Shown: one piece after another, positions 1-64,000 of the stretch | Layout of the letters: the number at the start of each line of letters is the position of its first letter | How positions within the stretch are numbered: the stretch's first letter is position 1 | The notes under the pieces: generated by a model | Seen by the model: only the letters and a program-made list of their open reading frames with translations | Told to the model about the DNA's origin: nothing | The model's database searches: none | NCBI GenBank assembly: GCA_965637545.1 | Contig: OZ281501.1 | Location: forward strand, 8,990,001 to 9,054,000 | Length of the DNA stretch: 64,000 nt | From: Phallusia mammillata | Taxonomy: Eukaryota | Direction: 5' to 3' | Translations under genes and position numbers: made by a program

Positions 1-39
1 TTATGCACGGGGACGCATTATGCACGGAAAATTACGGTA
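1..39. mobile_element. Right terminal inverted repeat of a probable Tc1/mariner-pogo-type MITE, truncated by the window edge
   Basis: The reverse complement reads TA-CCGTAATTTTCCGTGCATAATGCGTCCCCGTGCATAA, a TA-flanked CCGTA-type terminus with an internal repeated TGCACGG motif. The other end is not in the window. Confidence 0.4.
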
Positions 40-332
40 CTAATCTTTCAAATCCTCGATCAACTTTCTAAAATATAATCCTTTTTTTTCATTTCATCAT
101 AAACATAACCAGTTCACGTTGTAAAACTACAGGTGATTTTTTTGTTAAAGTTTGTGCAGTGTGAAGGATTTCCTTGTTTGCATAAATTTATTGATTGTGT
201 GAGGAATCCAACTGGCATTGATTATTGATGTTCCAACACAATGATGTATTACCTTTTCTGTTGATTGTTATGCATTCAAAAAAGAATTGATATATTTGTG
301 TTTCTGAAAGTTTGCGGTTGCACTTAAAATAG

Positions 333-3300
333 GTTGTTAGCTGTGACAAGACTGGGTTAAGTTGTTACAATGACAAGCAAACTTCCTCACCTCCACTTTG
401 TTTGGATTATGAAATTCGCTTTTATTGTGCTTGTTATGGTAAGTTGCCGTGTTTTTGCTGATGCAACACATTATTACTACATTTACTTTTAGCAATAACA
501 ACAGAATATACTACTGCTTCATACACAACCTTATCAACTACTGCAGGTACTAATTGTAAATTGCCTAATTTTAAGTGTATTAAACTAATGTCATTAATTT
601 TAAATGTTTGTCACTGCAAAACAAAACACCTTTTACAAAATATGCTCTCCAAAAAAACAAAAAGATATTTTGCACACAATGTGGCTTGTGTTATGTCGGC
701 ACATTGAATCGATACCTAAATACATTACATTGGTGTGTTGATTTGATAAAAACTGAAATAACTGAGTGTTTCAGCCAACAGAACCCTTAATACTTTAAAT
801 ATTCACTATGGTATTTTACATAATTTTCATAATTAAGCAAACAAACAAAAACATAGTATTAACTAAACCAATGTAAAGTGAGCATTAAGTCAACCTAGAA
901 TGTTTTTATTGGACAAATATCATTGTTCATAAACTACTTTTAAGCATACCTTCTTTTGTTCAGTTTCCCATAATATAATTTTGTTTTCTATAAATGATTT
1001 GTTTAAATTGTGGTTCTGAGCCTTTTTTATTTAAAAAAACAAACAAATAAAACACAATGCGGGATAACAGCAAACAACATTTATGACATGTTTATGTAGA
1101 AATCTTACTGATTCTGGCTTATGATACACAATACAATAAACAATTACTGTTGTACATAATTATTCTTGGCAATAGATTGATTCGGTTGAATTGTGGTAGT
1201 ATTTGTATGCTACATTTCTAAACTTTTCTCAATAGTAAATTTCAAAGCACTGACTTTTTTTGCTCTTGTAGCTTTCATGGTAATTTTTTATGGTAGCTAC
1301 TTTCATGGCACAAGCCAATAACACGTTTAACACAAATTTTAAACTTATCTTTAAAAAGTGACAGAAAAAGTTTTGAAATGGCCAATTTGTGTTCGCACAT
1401 TTTTGTCTGATAATTAGCAGTTACTTTTTGAATGTATCAATGCAAATTGTGCACCATTTGTGGTATAACCTAGAAATTTAAAAAACTCTTTTCTTTATCA
1501 ACACCAGAAATTGTCTCTGCAACCACTGTGGAACCAACCACACCTGAAATCGCCTCAGCAACCACTGCGGGACAAACAACACCAGAAATTGTCTCCGCAA
1601 CCACTGTGGGACCAACAACACCTGAAATTGCCTCTGCAACCACTGCGGGACAAACAACACCAGAAATCGCCTCAGCAACCACTGCGGGACAAACAACACC
1701 AGAAATTGTCTCAGCAACCACTGTGGAACCAACAACACCAGAAATCGCCTCAGCAACCACTGCGGGACAAACAACACCAGAAATTGTCTCAGCAACCACT
1801 GTAGGACAAACAACACTTGAAATTGTCTCAGCAACCACTGTGGGACAAACAACACCTGACATTGTCTCAGCAACCACTGCAGGGCCAACATCACCTGAAA
1901 TTGTTTCATCATCCACTGCGGGACCAACAACACCAGAAACAACACCAGGTAAAACCGTTGTCTTTAAAATTATGTATTTTACCCAAAACTACTGAATGTT
2001 TTGTTTAGGTTCCTATTCTTGTGTTACTGGTTGGTCTGGTTGGTTTAACACGCATGTGAGCAATGCTGATGGTGATAAAGAAGGTCTTATCCTTCTCAAA
2101 GAACAAAACCTTGTTTGCAGGTATAGAATTTTTGTACGGCATGTATAGTTTCCATACACAAATGAATAAATCTGGGTTCTCGTTTACAATTTAAATCAGC
2201 TGACACTAGTACACAAAAAATGTTGATTTGCTAAGCCATACTATTTTAACACAACAAGTCACTTGGCAAGCTGCCTTCAAATTGTGGTCAACCCCTGAAC
2301 TAGAGAATTACCAAAGATATGCCACAACTGAAAGTAATCTGTTTTAGTCTTACAACCCTACAAACCATTTGATAAAAGTCATGAACATTTGATAAAAGTC
2401 ATGTTTGAAACTCACCAGGTGCCAATGTATTATATATCACCATTCATCATGTTTGCTCAGCTTAGTCCATATTTGGATTTGTACAGTTTGTTTGCTGCTA
2501 AGACTAATGGCATAACAATGGAAATATATTCAAAACTTTTTAGTGAACCTCTGATGATAGAATGTAGAACCATAGATGATATTGTTTACCATGCAACACA
2601 CCAAGCTGTTTCATGTGATCTCAAATCGGGTCTTGTTTGTCGAAATGAGGAAAATGATTCTCCCTGTTTTGATTACAAGATTAGGGTATTTTGTGTTTGT
2701 GAAGGTAAGCAGCATTACAGGTTTCATTTTAATGAAACAAAGTAAAGCCTAAACATTTTGGAAGATGGATTCCATAAATATTTCATGCACTAATCTTTTG
2801 TATAATTTGGGCAGTTTTTAAGGGACATTAATGTCTGGCTATAAGTTACCATGTGCCAAGTTTTGGAAATTTTGCCTTTTGCACATTAGATGGAAACAAA
2901 ACTACAACCAGCCCAGAAACAATTCAATCAACACCTGCCACAGCAACCAGCGAAGCAACATGCACTGATGGATTTACTGAATGGATGTCTTCCACAACAC
3001 CATCCCTCACATCTCAAGGAGACTTGGAGAATTTTATTGTACCCTACCAAAATAGATTTTAATTTGAAATTTTTTGTTCATTACTTTGTATTTGCAGAAT
3101 CTTCGATCAAGCTATGAGTTTTGTGATTTTCCCACAAAAATTGAATGTCGAGAAAAGGAAAGTCTGGTTTCGGTTACTGACACAACAAACTTGGGTGTCA
3201 CTTGTGACCTTTCTCATGGTCTGGTGTGCTTAAACAGCCTGCAGCCAACAAAACTCTGCTCTGACTTTGAGGTCAGAGTGTATTGTACCTGCAATGGTAA

Positions 3301-6300
3301 GTTTGTTATTAGTTGGTATTTTCTGGATGCCAATTGAACAACGAACCAGCTTAGTTTGCTTATATCAAATTGCAAATTAGAAAATACAACAAATATGTAC
3401 TGAATTATGTTTTAGCAACATCCTTAACCACAACAGCTAAAACCACCTCATTTCCTACCGGAAGTCCATCACCTTTGACCACAGCAGTAGTTACTAAATC
3501 TCCATCATGTGTTAAAACTGGTTGGACAGAATGGATGAGTGTTGATTCTCCACAGTTTGGTATGCTTCTTACAGTGTTTGACACACCTGTTTATAAAACT
3601 CATATTCAATTAACAGTGTGTTTTAGAGACATAAAATGGTAAAATTAAATACATATGGAGCACAGTGTTTAAAGTGCTGATAAAGTTAAATTGTTTATTT
3701 GTAATCCACCACTACTTACTGGCCTTAAAATGAGGTGAACAACCTTGCTGTTTGCTTTGTTGCAAAACATTTTGTATGTAGGGTCACCGGGCAATGACTT
3801 GGATACACTCGAAGTGCTTCGAGAAAAGTATTCATTTTGTACTGACTCCATGATTACTGACTTTGCATGTCGAATTGCGGATGATGAATACAACCACCAA
3901 CTTGTAGGTGGAAACAGTGAAAACTTTTCGTGTGACCAAAATGGTGTTTCTTGTTTACAAGAAGACCAGGTGGGTTGACATGTTTGTTTTATAGTTTGTG
4001 TGTTAAAGTTCGTGTGGTCTTTTGTTACAGCCTGCAGGCAGCTTCTGTTTTAACTTCGAAGTCCAGTTCTTCTGCCAGTGCAGAGCACTTTCCACACCAA
4101 GTTCTAGTAAGTGCCAGATACCTGGAAAATTGGTGCATAAAGTAGATTAAATAAGAAAAGGGATCATTTGATAACTTTCATAATAGGATAAAAGTATTTT
4201 GTACAGTATAACAACAAGATCTTAAACTTCTTAAATTATAAACACACACTAAAGTAATACATGTAAACCATACTTTTTGAAAAAAGTTTCCTTAATCTAC
4301 CTGTAGTTTAAGAGAAGGATAAGCACCACCTTAAAATCCATATGTAGTGAAATTAATAATTTTACTGAAAGTGTTGACCATTATAAAAATTGTATAGCCC
4401 CAACTCCATCACCAAGCACAACAACTGAAAGTTTAGTTTGCATTCCACGATGGACAAAATGGATCAACTCTGAAAAACCATCCAGATCCATTTACTCTGG
4501 TGACTTCCAGAGTTTGGACAACTTGGATGAAACATATGGATCAGAGTTCTGTTCAAGGTAATTGACATCAATCAACTTTATTTTGTGTGTGCACCAAATT
4601 GTTAACTTGCAACAAGTTTGGTCAGTTGTAACAAGTTTTTTGTTTCAAGGGAAATGATTTCTGATATTCAGTGTGTTTGTGCGCAATCTGGACAAGACTG
4701 GAAATATGCTGGTGATGAGATGCAGTGTGACTTGGAAAATGGATTAAAATGCCTCAACAGCAAACAGGTTTAGCATTAAATATATAAAATTTTAAAAACT
4801 TGCACAACAAAAAATTTTTATGGTTGAATCAAAACACCTGGTTTTACAGAAAAACTTCATGACTTGTTTTGATTACAAAGTGAGAGTTTACTGTGAGTGT
4901 GATCCAGCAAACCTCTCAACTATAGCCCAAGTAACAACCACTCCAGTGGTTACTACTAAAACAGTACCTGGTAAATATTATTTTTCTTTATGATAAAAAA
5001 CATCAAAAATAATATGTGTTAAATCATTCTATTGGTATTAAAAACATTTTTGTTCAGATTGTTTAAAAGTACTGGAAATGGGTTCCGCAGAGTTGGTGAA
5101 GATTACTGCATCTTCCACTGCTGCTAAAACAACTTTACGTAATGTTGATGTTAACTCCCAAGGTGGATGGGTTGCCAACCTCAACAACAAGTACTCAGTC
5201 CTGTACGGTTAACAAGTCTTTGGTAATTGACCATGTGTATTGCTTTAGGTACCAGTGGCTGACATTTGAACTGGATAGAATACATGAAATTGCTGGGATT
5301 AAAACAAAAGGCCACAGTCTGGGTATTGGTTGGGTTCGTCAATACACCCTTGGTTATAGTGATGATGGAGTTTACTTCCATCCCTACAAAAATCCCCAAA
5401 CAAATGAAGTTATAGTAAGAATATAAGAGTGTGTTGGGAACAGGATTTTGGGGTTAATGTTGACATTTTTAGGTATTTGATGCAAATGTGGATTCTGGCA
5501 CCGAAGTAATAAATCTGCTGCAAATGAACAACCTTATTTCAACAAAGTGGTTATGTATTCGCCCATCAGATTGGACTCTGTCTATTGCAATGAGAGCAAC
5601 AATCTTATTTTCATGCACTGGTAAGAATCTACCTTTTAAAGAAACACAAACACACACCTCAAACTTAAAGAGAACACTTAAAAATAGTGTATTTTACATT
5701 TCTTAGACAACCAGTTAACAACTGGACCTTTGTTTTCAACTACTGGTGAACGCACAACAGCGTTGGTAACTACATCTCCTTGCCAAGAAGGCTATCTTTG
5801 GAAGTCATGCGCATATAACTGTAGTAGACTTTGCCACAGCACTGCAGTACAGTATCCTGTATGTTCTTCTGATGCTGTTTATTGCATCGCTGCCTGTTTG
5901 CCACAAAATTTTACTGTAAGTTTTTTTATTTTTTTATTTAAGGTTTATAAATAGCAGCTGTATGTTGTATTGTGGTCTTACAGGCTTGTAAGTTGGGATG
6001 GAAGTTAGACAATGCTGGACGTTGTGTAAAGGCAGAAGATTGCCCATGTTACTCACCAAATGGAGTTCTGATTCCTCCAGGTAGTACTATAGTTGAAGAG
6101 GGCCAGGAATGTCTATGTTTTGGAAACACCCTAGAGTGTTCATCCGTTTCTACAACAATCAGCACTGTGGTAGGCAAATTTTCTTTTTTAGGTTTGTAAA
6201 ATTCTTTTAAAACTACAAAGTTTTGGGTACCTTTGTAAAAACAAATTTAAATCCACAAACAGTTCTAGTTTCATAAACATATATTGCAACATACCAATAT

Positions 6301-9300
6301 AATGTTTTAATTTTATGCCAGTAAGTTCTGCTTTTCTGATTTAATTACAAAAAAACAAGAACAGTGTCTTGTAGGCTGAAACAACTGCAACTACTGAAGC
6401 AGAGGTAACAACAATGTATGATGATTGTGTGTGGTGGGCCGACTGGCACAATATACGTTCACCAAGCAATGAAGCAGGTGATGATGAAGAGGGAGTTTCA
6501 GAACACACTGCAGTATCCGACTGCAAGTCACCTGTTGCAATTGAGTGCAGAGTTGCAGGATATGGTATTTCGTACCTTAGGTAAGTATTCTTTAATGTGT
6601 TGTTTCTTTTACCAGAGAAGTAGGCTAAAATAATTTGGTGTTTCTTTTTTGTTAGTATTGCATTGTCGTTGTGCTAAATTTCTCATAAGCTGGAGTTAAG
6701 TTGAACTTATGCATGTACAATGTATTCTATTGGCAGTTATCTGTTGTGTTTTTAATGTTTTAATATCACCATATTGTTTTTTTTAGATCTGGACAGAACG
6801 GTGTCCTTTGTGATCTCAAACATGGCCTGCAGTGCATTGGATTAAGGTTGTCAGGCAATATACCTAAGTGTTATGATTATGAAGTACGACTTGGATGTTA
6901 CAATGAGAGTTGCATTGTTACTACAGCTGCCACAACTCTTGGTGTCTCCAGCTCAACACCAGATGAAACCACGACAGCAAAAGTAGGCTGTAAAAGAAAT
7001 CTGCACATTTTTCATTTTTAACAAACTGATTGATTTACAGGTGACAACAGAACAAACAACTGAAACAATTAATCCATGCCCTAACTCTACAATTACCACC
7101 CCATGTCATGGATGTATGGTCAATGAATATTGCCACAATGGTGAATGCATCACAGTGGACAAATGCCCATGCATGATTGATGGAATAGCTCATGAGGCAT
7201 GTCATTTTTATGTCTATATTCTTTAATCTTTAGAACTTAAAATTAGTAAAGCTTGAGTCTTTTAGGTAATGTCCATACCAATTTTTTGACAAATGTTTTA
7301 CAGTTTTTGATTTTGATAGCTAGATTGAGTGATGACGTTGCCTTATTATTTATGTCTATTGTTATACCCTTACAAGTAAAGTACAAGTTAAGTACCAGCA
7401 CACATCAAATGAAAACTGCTACCTAACATTTTTCATTTTTAAACTACAAGTTTTGGCCCATATATTTTTACTCTGATAACGAAAAGAAAACTTTTTGAGT
7501 GTTTATTTCAGTGTTCAATTATTCGAAATATTGTGAAATTTATACAAGTGGGCTTTACAATCTCACTATTGTTTGGCCCATTCATTTCCTCACAACAATT
7601 TACCGTACCAGACTGGCATCTGCTGAAATGCACCTGCCAACCTTTCACTTCAGACAATCACTAGTATACTCATCATTAGGTCACCAAACAACAGAACTTT
7701 TTTTACTGATCTGGATTTCTTAAATACTGAAAAAATGTGCTTTTGTATGTTAAATCTAATTTGTTCTAAAAAAAATTTGTTTTTTAGGTCAACAGTATTT
7801 GGAAAAATTCTGCTCCATTATGCACCATATGTACCTGTTTTAACAATGTTGCACAGTGTGCACCACAGACATGTAACATCACTAGTGCAGACTGTTTATT
7901 TTCTGAAACATACAGCAAATCAGAAAATGAGTGTTGTGGCACGTGCAACTGTGCATGCATTGATGGAGAAAGAAGATGTGGATATGAAGGATGCGACTGT
8001 ATACCAAATGAATGGTGGTGTGATGGTTCGATAGACTGTCCAGATGGTTCTGATGAAAACCAGTGCTTTGAAACAACTCAACAACCAGTCAAAACAACCA
8101 AGATAACAGGGTGTGAAATTGATGGAGTGCATGTCGATGTTGGTGAGGAGTTAGTTAGTGACGTTTGCCACACAGCCGTTTGCATCAAAACCGGTGTGTT
8201 TGAGAAACGATATACTTGTCCCACGACCCAAAGCACCAAACCAATGGAAACAACCAAAGCCACCAAAACTACAACTGAAGAGCCTGGTTGCATGTACAAC
8301 GGCGTGCAGGTTGCTGTCGGAGTTGTTGTCGAAAACGGAACTTGTTACAAAGTTGTTTGCTATCACGACCGTGTTTTCAGGAAAGAGAGTACCTGCACAA
8401 CTCCACATAGTGTCAGTGACACAACTACACTTGGCACAACTGAAAATGTAGAAACAACCACTCGTGCTATTTCAGGCTGTTTGGTCGACGACGTGCTTCA
8501 TATGGATGTCGGAGCAGAAGTTGTTATCGACGCTTGCAACATTGCCATATGTATCAATGATGGTTTATACGAAATACGATACACGTGCAAAACACCGGAC
8601 ACCACTCCGATTACGGAAACGACCACCATTGAGAACGGATGCATCCACGACGGAGTACAGATTGCTGTTGGTGTTGTGATCGAGAATGGTACTTGTTACA
8701 AAGTGGTTTGCTACCACAACAATGTATTGAGAAACGAGACCACATGTACTACTCCACCTCAAACATCCACAGAACCGGATACAACGGCCATCACTGGTTG
8801 CGAAATCGATGGAGAGCATGTCGACGTTGGTGATGAGTTGGTTACTGACGATTGCCACACAGCCGTTTGTATTAAAAACGGTGTGTTCGAGATACGATAT
8901 ACTTGTCCCACGCCTGAAAGCACGAAACCAATGGAAACAACCAAAGCTACCGAAACTACAACTAAAGAGCCTGGTTGCATGTACAACGGCGTGCAGGTTG
9001 CTGTCGGAGTTGTTGTGGAAAACGGAACTTGTTACAAAGTTGTTTGCTATCACGACCGTGTTTTCAGGAAAGAGAGTACCTGCACAACTCCACATAGTGT
9101 CAGTGACACATCTACACTTGGCACAACTGAAACTGTAGAAACAACCACTCGTGCTATTTCAGGCTGTTTGGTCGACGGCGTGCTTCATATGGATGTCGGA
9201 GCAGAAGTTGTTATCGACGCTTGCAACATTGCCATATGTATCAATGATGGTTTATACGAAATACGATACACGTGCAAAACACCAGACACCACTCCGATTA

Positions 9301-12300
9301 CGGAAACGACCACCATTGAGAACGGATGTATCCACGACGGAGTACAGATTGCTGTTGGTGTTGTGATCGAGAATGGTACATGTTATAAAGTGGTTTGCTA
9401 CCACAACAATGTATTGAGAAACGAGACCACATGTACTACTCCACATCCGGGAACATCCACAGAATCGACTCCAACGGCCATCACTGGTTGCGAAATCGAT
9501 GGAGAACATGTCGACGTTGGTGATGAGTTGGTTACTGACGATTGCCACACAGCCGTTTGTATTAAAAACGGTGTGTTCGAGATACGATATACTTGTCCCA
9601 CGCCTGAAAGCACGAAACCAATGGAAACAACCAAAGCTACCGAAACTACAACTAAAGAGCCTGGTTGCATGTACAACGGCGTGCAGGTTGCTGTCGGAGT
9701 TGTTGTGGAAAACGGAACTTGTTACAAAGTTGTTTGCTATCACGACCGTGTTTTCAGGAAAGAGAGTACCTGCACAACTCCACATAGTGTCAGTGACACA
9801 ACTACACTTGGCACAACTGAAACTGTAGAAACAACCACTCGTGCTATTTCAGGCTGTTTGGTCGACGGCGTGCTTCATATGGATGTCGGAGCAGAAGTTG
9901 TTATCGACGCTTGCAACATTGCCATATGTATCAATGATGGTTTATACGAAATACGATACACGTGCAAAACACCAGACACCACTCCGATTACGGAAACGAC
10001 CACCATTGAGAACGGATGTATCCACGACGGAGTACAGATTGCTGTTGGTGTTGTGATCGAGAATGGTACATGTTATAAAGTGGTTTGCTACCACAACAAT
10101 GTATTGAGAAACGAGACCACATGTACTACTCCACATCCGGGAACATCCACAGAATCGACTCCAACGGCCATCACTGGTTGCGAAATCGATGGAGAACATG
10201 TCGACGTTGGTGATGAGTTGGTTACTGACGATTGCCACACAGCCGTTTGTATTAAAAACGGTGTGTTCGAGATACGATATACTTGTCCCACGACCGAAAT
10301 CACCAAACCCAATGAAACAACCGAAGCCACTGAAACTACAACTAAAGAGCCTGGTTGCATGTACAACGGCGTGCAGGTTGCTGTCGGAGTTGTTGTGGAA
10401 AACGGAACTTGTTACAAAGTTGTTTGCTATCACGACCGTGTTTTCAGGAAAGAGAGTACCTGCACAACTCCACATAGTGTCAGTGACACAACTACACTTG
10501 GCACAACTGAAACTGTAGAAACAACCACTCGTGCTATTTCAGGCTGTTTGGTCGACGGCGTGCTTCATATGGATGTCGGAGCAGAAGTTGTTATCGACGC
10601 TTGCAACATTGCCATATGTATCAATGATGGTTTATACGAAATACGATACACGTGCAAAACACCAGACACCACTCCGATTACGGAAACGACCACCATTGAG
10701 AACGGATGCATCCACGACGGAGTACAGATTGCTGTTGGTGTTGTGATCGAGAATGGTACATGTTATAAAGTGGTTTGCTACCACAACAATGTATTGAGAA
10801 ACGAGACCACATGTACTACTCCACATCCGGGAACATCCACAGAATCGACTCCAACGGCCATCACTGGTTGCGAAATCGATGGAGAGCATGTCGACGTTGG
10901 TGATGAGTTGGTTACTGACGATTGCCACACAGCCGTTTGTATTAAAAACGGTGTGTTCGAGATACGATATACTTGTCCCACGCCTGAAAGCACGAAACCA
11001 ATCGAAACAACCAAAGCTACCGAAACTACAACTAAAGAGCCTGGTTGCATGTACAACGGCGTCCAGGTTGCTGTCGGAGTTGTTGTCGAAAACGGAACTT
11101 GTTACAAAGTTGTTTGCTATCACGACCGTGTTTTCAGGAAAGAGAGTACCTGCACAACTCCACATAGTGTCAGTGACACAACTACACTTGGCACAACTGA
11201 AACTGTAGAAACAACCACTCGTGCTATTTCAGGCTGTTTGGTCGACGGCGTGCTTCATATGGATGTCGGAGCAGAAGTTGTTATCGACGCTTGCAACGTT
11301 GCCATATGTATCAATGATGGTTTATACGAAATACGATACACGTGCAAAACACCAGACACCACTCCGATTACGGAAACGACCACCATTGAGAACGGATGTA
11401 TCCACGACGGAGTACAGATTGCTGTTGGTGTTGTGATCGAGAATGGTACATGTTATAAAGTGGTTTGCTACCACAACAATGTATTGAGAAACGAGACCAC
11501 ATGTACTACTCCACATCCGGGAACATCCACAGAATCGACTCCAACGGCCATCACTGGTTGCGAAATCGATGGAGAACATGTCGACGTTGGTGATGAGTTG
11601 GTTACTGACGATTGCCACACAGCCGTTTGTATTAAAAACGGTGTGTTCGAGATACGATATACTTGTCCCACGACCCAAAGCACCAAACCAATGGAAACAA
11701 CCAAAGCTACCGAAACTACAACTAAAGAGCCTGGTTGCATGTACAACGGCGTCCAGGTTGCTGTCGGAGTTGTTGTGGAAAACGGAACTTGTTACAAAGT
11801 TGTTTGCTATCACGACCGTGTTTTCAGGAAAGAGAGTACCTGCACAACTCCGCATAGTGACACAACTACACTTGGCACAACTGAAACTGTAGAAACAACC
11901 ACTCGTGCTATTTCAGGCTGTTTGGTCGACGGCGTGCTTCATATGGATGTCGGAGCAGAAGTTGTTATCGACGCTTGCAACATTGCCATATGTATCAATG
12001 ATGGTTTATACGAAATACGATACACGTGCAAAACACCAGACACCACTCCGATTACGGAAACGACCACCATTGAGAACGGATGCATCCACGACGGAGTACA
12101 GATTGCTGTTGGTGTTGTGATCGAGAATGGTACATGTTATAAAGTGGTTTGCTACCACAACAATGTATTGAGAAACGAGACCACATGTACTACTCCACAT
12201 CCGGGAACATCCACAGAATCGACTCCAACGGCCATCACTGGTTGCGAAATCGATGGAGAGCATGTCGACGTTGGTGATGAGTTGGTTACTGACGATTGCC

Positions 12301-15300
12301 ACACAGCCGTTTGTATTAAAAACGGTGTGTTCGAGATACGATATACTTGTCCCACGACCGAAAGCACCAAACCCAATGAAGCAACCGAAGCCACTGAAAC
12401 TACAACTAAAGAGCCTGGTTGCATGTACAACGGCGTCCAGGTTGCTGTCGGAGTTGTTGTGGAAAACGGAACTTGTTACAAAGTTGTTTGCTATCACGAC
12501 CGTGTTTTCAGGAAAGAGAGTACCTGCACAACTCCGTATATTGACACAACTACACTTGGCACAACTGAAACTGTAGAAACAACCACTCGTGCTATTTCAG
12601 GCTGTTTGGTCGACGGCGTGCTTCATATGGATGTCGGAGCAGAAGTTGTTATCGACGCTTGCAACATTGCCATATGTATCAATGATGGTTTATACGAAAT
12701 ACGATACACGTGCAAAACACCAGACACCACTCCGATTACGGAAACGACCACCATTGAGAACGGATGCATCCACGACGGAGTACAGATTGCTGTTGGTGTT
12801 GTGATCGAGAATGGTACATGTTATAAAGTGGTTTGCTACCACAACAATGTATTGAGAAACGAGACCACATGTACTACTCCACATCCGGGAACATCCACAG
12901 AATCGACTCCAACGGCCATCACTGGTTGCGAAATCGATGGAGAGCATGTCGACGTTGGTGATGAGTTGGTTACTGACGATTGCCACACAGCCGTTTGTAT
13001 TAAAAACGGTGTGTTCGAGATACGATATACTTGTCCCACGACCGAAAGCACCAAACCCAATGAAGCAACCGAAGCCACTGAAACTACAACTAAAGAGCCT
13101 GGTTGCATGTACAACGGCGTGCAGGTTGCTGTCGGAGTTGTTGTGGAAAACGGAACTTGTTACAAAGTTGTTTGCTATCACGACCGTGTTTTCAGGAAAG
13201 AGAGTACCTGCACAACTCCGTATATTGACACAACTACACTTGGCACAACTGAAACTGTAGAAACAACCACTCGTGCTATTTCAGGCTGTTTGGTCGACGG
13301 CGTGCTTCATATGGATGTCGGAGCAGAAGTTGTTATCGACGCTTGCAACATTGCCATATGTATCAATGATGGTTTATACGAAATACGATACACGTGCAAA
13401 ACACCAGACACCACTCCGATTACGGAAACGACCACCATTGAGAACGGATGCATCCACGACGGAGTACAGATTGCTGTTGGTGTTGTGATCGAGAATGGTA
13501 CATGTTATAAAGTGGTTTGCTACCACAACAATGTATTGAGAAACGAGACCACATGTACTACTCCACATCCGGGAACATCCACAGAATCGACTCCAACGGC
13601 CATCACTGGTTGCGAAATCGATGGAGAGCATGTCGACGTTGGTGATGAGTTGGTTACTGACGATTGCCACACAGCCGTTTGTATTAAAAACGGTGTGTTC
13701 GAGATACGATATACTTGTCCCACGCCTGAAAGCACGAAACCAATCGAAACAACCAAAGCTACCGAAACTACAACTAAAGAGCCTGGTTGCATGTACAACG
13801 GCGTCCAGGTTGCTGTCGGAGTTGTTGTCGAAAACGGAACTTGTTACAAAGTTGTTTGCTATCACGACCGTGTTTTCAGGAAAGAGAGTACCTGCACAAC
13901 TCCACATAGTGTCAGTGACACAACTACACTTGGCACAACTGAAACTGTAGAAACAACCACTCGTGCTATTTCAGGCTGTTTGGTCGACGGCGTGCTTCAT
14001 ATGGATGTCGGAGCAGAAGTTGTTATCGACGCTTGCAACATTGCCATATGTATCAATGATGGTTTATACGAAATACGATACACGTGCAAAACACCAGACA
14101 CCACTCCGATTACGGAAACGACCACCATTGAGAACGGATGTATCCACGACGGAGTACAGATTGCTGTTGGTGTTGTGATCGAGAATGGTACATGTTATAA
14201 AGTGGTTTGCTACCACAACAATGTATTGAGAAACGAGACCACATGTACTACTCCACATCCGGGAACATCCACAGAATCGACTCCAACGGCCATCACTGGT
14301 TGCGAAATCGATGGAGAGCATGTCGACGTTGGTGATGAGTTGGTTACTGACGATTGCCACACAGCCGTTTGTATTAAAAACGGTGTGTTCGAGATACGAT
14401 ATACTTGTCCCACGACCGAAAGCACCAAACCCAATGAAGCAACCGAAGCCACTGAAACTACAACTAAAGAGCCTGGTTGCATGTACAACGGCGTGCAGGT
14501 TGCTGTCGGAGTTGTTGTGGAAAACGGAACTTGTTACAAAGTTGTTTGCTATCACGACCGTGTTTTCAGGAAAGAGAGTACCTGCACAACTCCGTATATT
14601 GACACAACTACACTTGGCACAACTGAAACTGTAGAAACAACCACTCGTGCTATTTCAGGCTGTTTGGTCGACGGCGTGCTTCATATGGATGTCGGAGCAG
14701 AAGTTGTTATCGACGCTTGCAACATTGCCATATGTATCAATGATGGTTTATACGAAATACGATACACGTGCAAAACACCAGACACCACTCCGATTACGGA
14801 AACGACCACCATTGAGAACGGATGCATCCACGACGGAGTACAGATTGCTGTTGGTGTTGTGATCGAGAATGGTACATGTTATAAAGTGGTTTGCTACCAC
14901 AACAATGTATTGAGAAACGAGACCACATGTACTACTCCACATCCGGGAACATCCACAGAATCGACTCCAACGGCCATCACTGGTTGCGAAATCGATGGAG
15001 AGCATGTCGACGTTGGTGATGAGTTGGTTACTGACGATTGCCACACAGCCGTTTGTATTAAAAACGGTGTGTTCGAGATACGATATACTTGTCCCACGAC
15101 CGAAAGCACCAAACCCAATGAAGCAACCGAAGCCACTGAAACTACAACTAAAGAGCCTGGTTGCATGTACAACGGCGTGCAGGTTGCTGTCGGAGTTGTT
15201 GTGGAAAACGGAACTTGTTACAAAGTTGTTTGCTATCACGACCGTGTTTTCAGGAAAGAGAGTACCTGCACAACTCCACATAGTGTCAGTGACACAACTA

Positions 15301-18300
15301 CACTTGGCACAACTGAAACTGTAGAAACAACCACTCGTGCTATTTCAGGCTGTTTGGTCGACGGCGTGCTTCATATGGATGTCGGAGCAGAAGTTGTTAT
15401 CGACGCTTGCAACATTGCCATATGTATCAATGATGGTTTATACGAAATACGATACACGTGCAAAACACCAGACACCACTCCGATTACGGAAACGACCACC
15501 ATTGAGAACGGATGTATCCACGACGGAGTACAGATTGCTGTTGGTGTTGTGATCGAGAATGGTACATGTTATAAAGTGGTTTGCTACCACAACAATGTAT
15601 TGAGAAACGAGACCACATGTACTACTCCACATCCGGGAACATCCACAGAATCGACTCCAACGGCCATCACTGGTTGCGAAATCGATGGAGAGCATGTCGA
15701 CGTTGGTGATGAGTTGGTTACTGACGATTGCCACACAGCCGTTTGTATTAAAAACGGTGTGTTCGAGATACGATATACTTGTCCCACGACCGAAAGCACC
15801 AAACCCAATGAAGCAACCGAAGCCACTGAAACTACAACTAAAGAGCCTGGTTGCATGTACAACGGCGTGCAGGTTGCTGTCGGAGTTGTTGTGGAAAACG
15901 GAACTTGTTACAAAGTTGTTTGCTATCACGACCGTGTTTTCAGGAAAGAGAGTACCTGCACAACTCCGCATAGTGTCAGTGACACAACTACACTTGGCAC
16001 AACTGAAACTGTAGAAACAACCACTCGTGCTATTTCAGGCTGTTTGGTCGACGGCGTGCTTCATATGGATGTCGGAGCAGAAGTTGTTATCGACGCTTGC
16101 AACGTTGCCATATGTATCAATGATGGTTTATACGAAATACGATACACGTGCAAAACACCAGACACCACTCCGATTACGGAAACGACCACCATTGAGAACG
16201 GATGCATCCACGACGGAGTACAGATTGCTGTTGGTGTTGTGATCGAGAATGGTACATGTTATAAAGTGGTTTGCTACCACAACAATGTATTGAGAAACGA
16301 GACCACATGTACTACTCCACATCCGGGAACATCCACAGAATCGACTCCAACGGCCATCACTGGTTGCGAAATCGATGGAGAGCATGTCGACGTTGGTGAT
16401 GAGTTGGTTACTGACGATTGCCACACAGCCGTTTGTATTAAAAACGGTGTGTTCGAGATACGATATACTTGTCCCACGACCGAAAGCACCAAACCCAATG
16501 AAGCAACCGAAGCCACTGAAACTACAACTAAAGAGCCTGGTTGCATGTACAACGGCGTGCAGGTTGCTGTCGGAGTTGTTGTGGAAAACGGAACTTGTTA
16601 CAAAGTTGTTTGCTATCACGACCGTGTTTTCAGGAAAGAGAGTACCTGCACAACTCCACATAGTGTCAGTGACACAACTACACTTGGCACAACTGAAACT
16701 GTAGAAACAACCACTCGTGCTATTTCAGGCTGTTTGGTCGACGGCGTGCTTCATATGGATGTCGGAGCAGAAGTTGTTATCGACGCTTGCAACATTGCCA
16801 TATGTATCAATGATGGTTTATACGAAATACGATACACGTGCAAAACACCAGACACCACTCCGATTACGGAAACGACCACCATTGAGAACGGATGCATCCA
16901 CGACGGAGTACAGATTGCTGTTGGTGTTGTGATCGAGAATGGTACATGTTATAAAGTGGTTTGCTACCACAACAATGTATTGAGAAACGAGACCACATGT
17001 ACTACTCCACATCCGGGAACATCCACAGAATCGACTCCAACGGCCATCACTGGTTGCGAAATCGATGGAGAGCATGTCGACGTTGGTGATGAGTTGGTTA
17101 CTGACGATTGCCACACAGCCGTTTGTATTAAAAACGGTGTGTTCGAGATACGATATACTTGTCCCACGACCGAAAGCACCAAACCCAATGAAGCAACCGA
17201 AGCCACTGAAACTACAACTAAAGAGCCTGGTTGCATGTACAACGGCGTGCAGGTTGCTGTCGGAGTTGTTGTGGAAAACGGAACTTGTTACAAAGTTGTT
17301 TGCTATCACGACCGTGTTTTCAGGAAAGAGAGTACCTGCACAACTCCGCATAGTGTCAGTGACACAACTACACTTGGCACAACTGAAACTGTAGAAACAA
17401 CCACTCGTGCTATTTCAGGCTGTTTGGTCGACGGCGTGCTTCATATGGATGTCGGAGCAGAAGTTGTTATCGACGCTTGCAACGTTGCCATATGTATCAA
17501 TGATGGTTTATACGAAATACGATACACGTGCAAAACACCAGACACCACTCCGATTACGGAAACGACCACCATTGAGAACGGATGCATCCACGACGGAGTA
17601 CAGATTGCTGTTGGTGTTGTGATCGAGAATGGTACATGTTATAAAGTGGTTTGCTACCACAACAATGTATTGAGAAACGAGACCACATGTACTACTCCAC
17701 ATCCGGGAACATCCACAGAATCGACTCCAACGGCCATCACTGGTTGCGAAATCGATGGAGAGCATGTCGACGTTGGTGATGAGTTGGTTACTGACGATTG
17801 CCACACAGCCGTTTGTATTAAAAACGGTGTGTTCGAGATACGATATACTTGTCCCACGACCGAAAGCACCAAACCCAATGAAGCAACCGAAGCCACTGAA
17901 ACTACAACTAAAGAGCCTGGTTGCATGTACAACGGCGTGCAGGTTGCTGTCGGAGTTGTTGTGGAAAACGGAACTTGTTACAAAGTTGTTTGCTATCACG
18001 ACCGTGTTTTCAGGAAAGAGAGTACCTGCACAACTCCGTATATTGACACAACTACACTTGGCACAACTGAAACTGTAGAAACAACCACTCGTGCTATTTC
18101 AGGCTGTTTGGTCGACGGCGTGCTTCATATGGATGTCGGAGCAGAAGTTGTTATCGACGCTTGCAACATTGCCATATGTATCAATGATGGTTTATACGAA
18201 ATACGATACACGTGCAAAACACCAGACACCACTCCGATTACGGAAACGACCACCATTGAGAACGGATGCATCCACGACGGAGTACAGATTGCTGTTGGTG

Positions 18301-21300
18301 TTGTGATCGAGAATGGTACATGTTATAAAGTGGTTTGCTACCACAACAATGTATTGAGAAACGAGACCACATGTACTACTCCACATCCGGGAACATCCAC
18401 AGAATCGACTCCAACGGCCATCACTGGTTGCGAAATCGATGGAGAGCATGTCGACGTTGGTGATGAGTTGGTTACTGACGATTGCCACACAGCCGTTTGT
18501 ATTAAAAACGGTGTGTTCGAGATACGATATACTTGTCCCACGACCGAAAGCACCAAACCCAATGAAGCAACCGAAGCCACTGAAACTACAACTAAAGAGC
18601 CTGGTTGCATGTACAACGGCGTGCAGGTTGCTGTCGGAGTTGTTGTGGAAAACGGAACTTGTTACAAAGTTGTTTGCTATCACGACCGTGTTTTCAGGAA
18701 AGAGAGTACCTGCACAACTCCGTATATTGACACAACTACACTTGGCACAACTGAAACTGTAGAAACAACCACTCGTGCTATTTCAGGCTGTTTGGTCGAC
18801 GGCGTGCTTCATATGGATGTCGGAGCAGAAGTTGTTATCGACGCTTGCAACATTGCCATATGTATCAATGATGGTTTATACGAAATACGATACACGTGCA
18901 AAACACCAGACACCACTCCGATTACGGAAACGACCACCATTGAGAACGGATGTATCCACGACGGAGTACAGATTGCTGTTGGTGTTGTGATCGAGAATGG
19001 TACATGTTATAAAGTGGTTTGCTACCACAACAATGTATTGAGAAACGAGACCACATGTACTACTCCACATCCGGGAACATCCACAGAATCGACTCCAACG
19101 GCCATCACTGGTTGCGAAATCGATGGAGAGCATGTCGACGTTGGTGATGAGTTGGTTACTGACGATTGCCACACAGCCGTTTGTATTAAAAACGGTGTGT
19201 TCGAGATACGATATACTTGTCCCACGACCGAAAGCACCAAACCCAATGAAGCAACCGAAGCCACTGAAACTACAACTAAAGAGCCTGGTTGCATGTACAA
19301 CGGCGTGCAGGTTGCTGTCGGAGTTGTTGTGGAAAACGGAACTTGTTACAAAGTTGTTTGCTATCACGACCGTGTTTTCAGGAAAGAGAGTACCTGCACA
19401 ACTCCGTATATTGACACAACTACACTTGGCACAACTGAAACTGTAGAAACAACCACTCGTGCTATTTCAGGCTGTTTGGTCGACGGCGTGCTTCATATGG
19501 ATGTCGGAGCAGAAGTTGTTATCGACGCTTGCAACATTGCCATATGTATCAATGATGGTTTATACGAAATACGATACACGTGCAAAACACCAGACACCAC
19601 TCCGATTACGGAAACGACCACCATTGAGAACGGATGCATCCACGACGGAGTACAGATTGCTGTTGGTGTTGTGATCGAGAATGGTACATGTTATAAAGTG
19701 GTTTGCTACCACAACAATGTATTGAGGAACGAGACCACATGTACTACTCCACATCCGGGAACATCCACAGAATCGACTCCAACGGCCATCACTGGTTGCG
19801 AAATCGATGGAGAGCATGTCGACGTTGGTGATGAGTTGGTTACTGACGATTGCCACACAGCCGTTTGTATTAAAAACGGTGTGTTCGAGATACGATATAC
19901 TTGTCCCACGACCGAAATCACCAAACCCAATGAAGCAACCGAAGCCACTGAAACTACAACTAAAGAGCCTGGTTGCATGTACAACGGCGTGCAGGTTGCT
20001 GTCGGAGTTGTTGTGGAAAACGGAACTTGTTACAAAGTTGTTTGCTATCACGACCGTGTTTTCAGGAAAGAGAGTACCTGCACAACTCCGTATATTGACA
20101 CAACTACACTTGGCACAACTGAAACTGTAGAAACAACCACTCGTGCTATTTCAGGCTGTTTGGTCGACGGCGTGCTTCATATGGATGTCGGAGCAGAAGT
20201 TGTTATCGACGCTTGCAACATTGCCATATGTATCAATGATGGTTTATACGAAATACGATACACGTGCAAAACACCAGATACCACTCCGATTACGGAAACG
20301 ACCACCATTGAGAACGGATGCATCCACGACGGAGTACAGATTGCTGTTGGTGTTGTGATCGAGAATGGTACATGTTATAAAGTGGTTTGCTACCACAACA
20401 ATGTATTGAGAAACGAGACCACATGTACTACTCCACATCCGGGAACATCCACAGAATCGACTCCAACGGCCATCACTGGTTGCGAAATCGATGGAGAGCA
20501 TGTCGACGTTGGTGATGAGTTGGTTACTGACGATTGCCACACAGCCGTTTGTATTAAAAACGGTGTGTTCGAGATACGATATACTTGTCCCACGACCGAA
20601 ATCACCAAACCCAATGAAGCAACCGAAGCCACTGAAACTACAACTAAAGAGCCTGGTTGCATGTACAACGGCGTGCAGGTTGCTGTCGGAGTTGTTGTGG
20701 AAAACGGAACTTGTTACAAAGTTGTTTGCTATCACGACCGTGTTTTCAGGAAAGAGAGTACCTGCACAACTCCGTATATTGACACAACTACACTTGGCAC
20801 AACTGAAACTGTAGAAACAACCACTCGTGCTATTTCAGGCTGTTTGGTCGACGGCGTGCTTCATATGGATGTCGGAGCAGAAGTTGTTATCGACGCTTGC
20901 AACATTGCCATATGTATCAATGATGGTTTATACGAAATACGATACACGTGCAAAACACCAGACACCACTCCGATTACGGAAACGACCACCATTGAGAACG
21001 GATGCATCCACGACGGAGTACAGATTGCTGTTGGTGTTGTGATCGAGAATGGTACATGTTATAAAGTGGTTTGCTACCACAACAATGTATTGAGAAACGA
21101 GACCACATGTACTACTCCACATCCGGGAACATCCACAGAATCGACTCCAACGGCCATCACTGGTTGCGAAATCGATGGAGAGCATGTCGACGTTGGTGAT
21201 GAGTTGGTTACTGACGATTGCCACACAGCCGTTTGTATTAAAAACGGTGTGTTCGAGATACGATATACTTGTCCCACGACCGAAAGCACCAAACCCAATG

Positions 21301-24300
21301 AAGCAACCGAAGCCACTGAAACTACAACTAAAGAGCCTGGTTGCATGTACAACGGCGTGCAGGTTGCTGTCGGAGTTGTTGTGGAAAACGGAACTTGTTA
21401 CAAAGTTGTTTGCTATCACGACCGTGTTTTCAGGAAAGAGAGTACCTGCACAACTCCGCATAGTGTCAGTGACACAACTACACTTGGCACAACTGAAACT
21501 GTAGAAACAACCACTCGTGCTATTTCAGGCTGTTTGGTCGACGGCGTGCTTCATATGGATGTCGGAGCAGAAGTTGTTATCGACGCTTGCAACGTTGCCA
21601 TATGTATCAATGATGGTTTATACGAAATACGATACACGTGCAAAACACCAGACACCACTCCGATTACGGAAACGACCACCATCGAGAACGGATGTATCCA
21701 CGACGGAGTACAGATTGCTGTTGGTGTTGTGATCGAGAATGGTACATGTTATAAAGTGGTTTGCTACCACAACAATGTATTGAGAAACGAGACCACATGT
21801 ACTACTCCACATCCGGGAACATCCACAGAATCGACTCCAACGGCCATCATTGGTTGCGAAATCGATGGAGAGCATGTCGACGTTGGTGATGAGTTGGTTA
21901 CTGACGATTGCCACACAGCCGTTTGTATTAAAAACGGTGTGTTTGAGATACGATATACTTGTCCCACGACCGAAATCACCAAACCCAATGAAGCAACCGA
22001 AGCCACTGAAACTACAACTAAAGAGCCTGGTTGCATGTACAACGGCGTGCAGGTTGCTGTCGGAGTTGTTGTGGAAAACGGAACTTGTTACAAAGTTGTT
22101 TGCTATCACGACCGTGTTTTCAGGAAAGAGAGTACCTGCACAACTCCGTATATTGACACAACTACACTTGGCACAACTGAAACTGTAGAAACAACCACTC
22201 GTGCTATTTCAGGCTGTTTGGTCGACGGCGTGCTTCATATGGATGTCGGAGCAGAAGTTGTTATCGACGCTTGCAACATTGCCATATGTATCAATGATGG
22301 TTTATACGAGATACGATACACGTGCAAAACACCAGACACCACTCCGATTACGGAAACGACCACCATTGAGAACGGATGCATCCACGACGGAGTACAGATT
22401 GCTGTTGGTGTTGTGATCGAGAATGGTACATGTTATAAAGTGGTTTGCTACCACAACAATGTATTGAGAAACGAGACCACATGTACTACTCCACATCCGG
22501 GAACATCCACAGAATCGACTCCAACGGCCATCACTGGTTGCGAAATCGATGGAGAGCATGTCGACGTTGGTGATGAGTTGGTTACTGACGATTGCCACAC
22601 AGCCGTTTGTATTAAAAACGGTGTGTTCGAGATACGATATACTTGTCCCACGACCGAAATCACCAAACCCAATGAAGCAACCGAAGCCACTGAAACTACA
22701 ACTAAAGAGCCTGGTTGCATGTACAACGGCGTGCAGGTTGCTGTCGGAGTTGTTGTGGAAAACGGAACTTGTTACAAAGTTGTTTGCTATCACGACCGTG
22801 TTTTCAGGAAAGAGAGTACCTGCACAACTCCGTATATTGACACAACTACACTTGGCACAACTGAAACTGTAGAAACAACCACTCGTGCTATTTCAGGCTG
22901 TTTGGTCGACGGCGTGCTTCATATGGATGTCGGAGCAGAAGTTGTTATCGACGCTTGCAACGTTGCCATATGTATCAATGATGGTTTATACGAAATACGA
23001 TACACGTGCAAAACACCAGACACCACTCCGATTACGGAAACGACCACCATTGAGAACGGATGCATTCACGACGGAGTACAGATTGCTGTTGGTGTTGTGA
23101 TCGAGAATGGTACATGTTATAAAGTGGTTTGCTACCACAACAATGTATTGAGAAACGAGACCACATGTACTACTCCACATCCGGGAACATCCACAGAATC
23201 GACTCCAACGGCCATCAATGGTTGCGAAATCGATGGAGAGCATGTCGACGTTGGTGATGAGTTGGTTACTGACGATTGCCACACAGCCGTTTGTATTAAA
23301 AACGGTGTGTTCGAGATACGATATACTTGTCCCACGACCGAAAGCACCAAACCCATTGAAACAACCGAAGCCACTGAAACTACAACTAAAGAGCCTGGTT
23401 GCATGTACAACGGTGTGCAGGTTGCTGTCGGAGTTGTTGTGGAAAACGGAACTTGTTACAAAGTTGTTTGCTATCACGACCGTGTTTTCAGGAAAGAGAG
23501 TACCTGCACAACTCCGCATAGTGACACAACTACACTTGGCACAACTGAAACTGTAGAAACAACCACTCGTGCTATTTCAGGCTGTTTGGTCGACGGCGTG
23601 CTTCATATGGATGTCGGAGCAGAAGTTGTTATCGACGCTTGCAACGTTGCCATATGTATCAATGATGGTTTATACGAAATACGATACACGTGCAAAACAC
23701 CAGACACCACTCCGATTACGGAAACGACCACCATTGAGAACGGATGTATCCACGACGGAGTACAGATTGCTGTTGGTGTTGTGATCGAGAATGGTACATG
23801 TTATAAAGTGGTTTGCTACCACAACAATGTATTGAGAAACGAGACCACATGTACTACTCCACATCCGGGAACATCCACAGAATCGACTCCAACGGCCATC
23901 ACTGGTTGCGAAATCGATGGAGAGCATGTCGACGTTGGTGATGAGTTGGTTACTGACGATTGCCACACAGCCGTTTGTATTAAAAACGGTGTGTTCGAGA
24001 TACGATATACTTGTCCCACGACCGAAAGCACCAAACCCATTGAAACAACCGAAGCCACTGAAACTACAACTAAAGAGCCTGGTTGCATGTACAACGGCGT
24101 GCAGGTTGCTGTCGGAGTTGTTGTGGAAAACGGAACTTGTTACAAAGTTGTTTGCTATCACGACCGTGTTTTCAGGAAAGAGAGTACCTGCACAACTCCA
24201 CATAGTGTCAGTGACACAACTACACTTGGCACAACTGAAACTGTAGAAACAACCACTCGTGCTATTTCAGGCTGTTTGGTCGACGGCGTGCTTCATATGG

Positions 24301-27300
24301 ATGTCGGAGCAGAAGTTGTTATCGACGCTTGCAACATTGCCATATGTATCAATGATGGTTTATACGAAATACGATACACGTGCAAAACACCAGACACCAC
24401 TCAGATTACAGAAACGACCACCATTGAGAACGGATGTATCCACGACGGAGTACAGATTGCTGTTGGTGTTGTGATCGAGAATGGTACATGTTATAAAGTG
24501 GTTTGCTACCACAACAATGTATTGAGAAACGAGACCACATGTACTACTCCACATCCGGGAACATCCACAGAATCGACTCCAACGGCCATCACTGGTTGCG
24601 AAATCGATGGAGAGCATGTCGACGTTGGTGATGAGTTGGTTACTGACGATTGCCACACAGCTGTTTGTATTAAAAACGGTGTGTTCGAGATACGATATAC
24701 TTGTCCCACGCCTGTAACCACGAAACCGATAAAAACAACCGAATCCACAGAGGTCACGGACACAACTGAAACTATAACTAAAGAGCCTGGTTGCATGTAC
24801 AACGGCGTGCAGGTTGCTGTCGGAGTTGTTGTGGAAAACGGAACTTGTTACAAAGTGATTTGTTTTAGGGATTATGTAATTAGAAATGAAACGACCTGCA
24901 CAACTGCATCTGTTTTGTCTTCTTCTACCACCCCTGCTGTTGGTACTACAACATCATCTCATACATCTGGTTGTATTTTCGAAAAATCGTACTACCCAGT
25001 CGGTGGAGTTCATGCGTTGGATGATGTATGCATGCTTTTATCGTTATTTCTAGCAAATGTGTTTTTTCTGATTATAATGTGTTTTAGGGTTGTGGTTCAT
25101 GCGAGTGTTTGGGAAGTGGAAAATGGAGTTGCAATACTGAAACTTGTGATCGAGAATGCATCATGTTTTCTGGCGATAGTTTCCGCACTTTTGATGGTTT
25201 AACCTTTTCCTATGATATTTGCTCTAACATCTTGGTGAAGGACTGCTATGGTCACGAATTTGAAGTGATAGGTAAGTTTCGTATTGTAGCTGTAGTCTAC
25301 TGAATTCACTGACCGGTTCATTGTTTTCGCAATTTGATGAATTCTCAAACTCGTGCTTTCAGTGTCTTTGGATTGCACATATATTCGTGGAAAACAACAT
25401 TGCAGAAAGTACTTGGATATAACCGTTGGATCTTTCAACATCATTTTGCCAAGTCGTCTTTACCTTCGCATAAATGGCCAAGCTTACCGCCTGCGATATC
25501 TCCCAAAAATTAACGGCTTGTTTAAATCCTTTGGGTGAGTGTTGGAAAATGTCAAGTACTAACAATTCTTAACTTTACAATGTTTGGATATAAAGGGAGA
25601 ATATAAGCATTGAATATGCTGGAGGCGAGATAATAGTCAGGACCGATCATTTCTACATCATGTGGAATCCAAAAACGCAACATGCAAGAAGTGTTGTTGA
25701 CGATACTTTGGCAGGTACTGAACTTCTTAGACTTACGTCAGTTATGATACACGTATTTTTTAATGTGAAGTGGTGGAGAGAAATAATATTTTTAGAATGT
25801 TATTTTATGATGTACCAAACGTTACATTACAGGTAAAACCTGTGGTTTGTGTTCGAATGATGATAGTAACCTGGAAGATGAACTTGAAATGCCTAACAAA
25901 CAGCTGGCTGAAACTGTTGACCAATTCGCGGACTCGTGGGCAGTTGCAGGTGAATCATGCGATGAACTACCAACTTGCACCGAGGAACAGCGGCTTCAGG
26001 CATTTGAATCCTGCAACCAACTAAGGTTATTTTTGGAAAAAACGTATTTTTTATTATTGTGGGATTGGCAAACATTCTTCTTGTCATACATTTGCCATTA
26101 ATTTTTTTTAAGTGGAACATTCTAGCATCTTTTCATGCATTCAAGTACGGGGATAATTTTAAGGTGAGTTACGCTCAACATTATTTCTTTCCAGAAACGC
26201 CGTGTTCTCTGATTGTGACACAGTTCTTCCTGTGGACGAGTTTTTACCGGCTTGCATGGCGTCATTTTGCGAGTGTAGCACCAACTCGTCCATGGATAAC
26301 GAACAGTGTCAGTGTGCTGTATTGGCCCAGTATGTAGAATCGTGCCAGCGACGCCTGGGAAAAGCAGTTGATAAATCATGGAGATATGATTTGGAATGTG
26401 GTAAGAATTCACTTGTGTGAGATAATGTTTTACTGTATTACCTAAATTTATAAACTGTCCGACGGCTTTTGTATGGTACATTTATGCTGTGACTGTGAGA
26501 CACCCTAAAATGGATTTAATTCAGTGGTCAGGGCACATCCTCGAATTTTATTTAGTGGTAACAGCAATGATGATTTTATGTGGCATGTTGTTGTATAGAG
26601 CCGCCATGTCCAGGCGGAGAGATTTGGCACGAATGCCATTCTGCTTGCCCAACCACCTGCCAGAACATGATGACTAGCACCCGCTATGAGATTGAACAAA
26701 ATTGCCAACCAGAATGCGTTTCTGGGTGCTTTTGCCCGGAGGGAGAAGTTTTGGATGGTGATGTGTGTAAAAAACCTGAAGAGTGCGATGAGTGTAAGCA
26801 AGAAGTGAATTAGTTGCCTTCTAACATATAATTTTGTATTTCGGCGAATGTATGCGTCTATTCAAGAAAAAAATAGTTGAATTTTTCCCTTTTAGGCACT
26901 TGCATCGGTTGGGGCGATCCTCATTACATGACTTACGACGAAAGGTATTTCCCCTTCCAAGGAAATTGCACCTATGTGTTGTCGAAACCGATTGAAGGAG
27001 ATGATTTTGAAATTCTTGGTCACAATGAGCCCTGCACGGTGGACCCTGTAACATCTTGCACGAAAGCCATCACTGTGATTTACAACAACCACGAAGTAAC
27101 GCTAATGCGAGACCGTAAGGTACAAAATCAGTAGCGGAGGCAATTGCTGATTTAAAGAGAACTAATGTGTTTACAATTTAGGTTACGTTTGATGGAAAAT
27201 ATGTTGCGCTGCCACTTAATGGTGACATTTCCGTATCTTCGGTAAACTCCAAACTGGTACTAACCGTGAACAAAATTAACCTTTACGTTGAGTTTGACGA

Positions 27301-30300
27301 ATACAACCATGGATTTGCAATCAAAATACCAATCTACCATTACTTCAACAAAACTGAAGGACTATGCGGTAATACTTACTGACAAACAATATTTCAACGA
27401 CGAATGTAGATACTATACACATACAGTTTGCCTTATCTGAACACTTCGTTGGTTCCGTATTTTACTGCTTGTGTTGTCACAAATCCTTTTTGATATTTTC
27501 TGCACACACAATTCAGCGATATAGGTTGTGTAGTTTAAGTGCGTGTAACCTTTTTCATTTGTTTAGGAAACTGCAACAAAAACCCCGGCGATGACTTTAA
27601 GAAACAAGATGGAAACCAAACAGAAAATGCAAACGATTTCGCATTTAGTTGGTTTAAGGATGGTTACAATGATTCAAATTGCGAACCTGAACCGGAAAGT
27701 TGTACACCTGGTTCCCCCGGGTGTTGCGAAGAAGATGCCGACCTTACAATATGCAACATCATTAATTCGACCATCTTTGAGGTGGGCGTTTAAATGTGAT
27801 TTTGAATATTCATAATAAATTTGTGTGCACAGTTAATGATTTTGAACTCTACCACGAATGTTTCTTAATTTCGTTTTAAAGTTTGAAAGCAAATTCTAAG
27901 AAATATCGCAAGCGAGAGCCGTGATTTTAACAATATTCTGTTTCATGTAGGAGTGCCGCATGGTGGTTAATCCAGACAATTTTATATCTTCATGTCAATT
28001 TGACACATGTTCTGGTTCTGGTGGATGTGATGCTATCACCGCATATGCTGACGCCTGCGAAAGGGAAGGAATATGCATTGTATGGCGAAACGAAATCACC
28101 TGCCGTAAGTTTCTTGTGCCATTATACGATTGTTTTCAGTATCATATATAACGCTAGGTGGCGTACATGAATAGTTTATCCGCAGCATCGCTAGATATTC
28201 TTTAATTTATGTTATTTTGTTTGCCATTCAAAGATGAATTTGATTTTCCACCGTTGTAAGCTCGAAACAGAGATCAGACCTTCTCATTTTTTTCCTGGTT
28301 TCGTAACTAAAAACTATATGTAAGAGGTTGTTCGAAAAGGCAGTTTGGTGCTTCAACTTCAGACGTTAATTGTCGCTTTTGTATAATTGCCAACAGTACA
28401 AATGCGTAAATTAATTAACTGACACTTATATAACGAAGCGAACAGCTTCCAAGAAAAAGTCAAGGCGTGCTGTATTTCAAATTAATCTAACCGCAACTCT
28501 AATCTCCGTGCCACCTTTTAACTAAGCTTATCTCTTGCCTGCTAAGAAATGTGGCCCGGCAAGTTTCCGTGCTATGGAGTGTTGTCTGTATCGCTCTTTC
28601 TGTTTATTTAGCGCGGGATTGCCCGTATCCATTTGTGTATCACGAATGCTCGACGGAATGCGCCAAGACCTGCGATGCACCCATCAACACGTCGGAGTGC
28701 AAACCTGAAAGTGGTTGTCTTTGCCCTGACGGTCTTTTACTGAGCAACGGACAATGCGTCCAACTCGAAGATTGCCGTAAGTAACCTCTTAAACAGCTAA
28801 ATGATCACTACACGTGATCATCTTGACATTTTAGTTGTTGCAAGATATTTTAAGTGTAAAATTCGCACATATTAAGCAACGAGGCTGTCATCAGTCGATT
28901 TCGTAAAAAACAAAAAAATATCATGACATTTCATTAGCGCAGCGATTCTCAGCTAGTGGGCCATGGCCCTACACTCATTTTTACAAGAATAATGGCTTGG
29001 GGAGGAATTGAAAAGGAATGTAAATGAATTTAAATTATGCAATTTACGGCATAAAGTTACTTTGAGTTTCTGCAACCCTGTATGTTTATGATGTAATAAA
29101 CTACTTTGTGATTACAATAAAGCCAGCAGCATAATAGCAGCATATCCATTGTCCAATTACTCGGTCATAACTGAACGTGCTTGATTAAAGAAGGGAAAGT
29201 GCTGTTTTATGATTTTTTTAAATTAAGTTATTTTGAACTTATAATCTGTTTGAAATATGTTCTGCAGTTTTTTTGTGCTGAACCTATTTTGTAGTTGTTT
29301 TCTTTCATTTATAAAAATTTACTGGGCCACAGAATTTTCGTGCAATGAAAGTGGGCCACGAAAGAAATAAAGTTGAGAACCACTGCATTAGCATGAACGC
29401 TAAATAAGTCGTGACTTCTGTGTCCAAAAATAAATGTATACAGAATTAAGACCGAGAAAGTTGTTAAATTAAATTAAATGTACGTAGACTTTTTTTCGAA
29501 AATCCGTTTTAATTTTTTTGTGCTTGTTAAATTTGTAACATACGCGTCGGTCGGTTTTGTTTTGTAAATGAAACATGTGTGATTACTTGTAAGCATCTTG
29601 AATCATGTTGACGCTTTTCAAATTGAGTCTGCAATAAACCACACATCTGGGATTATTACTTTACATAAACCAAAAATATTTTGCAGCGGTTTGTGTGGAT
29701 ACCAATGATGTGCCGCGAAAATTGAACGAGGAGTGGAATTTAGCGGAAGATCCTTGTGTCACTTGTACTTGTTTGTCGACCGGCCGTGTTGTGTGCACTG
29801 CCATGAAATGTTCAATGCCAACGGTATAATTGTGGGTAAAAAATAAAAAAGAGTTGTATGCACTGATATCGTTTGCTGTAGATGTGTGCACCTGGTGAAA
29901 AGCTTGTACAATCCAACGATACAACCGTCTGTTGTGCAACGTACTCTTGTGAAGCTTGTGATGACGTTTCCGACTGTTCATCTCCACACAGTACACCTAT
30001 TTGTGCAAGGGGAATGACGTTGGAGAAAAGCTACGTGCAAGGAGACTGTTGTCCCATCTACACCTGTGGTGCGTAACTCAGTTGTTTTCGAATATGGATT
30101 GGTAGTATTTGGTAGGAAAAACGTTTCGGTACTTATATGACATGACGTAACTAATTTTCCCCCCATAAATTAAAAAAAAATACATACGGTACATTTAACT
30201 GTTTTCTAAACCGCTTTGTTTTGTTTTCATAAAGTATGTGATCCCTCTTTGTGTGATACGACGGAACCAACTTGTGGCGAATATAAGGTGCCAGTTGTCA

Positions 30301-32714
30301 ACCAACCTGCTGGCGCTTGTTGCCCAACTACTACCTGTGGTAAGACCTGATTATTAAAGTGTAACTCGTAACACCTGTAACTCAGATTTATCCATTTCTA
30401 CCTTATTTCCCAAAATGTTTATTTTATTCACAAGCCCCAGGTACCAACAATGTGTTATAATTAAAATTAAGTTTATTCTGATGGCCACAGTGATAATTGT
30501 CACAGCCCAGAATTTGTGTTCAACCGCTATCCTGATTGAAGTAATCGACTGCATTACTATCACTGCCACCGTTTATATGTTTGCAAACTGCTGCAGCAGA
30601 TAACAAAATTGAACCACACACACACATATGTATGCAAGAACCATTGCGACTCTGTCCACGTAAATTGAACTTCTTTTAAATGGCAGTGGTTAACCGACGC
30701 AATGTATTTAAAATGTCAATATCTGCTCACGGTCCTGGTTGCATGTTATTTCATGGCAGCTGTCGACCACCATCTTGTTGGTATTAAAACCAGTATTTTT
30801 TGCTGTTAAGCAAAATCAAACTGCAATTAGGTGTCTGTAATCGGAATATTTTTATCTTGTGTAAACGAATGCCAAATCTCTTGAAAGCAACCGGCTGTAT
30901 TTTGACGGAGTTTACAAGACAAAAAATTGTTTAAACCTTATTTTTAGTTGAATCTTTTTTGATCGAGCTTCATACATTGTTATGAAAAGGAATTATTGTT
31001 GAAGGAATTTTTCAAAAAAAAAATGGGTTTAGAATTAATGATGGGCGACTGTTCGATTTGAATCGGCATAAAAAAACTTTGTAACATATTATTTTACTTG
31101 CCACGCAGAATGCGACTCTAATCTTTGTCCCCCTCCAATCACCTGCAGCAGTCCCAATGAAGTTGTCGTCAGTGGCAACATGACGGCTTGCTGTGGTCGT
31201 GAACAGAAATGTCAATGTGCAGAGTGCGCACCAACACCTACATGCAAATTGGTAAGTTGTTCTGCAAGTCAATCAACAAATGGGTCTTGAAAGTTTTTTA
31301 TCTTTATTTACGTACTTCGCCGCAGTTCACCATACTGTTTTATAAGCAATTTGTTCTCAACATTAACTTTTTTTCAAACTTGGATTTCAGTCCTATGTAA
31401 TCCTAAAAAGGGAAGTGAAAATTAAAACACGTTACTTCAGACGTGTGTTGTATGTTAAGGGCGAAAGTCTTACAATTATCAGCACAGATGAGATTTGCGG
31501 ATGTTCGGAGTACCAATGCATTACAGATCAGTGTGTCACCAACAACACAGCCATACCGGTAAGCTGCCGCGCAGAAGGACATTTGCGCTTTAATCTACTT
31601 ATCAATAACAAACTGCTTTATAATCTACAATCCGCATTGTTTTAAAGGTTGGAAGTGAATGGAAGAAGAACGAGTGTTCAAACTGTCGATGTGAACTCTA
31701 CGAGAACAAACCAGCTTTAATCTGCTCTGAAATGACCTGCGCACATATGCCCGAGGAATGTCCACCAGAATTCCAAAAACGTAGGCAAAATTGTTTGTAA
31801 TTGTATTTTCTTTAAACACCTTGCATGTATGTGTATGTATTGTGAAATAAGACGAACAACCACAGCACACACACACAGGCCTGTAAGAATGAATTTTGAG
31901 TATGTTTTTACATTTTACGTTTTTTGTCTAATACTTTTTTTTTATTTTTTTATTTTTTCACGGGGTTCGAACCCAGGACACTCCCGGGGACGAATCCCGA
32001 TCAAGGTTTTTTATGTATGTACATGGGTCAGGCGCGCCAGACCATTCGGCCAAGTTCCTGCCCGGTTTTTGTCTAATAAAACCATCATAAAGCGAATATA
32101 TATACTCTAGTGCAAGACAACGGATGTTGCTACGAGTGCGATATGCCGTTAGCGGAGGGATGCCAACCAAAAGTAATGGAAAGCGTTTTCCTTGAAGAAG
32201 CTGGCTGTTCTAGCAATTTCCAAGTTAACATGACCCAGTGTAGTGGTGAATGCTCTTCAACTACAACGTAAGTTGAATTCTTAGGCACAATCACATTGGT
32301 CGCCTTTGTCCGAACTTATTCCTGATCCGATTATGTGACGTCACTGCTGTGACAGCCAGGCGAATAGCGATCATGCTTTTGTTGTCTGGACACAGCAGCT
32401 GTCGTCATAAACATTTCTGTTTGAGAATTATCTTCCGATGGCTGTTTGCGTGAATTAACGGAAAGTAGCGCATATCAGGGTTTAATATGAATATTTATTA
32501 AATTTGATTCTGGTAATAACACGAATGTGTTGTTAGGTATTCTCTTGAAGAGAGATCCATGGTAAAGCAATGCAGTTGCTGCTCTCCTGAAGAAGTGCAA
32601 GTTTTGGAAGTTGAGCTACAGTGTGACGACGGAAGTGTCATAAATCGCTCTCACGAGGTTATTGTAACCTGTGCTTGCGCTGCCAGCCAATGTGGGGCTG
32701 CCAGAAACCCGTAA
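333..32714 (+). CDS. Giant gel-forming mucin / VWF-family secreted protein, multi-exon and 5'-truncated. Domain order: CysD x6, PTS, F5/8-C, TIL, VWC, LDLa, 98-module Cys-rich array, VWD-C8-TIL x2, VWC-like modules, CTCK
   Basis: Frame-compatible GT-AG exons traced: 333-438, 493-546, 1508-1948, 2009-2120, 2544-2704, 2890-3038, 3098-3296, 3416-3559, 3782-3969, 4031-4106, 4398-4557, 4650-4767, 4850-4970, three F5/8-C exons in 5058-5620, further exons to 7196, 7788-25025, 25088-25271, and further exons to 32537-32714 (TAA 32712-32714). Hallmark motifs include WSGWFN...C..P..IEC...C....GL.C...[35 protein letters not shown] and CSCC. AATAAA at 32995-33000. Confidence 0.93.
1501..1947 (+). repeat. 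39-bp coding tandem repeat (about 11.5 copies; 13-aa unit TPEI[V/A]SATT[V/A]G[Q/P]T), a PTS-type segment in exon 1508-1948
   Basis: Unit ACACCAGAAATTGTCTCTGCAACCACTGTGGAACCAACC repeats in frame. Polypyrimidine acceptor at ..CACCAG 1507; donor GT at 1949. Confidence 0.9.
5058..5620 (+). other. F5/8 type C (discoidin) domain of the mucin, three exons
   Basis: [84 protein letters not shown] matches the discoidin pattern. Confidence 0.85.
7788..25025 (+). CDS. Single giant coding exon of 17,238 bp (5,746 codons)
   Basis: Acceptor TTTTTAG|GTC at 7787/7788. The frame is open with no stop to GATGAT|GTATGC at 25025/25026. The next exon at 25088 continues in phase 0 into [12 protein letters not shown]. 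The computed ORF 8127-25202 starts at an internal GTG and runs on into intron. Confidence 0.9.
7956..8066 (+). other. LDL-receptor class A module immediately before the repeat array
   Basis: [37 protein letters not shown] contains the diagnostic W.CDG..DC.DGSDE..C calcium-binding signature. Confidence 0.88.
8109..24899 (+). repeat. Coding macrosatellite: 24 full 684/690-bp units (228/230 aa; the first is slightly shorter) plus one half unit, giving 98 four-Cys modules joined by Thr-rich linkers
   Basis: Module-A starts near 8109, 8790, 9480, 10170 ... 23898, 24588. The shadow ORF 'MLFQAVWST' recurs 24 times with spacings of 684, 687 or 690 bp. Unit: [18 protein letters not shown] / [17 protein letters not shown] / [19 protein letters not shown] / [17 protein letters not shown]. 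Confidence 0.97.
25088..26797 (+). other. First C-terminal VWD-C8-TIL assembly (no GDPH)
   Basis: [41 protein letters not shown]8-like [37 protein letters not shown], and [31 protein letters not shown]. Confidence 0.85.
26896..28775 (+). other. Second C-terminal VWD-C8-TIL assembly carrying the GDPH motif (26913-26924)
   Basis: [81 protein letters not shown], and [26 protein letters not shown]. Confidence 0.9.
28940..29385. mobile_element. hAT (Charlie/Buster-like) MITE in a mucin intron
   Basis: Ends CAGCGATTCTCAGC ... GTTGAGAACCACTG; flanks CATTAGCG / CATTAGCA (7/8 TSD). Internal sequence (ACAAGAATAATGGCTTGGGGAGGAATTG, GTGGGCCACGAAAG) is shared with the copy at 46036-46313. Confidence 0.8.
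29688..32714 (+). other. C-terminal VWC-like modules and cystine knot (CTCK) of the mucin
   Basis: [27 protein letters not shown], several C..CC.....C repeats, [15 protein letters not shown], then [53 protein letters not shown]. Confidence 0.88.
31934..32065 (-). pseudogene. tRNA-like (Leu-type) pseudogene or tRNA-derived SINE head with an A-rich tail, inside a mucin intron
   Basis: The minus strand reads TGGCCGAATGGTCTGGCGCGCCTGAC (A-box/D-arm-like) ... TCGGG..GGGAGTGTCCTGGGTTCGAACCCCG (B-box), followed by AAAAAATAAAAAAATAAAAAAAA. The acceptor stem does not pair. Confidence 0.45.
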
Positions 32715-33133
32715 AAAGAACATTATTTACCGGCTATAACGGACCAAGCATGGTCATGTGTTTTTTGTTTGTCAACGTGGTTTTTTAACCACGATGTCGA
32801 ACTAACGCATGATTTTTGCTGAAATATCTTGACCTTGAGTATTGTCAGTTTTACTTTTGCTTGTGCCTAGAATAGATTTTCATTTATAACCACCTAGTTT
32901 TTGCTCAACGCTAAATACACGTAGATTGCATACAGCTGTTTGTGTTGAACTTTAACCTGTGTAGATTAGACAGTCAAAATTACGAAAAAAAGTCAATAAA
33001 ACCAACATTTAATGTGCAATAATAAAATAAGCGGCTGCACCAAGACAATTTTGAATAAAAGCAAATAAGGCAACAGCAGACATAATGAACAAAATAAAAG
33101 CAATAAAGATGTTAAAATAAGAAACTGTTGACG

Positions 33134-36100
33134 CTAAAATGATTCGGTTGAAAATTTAAGTGACGTGAGTCTTTGAGATGATTGCTTATTCGCAACTTCC
33201 GCTCTTCGGCGTTGTCGTTTTCGGATTATAACAGCAGCGATGACCCCCAGCATGACCAGGACCAGCCCACAAAACAAACCAAGGGCAACCAGCGTGAAAT
33301 CAACTAAAAAATAATTTATTATAAATGAACGTTTTATTTAAACAAAAGAAAACTCTTTCCCAAAACTTGAGTTCTGTGCAATTGATATAATTGACAAAAA
33401 TACTGCACTGTTCTGGGACAATTTAGCTCAAAATAACATGTGAACTTGAAAATAAAGAATATCGTGAGAAATTTTACAAAATGAAAACAACCCTGCTGTT
33501 CATGGTTTATTGACAAACGCATTTGCTTCTTATGTTGTTTTACACTTCCACAAAATAATCATGACCAAATTTGACCTTTTCCTACTTTTACGTTATCATA
33601 CTCATACCGTTTTGTTCGTCTCTTGATGCCTCTGTATCTGACGGAATATCTTCAAAATAAACTTGAATAGGTCCTTGCGTCACTATATGACCAGGGTTGG
33701 GCACGTATCGTGAATCATAAACTCCTTCGTGCGTCGGTATGTCTCTTTTTCTTCTAAAATCAACTTGACCCTTGCAGTTGACCTTAGTATAAGAAAGTTA
33801 TAAGCAACTTAAAAGGGTACAAAATAGAATCTTATTCCATATTACGCTTTTTATCATAATAAATATTTTTTTGCGTTTAATGTTTTACGCATTCCACAAA
33901 GCAAATTATAAGTGGCAATTAACTTAACGAGCGATGAACTCCTTAAAGGTGTTGTTTATCATCATCCGCACTTAATGTAGTTAAACCGGTCAGTTACGCA
34001 AAGAAAGTAAATGATGAAAATAAAAGGTGAACCACGACCGCTTGCGAAGCCCCTGGGCAATAAAGTTTACCACGTAAAAGTTGGATCTGACATTAAACAA
34101 GCCTGTGATAAAACGGGAAGCTAGCAAGCGATTCGTTCAGCATACGCACCTTATCAGACCTAGATAAAACGCTGTCGCAGTCTAAAAGCTACGCACAAAT
34201 ATACCCACAAATAATAGGGTGGTACAAAACAGTTGCGAAAAAATGATGAACTGTAGTTGTAAGCAAATTATCACTCCCGGTTGTAAAAAAATAAAGTATG
34301 CGCTATCACCCACCCCATCGCCAGTACAAATTTCTTTTGTCTTGTTACAAATGTCGACTTCGCAATGAAGATATACGTCATCAGCACTCCAGCGCCATTT
34401 AAACATCTGGAATTTAAACTGACTTTCCGTTGATTCGCCATTGTAACGAATTTGGACGGTGGTGTCATTCGGAGTGGCACACCTGTGAATAATTCACAAA
34501 GTTTGTGCTTTATAAAAAGTTACGTTGGTATTTACCGGTTACTGTAAACGTACAAACCTGTCGACAATGAGCAAGTGTTTTGTGGAGATAGGATCTGCCG
34601 GATCGCTGGACTGCGAAGCGAAGCACCGATCCATTGTTACAACCAGACTTGAATCTTTGGCAAAGGCGAGTTCAACCTAAAAACAGAAGCAAAACATTAC
34701 AAGGCTAAAAGATATAGAAGCCTTATGCAATACGAAAATGATTATGTACAAACGAAAGCCCTGATTTGGTAGACTGAAGCTACGAAATGATTCCTCTGTT
34801 AACACAATCGTTCGTTATTCGGTAATAAAAATGTTTGAACGTAAGGGAAAATATATTTGCATAGTTGCGATTACTCGCACACCTGCACATAAACGTATGT
34901 TCCAATTGCAATAGTTGGTGCCTGGGTATATTCGTGATCTGCAGTGTAACTATTGTCATCAAATAGTCTCATTCGCACTTCAAACTTGCCCTGTTCTGTT
35001 GCAAACTTGAGAACACTGTAAAAAATATGTTCAGGAAAATTACTGGATAATTTGTGAGGAGTTTTTGAAAGCACAACAATAAAAATAGTTTTAGCTGAAA
35101 GAACTGTTATAAAAGGCAACGGTAAGGTTAATAAATCTCCTTTTTGATGCGGTGGACAAAAGTTTATGAAAATCCGAATCCATTTTATCCACCCAATGGT
35201 TTTACTTGTGTAGAGAAATCAAGCATATGTCGGTAAAAATTCTATTACCCTGGCAAACCCGTTTTGCACCACATTTCTTAATAGCTACAATTAACATTCC
35301 GACAATGCGTCTTTCCCAATGAGCCTGTGCAAAAAAGGACATCTCGTGTCTGCCACTTACGCAAAACACAAGATCCGGACTAATTTAGGACCACACGTGA
35401 GGGGAAAAGCGTTTATAGAAAACGACATGTATTTGTACGCGAAATTATTTAATCAGGTTGGCTGTCTGAAGTTCACTCGGAAACGAATTTTGAAATATCG
35501 TAGAAACGAAGACGTAAAAATAAACTTTTTTGTCAATATATTGCATCATGTTTTCCATAACCAAGCATTACCAATTCAACTGCATTACTATTTTTGCTTT
35601 GGGTCAAAGTCATTAGCCCGCTTAACGATCACACACTGACACACACACACACACACAAAATATATATATATTTCTATATATATGTTTGAAATTTTTTGTC
35701 ACATCTGTAATGTAAAAAATACATTTGGTTAGTTTAAAATTACGGAGGGGTTAAAACAATTTCCAAATCACTATATGTCGTCTACGGCAGGAGTGTCAAA
35801 CTCAAATAACTTTGAGGGCCAAAAACAAACTTTTACGTAAGTCGAGGGCCGCACTATTGAAACATTTGTTGCAGTGTAACATGGCACAACAAAAATGTAT
35901 GATTCGAAAAGTAAAATGTTTGTTAATGACATTAACTACAATAAACAATATTGAAACAAATAACAAACAGATATACAGTGTAGCAGAGTGAAAGAACCAA
36001 CTGTGCTTTATTCCAATGTGTGAAAACAATGGCGTACAATCGCAATTGCTGATTCTAAAGATGAGCTATTTCCTCCTATTAAAACAATGTATATACTACT

Positions 36101-39100
36101 AAAAGTCAATGATTGTAACACTGTATGCGGATCTGTTCATAAGTTTAATGGTGAAAATAACGGCCCAAATAGACGTAAAAAGCGACATGCTTTATTGTTC
36201 AAACGTTTCGGCAAATGCTCATGTCATCATCAGTGATTGTATAATGTAAACTTACTGGTCTGACAGGGTATTCCACCTGAGTAAAGCACATAACTTCTAA
36301 AAGTTACTTCGCGGGCCGCACAAAAACACCCCTGGTCTACGCAACCTGAGTTATAAGTCGGGTCTGGGTTTAAGTTTGAACAAAACGGGCTTGATTCAGA
36401 TCTATATTCAGATTCGGCAACATTTGTGTCGTAATTTTACCGTTACAAATAAATTAAATTTCGGTTCCAGTTCGGGCTTTATTTAAAAGAAACGGATTCA
36501 GATCTGGCTTAGACTTTTACTTCTGAACTCGGGGCCGACTTTCCGGTCCGCTTACAACTCTACGCAACACCTTTTTTACCACAAATAAAAACGACGATTT
36601 CAAAACTCATCATCTTAAAGGTGATTAGTAGGGCAAGTTTTTGCAACTTTTGCAACTTTTTTTACAGCTTCCGGCAGCTTCCTAAATACTCAGAATTTAT
36701 GTAGTATGATGTTATAAGCTGTTTGTAGGAATTTTATGTTGCAACTTTTTGCAACTTTTTTCTATTTTTCGTGCAACTTTTGACTGCAACTTTTATCAAG
36801 TATTGCGCAAAATGTAAAGGAGTGATTTAAAAAACATGCTATAAAACTATTTTTAGTATGGTTCTATTCTCTTTGATTTGCATAACAAAGAGCTATGTGA
36901 TGGATTAGTTGCATCTCAATGTCATCTATGACGCAACAGTTGGCTTGCAAGCTAGAAGTTCAACAACCCCAGCCAAGCATAAAGTTTTATGTAAAAGTGC
37001 ATTCGTTATTTTGCAAGTAAGAAGCGATAACCTTGATATCTGTTAAGATGACAGTCTAAGGAAGGGATTGTCCAACCTGCGGCCCGCTAGTCATTTTAAC
37101 TCCAAGAAGTATGCATAAATGCAACTTGTGCATAAATGCAACTTTTTACTGCAACTTTTGTTGAAATTAAGTGCAACTTTCTCACGTTTTTAGTGCAACA
37201 AAAACTTGCCCTAGTGATTAGGTTAGTATCACCAGACAGCCTATATTTTAGTAAGCCGACACTTTGATTCTTATTTGTTTTGATTATTTTATGATGTACG
37301 GCTTTTTGACATCAGCGTTGAGGCCGCTTCGATGCATTGATAATTGTAATTATTTATCAAGTGTTATGCATCCAATTATAGACCATTGGTTGATTTGGTC
37401 ACATCTTGTTACATGTGTATTGAAGACAGAGAGCGTTTGTTTAAAGCAGGGGTCACCAACATTTTTAATGCCGAGGGCTACCTTAATATCACCAAACAGT
37501 TTGAGGGCTACCAGTTAAAAACATATTTACAAAATTATAAAGCATACACAAAAACTAACAAGTATTTGTAAACAAGTGCCTATATTTTAAGATTTGTAGC
37601 GCGTATAATCATTGGCCTGCTCACAAAACCAGGGTTTTATGTGATTCCTATGATACAACATTTTTCCGTTTACTAATAAAAGTCAGTTGTCATGATAGTT
37701 GCCCAACTTTGTAGTAAGTGGCTGTGGTTAGAAGTTTAGATTCTAAACTAAACTTTAGAACATTAAATAAATGTGTTGCATACCTTTCAACAGAATCAAC
37801 ATAAGACGCAGCGTGTTTTTGCAAATCACAAAAGCATCTTGCAATTTTGGAACTAGTCCAACGGGCGACAGGGTGCCCGCGGGCATAGGGTTGGTGACCC
37901 CTGGTTTAAAGTTTAAACCAGGGGTGTCCAACCCGTGGCCCGCGGGTCACATGTGGCCCGCCGGAAGGTTCTGAGTGGCCCGCGTAGTATTTTTTAAAAT
38001 GACTCATATTGGCAACTTAATCGCCTACGTAATTTATGGCGAACTCTCATTCTGAAAAATTGGCATTTATTGCAACTGTTCAAGTTACTTTTATTGTGCC
38101 ACAATGCGCATTGTTAAGCATCACAATTTTCTTTGTTACGTCACAATCTGACTCGTGCTTCAAGAGTCAGTCAGTAATGTTTCTTGGTTCATTGAGATAC
38201 ATCTGGTATCAAAGACTCGCGCAAAACTCATTTAGCAGTAAAACATCTTCCGCACTCTGCAGTGATATAGATTATGCCAAACAGGAAACAAAAAGCAAGT
38301 AACGCTAACAGAACTTTCCAAGAAAGGTTGACATATGACTTTAAATCCCCTGCGAGATCAGTAATTTCTGACAGCCATATGGAAAAAAATCGCTTCGCAT
38401 TGCTCCATCGTCCATCTCACCGAATATTGACAAACTTGTTAGAGAAAAACAGTGCCAAACTTCACATTGAAATGTCGACGTGTGGAAAAAACTTCGTTGA
38501 CTTTACTATATATTGTTCTTATAACTGTAAAGGATAACACACATTTCTAAGATTAGAATTTCGGTGTGAGGATTTTAATTAGAAATTATAAGACAGCTAT
38601 TTTCAAGATTCCAAACTAGCAATTAGCCAGTAACACATAAGTGGCCCGCGCAATCATTCGTAAACCGCATGTGGCCCTTTGGCCAAAAAGGTTGGACACC
38701 CCTGGTTTAAACGGTAATTGAAAAAAACTTCCAAAACAGCTTTGTAAAACTGGCAAGATTAAAAAGTTGTAGACAGTTGTAAGTTCATCCATTTAAAACA
38801 ATTCGAAACAATTGTTGCAAAAAATGTTTCAAAATGGCTGCAGAAGATGCAAAAGTTTACGGCAAAGGTTACAAACCGATTTTAGAAAAAAGGGAGAAAA
38901 ATGTCAAAGCACAATCAGGAGGTGCCGACGGCAAATTGTTAGATCTTATCTTGTCCAACGCAGGATGCTATCAGTGAACTAAATTTGTGCGACCAAACGG
39001 ATGGACAAGAGCGCGAAACATAAATGCAAAAGCACCAACTTATTTCCCCAGCGACACTACAGCAGCCAGGTATAGAAAAGCTGATGATTATTGCGATTAT

Positions 39101-40664
39101 TCTGCTGACCTATACCAAGCAATGTATCTATACACTATTCTTTTTCCGCAACGAAGATTGGGTTAGCAGGGGTTGGGGCTTGCTTGAAACCGGTTTTACA
39201 GCTTTTGCTGTCACCAGTTTTTGCGCCACTGCTTTCTAGATGCTTTACAGTGCCCTACAGCGTAGGTGTTCCCTTAGTTTAAGGGCGACATTGAAAGTCA
39301 ATTGCGTAAATTACGACTAATGTCAAAGAGAAAGCCAAAGCATCTGTAAATGAGCTATAAAGTGGCCCAAATTACCACCAGTTGTTTATTTATTATTTGT
39401 CATGAGTTGTACCTCGAGAAAAATGTAAACGACGCCACTTACTTTAATGTGGGCAAAATAGGCGGACCAGATACGGTGTACGTGTCCTCGTAAATGCATT
39501 TAAAATCCAGTAGGACAAGTTCGCGGTCTATCAGGTTCTGCTGGTTATGGACTTCGCTATTCCACACAACCGTGTTGCTGAATGTGTAATCATCGCCGGG
39601 CCTTCTTTGCTGTAATCAACATAATCTCGCTTAAGCCGTTTGTATAAAGTCAAGTCAGTTTTGTGTAACGATAAATCTGTGCCAGCACACGTTTTTCCAT
39701 ATGTGGCCTTTTGATAAACAATTGATTTTAGAAGGCTAGCTAAGACATCGTTTCGCAAGTTCAATATTACCAATACACACTTTCACGAATAGTATCAATT
39801 TTATACAAATCGATAGGTATGAACAGGGTTTTTTTAAGGTTTGGTTTGGGTCACCGCTAAGTAGTTTTAAGAGACCGCAAGTGTTTCATTTAAATACCAA
39901 AAAATAGCCATTTCCAAATTTTGGGAAACCGCTGGAGAAATTTGGGGGACCGTTTTGGTCCCCTAAAACACCTTAAAAAAACACTGGGTATGAAATCGAA
40001 AGACACAATTTGATTCCATAGAAGGACAAAAAAGTGTTTGACTAAAAACGGTACAAGAACACAATTCGTCACGGTCTATCACACATACCGTTACTTGTGT
40101 TCCGCAGTTTGAAAAGGGAGCTCGTATCATGAGTTTGTATAGATTTCCATTTTCGATCGCGCGACATTGCTTGTTTGCCGACGACTTTCCGAAATACACG
40201 TATTGCACATCGTCGTCAATCTCTAGTTCCTGAACTAAGCCTTTGTCGATGACCACGTCGATTTGGTCGTCACCGCATTGGACAGTCGGTTCGGCTGCAA
40301 ACCCGATTAAAGTCTTAAATTACAGAAGGGTAACAATAATAATGGAGCACGTTGTCTACTTACGATGGTTGCATTCCTGTCCCGCCCAACCGTCGTCGCA
40401 TTCACACCAGTAACCTCGGCTATAGGCCGAATTCGGAACGCAAGTGCCTTTATTGTTACACGTTACACCAGAGCATGCATCATTTTGCGCTGTAATAAAT
40501 GTCAAGGTAAACAACATGGTCATGTAACCTCTAATCAACTATTTTATAGCGTCGTAAACGCTCGGCGTTATTTGTGTTTATGTTAACGGTCATTTCTTAC
40601 CGTGTCCCATTTTTAGGCAGCTCACCAATAATAGAGAATATAAACAAACATGTCGAAATATCAT
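33134..40664 (-). CDS. Signal peptide-EGF-ZP domain type I membrane protein (uromodulin/GP2-like architecture), 9 coding exons, 442 aa
   Basis: Exons 40664-40601, 40489-40364, 40294-40089, 39609-39443, 35015-34883, 34676-34558, 34482-34314, 33782-33608 and 33303-33134 sum to 1329 nt in frame. Features: MIFRHVCLYSLLLVSCLKMGHA signal; EGF CSGVTCNNKGTC..YWCECDDGWAGQEC; four ZP-N cysteines; ZP-C FKFQMFKW..VYLHCEVDIC; furin site RRKR; EHP-like IVTQGPIQV; TM LVALGLFCGLVLVMLGVIAAVII; basic tail RKRQRRR. Confidence 0.92.
35788..36334. mobile_element. hAT MITE in the large ZP intron
   Basis: Ends CAGGAGTGTCAAAC ... ACACCCCTG; flanks GTCTACGG / GTCTACGC (7/8 TSD). Confidence 0.75.
36347..36561. mobile_element. 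Small MITE-like element abutting the previous MITE
   Basis: Imperfect inverted termini GAGTTATAAGTCGG ... CCGCTTACAACTC(TA); CGCAAC occurs on both flanks. The left terminus is degenerate. Confidence 0.5.
36629..37213. mobile_element. hAT MITE with internal TTGCAACTTT repeats
   Basis: TIR TAGGGCAAGTTTTTG ... AAAAACTTGCCCTA; perfect 8-bp TSD GTGATTAG (36621-36628 and 37214-37221). Confidence 0.88.
37447..37903. mobile_element. hAT (Buster-like) MITE
   Basis: TIR CAGGGGTCACCAAC ... GTTGGTGACCCCTG; perfect TSD GTTTAAAG (37439-37446 and 37904-37911). Confidence 0.9.
37919..38704. mobile_element. hAT (Buster-like) MITE
   Basis: TIR CAGGGGTGTCCAACC ... GGTTGGACACCCCTG; perfect TSD GTTTAAAC (37911-37918 and 38705-38712). 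Confidence 0.9.
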
Positions 40665-41825
40665 TCTGCAAATAAAAAATAGAGAACTGTTTAAAAAATA
40701 TAGTCATTACACATTTCATAATAAATCAACAAACGAATGCTGACAAATAGTGATTCGCAACCGTAAGGTTATTTATGACCAAGAAAACTAACATTGTTAC
40801 CTTATAAATAGAGAGTAATAGAAGATGTGCGAAGCGAGAAACCTCGCTTATTGCAGGACGTTTTCTGCTTTGCCTAAAATAACAACCCGAATATGTGAAT
40901 ATAGAACTTCAAAAAAGTTTAATGAAGCGTAATAAAACACTTACCAAAGATGAGTTGTGATTTTTTTAACGCTACTAAAAATAAGGTCGATTTCTTCTTA
41001 CAACAGTGTCCGAACTGATGTGGTCCGTACTTCATTATCTGCAATGTTTACTTTCAGTGAACAGAATTTCCATCAGAAATTTAAAGCGGTGCCTAACTCC
41101 ATATGGTACTTTGTAGAGAAACTGAAACCAAGCGAGAAATATTAAAACATATCAAAGACTGCATCTGCTGTTCCTTTGTCACCCTTACGCAATGTTCATA
41201 ATATATAAGTCTGTTGTCGCGTTGTCTGTACCTTGTTTTGTGAGAGCTAAAGGTCAACCCCTACAACCCTGTTTGGCGAAGTATCTTGCCCTTTTTTGTC
41301 CGGTTTATCACCAAACACCATGACAGTGAAAAGCGAATGCAGCATTAACACAACGCTAATGAACTTCGATATTAACTACCACCAATAACCTGACTTCTAT
41401 TCACGTAAGACACACTCAATGCCATTAAAGCACAGATGAATATTTGAAGGTTGCCATCTAATCCTTTACTATGTCTGCGCCACAATGCCAGGTCCACGTA
41501 CAGTACAATACCGAGCGGTTTCTCGTGCCTGGAGGCAAAGAAAAACATTTCGTCGTGGGTTTCACTGCGCGTAATGAATGAACCGTAAGCCGTCTCTTAG
41601 TAGAACAGAAATTCTATTTCAACAATAATCACATGTAATTAACCCGTAAGGGTCCCATGACGTCACAATAATATCTTCAATCTTCACGACGGGTGACTCA
41701 AAGGGACTTTTTAAAGCTCAGTGTGAGAGTTTTAAATACATTTAAAATAGTTACTTCACTACACACATGGGTTAATATTCATGATTATGCCCTGGTTCTC
41801 CTTTTGAATTGTTAACCATCAAGCC

Positions 41826-42242
41826 ATGAGATATGCGTCAAACCAAGGTGTCATTGATCATGCAGGTTACGTAGGGACGCTACAAACAATCGTAAACAGT
41901 AACGGTTGCTGTAGCAACGGAAAATACACAATGGGCAGCGTCGAATACGACACTCGATACGTGAAATGGTGGGCAGACCATAGGACGTTAGGAGTAGGAA
42001 TTCAGAACGACAACAGCCAGCTTTGTGTTGCCTTAGAAACAGGGAACTTTACACCCAACAAAGTGTATCGAATGCTCACTGGCGTCCAGTTCAAAACAAA
42101 AGCCGTTGCTCTTCGAACGACTAGGACTCTCATTCCACAGTTGTGTTTCGAAGGGAAGTGTCACTCAGGTCGTAGCGATATAAGAAAAATATTGAAGTTT
42201 AAGGACATGTGTAACCATTTATGCTGTGTTTTTAGCTTTTAA
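41826..42242 (+). CDS. Unassigned 138-aa ORF
   Basis: ATG in GCCATGA context just after an in-frame stop. Higher GC and a protein-like composition for about 115 codons (..VEYDTRYVKWWADHRTLGVGIQND..LTGVQFKTK..). No family recognised. Confidence 0.3.
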   Translation: MRYASNQGVIDHAGYVGTLQTIVNSNGCCSNGKYTMGSVEYDTRYVKWWADHRTLGVGIQNDNSQLCVALETGNFTPNKVYRMLTGVQFKTKAVALRTTRTLIPQLCFEGKCHSGRSDIRKILKFKDMCNHLCCVFSF

Positions 42243-42288
42243 AAAGTAAAAAAAGTGTTTGTCCTAATAGTATCAGCATTTCAGCATT

Positions 42289-43522
42289 ATGGGTGAATGG
42301 TCAAATGGTCTTTTCGGTTGCTTTGGCAACATGGGCATCTGTATCCGAACTTACTTTTGCCCTTGCGTCGTTCACGGTAAGGTTTATTTTTCTTAAATAA
42401 GCACAAAATTGAAAACTAGTTGGCTTCCGATTATAGAGACAAAATTTTTTTGTCTTTACAATATAAAAAGTTATTATGACCTACCAAGTTAGGTGTCGGC
42501 AATGCGATTTTCATGACAAGCCAAGTGATTTTCATCGGCAAGGGCAATTTGATAGAATTAAAAGTATTGCATCCCTTGTTTTTAGTTTGTTATGACTTAA
42601 AGTGTTTAAAAACTTCTGAATACTTATCCGTATGCTTTCTGCTCACTATCAAATTTTGGCACGCTAGGTCATTATAATTTTGACACCACAAGTAAATTGG
42701 CACGCAACATTTCAAAGGTTGTCGACCACTGGATTGGATATGTGTTGACAGACACATCTTATACAATTTAATATCACGACATGTAAACTTTTGACACAAA
42801 TGTAATCAAGTCGCCATGATCCGTAAACACTTTAGTTCGTCATTTGACTAAACAATTGTTCTTTTTGCAAAATATTCAGGTCACAATGCTGAAAAAGTGG
42901 AATTGGGAACATGCATGAAATGTGGTTTGGTGTCCTTGACTCCCTGTGGTCTTTACTTCATGGCAAAGACAAGAGAAGCAGTTCGTGAAAAGAAAGGCAT
43001 AGAGGTTTGTTTGTGCCCTTCCACATTCTTCGTTTGGTTAATTGCCTTACTGAGTAGGAAGAGTCTGGGTAACTGCGACAGTAAACTAGAAAACAAATTA
43101 TAACTTATATACCACACTCTCGTTGGGACAAGGTCGTTTAAATTAATCTGTTTCAGCTTTAACTTTGAGCAACTACAGGGCTCTTGCGCAACCTTTATTG
43201 TATTTAGCCGTGAAAGAATCTAATTAAACATAATGTCACAGCACCACCATGCGGCTATTTTTTTCAATCCAAATGACTGATAAAAGCAGGGTCGCCGTCA
43301 AACTGTTGATTTTCAACGTATTATTTTATGTTCAGGGAGATTTCATCAATGATTGCCTGATTTCCTGGGTTTGCGGTCTATGTTCCTTGGTGCAAGTAGC
43401 CCGGGTAAGCAAACATACATTTTCAGACAAAAAATGCACAACACACAAACTTAATATTTGACTTCGTTTAGGAATTGGACGATGAGCCTTCCTCATCTGG
43501 ACAAGCAATGGCCCGAGTGTAA
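42289..43522 (+). CDS. PLAC8/cornifelin-family protein, paralog 1 (4 exons, 110 aa)
   Basis: Exons 42289-42376, 42880-43004, 43336-43404 and 43472-43522 sum to 333 nt: MGEWSNGLFGCFGNMGICIRTYFCPCVVHGHNAE..AKTREAVREKKGIEGDFINDCLISWVCGLCSLVQVARELD..*. This matches the PLAC8 pattern W..GLFGCF..C..T..CPC..G.NAE..R.....GI.G....DC....C..C.L.Q..RE. Confidence 0.92.
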
Positions 43523-43869
43523 TGATTTAAATTTGTAAAATGTTTAGTTGTCACCAAATATTTTGGATTGGGCCCAAAAATAAATATCAAATAATTACTG
43601 TACGAAATGGATTGCTTCAAAACTTCAACACAATTTTATGTATTTCTTCCAAATCGTTATTATTGTATGTTTCATGATGAGTGCTATTATCATGTGTTAT
43701 CACTGTAGTAGTTTTTTTATTTTTCGATTGAACTGTGCATAGAGTGTGAATCTATTTTTGACATAAAACATAAAGCAGCAGTACTGGGTATGCGTTTTAA
43801 ACAACATAATTGGAAGGTCAGTACATGGTTTTCTCGTAAGACAGCAACAAGAGTGTTTGAAAAAGGCCA

Positions 43870-45140
43870 TGTGGATGATGGATAGAATAAAGTAATAGAA
43901 TTCAAGCATAGTGCTAATTGTACCTTTCAGTTTCTTGACTGGCAGAATAAGAGCGGTCAGTTTCACATGTAACTTATTGAACCAAAGAGTGATTAAAAAC
44001 GGTTTAAAGTCCGAAACCAAATAGAATAAAGAACATAATAGCTACAAAAAAATCCAAACAATCTTACTTACGGCACATGAAACTACGCACCATAACACAA
44101 CTTAAACTCACAACTAACGCAGATACCGCTGTAACACTAACTGGACTGCACGTGTAGAAACAAGGAACTGTGAAAGTGGGACACATACAAGGTGTTCAGT
44201 TATGTTGTTACTATGGATGTTACAAGGGGACTGTCCGTTAAATACTGTACCCTAAATAAAATGGTGAAAGAGTGGAAAACAAGTTTTTTTTTATACACAT
44301 CAAAAGACAGAAACGAAACACAACGAAGTTCCGCTGCTTTAAGTATGGACTGGCGAATATCGCGTATGTACAGCTTCCAAGCGGTGCGAAGGCGAAAAAA
44401 AACTTCTAACGGGTCCTTCGCTATCAGGGTACACCTCCTTGACAATACCTTTTTGCCAGGCACCCCGGGGGTTCATCTCGTCCACGACCAAAACCAGATC
44501 ACCAACTCCTTCTTAGTTGGTTGTTTCCATTTTTGGCGCATCTCAGGAATTGGTAAGTAGTCGTGAAGCCACCTTTTCCAAAATATATCTGCCAGCCGCT
44601 ACGATCTTCAATAGCTGGTGGCAGTCGGAACCGGTCTGGGGCAAGCGAACAATCCAATCTTTCTATCATTAACATGTTTGAAGGAAGTACTAGCAGATCC
44701 CAAACATAATGGCTTCTATCGGTCGGTATGACGAAATAATCGGGTGCTTCCTTTGCTCAATTAAATCTGACCTCTGTAGTGTTCCTCCAACGTAAATAAC
44801 ACTGTTAACAAAAAACTTTTGCAGTTCGACAAGCATGCAAGGTTGGAGGGAAATGCGTCTTGTGGTGCCAACTGTTGCAACTTGTCGTTTAAAGAATTTC
44901 CTTTTATACGATAGGAAGAGGTGCGTTCAAAAACAATTCGAAATCTACCGCCCGTCGGGTAGTGTGGGTGGTATGTAAACCATATTATTTTCTGTGATTG
45001 GAAGAGCTTTGTCATTAAGTTAAAGTCCAAGGTCACTTCAACCTTGATCTTGAAATTCGATACTGTATAACCATAGATACTACATACCCAAGATATAAAG
45101 CAAATTTCTATGTTTCTCTGTGAACCAATTAGATATTGAG
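43870..45140 (-). mobile_element. Decayed, internally deleted BEL/Pao LTR-retrotransposon pol remnant with a possible 3' LTR
   Basis: Minus-strand fragments: QQLAPQDAFPSNLACL and VIYVGGTLQRSDLIEQRKHPII (RNaseH-integrase linker), then IWKRWLHDYLP..RQKWK and VGDLVLVVDEMNPRGAWQKGIVKEVYPDSEGPVRS (BEL C-terminal DUF5641-type motif). Frameshifted. The LTR boundaries are tentative. Confidence 0.75.
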
Positions 45141-45141
45141 T

Positions 45142-45280
45142 TGTCACTATGCGCCGCTAGTGGTAGCGGTACACTTGTCGAGATTTTGCAGACAGCTTAG
45201 TGTAGCTTTAGTTAAATAAAGTTTGTTTCAGTCAAATTTTATGCTTATTGTATCGTGTAATGTAGTATAATACAGTGACA
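45142..45280. repeat. 139-bp TG...CA element with short inverted termini (possible solo LTR)
   Basis: Begins TGTCACT and ends AGTGACA, with an internal AATAAA. No matching TSD found. Confidence 0.3.
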
Positions 45281-45709
45281 ACAACTATAGCGCGGTAATA
45301 ACCAACTAAAACTGTTTCAAATTCTTCATTGTAGTGAATAAAAAGTCTATATTCCTAAAACAGATTTCCATAAATTGCGAGAGGATTAGAGATTTTTTTC
45401 ACGACGTTTTGCGTAAATTATCAGTTTTTAACTTATTAAATTGTGTGCATTCAGTTGTGAAATAACTGACAAATATATTTTCTACATGTTGTTTTGCAGC
45501 ATTCTTTATTTTGTCAAGAATTGCTTTTTTTCTGATAAGAAGATGTAAATTTTTATGTTTAGCATAATCTTGTGCTGATTAAAATTGTTGTTGTTTTTGC
45601 AATTAAAATGCATCAACTAAAAAGTCCCAATGTAAAATTATTGTATAAATTACCTATCTGTTTAAATTACTATTTTTAGAAAAACATCTGTTTAAAAATT
45701 GCTGTGTTT

Positions 45710-48450
45710 CTTGTAAAAGTTTGACATTGGTTGGAAAAGTGAGCATCTGTCAGTTTACAGCAACGCAATTCAGCACTTTCATATAGACTTGGGACAGAAC
45801 GAAAATGTTCCCAATGAATAAAATCATTGCCATACTTCAACAATCGAGTCCCACTTGATTGGCCTACTTGATCTAACGTTGTTACAGGCTGTTTTTAAAG
45901 GATGAGGGGGATCACTAATTAAAAAAATTGGCACAGGATTAAAAACGTTAATACACTTGTAAGGTACATCCAGATGAAGGTTGTTCAGAAGCGTGAACAA
46001 TTTCCTATTGCATGGTGCACCATCACACACTAGAGCAGTGGTTCTCAACCAGTGGGCCATGGAAGCATTTTGATTGGGCCACAGACCAACCAAATAGAAA
46101 GTTTTTTTTAAGAATTTACTTTCATTTGTGTCACTACACTTAATTTTACAAGAATAATGGCTTGGGGAGGAATTGAGAAGGAATGTTTTTGTTTTGTTTT
46201 TTGTTCTGAACCTATTTTATAGTTGATTTCTTTCTATCTCAAAAATTTACTAGGCCACAGAATTTTTTTGCAATCAAAGTGGGCCACGAAAGAAAAAAGG
46301 TTGAGAACCACTGCACTAGAGCAACAACATTTAAATTACAAGAATGTAATGACTCCACAATTTCCCAAAACATACTTGCCAAGTCGGCAGCATTGGTTTT
46401 GCTAGTGCTAAAAATGCAATGGGTCGTGAAAAACTAGACATAATGGAACATGCATAAAATTGCAAAGCGTGACTGGCTGCCTCTTCAGACAAACTCCTGG
46501 TTTTTCCCAGATCAACAAATCCAACCATCCGGTCACTAGATGCATTGTAAACTATCTTTTCTATCACTGCAAAAACATTAGCACGATTTTTTCCAGTATG
46601 ACCATGAGAAACCCTTAATTATCAGTGCTTACGCCATTTCGAACGATTTTCAGAGAAAATGACAGCCGGGTGTGAGAAATATATACAAACATACAATGAA
46701 GGCAACACAGGCTGGTCGTAGTAGGAATTTAAACACAACACAATGACCGGACCAGCGCCAATGGCACTACAACATGACCTTATTGCACTAATTTATAATG
46801 GAAGATATAAATTCGATGCATTGCCACATCGTTTTATCCCCACATTATGACAAACAATTAGTATCTGTTAAATAGTCTGTAAAAGTCAAACCATTACAAA
46901 CCTTTCATTTCATCTACCGAAATTACCAACATTCACTCGTGTTCAGCCATTTGAGAACTTTTCTGTTTGAGTTCTTTCAGCACATGGTCCTGAATCCCTG
47001 GCGCAGTTTGATAAATGTTTCTGTGCAGTAGTAATCAATGCATCAAAACTGTTAAAAAATGACATGAATGCCAAGCCTCCTACCTATAATCACTTAGAGT
47101 TCTTGAAGAAGGCAAATGGAGTAAGCCACTGTCCCTTAGTTCTTCTTATGCACTCCTACTTTTTGCTGCAATACTTAGACAAAACCTACACAAATGCTCA
47201 ACATTACATTCTTCTTTGAAAGGCAAAATTAATTTACAGCAGAAGTAGTTTGTGTCATTACTTTTTATTTAATTAATAGAAAACAGCTTACTTAATTATT
47301 TCTGGATGGTATCGTAAACCATTTGGTTTGCAGCCCTGTTGATTTAATTGTTCCTTCCAAAAAATCCTATGAAACTCATCCACTTCACCATTTTTGCATG
47401 CTAAATGTGTAAGAACAACATATTTACCATTAAAATGTACAATACTGCATCAGATGCACCAAAAATAAACATGCTAAACAAAACAGGATAGATACATTTT
47501 AAAAGCACTATCTACATACTATTACCAGAATTCATTAGATTTTTGAAGTCATTGGACATATCTAAATCAACTGGAACCTGCACATCTGTGTTTTTTAACA
47601 TAATTTGAACCTCCTCTTCCAGCTCCGCAATTCTAAAAAATGCCATATAGTATGTCATGTATTCTGTTACTGCAACTTTTGATATTATTTTCGGTTGTTT
47701 ATAACGCACCATTAACATGCTGACTCAAACATCACAAGAACAGAAAGTAATGAAACTGGCTGTGTATCAACCTAAACTAGTCACCAGCATAAAGTAATTC
47801 CTGCTACTGCCTTTTTTAAATGGGAACCATTTGTTCTTGGCATCGATTGTGCATTGTATTCTTGGCTTTAGTGTACGCCCATACTGAACAGTGCCAACTG
47901 GATTATCCTTAACCTGTGATTTGTAATTTTGTCTTTTTGCTAGCTTGCGCTTATAAGACTGATCAAGTGCCTTGCAGTTGGAACATTTTCCTTCAGATAA
48001 CAAAAAAACTGAACATAATTGAGACCTAAACAACAAGTTAAAAGATAAACTAATCAATTACTACAAAAGTTTTTAAATCATTTCAGAAGAAAACAGGTTT
48101 AAGTTAACAATACCATGTAACTTACCTTTTAGCAATCACTTTCACATCTGGGATAAGGTTTTTGGTTTCAAAGTTTGCTGGTCTTGTAACATATTGTGAA
48201 ACACCATCTTCATTGCTAAAATCTACTCCAGAGCAAATTGATGAGTTTTCAATTCTATTCGTCAGTTGGTGTATTTTAGCATGTTTGAGATTAAACTGAT
48301 TGATATGATTGTGTGTAGGGGGGCCCCTCCATAGAAACATACATTGACAACAAAATCTTTGTTGACATTGATTAAAAACTTTGGTTGGTCATATTCATGT
48401 CGAAAAACAAATTTGATGTTGCTTTCATCCAAACACTTTTTCCCAGGCAT
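45710..48450 (-). pseudogene. Decayed intron-containing P-element/THAP9-like transposase
   Basis: Minus-strand segments: FCLSIAAKSRSA*EELRDSGLLHLPSSRTLSDY (premature TAA at 47146-47148); KIVYNASSDRMVGFVDLG..ALQFY..SFSRPIAF; LVCDGAPCNRKLF..IFLISDPPHPLKTACNN..IKWDSI; LRCCKLTDAHF. These are P-transposase core motifs separated by GT-AG-like introns and a MITE. Confidence 0.8.
46036..46313. mobile_element. hAT (Buster-like) MITE inserted in the P-like transposase
   Basis: TIR CAGTGGTTCTCAACC ... GGTTGAGAACCACTG; perfect TSD CACTAGAG (46028-46035 and 46314-46321). Confidence 0.92.
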
Positions 48451-49097
48451 TATTTGCCGCCAGTAATTGCCGATTTCTATTGATTCCCGCTTTTCTTAGT
48501 ACAACTTGTGTTGTAACCTAGTGCGTTGTGTGACGTAACAATGGGCTGCCAGTTTTGTGTGATAACGCAACGTGGTTTAGTTCTTTTCGTTGCTGACTTC
48601 CGTGGAGCACGGTGCAGCGTCGGTTGTTGTAGAAAGGCTGTTTATTGTCGTGTTGACGATTATTGGTGAGTCACTTTGTATATATGTGTTTAATGACTCA
48701 ATATTGTGAATTACCATAATGAATGCTAACCGCTGTGAACTTGACCAAAACTGCAATGACCTAAAATGTCATTTCCCTTTTTTAATAGTCGTACTGTACG
48801 TGTAGTTGGGTTCATTCAAGTTGCTAAAGTTGTAATTGTTTACGCAGCGTTCTTGTACGATACTCACGTGAAGCGTGACTTTCTACACTGTTGCTCTACA
48901 TAGCTTGGTAAGCATTGTGTATGACGTCATAATGGCATATTGTGGTCTCATGTTTTATTGTGTATTTAGGTGTGTGACAGTGATTTCTGGGATCGCCCAT
49001 GTTATTTGTTTTCTTCCGGTTCCCATAACAGTCGGTGAGCTTAAAGTTACATTCCTACATTTAAAGCGCAGTGCTAATGCCATGTATTTGTAGAAAC

Positions 49098-49525
49098 TAG
49101 TGATGCACCGAAGTTTCGGTTGGCCGAAACATTTCGGCCGAATTCGCCGTTTTTCAATGTTTCGGTTTCGGCCCGAACTTTTTTGAAAATTCGGCCGAAA
49201 CCGAACTTTTTTATTGCATTGAATTAAGGCCTTAAATTTCATCTACGCCCATACGAAACATCATAAATTAACTACTTGTTGTATCTATGAATTACCAGCC
49301 ACGTTGTCTGCAAAATATTAGTTGTTTAGCAAAGCTTACGCATTGCGAAATGATTCTAGTTTGTCAAAAATGAAGTCATTCGCATCAACAACAGAAGGTT
49401 CAGTTGAAAACATCCCAAGAAACAGGGATTTTAGGTTCGGCCTGATTCGGCCGAAATTATTCGGCCTCATGGCCGAATATTCGGTTTCGGCCCGAACCTT
49501 TTTAGGCGGGTTCGGTGCATCACTA
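49098..49525. mobile_element. hAT MITE with subterminal TTCGGCCGAA repeats
   Basis: TIR TAGTGATGCACCGAA ... TTCGGTGCATCACTA; perfect TSD GTAGAAAC (49090-49097 and 49526-49533). Confidence 0.92.
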
Positions 49526-50269
49526 GTAGAAACCGTTTCCTATTCGTTTCCGATCGTTTAAATCGCCTCCCACCGTCCTCTTCATTCTTCATTGAAAGTG
49601 TTTGAATATAAGATCTACAAAACACCCTATCTGTGTGGACTGCGTGTTGGAGACCTTAAGGAATCGCGTTTCAATCCCCCCTCGTGTGACGTTCCGCGCT
49701 GTAACCGGGGCGCGTTCACGGGACGTTACAGGTTGGTAAACGTTGACGGTCTTTTGGAGATGAACAGACAGCTTGTAATGGCAACTTTTTGGGAAGATTA
49801 CGGGTTGGGAGTGCACCTGGTCTTAATTCTTTACGACTTCTGCATTAATAATAAAAATGTTCAAATAAATGAGAAACCTTGAAATCTTTGGCAAAATTAC
49901 CATAGCATTAGTAAATTTACTTTGTGAAAAATTGCAGTCAGCATTACATAGACATTTTGTAAAGTAATATTTGTCATTCACAATGTTAGTAATTTGCCTT
50001 TCCTGTGTTTTTTGTTCTACAGAAAATCTAAGCAATTACCATTACAACTCAACTTACTCATGATAATATCTGCAGGCGTAAAATGTAATTCACAAATTTT
50101 CACCAAATCTCTTTTGTACAGTCCTTTGATATGATTGTCCATGCGACAACCTAGAATAATTTTTCCATTTGTTCTGCCCAGTTTTGATCATTTTTGCTGC
50201 ACAACGATTTTGATTTTACACGAAAAAGGCTGACATCGGGTGCCCTTTTGTCGCAAAATGGTATGCAGC

Positions 50270-52804
50270 ACGGTCACGTCTAAAACTACGGGCCCACTTG
50301 GATCACTTGGCCCAGAACTAGGCCCGCCTCTTGCAATTAAAAAACTGCGGGCCCGCTTGGCACGCTTCTTGCAAGTATTAAAACTGCGGGCCAGTGGCGG
50401 CTCGTGCCTAAAATTTGTGGGGGTGCTGCCCCCACAAATTTTAGCCTTTACTGAACATATATAAGTTGGCAATGTATTGAAAAGCTACATTTCTAGTTTT
50501 CTAGCCATTTGTTTTGTGTAGAAAAACAAGTAATACAAATCTTAACTAGCAACTCCATTGTGACGTAATTTTTGTTACGCAATAATGTACACGAGTGTAA
50601 ACAGCAGACGGCATCATTTGTGTATTTTGTTTAGTTGCACAGCGACGGGCCAAACACAATAACGTTCAGTAATAATGTGAAAAACAAAAACACACGTGGC
50701 ACAGCTTCGAAACGAAGCGGTTGTAAATACGGTAAAACACAACAGGAATATAGAAAAAATAGATATAAATGAGTCGAAAAAGGTCGAAGTATTTCAGTTC
50801 GACAACAAAAATTGTCATGTTTCATTTAAGTAAATTTAGTCACAGTCAGCGTTTTCAACATATTCTATGACACTTCACAGATTATTGTCACACAAAAAAA
50901 CTAGCCATACAGCTTTTTATTGGTATCATAACTAACAAATTTAACAACCACATTACATTGGTTTCAGAACTTGTTCATTTAAACATCTTTCTTGAATTTT
51001 TGTGTACAGACTATTAATTGTATTTTAGTTTCTTAACTGCTATAATTGCTGCTTGCTGGCAAATAGCGTATAAAACACTTATTATAAAAAGTGCAAAACG
51101 CCTTCAAGCTTTAAAATTTACAACACTCTCACTTAAATTTAAACCATATTTTTAAATCTTGTGCTTCCTTTTTCCAACCAAAATGAATTATGAAGTTATA
51201 TTTTGGGCATGATAATTGATAGCTTTTTCCTTGATTTCCAAATGACAATTAAGAAACTTTTTTCTATTTAGAGCTAGCACTGCAAGTGCAAGTCTTTTGG
51301 AAATATTGGTGTTCCTCAGAAAAATTGGCATCTTTTTCAGTGTTATAAAGAACTGTTTTGCCTTTGAAGAAATCATGGAAAGAGCAAAAAAGGATTTTTC
51401 ATCCTAGTAATTTAATTTGTCAAAACATCATCTCTAGATTAATTCAAAGTAATCATGAACATCAGATCTACAGAAACATTTTCATTTGAGTAACTAGCTT
51501 TTCTTTGTCAACAATAGGATGTGCTTGGTGTCACTACTATCTTGTCTGTAGAATGTTCATTCTTAAGAAACACTTCCTGTGAAGCAATTTAGCAGCTACT
51601 GGTTAGACAAACAGTACATGTCCATTATATCAATACACATGATTGCACTTGATTGCAAATACTGTCCACATGGTGTGTTAAGAAATCCACACTTTAAATT
51701 GTCTTCACTCTTTTTTTTGTCTTCATTTCAAAATTCCTGTTGCTTGCAGTTGTTTGTTCTGCATTTGATATTGCCTGAATTTCAGTGAGGCATTTAACTT
51801 CACAGTCACAAATTTAATTTTTCTTTGGTAGCATTATAGGAACTAAAACTGAGTATTTCTTGTTGTTGCTTATTCCTGCATGACATTGGAGTAGCAGATG
51901 TTTTGTCCCATACTTTCACAAATCTTTTTAATTCAATTATTTATTATAAAGCTTAATTGTGACTTTTAAAGGTGTTAGATGACCTTTTTTTCTGTTTCAA
52001 GGTGTTAGATACACTTTTTTAATTCAATGATAACTGTAAAAACTGAAACTCACTTACAGTCATCTTAAAAAGTCACGACTAACAGTCAAACAATAAATTT
52101 AATGATAGCAAAATAATTATTTAACTGCACTCACTGTCGAACTTAAAAACACAGTACACGGGTTTGGCTTTGGAGCTCACTGACGCGAAGCAGACCACAC
52201 AACTAGCGCTACGTCACGGGAGGGGCTGCGCGAGCCACAGCCCCCTCTCGCCTATTACGCCCGGCATGTAGCTTTTCCAAGTGCGCATGCGCACAACTGA
52301 AAACGTCATGAAACGTCACGAAACTGGAGCTGCAGCTCCGCCATAGATAACTTATCATTATTTTGATTTTTTTTTAAATAATACAAAATTTTTACTAATT
52401 TTGTTTTAATAAATGCCGATTAATGCCATAAAAGTTATTCTTAGTATACACTGAACAAACATAAAAACTATATGTAAAGATTGTTTTGTTTAACAACTTG
52501 GAATAGGAATGTCAAGTAAAAATACTGGGGGTGCTGCAGCTCCGCAGCCCCCTCGCACGAGCCGCCCCTGCTGCGGGCCCACTATATCCACTAGTGCTTG
52601 GCCCGCCTCTCGCAGGGAAAAACTGCGGGCCCATTATATCTAATGCTTGTCGCGTCTCTCGCGAGGAAAAACTGCGGGCCCACTATATCCGGTGCTTGTC
52701 CCGTCTCTCGCAAGTATAAAAACTGTGGGCCTGCACTTTTTCCTATTGCATGAGGCGGGCCAAGTGCTGCGCCAAGTGGGCCCGTAGTTTTAGACGTGAC
52801 CCTA
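50270..52804. mobile_element. Outer non-autonomous DNA element (hAT-like) with AAAACTGCGGGCCC internal repeats
   Basis: About 30-bp TIR GGTCACGTCTAAAACTACGGGCCCACTTGG, with its reverse complement at 52772-52802. TATGCAGC/TGCAGC[A/G]C occurs on both flanks; the exact termini are ambiguous by a few bases. Confidence 0.8.
50392..52570 (-). mobile_element. Inner hAT element with a decayed transposase remnant, nested in the outer element
   Basis: TIR CAGTGGCGGCTCGTGC ... GCACGAGCCGCCCCTG; perfect TSD CTGCGGGC (50384-50391 and 52571-52578). Minus-strand ISSKAKQFFITLKKMPIFLRNTNISKRLALAVLAL (about 51270-51376) resembles the hAT C-terminal dimerization motif. Confidence 0.82.
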
Positions 52805-53291
52805 TGCAGCGCATTCTTGCCATTTTTCTTAATTCTTATAGGTCACTCAATAACAGGATAATCAGATAAAAAGAACTCTTCACGACTAATTTAACAACAA
52901 TTAATACATCATTAATTTGAGGCTAATAGCCTACATTACATTAAACAAGCATATGTATTTATACTGTATAATACATTTCGTTTTGCAAAACCCAAGTTTC
53001 GTCTTTAAAACCTGTGCGCAACTATGAATAAGGCGCTATTTTACGTGAATTGAGTACGTGACAAGAATTATGTCACACATACAAACAGAACCAGGCAAGC
53101 TAAAACATGCGCACAGCTCCAAATTCCTATTTTCCACCTGTATAGCTGACGGAGTGAATACAAGCAGACGACCTTTCTTGTCATGCATCGAAGCGTAACC
53201 GTGTCCGAAACCATTTCTACAGGAGAATGACGTAACAATGGATTTTTTGCTGCAGTTTCTCATCATTACTTTTAAAATCATTGGTTTAAAC

Positions 53292-53778
53292 CAGGGGCGT
53301 GCAACTGTTTATCGCAGTGGGCCACAACTTACAGTTAAAATGATGCTGGGGGCCAGACAATAAAGCAACACATATCTTTTTAAACAGCTTATTTAATAGC
53401 AGAGCGCACACAATCAAGTTACTCTTTGAGTACTCTTTGATCAATGGAATATCTGCTAACCTTTTCGTAGAATAAATGCCAATATATTTACTGCACCTAT
53501 AAATCATGTTACTAAATCATTGCTAGAAAGGCAGTTCTGTCATAATGCACATAATGATGCAACAATGGGAGTATGTTGTCACAGTGGATAAAACCTCATC
53601 ACGGTGTGACGTTTTATAAAGTCAAAAATACCAGTGATGGTGTACAAATAGCAACATTCCATGCTCTAACAGTAAAAAGTATTCATATTTAATAGAGTAC
53701 TTTGTAGTCTGCGTGGGCCACGAAAATAGGTGCCGCGGGCCGGACACTGGCCCGCGGGCCGTATGTTGCACGCCCCTG
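53292..53778. mobile_element. hAT (Buster-like) MITE
   Basis: TIR CAGGGGCGTGCAAC ... GTTGCACGCCCCTG; perfect TSD GTTTAAAC (53284-53291 and 53779-53786). Confidence 0.92.
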
Positions 53779-54365
53779 GTTTAAACAGAAAGGGCGAAAC
53801 TCGGGTCCACAGACTCCACATACTGCCACACTAGCGTCGTAAGTTTGTTTTTTTACACCAACGATTTTGTGCAATGGACTTTGATTCGAAATATTATCCA
53901 GAAAATGTATATTTCGGGCAAAAATAAAATTTTAAAATATGTTCGGGTTTAGGTAAGTTTAAAGTATAGGACCTATACTTACATCCTTTAGCCAAGGGCG
54001 CTTCCCCGCCCATATACGAGTATTTGTCAGTCAACTGCGTTTTTGTTGTGATGGGTAATAATATAAATGATCTCGCTGTGTTCGCCGGCTTTATAACCCT
54101 TGCATACACGAATCGTTGCCTTATACATTATCACATAACACATATGGAAGCTTTGCAGTCAGAACAATACATTGTTTACTCAACAGGAAATATTATAGCG
54201 TTTCAGCTGTGACGACGCCTGCATACTAAAGGAGTATCGAACCTTTGTGGATCCGAAGCTTTCGAACTAATCCGCATATAGCTGTGCTTGCTCCAGTACT
54301 GCTTGTGCCGTATAATTTGTTTGGTTAATGGTTTCTTTGATTTTAGTTCTGTAGAAGCATTGGTC

Positions 54366-54984
54366 ATGGCAGGATGGCGTTACGATCTATTTGGTTGCTT
54401 TGACAATATTTCTTTGTGTATTATTACCTACATAGCACCTTGCGTAACTGCAGGTAAGCTTTGCTGTGGTTTAAAACAAATGATGGTTGCATACTTTACA
54501 AAATTGCATAATTTGTAAAATATTGGTAATGAACAAAATACGGGGTAAACACATGTTGAAGGTTTACTCCACTTATTTAGGCCGGAATGCTGAATTGGCT
54601 GAGAGAGGAGATTGTATAGTTTGTGGATTGGTATCTATGTTAGGACCAGTTGGGCTTTATTGCATGGCAAAAACTAGAGAAGCTGTCCGGGAAAAGAAGG
54701 GAATTGAGGTAAAGTTTATTTAAAAACCTTACTAAAACACTATTAGAATATAGTGTGTAAACTGTTAGCTTACGTTTAAATTAACTTGTTCTACTTTTTT
54801 TCATTTTTAGGGTTCGTTAACGAAAGATTGTTTGCTGAGTTGGTGCTGTGCATTTTGCTCGCTCATACAAGTTGCGCGGGTATGATACATATATAAATAT
54901 ATCAAATACACCTTTCTTACAATTCTTGCCTCATTTTAGGAATTGGAAGATGGTGCCATGGGTCAATCTATTTCAAGAACGTAG
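54366..54984 (+). CDS. PLAC8/cornifelin-family protein, paralog 2 (4 exons, 109 aa)
   Basis: Exons 54366-54453, 54581-54708, 54811-54879 and 54940-54984 sum to 330 nt: MAGWRYDLFGCFDNISLCIITYIAPCVTAGRNAE..AKTREAVREKKGIEGSLTKDCLLSWCCAFCSLIQVARELEDG..*. Intron positions and phases match paralog 1. Confidence 0.93.
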
Positions 54985-55239
54985 ACTATAAGATTTGTGA
55001 AGTTTTATCTCGTACCTTTTCCACATGAGTAAATGTTTAATAAATATAACCCGGATTACACACAAACACATGTTTATTAACGTAGTGTATATATAATTAT
55101 ATTGTTAGTTCAATGAACCGTGGAATTGTTCAAGACATTTACAAAACTGCTTAACGGTTCACAAGTTTATACGAACTGGACTATAATAACGAAGACAAGA
55201 TGTAATTTAAAATTCTCTCACAACTTTACCTTTTTTATT

Positions 55240-55600
55240 GTATCACTTGGTGCACATTTATATCGCTTGGTTCAACCTTTTATCACTTGGTGCACATTTA
55301 TATCGCTTGGTTCAACCTTTTATTGCTTGATGAACGTTTATATCGCTTGGTGCACATTTATATCACTTGGTTCACCCTTATATCGCTTGGTGCACCTTTA
55401 TGCCACTTGGCGTACCTTTTATAGGTAAAGGTGCGCGTATAGCATTGTACAGGTGCACCAAGCAAAACAAAGTTGCACCGAGCGACATAAATTTGCACCG
55501 GCCAAAATAAGGAAAGCACCAAGTGGAATATATGTGCACCAAACGATATAAAGGTGCACCAAGTGATAAAAAGGTGCACCAAGCGATCCAAGCGATCCTG
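55240..55600. repeat. Foldback-like array of about 20-bp units (TATCGCTTGGTGCACATTTA), direct on the left and inverted on the right
   Basis: About nine units in 55240-55420, then reverse-complement units (AAAGGTGCACCAAG[T/C]GATA) in 55425-55590. Confidence 0.8.
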
Positions 55601-55715
55601 TGTATTTTTGGTGCACTGGGAATTTTAAGCAAAAAAAATTCATTGTGTACCCTATGCCTATAGAACGGCAAAGTTAATTATTTTTGAGACTGCTAGCAAT
55701 TGCTTGGGAAAAACC

Positions 55716-56018
55716 ACTGATCTCTATAAACACTGGATCGCGCTTCTGGCCGTCACGGTTGAAGCAAATTGAAGCGTAATGGCGGCGTAATTATTACACA
55801 CTGGAATACATGCGTCCTATTAATCTACAAATCATATCTGCAAATATCGCTATGCAAATGTCTAAAACAAAAATTATCGACATTTTTCCACTCTCTCCCC
55901 ATTGCCCGCAATGCATTTTTGGGGCTTCCTTTTGCAGCCACCATTACGCTTCAATTTGCTTCAAAAATCACCCAACCGTTCAACGGAGTAGCGCAATCCA
56001 GTGTTTATCGAGATCAGT
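55716..56018. mobile_element. Mutator-like MITE
   Basis: About 29-bp TIR ACTGATCTC[T/G]ATAAACACTGGAT[C/T]GCGCT; perfect 10-bp direct flank GGGAAAAACC (55706-55715 and 56019-56028). Confidence 0.8.
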
Positions 56019-56116
56019 GGGAAAAACCGAAAGAATCAAGTACATTTAGGCCTAACATTCAACCAAAGCCAGTTTATGACCTCACAAATCCAATGACATT
56101 TACTAAGATAATAAGC

Positions 56117-56440
56117 CAGTGGTTCCCAACTGGTGGTCCATGGACCACTATGGGTCCATGATGACTTTTTGGGTGGCCCACAAGACGTCCTCTAAATTTG
56201 GTGATGAACTAGAGATGGTTACATATTACATGTTGAAAGAGCATCAGAATGCTAGCTGTTAATAATTGTATCTAACTTCTTGAAAATTAGTTTTAAAGAA
56301 TTATGTTTCAACTTGAAACTTTCAAGCCTAAATGGTTGTTTCGTATGCGTATACTTTATTCTTGCTCCTACAAGAAATGGTCCATGATATTTTTTTTCTG
56401 GGCCGGTGGTCCATTGCCCGAAACGAGTTGAGAACCACTA
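56117..56440. mobile_element. Degenerate hAT MITE
   Basis: Ends CAGTGGTTCCCAAC ... GTTGAGAACCACTA, the same terminus type as the 46036 copy. No TSD match. Confidence 0.55.
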
Positions 56441-59016
56441 AGCTAAAAGTTACATTGAAAGTTTTTTGTTCTGCTAATGCCACTGTCGCGGACTGTGCGG
56501 TGCGGTAAACATATTGTATTAAGGGGAAAACATATTTGATAATGGGCTAATACTTTCTGAACTTATTTACATAATTATTGTGTTATTGCACAATTGTTGG
56601 TTATGTCAAAATGTCAGAAGTGCTGTTTGATATTTTTTTTGTATTTTAATTTGTTTTCAAATTACTAAGCTTCGTTTACCTTTTCTATCCGGACCATTGA
56701 CAAAACTAATTGAGTAACCCTGGTCTAAATGGTAAATGCCATTACATCTGTTGGTATAATATAATATCTTTCATGATAAAAATATGATCTTTTGTGATTT
56801 TCTTAGGTCTATTCAATGAGTGCCGCAAAATAAGCAGTTGGGAGCCAAATTCGGCCCTGAGAACCGCGGTTAAGAATCATTGGCCTAGGGCTAGGGACGA
56901 TGCCAGTGGTTCCCAACCAATTGCAATGCTCAGGGGTGCCGGGAGGTATTGATATTGCTATACTGCGACCCATTCTTTATTTTAACTTTCACCCCTTAAA
57001 TGCGTTATTTATTTCTGACCGAGTTTCAATGTGTATAAAGTTTCGCGTCTCGCAGTTTTCCCAGCTCCATCCTGGAGATTCGCTTCGTGGGGAAGTCGCT
57101 TATGGCGGTAAGTAGATACTTCGCGGAAAGCGTTTGTTTTCTCGTCCAGTAAAAAAACAGAGTGAAACAGATTTTGACTCGTTGCGTTTCATTCCATAAA
57201 AATGTTTGAACAGCATAACGATGGAAAATTTAAGCGTAAACTTCTTCTCTTGTACATAAATACGTTTGTTAATGTTACTTTTAACTTGGCAAAGTCCACA
57301 TTTGCCTTTTTTATGTGTTAAGAATATACTCGAAAACAGGAACATGGACGTCAGTGAGAAAGGACATGTATAACTGCGAAATGCAAGACAAAATGTCCCA
57401 AAATAGAATATTACTTCACCCATACAAGCAAAACATGTAACTGAAAACCGTGTGAAATGTTCGTTTTATGGACTATTTGCGTTTTTTTATACTAGCTGCA
57501 AACGCTGCTCTAATGCAGCGTGCAAAAGTATAACGTGCAATTCGGGTGAAATATTGCATTTATCTACTTGGTCTGCTACTGATACCCTCGACCAGAAGGG
57601 ACTTTGATGTGTTTGGATGAAAAACACATCGGTAGTTAATTGACAATCATGCGTGAAATATGGATCATAAAATGCACGGTAGGGTGGTAAAAGGGTCACG
57701 TGGTAAGGCAAAAGCACGAATGGCGATAATTGCGCAGATAAAGACAAGTAATTCCTGCCGAATAGGTGTATCAGCTCTGCGGTTCTGGATTGTAGGATGA
57801 AGATAGGGTTGGCGATAATGATGTACATTGACGAGCATGGAACACGATATCTGTGAACAGAATGACAAAATGGTACGTGTTATGTTTGATGGTTACATGC
57901 AATTAACTTTATAATGTGCGGAATAGAACATGCACAAAATGTTAAGTGTACTAATGCCTCAACATTCCGCATTCTTAATCATTATCTTTTTGGAAATTTT
58001 ATTTTATTTTTTTATTTTTTTTGGTTTGTGGGCATATTTTAGATTAAACGCTTGGCATGGCAAGGGCAGAAATTCATTAGTATTTTCTTTCTACAAAAAC
58101 AGTAGTACATTCAAACAAAAATTCTGGTATATGTAGGCGTAATTTCTTTTTTAATTAAGGCACCGACTGACTGCGTAAAAGCCGCATGAAAAGCTAAGTT
58201 AGCTGATTGTCGGCGGATTGCTTCCTGTTGATCTTCGTCAATGTATCTGTCTCAGTACCGTCACGTGTGGGATGACGTGTCCGGCAAAATGTGCTGAGTA
58301 GCACTGCAAAAAAAACATAGGCTAAAGTTGTAGTAAAATTGGTGCGAAATGTTGCACAATGGTATCGAAATATAGTTGATAAATAGATAGTAATAATAGA
58401 TTAATAGATAGTACGTTTGATGTACCTTAAAAGTGAAGACCCTGTTGAGGCGAAAGGTTTCTTTATATATTATATAATTGAAAACAATATGTTGGCCATA
58501 AAGTTGATACGCTTCTATGTCGGTAACCTGGCCAGCGTTACAGTTGACAAATAGAGGACGTGTCGCTTAAGGGTTAGTATTCTTCATGGCCAGAGATCTT
58601 TTTAAGCACATTTGTGTGGTGGTGCAAGCTGTTTCTATGAGGACATTGCCTTGAGTAACCGCTGATCTATGTTTTCCTAATGCGTATGTTAGTGTTAAGC
58701 TCGGCATCAATTCCTTGTTGGCACGCAAGAGCAAAATCTTGGCTTATGGATGTGTGTATTTGAGAAATAATAAGTTAGATAGTTGATGACGTAGTTCGTC
58801 ATTAAAAGTGTCGACAATGTTGTTAAAAATGAGTAAATAGGAGTGACGCCAATAGTAATATTCGAATGCTTCATCATCGGTTGAAGTCTTACATTCAGAC
58901 AGTGATTGGATTATACGATTCATTGGAATCCGCAAATTGCATTGTTTAGCATGCTAAAAAATGAGTATCGTTTGCTGAGCTCGTTGCTCGATATATTTTG
59001 ATAGTAGATCTTATAG

Positions 59017-60839
59017 CAGTGGTTCTCAAAGTATGGGTCGCGACCCAAACATGGGTCGCGCAGGGTCAAAAAATGGGTCATTCGAATACAGGTTTTGCCA
59101 CCTTCGTGCTGTATTCGAATGATTTTGGCTTTCGTTCGATAGTGCATGAATACAATTCGAATAGTTGATGTTATCTTTTGAACCATCAATTCATGAATAC
59201 AAAAGCTTGAGTAAATTTATTCGAATACAATTCGAATTGTTGTCGGCCTTTGGCAACGTAACAATTCGTAAAATCGAATACATGACTACATTTGTACGAA
59301 TACAATTCGAATTGTTGTCACCCTGTTTCTACGTAACAATTAGCAAAATCGAATACATGACTACATTTTTACGAATACAATTCGAGTTGTCGATTACCTC
59401 CAGACTAGGAGTAGTCGAGAATATTTTGCTATATATTGTTGCCAAATAGATTCGAATACAATTCAAATTGGCAGTGAATGTGACCTGATTTGACAAGTTT
59501 ATGTTACGAAACAATGACACATAGAAGTGTAATTGTGACGTTACATAAATGGAATTGTGTTACAAAGCTTGCAGCATTGGGTTGTTCTCAGCACATGACA
59601 GGTGTAGCGTGTTCATGAAGCAAACATCTCATGTAAATTTGGTGAAATTTATATAACGGAGACTTAAATCAGTCAAGCTGAGGTGGCAAACAAAGCTCGT
59701 TTGTTTACATTTTTACCAATAAATTTGCAATTCATAAACCCATGTTACTTTTTGATCGAATACCTTTTAAGTTTCGGGGCTCTTTTATTTCTTTTATTTT
59801 CCGCAACTGCAAATATCCGAATCGGTGCATTCGAATGCTATTCGAATTGTTTGCTTCTTACTACAACTGAACAATTCGTGAATACAAATAACTAGAACTA
59901 TTAATTCGAATTACTACTTCTCAAAAAGTACGAAGTATTCATGAATACGAATACACGCCTGGGGTTTATTCGAATTACACGTTGTTGTTTTTTGGTCAAC
60001 TATTCATGAATACTAATATTCATGAATAGTCATGAATACTTGACACGTTTTATTCGAATACAATTCGAATTGCTGCCACCTTAGCATTACGAAACAATTC
60101 GTGAATACGAATACTTGACTCGCATTATTCGAATTGTCGAACTTTAAAAAGTGCGTAGAAGTCATGAATACGAATACATGTCTTGGTTTATTCGAATAGT
60201 ATTCGAATTACTTGTCGTTGTAGTTTGGTCAACAATTCATGAATACGAATACTTGACTCGTTTTATTCGAATACCATTCGAATTGCTGTCACTCAAAAAT
60301 TACCAAAATAATCATGAATTCGAATACAGTCATGCAGGTATTCGTAAAGTATTCGAATATAGGACGCGTGTATTCGACCCCATGTCTGGCCAGAACCAAC
60401 TTTTTTATTTCATTTTTAAAGTATTTTTAATTCTCCATCATAACTGAATTGTGGCTTCATCTCAGTAATAACCTGGAGTATTTCATCATAAGTGGTTTTC
60501 TGAAAGTTTTGATGGCAGCCAGCTAACTACAGCTAACTACAGCCTCACTCGACCACGTTGCTCAGTAAGATGAACCAGCTAATCATTACAGATTACAACA
60601 TACAACAATAGCCTTCCAACTTTACTGTTACGCATATGACGATTGTGACGTCATAACGCGCGGAATGATAGGACAAGTTAATCATGCGAAACTGAACATG
60701 GAGATGTAACAGTTAGCGTTCAAGAATGAGTAAGTATTCGTACAAGAAAAAATACATTTATTGATGTTTGAGGCTTGGTTCGAGAGATGTTCATAAACCT
60801 CAAATTTGGGTCGCGCTCAAAAAAGTTTGAGAACCACTG
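59017..60839. mobile_element. Large hAT (Buster-like) non-autonomous element containing a TTCGAA-rich repeat array
   Basis: TIR CAGTGGTTCTCAAA ... TTTGAGAACCACTG with subterminal TGGGTCGCG; perfect TSD TCTTATAG (59009-59016 and 60840-60847). Confidence 0.9.
59070..60385. repeat. Satellite-like array of about 70-75-bp units built on CGAATACAATTCGAATTG[T/C]TG
   Basis: Two clusters (about 59140-59470 and 59800-60385) with repeated TTCGAATAC, ATTCGAA and CATGAATAC motifs. Confidence 0.75.
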
Positions 60840-61224
60840 TCTTATAGTAACGTGTGTAGCTTGTCGCTCGAAATATTTTGGGTAGATTTGTGAATGGAGC
60901 TCGTTGCTCGGAATATCGTTTGTGGAGCTATTTGCTCAAAATGTTTATTTATTTTGCAGAAAACATGGCATAGGCGTGGTGTTGCGAGATCAGGAAGTCA
61001 ACTAGTTGGTGGTGTAGCAACAAAATATCGCGCGTAGGGGCGCTCTTGGCTGCCTAGGTTGCAGTAAAACACGGTATACACGTAAACATAGAATTAGTAT
61101 CATGGAGAAAAAACTTGGTGCTTCAACTACAGGGTGCAGGAAACATGTAATGATATATACAGGTTCAGCGGGAAAGAAGCTTATCGTAGTTGTACTGCTG
61201 AAAATTGGGCGGGCAATTTGTAAA

Positions 61225-62920
61225 TTAGATGTATAGCGAGCGGGGGCATGGAGGCTCAAAACCAGTGTTTCATACCGGAACGGAACGAAACCAGATAACG
61301 TTATTCGTTCTGAGCAAACTATTTATTTCGTTATTTCGTTCTGGACCGATATTTTCATTTCGTTCCGGTCTGACCGAAATAAATTTATAACGGTATTTTT
61401 CGGTATTTCGGTCTTAACAAACGAACATTTCTTTGTGGTCTTTGCAACTATAAAGCGAAAAAAGAAAGAAAGTTGCAACACACAAGAATTATTGTCGGTA
61501 GTTGTTACGTCACATAACATTTGTCAATGATGGTCAAACGGATGTAAATTGTAGGAGCTTCAATTTTTATTATAGCTTAACGGCGCGAAATTTTCAGCAA
61601 TTGTTTCATGACAAATGTCCAGAACGAAATACCGGAATAAAAAATAGCGGTATTTCGTTCCGTTCCGGTATTTGGAATATTTTTTATTTCGGTATTTCGT
61701 TCCGGTATTTGAGCCAAATATTATTTATTTCGTTCCGGTATAACGTTCCGTTCCGTTCCGGTATGAAACACTGCTCAAAACACTTTAAGGCGTTGTCTTT
61801 AAATCTTCGGTGGTTGGAGCAGATGGTGGGATTCGTATGTTGTTGGTTTAAGTATTATTGTTCTATGAATTGAGGGTTGCGTTCATATACTGGCCTTGTA
61901 TCAGTGGGAACGCTGTCGGGTTGATTATTCTGTCTGGGATTGTCACATCGTAGTTTGTTATAGGCGAATTGTTGATTATTTGGCTTGTAAGATAATTCTG
62001 TGGCTGACGTTGGGAAAAGTTGCGTTGTGGATAGTTGTTACGCTGTGATTGACCAAACGAAAAACCGCGTTGTTGATTGTTTGCGTTATTCGGGAAGGAT
62101 GGTTGTTTCTGACGTGACATATACATAAGAAGTTCGTCTATTTTTGCCTGAAGTCGTGCGATTTCTAAGGATTTTTCTGTTTGTGAAGGCGCCTTTGTGA
62201 CATCTTTCGCATATCGATCATAAAATTTTGCCATTTCCTCTAAAGTTTTTAATTGCGTGGCTCGTACGAGTGGGCGAACAGTATAAGGTAGCAAGGAAAG
62301 AAATTTATTTTCTACTACCTCTCGCATACCTTTCTTAGGCACATTGATAAAAGTTTTTGTAAGAGTGGAAACGCTGATTCATTGGGCGAAAACGTGACGT
62401 CATTGAGTGCTGATATCCAAGAACTTTTGGTGCTATTAATTTGCTCAATCATGAGTTGTTTTAACGTCGTATAAGGAGTTGTTGAGTCAGACGATTGCGT
62501 TACTGCGGTTTGAAATTGATTGGTTTGTTGCTCGGTTAGGTTTGTAGTTAATAATGAGTAGCGTGCATTTTCATCTATGACTTTATTTGCTAGGAAAAAG
62601 TTGTCTAGTACCTCAAAGTAGCTATTGATTCCGTTCGGGGAAGACCACATAGGTGGCAATTTTAGTACCGATAGCCTCATGATATTCAATTGTTGTTGTA
62701 CTATGTTTGGGGGGAATGATGCGTTTAAATTGCCTGGTGGTATTAAATCTTGCAAAAATTTGGATGGAGTTGGCTGTACCGGATTGTCGGCGTGATATAT
62801 CGTAGGTTCATTGCTAAGTTAAGGGCCTTCTATAGAGTCATTTATGCCGGCGGATGTCGCAATGGTTTGTGAAGCGCTGTCAACGCTTGGTTCTGTGACA
62901 GGCGTGATGGTCATTGACAT
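61225..62920 (-). mobile_element. Decayed Ty3/Gypsy-type gag remnant
   Basis: LKLPPMWSSPNGINSYFEVLDNFFLANKVIDENARYSLL..PYTTLKQLM, then (frameshift near 62340) KFLSLLPYTVRPLV..LEEMAKFYD, an N/Q-rich linker and the knuckle ICSNHRRFKDNALKC-FEPPCP split by a MITE. There is an in-frame stop near 62810. Confidence 0.75.
61263..61773. mobile_element. hAT MITE with CGTTCCGGTA/TTTCG repeats, inserted in the gag zinc knuckle
   Basis: TIR CAGTGTTTCATACCGGAACGGAAC ... GTTCCGTTCCGGTATGAAACACTG; perfect TSD CTCAAAAC (61255-61262 and 61774-61781). Confidence 0.92.
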
Positions 62921-63169
62921 AATGCGGCGTTTACTTCTCGTGTGAAAAGCTGGTCCTATGTCTATTTTAGTTTCCGCTGAATACGTTGTCACTTGTTTGC
63001 CTTTATCAGGACAACCTAATTTAGCTAAACGTATAATGTCTGTCAGTTTGCTAATCTAAAGGTTACGTGGGAAGAAAATTTTGTCCCTATTGAACAACCT
63101 GGGCTAACGAAACAATATATCGAACACACTGTTTAACCAAAATATGTGCCAGCTGAGTACAGCCTTGAA

Positions 63170-63560
63170 CGTAAAATAAAATTGGCCTAGACAAGGCCTG
63201 TAACAGCAAATCAAATTTGAGCATGCATAACATATACCTAGTTAAGTAACTTTCTTTACATTAATATCTGAGAAAGCAAGCATGCACCCTAAGATATAAA
63301 ATAAAATGACCTGGACAAGGCCTTAACAATTCAACAACAAAATGAACAATTTAACTTTAGGCGCACATAATATTAATGTATTAATTGAGTTTCTTTACTC
63401 TAATGTTTGCAAAGACATATCCAAACCCTTGGACGTGAAATAGAATGGCCTGGACAAGGCCCGTATTTACAACTTAAATTTAGGCGCATACAATATTATC
63501 GTATTAAATAAATTTCGACATTAATGGTTGTAAAAACAAGCACAAAATCACACATGTAAA
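63170..63560. repeat. Three degenerate tandem units of about 125-140 bp
   Basis: The anchor AAATA[A/G]AAT[T/G][G/A]CCT[A/G]GACAAGGCC recurs near 63175, 63299 and 63437, followed by shared TAGGCGCA/GCATGCA and TTTCTTTAC segments. Confidence 0.65.
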
Positions 63561-64000
63561 TCGGACAACTTAACGTTTCATTTTGGTAATACTAGACAAA
63601 GTTTTGAATTAATTGGTTAATGTAAAGTACACATTAAAGGGATGCCAAGCGTAAAATCAGTACACTTACTCTGGTAAATTCCTGGATTCGAAGACGTTAA
63701 TCCTGTAGATCTCGAAACAGCAACGGTTTGGTGCAGCAGATTCCGGTGAGAATTCTAAGACGTCTGCTTGAAGTGGAAAATCTCTGGGCAAGTTCGCTCC
63801 AAAACACATTCGAAAGCACCAGTTTGCAGCGTTTAGCTCGATGACGTCTATATTTACTCAAAACGCTACAAGAAACAACAATGTTATTGCCTCGGTTATT
63901 GATGGATCCTCGTCCTGTCTGTTTTAACTTGTTGAACGCTGTCTTATTGACTTGAACTGCAGCAACATTAATTTGAGACATCCTATATTTTAAATCAGCT

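Follow-up and report, generated by a model that had tools for sequence, protein, structure and literature searches.

The window analysed here, a stretch of 64,000 nucleotides from Phallusia mammillata, contains a giant exon that is probably a mucin exon with an amplified, nearly uniform repeat, coding for fibronectin-type-I (Fn1)/E-type beads joined by Thr/Pro/Glu linkers and forming a segmented bottle-brush in a secreted network. As the long middle part of a mucin it is unusual, yet still recognisable as a variation. The exon extends from 7788 to 25025 on the plus strand (17,238 nt, or 5,746 codons, in phase 0 at both ends) within a reading frame that is free of stop codons from 7788 to 25199. 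It is bordered by an acceptor AG (ttttttag/G) at 7788 and by a donor after 25025 (GATGAT/gtatgc), with the next exon following from 25088, also in phase 0. At a G+C content of 46%, chance could not have left 5,746 codons free of stops. The open frame and the two splice sites bear out the single 17.2-kb exon of 5,746 uninterrupted codons proposed in an earlier note on this DNA. That note also ranked the exon with the largest coding exons known; the length of 17.2 kb stands, but it is not exceptional, since repeat-exon alleles of human mucins reach 27.8 kb and more (PMC13345508), and for a mucin repeat exon the size is normal. The features of the exon and of its surroundings are as follows.

333-458, 3068-3334, 4606-4770 and 6764-7018, plus strand: upstream CysD exons (Pfam Mucin2_WxxW PF13330, E 6e-14 to 7e-4, three of the four above cut-off)
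~1474..1992 (borders approximate), plus strand: conventional small PTS exon within an open stretch, with Thr/Pro repeats of about 12 aa (46% Thr+Ser+Pro in translation)
5688-6196, plus strand: TIL/TILa-like exons (weak Pfam TIL and TILa matches)
7794..7946, plus strand: VWC domain at the exon start, represented by its C-terminal two thirds (positions 12-57 of the Pfam VWC profile, E 1e-5, slightly under the curated cut-off)
7956..8066, plus strand: LDL-receptor class A module (Pfam Ldl_recept_a, E 0.001-0.04, below cut-off; typical CDGxxDCxDGSDE motif)
8112..24899, plus strand: array of 98 four-Cys Fn1/E-type modules (fold predicted) and 97 Thr/Pro/Glu-rich linkers, in the order A-B-A'-B' x24.5
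24972..25025, plus strand: N-terminal part of a VWC domain that is completed in the next exon (C-x3..YYPVGG..DD followed by GCGSCEC.., read across the intron)
25088..26810, plus strand: first VWD-C8-TIL unit after the array (Pfam VWD weak, C8 5e-12, TIL 1e-10; RNA joints 26399>26598 and 26793>26896)
26877..28781, plus strand: second VWD-C8-TIL unit (Pfam VWD 2e-17 and 4e-5, C8 2e-13, TIL 2e-9)
29638..31797, plus strand: VWC-type and other Cys-rich exons (Pfam VWC 4e-4 and 1e-3, below cut-off; RNA joints 28776>29687, 29822>29881 and 30067>30234)
32080..32711, plus strand: C-terminal cystine knot in two exons (Pfam Cys_knot, DAN) and end of the gene, with the stop after 32711

The central CysD domains of gel-forming mucins are present here as four PF13330 exons, and the C-terminal series of VWD-C8-TIL, VWC and cystine knot is present with two VWD-C8-TIL units, the VWD of the second carrying a GDPH motif in the translation. 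A large central tandem-repeat exon lies between them, in which PTS composition is confined to the linkers. The gene continues past the 5' end of the window, where the earliest visible exon (333) is already CysD. Judged on domain content, the regions on either side of the array belong to a gel-forming mucin-type gene.

A regular-expression scan of the array gave 98 modules of the form C-x17/18-C-x4-C-x11-C, hence 392 Cys. A module measures 36-37 aa from Cys to Cys, or 37-38 aa including the invariant preceding Gly, and the Cys count is exactly four in 98 of the 98, not the conserved six of a VWF E module. The first module type starts 25 times at intervals of 228-230 aa, which gives 24 full units and a half unit, with four modules and 684-690 bp per unit. 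Tandem Repeats Finder, whose 500-bp maximum lies below the unit period, returned no rows for the array, and in its place the units were compared by a purpose-made unit alignment; unit-to-unit DNA identity was 97-100%, and 94-95% between the first unit and the rest. The 97 linkers of 17-29 aa add up to 2,044 of the 5,596 array residues and consist of 39% Thr, 11.5% Glu, 11% Pro and 6% Ser, with no Cys. Folded beads account for 63% of the array and linkers for 36%, and the Val/Ile-rich beads hold 74 N-glycan sequons. Open frames of 196-198 aa on the minus strand, where one stop occurs per unit, are a by-product of the repeat.

The module scan and the unit alignment agree with the 24.5 units of four modules, the 392 Cys and the Thr/Glu/Pro linkers of the earlier note, and Pfam domains on the same strand place the array, as it had claimed, between the CysD region and the C-terminal VWD/CTCK region. 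Its further statement that the array takes the place of a PTS domain holds for the position, not for the replacement. Because the linkers (36%, 2,044 aa) have PTS composition and a conventional PTS exon lies upstream, they are best read as short PTS pieces, so that the PTS appears to be segmented into 97 such pieces rather than replaced.

Units that are 97-100% identical are the type of sequence that assemblers mishandle, and an expansion or mis-join in the assembly of a locus with far fewer units was therefore considered. Against this, the units differ in an irregular, non-periodic manner: there are 684- and 690-bp forms, units 2, 3, 5, 6, and 9 form a sub-family, and the edge units are more divergent. 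Furthermore, in the short-read DNA run X2, whose study is not the one behind the likely assembly sample, the depth is 182.9 on an 89-nt contig (24768-24856) and 8.1-9.75 on the single-copy flanks, i.e. approximately 19-23x, contig word depth being a rough guide only to copy number. The assembly carries most 31-mers of this contig 19-23 times; the mean for the whole contig is lowered to 18 copies by 8 unique words at its 5' end. Since the independent word depth matches the assembled copy number, the copy number of the array is real and an assembly expansion, which the earlier note had named among the findings that would refute it, is highly improbable.

RNA contains array sequence as well as spliced downstream exons, in keeping with a transcribed gene. 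Run X10 gave a 720-nt contig of array sequence at depth 9.8, which reads through from unit to unit, and runs X7 and X10 gave the five GT..AG joints listed above in exons downstream of the array. Among the RNA contigs none was seen across the junctions of the giant exon itself (into 7788; 25025>25088), so that the evidence for transcription stops short of one transcript holding the whole array. It could be argued from this, and from the absence of the repeat from all public protein sets searched, that the giant exon is real DNA but mostly left out of the mature protein, either as a decaying pseudo-exon or as a repeat that is spliced out internally. The repeat was not found among 1.84 billion representative proteins, nor was the array found by a word-index search among proteins of 3,160-10,055 aa, and the VWC and LDLa head of the exon likewise gave nothing in the word-index search. 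The absence of such arrays from public protein sets is most likely due to short-read assemblies collapsing them. Against a largely unused exon, the sequence remains stop-free over 5,746 codons, the 720-nt RNA contig is continuous from one unit to the next, and among units 2-24 the modules show 9 synonymous and 1 non-synonymous variants, compared with 8 synonymous and 14 non-synonymous in the linkers (Fisher p = 0.007 for modules vs linkers), and the Cys columns are invariant with 392 of 392 Cys kept. It is clear from these numbers that selection acts on the modules of the array, and we give a decaying or internally spliced exon little chance.

The beads-on-a-string chain of the earlier note was examined by structure prediction. 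AlphaFold2 produced a confident model of a single module from an 18-sequence alignment (pLDDT 91.7), with a hairpin and a three-stranded sheet; the whole 230-aa unit, predicted without an alignment, gave a poor model (pLDDT 47) that was excluded from the fold searches. The best structural match of the module model was VWF E3 (6n29 1197-1240; Z 5.6, rmsd 1.7 A, 39 of 40 residues), followed by Fn1 modules (Z 4.5-5.4), an FCGBP module, VWF E', and the VWC of CCN3; Foldseek gave weak E-values, from 0.3 upwards, and a VIA-align Z below 8 may reflect a common arrangement. Compared with solved chains, the module profile fitted human MUC5AC best (E 2e-5), at a four-Cys module just after D3. Since the hits are consistent and the sequence motifs agree with them, the module is predicted to have the fibronectin-type-I / VWF 'E' / VWC-N-subdomain fold, sharing with these families the predicted hairpin and three-stranded sheet and the invariant starting C-x3-G...G motif. 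The differences are that the array module has four Cys, compared with six in VWF E modules and ten in a full VWC, and C-x4-C spacing where Fn1 has C-x-C. Pfam VWC (PF00093) matches the modules only over profile positions 1-38 and scores 15-18 bits, where the cut-off is 27.6, which leaves the full ten-Cys domain unmatched. PF23003 Fn1_2, whose four-Cys count the modules share, gives an E of 0.3, below its cut-off. A language-model atlas search returned only low-scoring leads to VWC families. Matches to Pfam 'Phage_YunG-like', FmdE, and Fn3_Dep-1 (E 2e-4 to 0.3, all below cut-off) were dismissed as effects of chance or composition.

Only two proteins of similar design were found in our searches, the chiton protein XP_064614883 (P0001, Liolophura sinensis) and P0002, with 31-34% identity to the array (E 2e-8 and 5e-6). 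A simple pattern scan gave at least 17 four-Cys modules, which have the six invariant positions (four Cys and two Gly) in common with the array but vary slightly in their spacing; they are of two types in partial alternation, with Thr/Pro linkers between them. They differ from the Phallusia array in being only 1,055 and 565 aa long, in repeats that are not near-identical and in having no VWD, CysD, or cystine-knot parts, and P0001 ends in a hydrophobic tail. The chiton protein matches Pfam Fn1_2 at 2e-22 and carries the automatic name 'kielin/chordin-like'. This name, the resemblance of the module to the N-terminal subdomain of VWC and the low-scoring VWC look-alikes of the language model would suit an array that is not a structural mucin but a kielin/chordin-like multivalent trap for BMP-type growth factors. 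We consider such a trap very unlikely, however, as the second VWC subdomain is missing from the modules, the array has mucin-type linkers and sits between the parts of a polymerising mucin, and 98 near-identical copies suit a material more than a regulator.

The reading as a mucin exon fits a comparison with human MUC5AC and MUC5B, where a giant central exon of near-identical tandem repeats is likewise found and folded Cys-rich domains alternate with sequence for O-glycosylation (PMC13345508; PMC4948705). The CysD, VWD-C8-TIL, VWC, and cystine-knot flanks are also common to them, and MUC5AC has one similarly spaced four-Cys module (C-x21-C-x4-C-x12-C) just after D3. In contrast, the human mucins have 7-9 CysD domains of approximately 100 aa with hundreds of PTS residues between them, whereas the Phallusia array has 98 modules of 36 aa and a different fold, just 17-29 residues apart, and is followed by two VWD-C8-TIL units instead of one. 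The earlier note did not recognise the architecture; the bead is recognisable through its predicted Fn1/VWF-E/VWC-N fold and its MUC5AC counterpart, while no description of a mucin like this was found in the literature searched, the coverage of which is incomplete.

Amplification of one small Cys-rich module from the VWF toolbox is likewise known from kielin/KCP (tandem VWC) and mouse zonadhesin (tandem partial D3), but there the arrays consist of complete VWC or larger D-domain fragments in many exons and without mucin-type linkers. In frog integumentary mucins, Thr-rich repeats are interspersed with trefoil or sushi modules, and in insect intestinal mucins and peritrophins, mucin stretches are interspersed with chitin-binding domains. 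Such mosaics follow the same principle, in which O-glycosylated spacers separate small disulfide modules, but their module folds are unrelated, their modules are far fewer and their flanking domains are different.

For the Phallusia protein we propose that the 24.5 copies arose by amplification of a 687-bp unit and are kept nearly uniform, in the manner of other mucin repeat exons. Each module would be locked by two disulfides, and the linkers would be densely O-glycosylated and serve as stiff spacers. The resulting segmented bottle-brush would have a contour of approximately 0.8 micrometre for the giant exon alone, if each module is taken as approximately 3 nm and each glycosylated linker residue as approximately 0.25 nm. 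Its bare beads could act as regularly spaced interaction sites, as the CysD domains do in MUC5AC and MUC5B, and the monomers would be linked tail-to-tail via the cystine knot and further via D assemblies into a secreted network. This presupposes a D1-D3 polymerising end in the N-terminal part of the gene, which lies outside the window.

The usual account of mucin physics involves long unbroken stretches of densely glycosylated PTS with a few CysD cross-linkers. In the Phallusia array this ratio is inverted, with 98 folded beads against 97 very short, putatively glycosylated spacers, uniform and under selection, and the array may therefore serve as a natural test of how gel or fibre properties depend on the spacing between beads and glycosylated spacers. 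It further suggests that the small E/Fn1-type module, which stands singly beside D3 in human MUC5AC, is recruitable as the repeat unit of a mucin.

The earlier note also imagined that the chain gives an elastic or filamentous secreted net, for example a mucus mesh for filter feeding, the tunic or an adhesive. The architecture would yield a long, regularly segmented polymer, and ascidians produce regular mucus nets from the endostyle (PMC6109156); no protein inventory or proteome of such a net was found in the literature searched, of which the coverage is incomplete. On the other hand, small modules with two disulfides within 36 aa, if so cross-linked, would unfold little and add little extensibility, which disfavours elasticity by unfolding, and we regard such a role as unlikely. 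It is equally speculative to see here an undescribed 'segmented' class of mucins, in which approximately 100 disulfide-locked Fn1/E beads with short glycosylated spacers replace the continuous bottle-brush and form the fibre from which a regular extracellular mesh, e.g. the pharyngeal filter net of ascidians, is built. The array may nevertheless supply a candidate component of chordate filter-feeding mucus.

The window contains a single very long frame, which is open without interruption over 7788-25199 (+). A polypyrimidine tract and an AG directly precede position 7788 and GTATGC follows position 25025, with the next exon starting from 25088, preceded by AG and in phase 0, so that the giant exon measures 17,238 nt (5,746 codons), as the earlier note had proposed. 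Its G+C content is 46%, against approximately 36% in the flanks. A scan with the pattern C-x17/18-C-x4-C-x11-C found 98 modules of 36-37 aa each, which together contain 392 Cys, with none in the linkers. The first module type occurs 25 times at a spacing of 228-230 aa, giving 24 complete units (684-690 bp) and a half unit, and the 24.5 units counted in the earlier note are thereby confirmed together with the module and Cys numbers. The repeat organisation is three-level: each unit has the module order A-B-A'-B', where A and A' share 57% identity, B and B' 72%, and A-type and B-type modules about 30%, while the half-units of a unit are 63% identical in DNA.

Judged from its domains, the surrounding gene appears to be of the gel-forming-mucin type, with its N-terminal end outside the window. 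CysD exons (Pfam Mucin2_WxxW, best 6e-14) and TIL/TILa-like exons lie upstream on the same strand, and the giant exon itself opens with the C-terminal part of a VWC domain, followed by an LDLa module. Downstream follow two VWD-C8-TIL units, VWC-type exons and, split over two exons, a cystine knot ending at 32711, and these Pfam-matched flanks place the array where it had been claimed to lie, between the CysD region and the C-terminal VWD/cystine-knot region. MUC2/MUC5 have a single D4, whereas this gene has two VWD-C8-TIL units after the array; the GDPH motif of the second is the autocatalytic cleavage motif of MUC2 and MUC5AC D4 and of FCGBP. Introns are short (58-198 bp), fitting a report on Ciona (PMC4948705).

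Features of the gene and RNA splice joints (contigs of RNA runs X7 and X10)
near 1474-1992 (+): small classic PTS exon with ~12-aa Thr/Pro repeats, flanked on both sides by CysD exons of this gene
26877-28781 (+): second VWD-C8-TIL unit, its VWD with the GDPH motif
26399>26598: splice joint, downstream exons
26793>26896: splice joint, downstream exons
28776>29687: splice joint, downstream exons
29822>29881: splice joint, downstream exons
30067>30234: splice joint, downstream exons

An interspersed repeat lies within an intron at 28931-29521; its DNA contig depth of 330-2,400, against 9-27 in the flanks (two runs), points to a copy number in the genome of the order of 100.

An expansion of the array by the assembly was weighed by read depth, comparing four public sequencing runs with window 24400-30300. 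In the DNA run X2, which belongs to a different study from that of the likely assembly sample, the array contig at 24768-24856 (89 nt) has a word depth of 182.9 and the adjoining single-copy contigs 8.1-9.75, a ratio of 19-23 that is only a rough measure of copy number. Most 31-mers of this contig are present 19-23 times in the assembly (the mean over the whole contig is 18 because its 5' end contributes eight unique words), and the X2 ratio thus agrees with the assembled copy number. The units are 97-100% identical in DNA with a non-periodic pattern of differences, the 684-bp and 690-bp forms are mixed along the array, and units 2, 3, 5, 6 and 9 form a sub-family. The edges diverge most, namely the first unit, at 94-95% identity, and the half-unit that closes the array; a homogenised centre with divergent borders is what a natural tandem array should show.

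Transcription of array sequence was seen in RNA run X10, where a 720-nt contig (depth 9.8) runs continuously from one unit into the next, and contigs of X7 and X10 contain the five GT..AG joints listed for the downstream exons. Since no contig of the runs compared spans the giant exon's own two junctions, a single transcript with the giant exon and the flanking exons is only likely. Among units 2-24 the variant codons are 9 synonymous and 1 non-synonymous in the modules, against 8 and 14 in the linkers (Fisher p = 0.007), and no Cys column varies. The modules are under constraint at the protein level, and the linkers can vary freely within a composition.

The 97 linkers (17-29 aa each, 2,044 aa in total) consist of 39% Thr, 11.5% Glu, 11% Pro and 6% Ser, which is a PTS-type composition, and dense O-glycosylation would therefore be expected. 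The modules contain 26% Val/Ile, no Pro and 74 N-x-S/T sequons. The claim that the array stands in place of a PTS domain is overstated: the linkers themselves have PTS-type composition and a small PTS exon lies upstream, and the PTS is segmented rather than replaced.

AlphaFold2, run on module A with an 18-sequence module alignment, gave a confident model (pLDDT 91.7) in which a hairpin of two strands precedes a three-stranded sheet. The top Foldseek matches were of a single kind, namely E modules (MUC2, VWF, FCGBP), VWC (CCN3, collagen IIA) and Fn1, with weak E-values as expected with 40 residues. VIA-align ranked VWF E3 highest (6n29 residues 1197-1240, Z 5.6, rmsd 1.7 Å over 39 residues), followed by Fn1 modules (Z 4.5-5.4). 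Against the sequences of solved chains, the module profile matched human MUC5AC best (E 2e-5), in a four-Cys module C-x21-C-x4-C-x12-C right after E3 of the D3 assembly, between E3 and PTS1 (chains 8qtb and 9gvj). In the published cryo-EM work this stretch was too flexible to model and is unresolved in the maps (PMC11933400, PMC11912381). These structural and profile matches assign the predicted fold of the bead to the Fn1 / E / VWC-N-subdomain class, and the bead has a single-copy counterpart in human MUC5AC. It qualifies fully neither as an E module, which has six Cys rather than four, nor as a VWC domain, which has ten Cys and two subdomains.

Pfam matches to the module were sub-threshold only (VWC, positions 1-38, E 0.005; Fn1_2, E 0.3). 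Queried with a single unit, an exhaustive phmmer search of 1.84 billion representative proteins returned two matches, neither with E below 1e-10: a 565-aa protein of an ENA assembly and the 1,055-aa chiton protein XP_064614883, automatically named kielin/chordin-like (L001 3001-7009, Liolophura sinensis CM072731.1). Both are chains of four-Cys modules with Thr/Pro linkers, in which the six invariant positions of the array modules, namely four Cys and two Gly, recur with slight differences in spacing. The chiton protein matches Fn1_2 at 2e-22 and consists of Fn1-type modules with four Cys, at least 17 in number and of two partly alternating kinds, with a hydrophobic tail at its end; it is an independent small-scale case of the beads-and-linkers design.

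In MUC2, MUC5AC and MUC5B a large exon normally encodes the repeats as well as Cys-rich domains, and repeat exons of 27.8 kb and longer occur in human mucins (PMC13345508). The size of the giant exon, ranked in the earlier note with the largest known, and its general principle are therefore ordinary. What is unusual is the kind of bead, the number of beads (98) and the inverted folded/glycosylated ratio. The repeat was not found in the public protein sets searched, nor a description of such a mucin in the papers searched.

Beyond the exon, the module fold class, the selection on the modules and the mucin flanks, the working of the array is our proposal. In this view the array would be a segmented bottle-brush: small beads locked by disulfides would be separated by stiff glycosylated spacers, and the contour would be about 0.8 micrometre for the giant-exon product on per-residue and per-module lengths that we assume. 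Much like CysD domains, the beads may serve as interaction sites that are set at regular intervals and carry few glycans, and monomers may join into a network via the cystine knot and D assemblies. The folded beads-on-a-string chain of the earlier note is consistent with the module model, but elasticity by domain unfolding is unlikely if two disulfides cross-link each of these very small modules.

Elsewhere in the window, two overlapping ORFs of 159 and 146 aa at 61863-62755 (-) resemble the gag remnant of a retroelement, one of them containing DUF7041; a word-index protein search gave no relatives. EGF-domain and ZP-N-domain exons at 39966-40538 (-) are part of another gene, of zona-pellucida type, which runs on the strand opposite to the mucin gene, and two sets of PLAC8-family exons (42271-43458 and 54282-54720, +) probably represent a duplicated small gene.

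What the first reader, a model, noticed from the sequence alone, without database searches (positions are those of the whole stretch)
8109..25150. Repeat modules look like VWF E (FnI-like) modules that lost exactly the C3-C5 disulfide pair
Seen: the module right after the array has six Cys (GC1[17 protein letters not shown]|GC2GSC3EC4LGSGKWSC5NTETC6). Array modules align to it with C1, C2, C4 and C6 kept and C3 and C5 replaced (e.g. GC1EIDG..DDC2HTAVC4[12 protein letters not shown]6). Established: in the VWF E' module the pairings are C1-C4, C2-C6 and C3-C5. Inference: paired loss of one bond leaves a fully oxidised two-disulfide beta module, which implies a folded domain under selection and an origin from the adjacent E module.
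Basis: partly seen in the sequence, partly recalled or inferred. Interest (0 to 1): 0.75.

Follow-up and report, generated by a model that had tools for sequence, protein, structure and literature searches.

The report
Two-disulfide E-type beads in mucin

Summary
Observation confirmed. The exon 7788-25025 (+) holds 98 modules of 37-38 residues. Each has exactly four Cys (C-x17/18-C-x4-C-x11-C) and they are joined by Thr-rich linkers. The module after the array, spliced across a 62-nt intron, has six Cys and runs straight into a VWD domain. Pairwise and profile alignments place the array cysteines on C1, C2, C4 and C6 of that module.

Fold claim supported. AlphaFold without templates gives confident five-strand beta modules (pLDDT 88 and 93.5). 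Their best matches in the whole PDB are fibronectin type I modules, mucin and VWF E modules, and VWC N-terminal subdomains. The hairpin register fits only the bonds C1-C4 and C2-C6 (E numbering). No bond was measured.

Selection supported: synonymous sites between module types are saturated while amino acids are conserved.

Origin from the adjacent module is not supported. Outside the cysteines that module is never the nearest relative. Its intron position differs from E1, E2 and E'. The same four-Cys type also occurs in a chiton protein, in two metagenome proteins, in another gene of this genome, and directly after E3 of human MUC5AC.

Verdict: a lineage-specific, hugely amplified variant of a known module kind. 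Other first-stage notes of this scan cover this same stretch; none covers other DNA.

The parts
7788..7955 (+). Start of the giant exon: C-terminal part of a VWC domain. Its first half lies in the previous exon, which ends at 7211.
   Evidence: Pfam VWC E 1e-5, profile positions 12-57 of 57. A unique splice 7211 to 7788 gives the six-Cys VWC N-half.
7956..8066 (+). LDL-receptor class A module, followed by a short Thr-rich linker (8067-8108) that leads into the array
   Evidence: Pfam Ldl_recept_a, residues 57-93 of the exon, E 0.037, below threshold. The acidic Cys motif is readable in the sequence.
8109..24899 (+). Array of 98 four-Cys modules (types A, B, C, D; 37-38 residues each) with Thr/Pro/Glu-rich linkers of 16-28 residues. 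There are 24.5 super-repeats of 684/690 nt.
   Evidence: AlphaFold models of type A (8796-8906) and type D (9324-9434).
24900..24965 (+). Last Ser/Thr-rich linker before the six-Cys module
   Evidence: Translation
24966..25025 (+). First half of the six-Cys post-array module (C1 and the first strands); end of the giant exon
25026..25087 (+). 62-nt intron, GT...AG, phase 0, lying just before the Gly-C2 of the module
   Evidence: Sequence; unique splice solution
25088..25147 (+). Second half of the six-Cys module (C2 to C6)
25148..25270 (+). Start of the first C-terminal VWD domain. VWD-C8-TIL, a second VWD-C8-TIL, VWC domains and a cystine knot follow up to about 32711.
   Evidence: Pfam VWD E 3.8e-4 for the exon; downstream exons read; TIL E 1.2e-10
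6047..6139 (+). E/TILa-like module after a TIL with four Cys in the other register (C1, C3, C4, C5). This is the complementary loss of C2+C6.
   Evidence: Pfam TILa E 0.0075, below threshold; Cys spacing C-x20-C-x1-C-x6-C and no Cys in the next 10 residues

Best explanation
The 98 repeat units are small, independently folded beta modules of the E / VWC-N-terminal / fibronectin-I-like fold. Each is held by two disulfides, Cys1-Cys3 and Cys2-Cys4 of the module, which correspond to C1-C4 and C2-C6 of a six-Cys E module. The C3-C5 bond is absent.

The modules belong to a four-Cys form of this fold that is older than this gene's array. That form also occurs in a chiton protein, in two metagenome proteins, in another gene of this genome, and after E3 of human MUC5AC. 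Two old pairs of module types (A/C and B/D) were assembled into a four-module unit, and that unit was recently amplified about 24-fold.

In the protein the beads alternate with short linkers that are probably O-glycosylated. I infer that they form a stiff, fully oxidised, protease-resistant beaded rod in the place where gel-forming mucins usually carry a plain PTS domain. The gene's layout is three N-terminal VWD assemblies plus two C-terminal ones, and it ends in a cystine knot. What is shown: the sequence pattern, the predicted fold, the relatives and the selection. What is inferred: the bonds, the glycosylation and the mechanical role.
For: Pattern: 98 modules, 392 Cys, none in a linker.

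Fold:
- AlphaFold2 without templates, on an alignment that contains no six-Cys module, gives pLDDT 88.0 (type A) and 93.5 (type D). Both have the same five strands.
- Second look at the Foldseek hits: fibronectin 6FnI Z 4.6, rmsd 1.7 A over 36 of 37 residues; VWF E3 (1198-1238) Z 4.2; MUC2 E3 (1188-1225) Z 3.6; VWF E' (828-862) Z 3.4.
- Search of 48,161 PDB representatives without Foldseek: 17 of the top 18 are FnI, E, VWC or microseminoprotein modules.
- ESM Atlas neighbours are mostly VWC-bearing clusters.

Bonds: strands 21-27 and 30-35 form a hairpin, so residue 20 faces residue 37 and residue 25 faces residue 32. Cys20-Cys37 is therefore feasible. Cys25-Cys37 and Cys20-Cys25 are not, which leaves Cys2-Cys25 (inferred). 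Complementary paired loss of C2+C6 occurs in the module at 6047-6139.

Relatives:
- In an exhaustive phmmer search of 1.84 billion representatives the only hits are two proteins made of four-Cys modules on Pro/Thr linkers (E 1e-8 and 9e-6). One is a chiton 'kielin/chordin-like' protein carrying Pfam Fn1_2 and DUF7210.
- The joint profile hits human MUC5AC at E 2.8e-7. The best stretch is a four-Cys module ten residues after the matched part of E3.
- hhalign of window modules against mollusc modules scores 27.3, against 4.6 +/- 1.9 for controls.
- A four-Cys module of the mollusc type lies behind an LDLa module in another gene of this genome.

Selection: within the array, modules carry 25 synonymous and 15 non-synonymous variant codons (p 2.5e-8 against neutrality); linkers carry 9 and 15 (not significant). 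A vs C gives pS 0.87 and pN 0.20; B vs D gives pS 0.82 and pN 0.13.

Role: E and TIL modules are described as disulfide-rich spacers in MUC2 (PMC7599080).
Against: - The bond map rests on register and analogy.
- The structural Z-scores are low (at most 4.6) because the module has only 37 residues, and the Foldseek E-values are all above 0.4.
- The window-only profile finds nothing in the PDB by sequence. Pfam gives only sub-threshold VWC and Fn1_2 hits.
- The link to E modules by sequence therefore runs partly through the mollusc modules.
- The phmmer hits may owe part of their score to the shared Thr/Pro linkers and tandem layout.
- The three groups (window, mollusc, own E modules) are about equally distant in hhalign (19-27). 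Convergent loss of the same Cys pair is not excluded.
- There are no expression, glycosylation or protein data, and no orthologue from another ascidian could be examined.
Confidence: 0.62

Rival explanations
1. One reading: the array arose in place by duplication of the neighbouring six-Cys module, followed by one paired loss of C3 and C5 before amplification.
For: The two are adjacent. Their Cys register is identical and the C2-to-C4 spacing is equal (4 residues), with a nearly equal C4-to-C6 spacing (11 vs 12). Types A and C share the small Asp-Asp / Val-Gly motifs with it.
Against: With the cysteines excluded, the adjacent module is never the best match (z 0.9-1.8). E3, E1 and the mollusc four-Cys modules score higher (z 3.4-5.1). 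The residues at the former C3 position (Ala or Val) are two mutational steps from Cys. Synonymous sites between module types are saturated, so any such event is old. The four-Cys state occurs in other genes and phyla.
Confidence: 0.15
2. Convergence: E-type modules lose the C3-C5 pair repeatedly, so the tunicate, mollusc and MUC5AC four-Cys modules are independent derivatives of local six-Cys modules (E3 or E1, say) and not one old class.
For: hhalign scores between the three groups are similar (19.0, 25.9 and 27.3). Type A is closest to this gene's own E3 and type C to its E1. The same gene also shows the other paired loss, C2+C6, so pair loss is evidently easy in this fold.
Against: Six-Cys E and VWC proteins are very common, yet the only hits in 1.84 billion representatives are four-Cys bead proteins. 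Types B and D are closest to mollusc four-Cys modules. A mollusc-type four-Cys module is conserved between this tunicate and a chiton at z 7-8.4, so at least one four-Cys lineage is ancient.
Confidence: 0.25
3. The modules do not form the predicted intramodule bonds. Neighbouring modules are instead cross-linked, or the cysteines pair sequentially, giving a different fold or a covalently laddered rod.
For: Nothing was measured. AlphaFold can impose a familiar fold on short Cys-rich sequences.
Against: Two module types with only 35% identity give the same confident fold without templates. The hairpin register excludes sequential pairing. Each module has an even number of Cys. The 16-28-residue Thr-rich linkers separate the modules.
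Confidence: 0.07

Closest known systems
E module of VWF and gel-forming mucins (Pfam TILa, PF12714), e.g. VWF E' 828-863 and MUC2 E3
   Same: Same predicted five-strand fold. VWF E' aligns over 35 of 37 residues at rmsd 2.0-2.1 A, and MUC2 E3 over 37 at 1.7 A. The register of C1, C2, C4 and C6 is the same, as are the Gly after the first hairpin and the overall length. In MUC2 these modules are described as disulfide-rich spacers (PMC7599080).
   Different: Four Cys instead of six, so no C3-C5 bond. The module is not preceded by a TIL; it sits between Thr-rich linkers. It is present 98 times in tandem. There is no Pfam TILa hit.
VWD4N / VWCN module before VWD4 in VWF and MUC2 (PMC10082768), and VWC N-terminal subdomains
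   Same: The six-Cys module after the array occupies the same position, directly before the first C-terminal VWD. VWC N-halves (collagen IIA, CCN3) are among the best structural matches to the array modules. The weak Pfam VWC hit covers profile positions 1-38 of 57 only.
   Different: The array modules and the post-array module lack the second VWC subdomain, and the array modules also lack C3 and C5. MUC2 VWCN carries an extra Cys for dimerisation. These modules have no odd Cys.
Fibronectin type I module (finger domain)
   Same: Top structural matches: fibronectin 6FnI at Z 4.6, other fibronectin FnI modules, and the factor XII and tPA finger domains. Both have two disulfides and about 40 residues.
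   Different: FnI has a C-x-C motif, and its two bonds correspond to C1-C4 and C3-C5 of an E module (my own knowledge of FnI and VWC structures; not checked in a paper here). The array keeps C1-C4 and C2-C6 instead. Pfam Fn1_2 reaches only E 0.09-0.3. The module at 6047-6139 is the one with the FnI register.
Four-Cys modules on Pro/Thr linkers: chiton 'kielin/chordin-like' protein P0001 (Pfam Fn1_2 + DUF7210), the metagenome proteins P0002 and P0003, and the four-Cys module after E3 in human MUC5AC
   Same: Same Cys spacing class (C-x17-23-C-x3-4-C-x10-13-C). Same beads-on-a-glycosylated-string layout in P0001-P0003. They are the only sequence relatives found.
   Different: Identity is only 22-35%. 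Those modules carry a Tyr-x-Pro-Gly and often a Trp-Cys-Tyr-Gly signature that the array lacks. They have 5-18 modules per protein, not 98, and no VWD framework in P0001-P0003. MUC5AC has a single copy, and it was not resolved in the cryo-EM maps.
CysD (Mucin2_WxxW) domains that interrupt PTS regions of MUC2 and MUC5
   Same: Folded, disulfide-bonded modules interspersed in the glycosylated centre of a gel-forming mucin. This gene also has CysD domains upstream.
   Different: An unrelated fold and a larger size (about 100 residues, 10 Cys). CysD domains are sparse, whereas here a bead occurs every 53-65 residues.

Membership tests
E module (TILa) | Six Cys with the C2-x2-C3-x-C4 motif and three disulfides | tested here: not met
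   The array modules have four Cys, with C3 and C5 replaced.
E module (TILa) | FnI-like five-strand fold that superposes on solved E modules | tested here: met
   Z 3.4-4.2, rmsd 1.7-2.4 A over 35-37 residues on VWF E' and E3 and on MUC2 E3.
E module (TILa) | Follows a TIL module inside a D assembly | tested here: not met
   Each module is flanked by Thr-rich linkers.
E module (TILa) | Reaches the Pfam TILa gathering score | tested here: not met
   No TILa hit at E up to 10 for a super-repeat or for single modules.
Fibronectin type I | Cys pattern C...C-x-C...C with bonds 1-3 and 2-4 (the equivalents of E C1-C4 and C3-C5) | tested here: not met
   The spacing between the two middle Cys is 4, not 1, and the last Cys aligns with E C6.
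Fibronectin type I | Pfam fn1 / Fn1_2 score above threshold | tested here: not met
   Fn1_2 scores 11.6-13.5 bits against a cut-off of 27.
VWC domain | Ten Cys in two subdomains, ending in the CC-x-x-C motif | tested here: not met
   Only the N-terminal subdomain is matched (profile positions 1-38 of 57; 17.6 bits against a cut-off of 27.6).
Four-Cys E-like bead class (chiton P0001 type; Pfam Fn1_2 / DUF7210 in part) | C-x17-23-C-x3-4-C-x10-13-C module with Gly after the first hairpin, flanked by Pro/Thr linkers | tested here: met
   Alignment A1: the four Cys and one Gly are invariant in 23 modules. phmmer E 1e-8. hhalign 27.3 against 4.6 +/- 1.9 in controls.
Four-Cys E-like bead class (chiton P0001 type; Pfam Fn1_2 / DUF7210 in part) | Common descent of the four-Cys state rather than convergent loss | tested here: inconclusive
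   hhalign distances among window, mollusc and own E modules are similar, and 36 residues are too few for a tree.
Any of the above | Disulfide connectivity Cys1-Cys3 and Cys2-Cys4 within a module | not testable with these tools
   Inferred only from strand register and superposition ranges.

The most novel reading that the evidence does not exclude
There is an unnamed, ancient two-disulfide 'E-minus' module class (C1-C4 and C2-C6 only). It occurs in molluscs, tunicates and human MUC5AC and serves as a building block for beaded, glycosylated rods. This sea-squirt gene then shows its extreme use: a mucin centre built of 98 folded beads instead of a disordered PTS domain. The complementary paired Cys losses within one gene would act as a natural map of E-module disulfides.
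Probability: 0.4. Interest if true: 0.5.

Novelty: new variant of a known kind. Interest (0 to 1): 0.4.

Why it matters
Gel-forming mucins are usually pictured as globular ends joined by a disordered sugar-coated centre. Here the centre is a chain of about a hundred small folded modules, which should change its stiffness, its extensibility under force and its resistance to proteases. It also offers a natural, very simple two-disulfide version of the E / VWC-N fold for folding and mechanics studies.

The same four-Cys form sits, apparently unnamed, between E3 and the first PTS of human MUC5AC, a stretch that the cryo-EM maps could not resolve. The tunicate and mollusc modules give an alignment and a confident model for it. 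The paired losses (C3+C5 in the array, C2+C6 at 6047-6139) support the accepted E-module disulfide map from sequence alone.

Tried and rejected
The repeats were parsed by pattern instead.
- phmmer of a super-repeat, and a window-only module profile, against PDB sequences gave only chance hits.
- The word-indexed protein search with the whole exon (region 100-800) found no protein of 3,160-10,000 residues. With the chiton protein as query it added only P0003.
- The ESM Atlas feature search gave no usable hit.
- Searches for papers naming PF23003, DUF7210 or the MUC5AC four-Cys module found nothing relevant.
- The exact E' cysteine pairings could not be found in the papers held. Only the E' and E3 residue ranges were confirmed. 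Zhou et al. 2012 is not held.
- The own-genome search with a super-repeat found only the array itself.
- A first shuffle control timed out and was rerun in parallel.
It was redone from coordinates.
- The spliced six-Cys module was not sent to Pfam, AlphaFold or the database searches. Only its two exons were searched, each on its own.
- No contig that I take for human was met. Human proteins appear only as PDB entries.


Full report
WHAT IS THERE

The window is AT-rich (34-40% G+C) except for 8-24 kb, which is 46%. It has only one long open frame, 7788-25202 on the + strand. Earlier notes of this scan call the genome a sea squirt. I did not test that, but the short GT-AG introns fit an invertebrate chordate.

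Six-frame reading and Pfam scans show one large gene on the + strand.
- Upstream of the window (L013) lie D assemblies with TIL and E modules.
- In the window, in order: PTS repeats, CysD domains, an F5/8 type C-like exon, TIL modules, a VWC, an LDLa module and the array.
- After the array: VWD-C8-TIL, a second VWD-C8-TIL, VWC domains and a cystine knot.
- This is the '3 + 2 VWD' layout with F5/8-C that Lang et al. describe for hemolectin-like mucin relatives (PMC4948705).

THE OBSERVATION

The array (8109-24899) holds 98 modules of 37-38 residues with the spacing C-x17/18-C-x4-C-x11-C.
- There are four types: A and B occur 25 times each, C and D 24 times each.
- They form 24.5 super-repeats of 684 or 690 nt that are 93-100% identical to one another. 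The truncated last half-unit is 59% identical.
- All 392 Cys lie in modules.
- The linkers are 16-28 residues long and 41% Thr.

The exon ends at 25025. Within the donor and acceptor ranges I searched, one GT-AG pair (intron 25026-25087, 62 nt) yields a six-Cys module that runs into a VWD start. The two exons are in different frames, so splicing is required.

Both pairwise alignment and profile alignment show this.

Column-shuffle controls that keep the Cys register score 5.7 +/- 2.4. The real score against the gene's own six-Cys modules is 19.0, and 0 of 48 shuffles reach it. The resemblance is therefore more than a cysteine pattern.

THE FOLD

I aligned the window modules with the four-Cys modules of the only database relatives (alignment A1). 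I folded type A, and then type D from the same sequences reordered (alignment A3). No templates were used and no six-Cys sequence was in the input.

Both models are confident (pLDDT 88.0 and 93.5). Both have strands at about 2-4, 7-9, 14-17, 21-27 and 30-35.

Foldseek gives no significant E-value for so short a query. Its first 17 rows are nonetheless almost all collagen IIA or CCN3 VWC, MUC2, VWF and MUC5AC.

Re-alignment of those hits:
- fibronectin 6FnI: Z 4.6, rmsd 1.7 A over 36 residues
- VWF E3 (1198-1238): Z 4.2
- MUC2 E3 (1188-1225): Z 3.6
- VWF E' (828-862): Z 3.4

These ranges coincide with the published limits of E' (828-863) and E3 (1197-1252) (PMC10196764).

A search that does not depend on Foldseek, against 48,161 PDB representatives, puts FnI, E, VWC and beta-microseminoprotein modules in 17 of its first 18 places. 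The Atlas neighbours are mostly VWC-bearing clusters.

THE BONDS

Strands 21-27 and 30-35 form a hairpin with a two-residue turn.
- Residue 20 therefore lies opposite residue 37, and residue 25 opposite residue 32.
- Cys20-Cys37 is natural in this register.
- Cys25-Cys37 and Cys20-Cys25 are about five residues out of register.
- That leaves Cys2-Cys25, which joins the first hairpin to the central strand as in E and FnI modules.

In E numbering these bonds are C1-C4 and C2-C6.

I could not find it spelled out in a paper held here.

The gene itself offers independent support. The TILa-like module at 6047-6139 keeps C1, C3, C4 and C5 and lacks C2 and C6. Cysteines are thus lost as exactly the pairs that this map predicts.

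One correction to the title of the finding. The array pattern is not that of fibronectin type I. FnI keeps the equivalents of C1-C4 and C3-C5 (my knowledge of FnI and VWC structures). The module at 6047-6139 has the FnI register; the array has the other one.

SELECTION

Among the near-identical copies:
- Modules carry 25 synonymous and 15 non-synonymous variant codons on 96 synonymous and 351 non-synonymous sites (binomial p 2.5e-8 against neutrality).
- Linkers carry 9 and 15, which does not differ from neutrality.

Between module types, synonymous sites are saturated while amino acids are kept:
- A vs C: pS 0.87, pN 0.20
- B vs D: pS 0.82, pN 0.13

The four types are therefore old, the 24-fold amplification or homogenisation is recent, and the modules are constrained as protein.

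ORIGIN

(i) With the cysteines masked, the adjacent module is the nearest relative of none of the four types (z 0.9-1.8). Type A is nearest to the gene's E3 (z 3.8) and type C to E1 (z 3.8). Types B and D are nearest to mollusc four-Cys modules (z 3.4-5.1).

(ii) E1, E2 and E' share a phase-2 intron inside the C3 codon. The post-array module has a phase-0 intron four codons earlier, and E3 has yet another position. By position the post-array module is the counterpart of VWD4N, renamed VWCN in MUC2 (PMC10082768). It is not a TIL-linked E module.

(iii) The four-Cys state is not local to this array.
- An exhaustive phmmer search of 1.84 billion representatives with one super-repeat returns only two proteins (E 1e-8 and 9e-6). 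Both are strings of four-Cys modules on Pro/Thr linkers.
- One is a chiton 'kielin/chordin-like' protein that Pfam labels Fn1_2 and DUF7210. A third protein of this kind came from a follow-up search.
- The joint profile hits human MUC5AC in the PDB sequence set at E 2.8e-7. Weaker partial matches fall on its other E modules. The best stretch is a four-Cys module ten residues after the matched part of E3.
- That region was too flexible to model in the MUC5AC structures. I found no name for it in the two MUC5AC structure papers.
- In this same genome, another gene (L017) has an LDLa module, then a Thr/Pro linker, then a single four-Cys module. That module is very close to the chiton ones (z 7-8.4). 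The LDLa-linker-module context is the same as at the start of the array.

At least one four-Cys lineage is therefore ancient. Whether the array modules descend from it or lost the pair independently cannot be settled with 36 residues: the hhalign scores among the three groups are 19.0, 25.9 and 27.3.

HOW IT PROBABLY WORKS

Much of this is inferred. Each bead is a rigid, fully oxidised beta module with no spare thiol. Types B and D carry Asn-x-Thr sites. The linkers are of mucin type and probably O-glycosylated.

With D assemblies upstream and a cystine knot at the C-terminal end, the protein should polymerise like other gel-forming mucins. The array would form a long beaded rod that is stiffer and more protease-resistant than a plain PTS domain. 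This fits the role of E and TIL modules as disulfide-rich spacers in MUC2 (PMC7599080).

The tissue is unknown, and I found no paper describing such an array.

LIMITS

- No bond, transcript or protein was observed.
- Structural Z-scores are low in absolute terms because the domain is tiny.
- The window-only profile has no significant hit to Pfam or PDB sequences.
- No other ascidian genome could be searched, and the window's own protein is not in the protein libraries.
- The copy number of a near-perfect 690-nt repeat depends on the assembly.
- The spliced six-Cys module was analysed only in local scripts. The joined sequence was not submitted to any search or folding tool.

VERDICT

The proposed origin from the neighbouring module is not. 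This is a lineage-specific, massively amplified variant of a known module kind and a member of a little-noticed four-Cys subclass.

Noticed in passing
window 6047-6139: A TILa-like module after a TIL has four Cys in the FnI register (C1, C3, C4, C5). This is the complementary paired loss (C2+C6) to the one in the array, within the same gene.
   Followed up: partly
L017 1468-1920 (G000:C2:13831742-13832194): Another gene of this genome has an LDLa module, a Thr/Pro linker, one four-Cys module split by an intron, then PTS. That module is very close to the chiton four-Cys modules (z 7-8.4). VWC, LDLa and TIL exons lie around it, so the gene may be SCO-spondin-like.
   Followed up: partly
L013 2380/2453, 4564/4669, 6793/6955 (G000:C8:8980001-8990000): The E1, E2 and E' modules of this gene share an intron in phase 2 inside the codon of C3. 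E3 (8872/9011) and the post-array module have different intron positions.
   Followed up: partly
PDB chains 9gvj_A, 8qtb_A and 8qsp_A (human MUC5AC), chain positions 1250-1291 in 9gvj_A: Human MUC5AC carries a four-Cys E-like module just after E3 and before the first PTS. It has the same Cys spacing class as the array modules. It was not resolved, and as far as I found not named, in the two structure papers I searched.
   Followed up: partly
window 8796-9485 (module types A-D): The proportion of synonymous differences between module types is 0.82-0.94, above the 0.75 expected at saturation. This may be small numbers (about 24 sites), or pressure to keep neighbouring modules dissimilar at the DNA level.
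   Followed up: no
window 1-33000 plus L013: The whole gene has the '3 + 2 VWD' layout with an F5/8 type C exon (about 5100-5423), CysD domains, an LDLa module and two C-terminal VWD-C8-TIL assemblies. There is no E module between the first C-terminal TIL (26574-26810) and the second VWD (26877-).
   Followed up: partly
window 61866-62818, minus strand: Two overlapping open frames of 167-171 residues, not Cys-rich, lie in the 3' flank. They may be remnants of a mobile element. I did not examine them.
   Followed up: no
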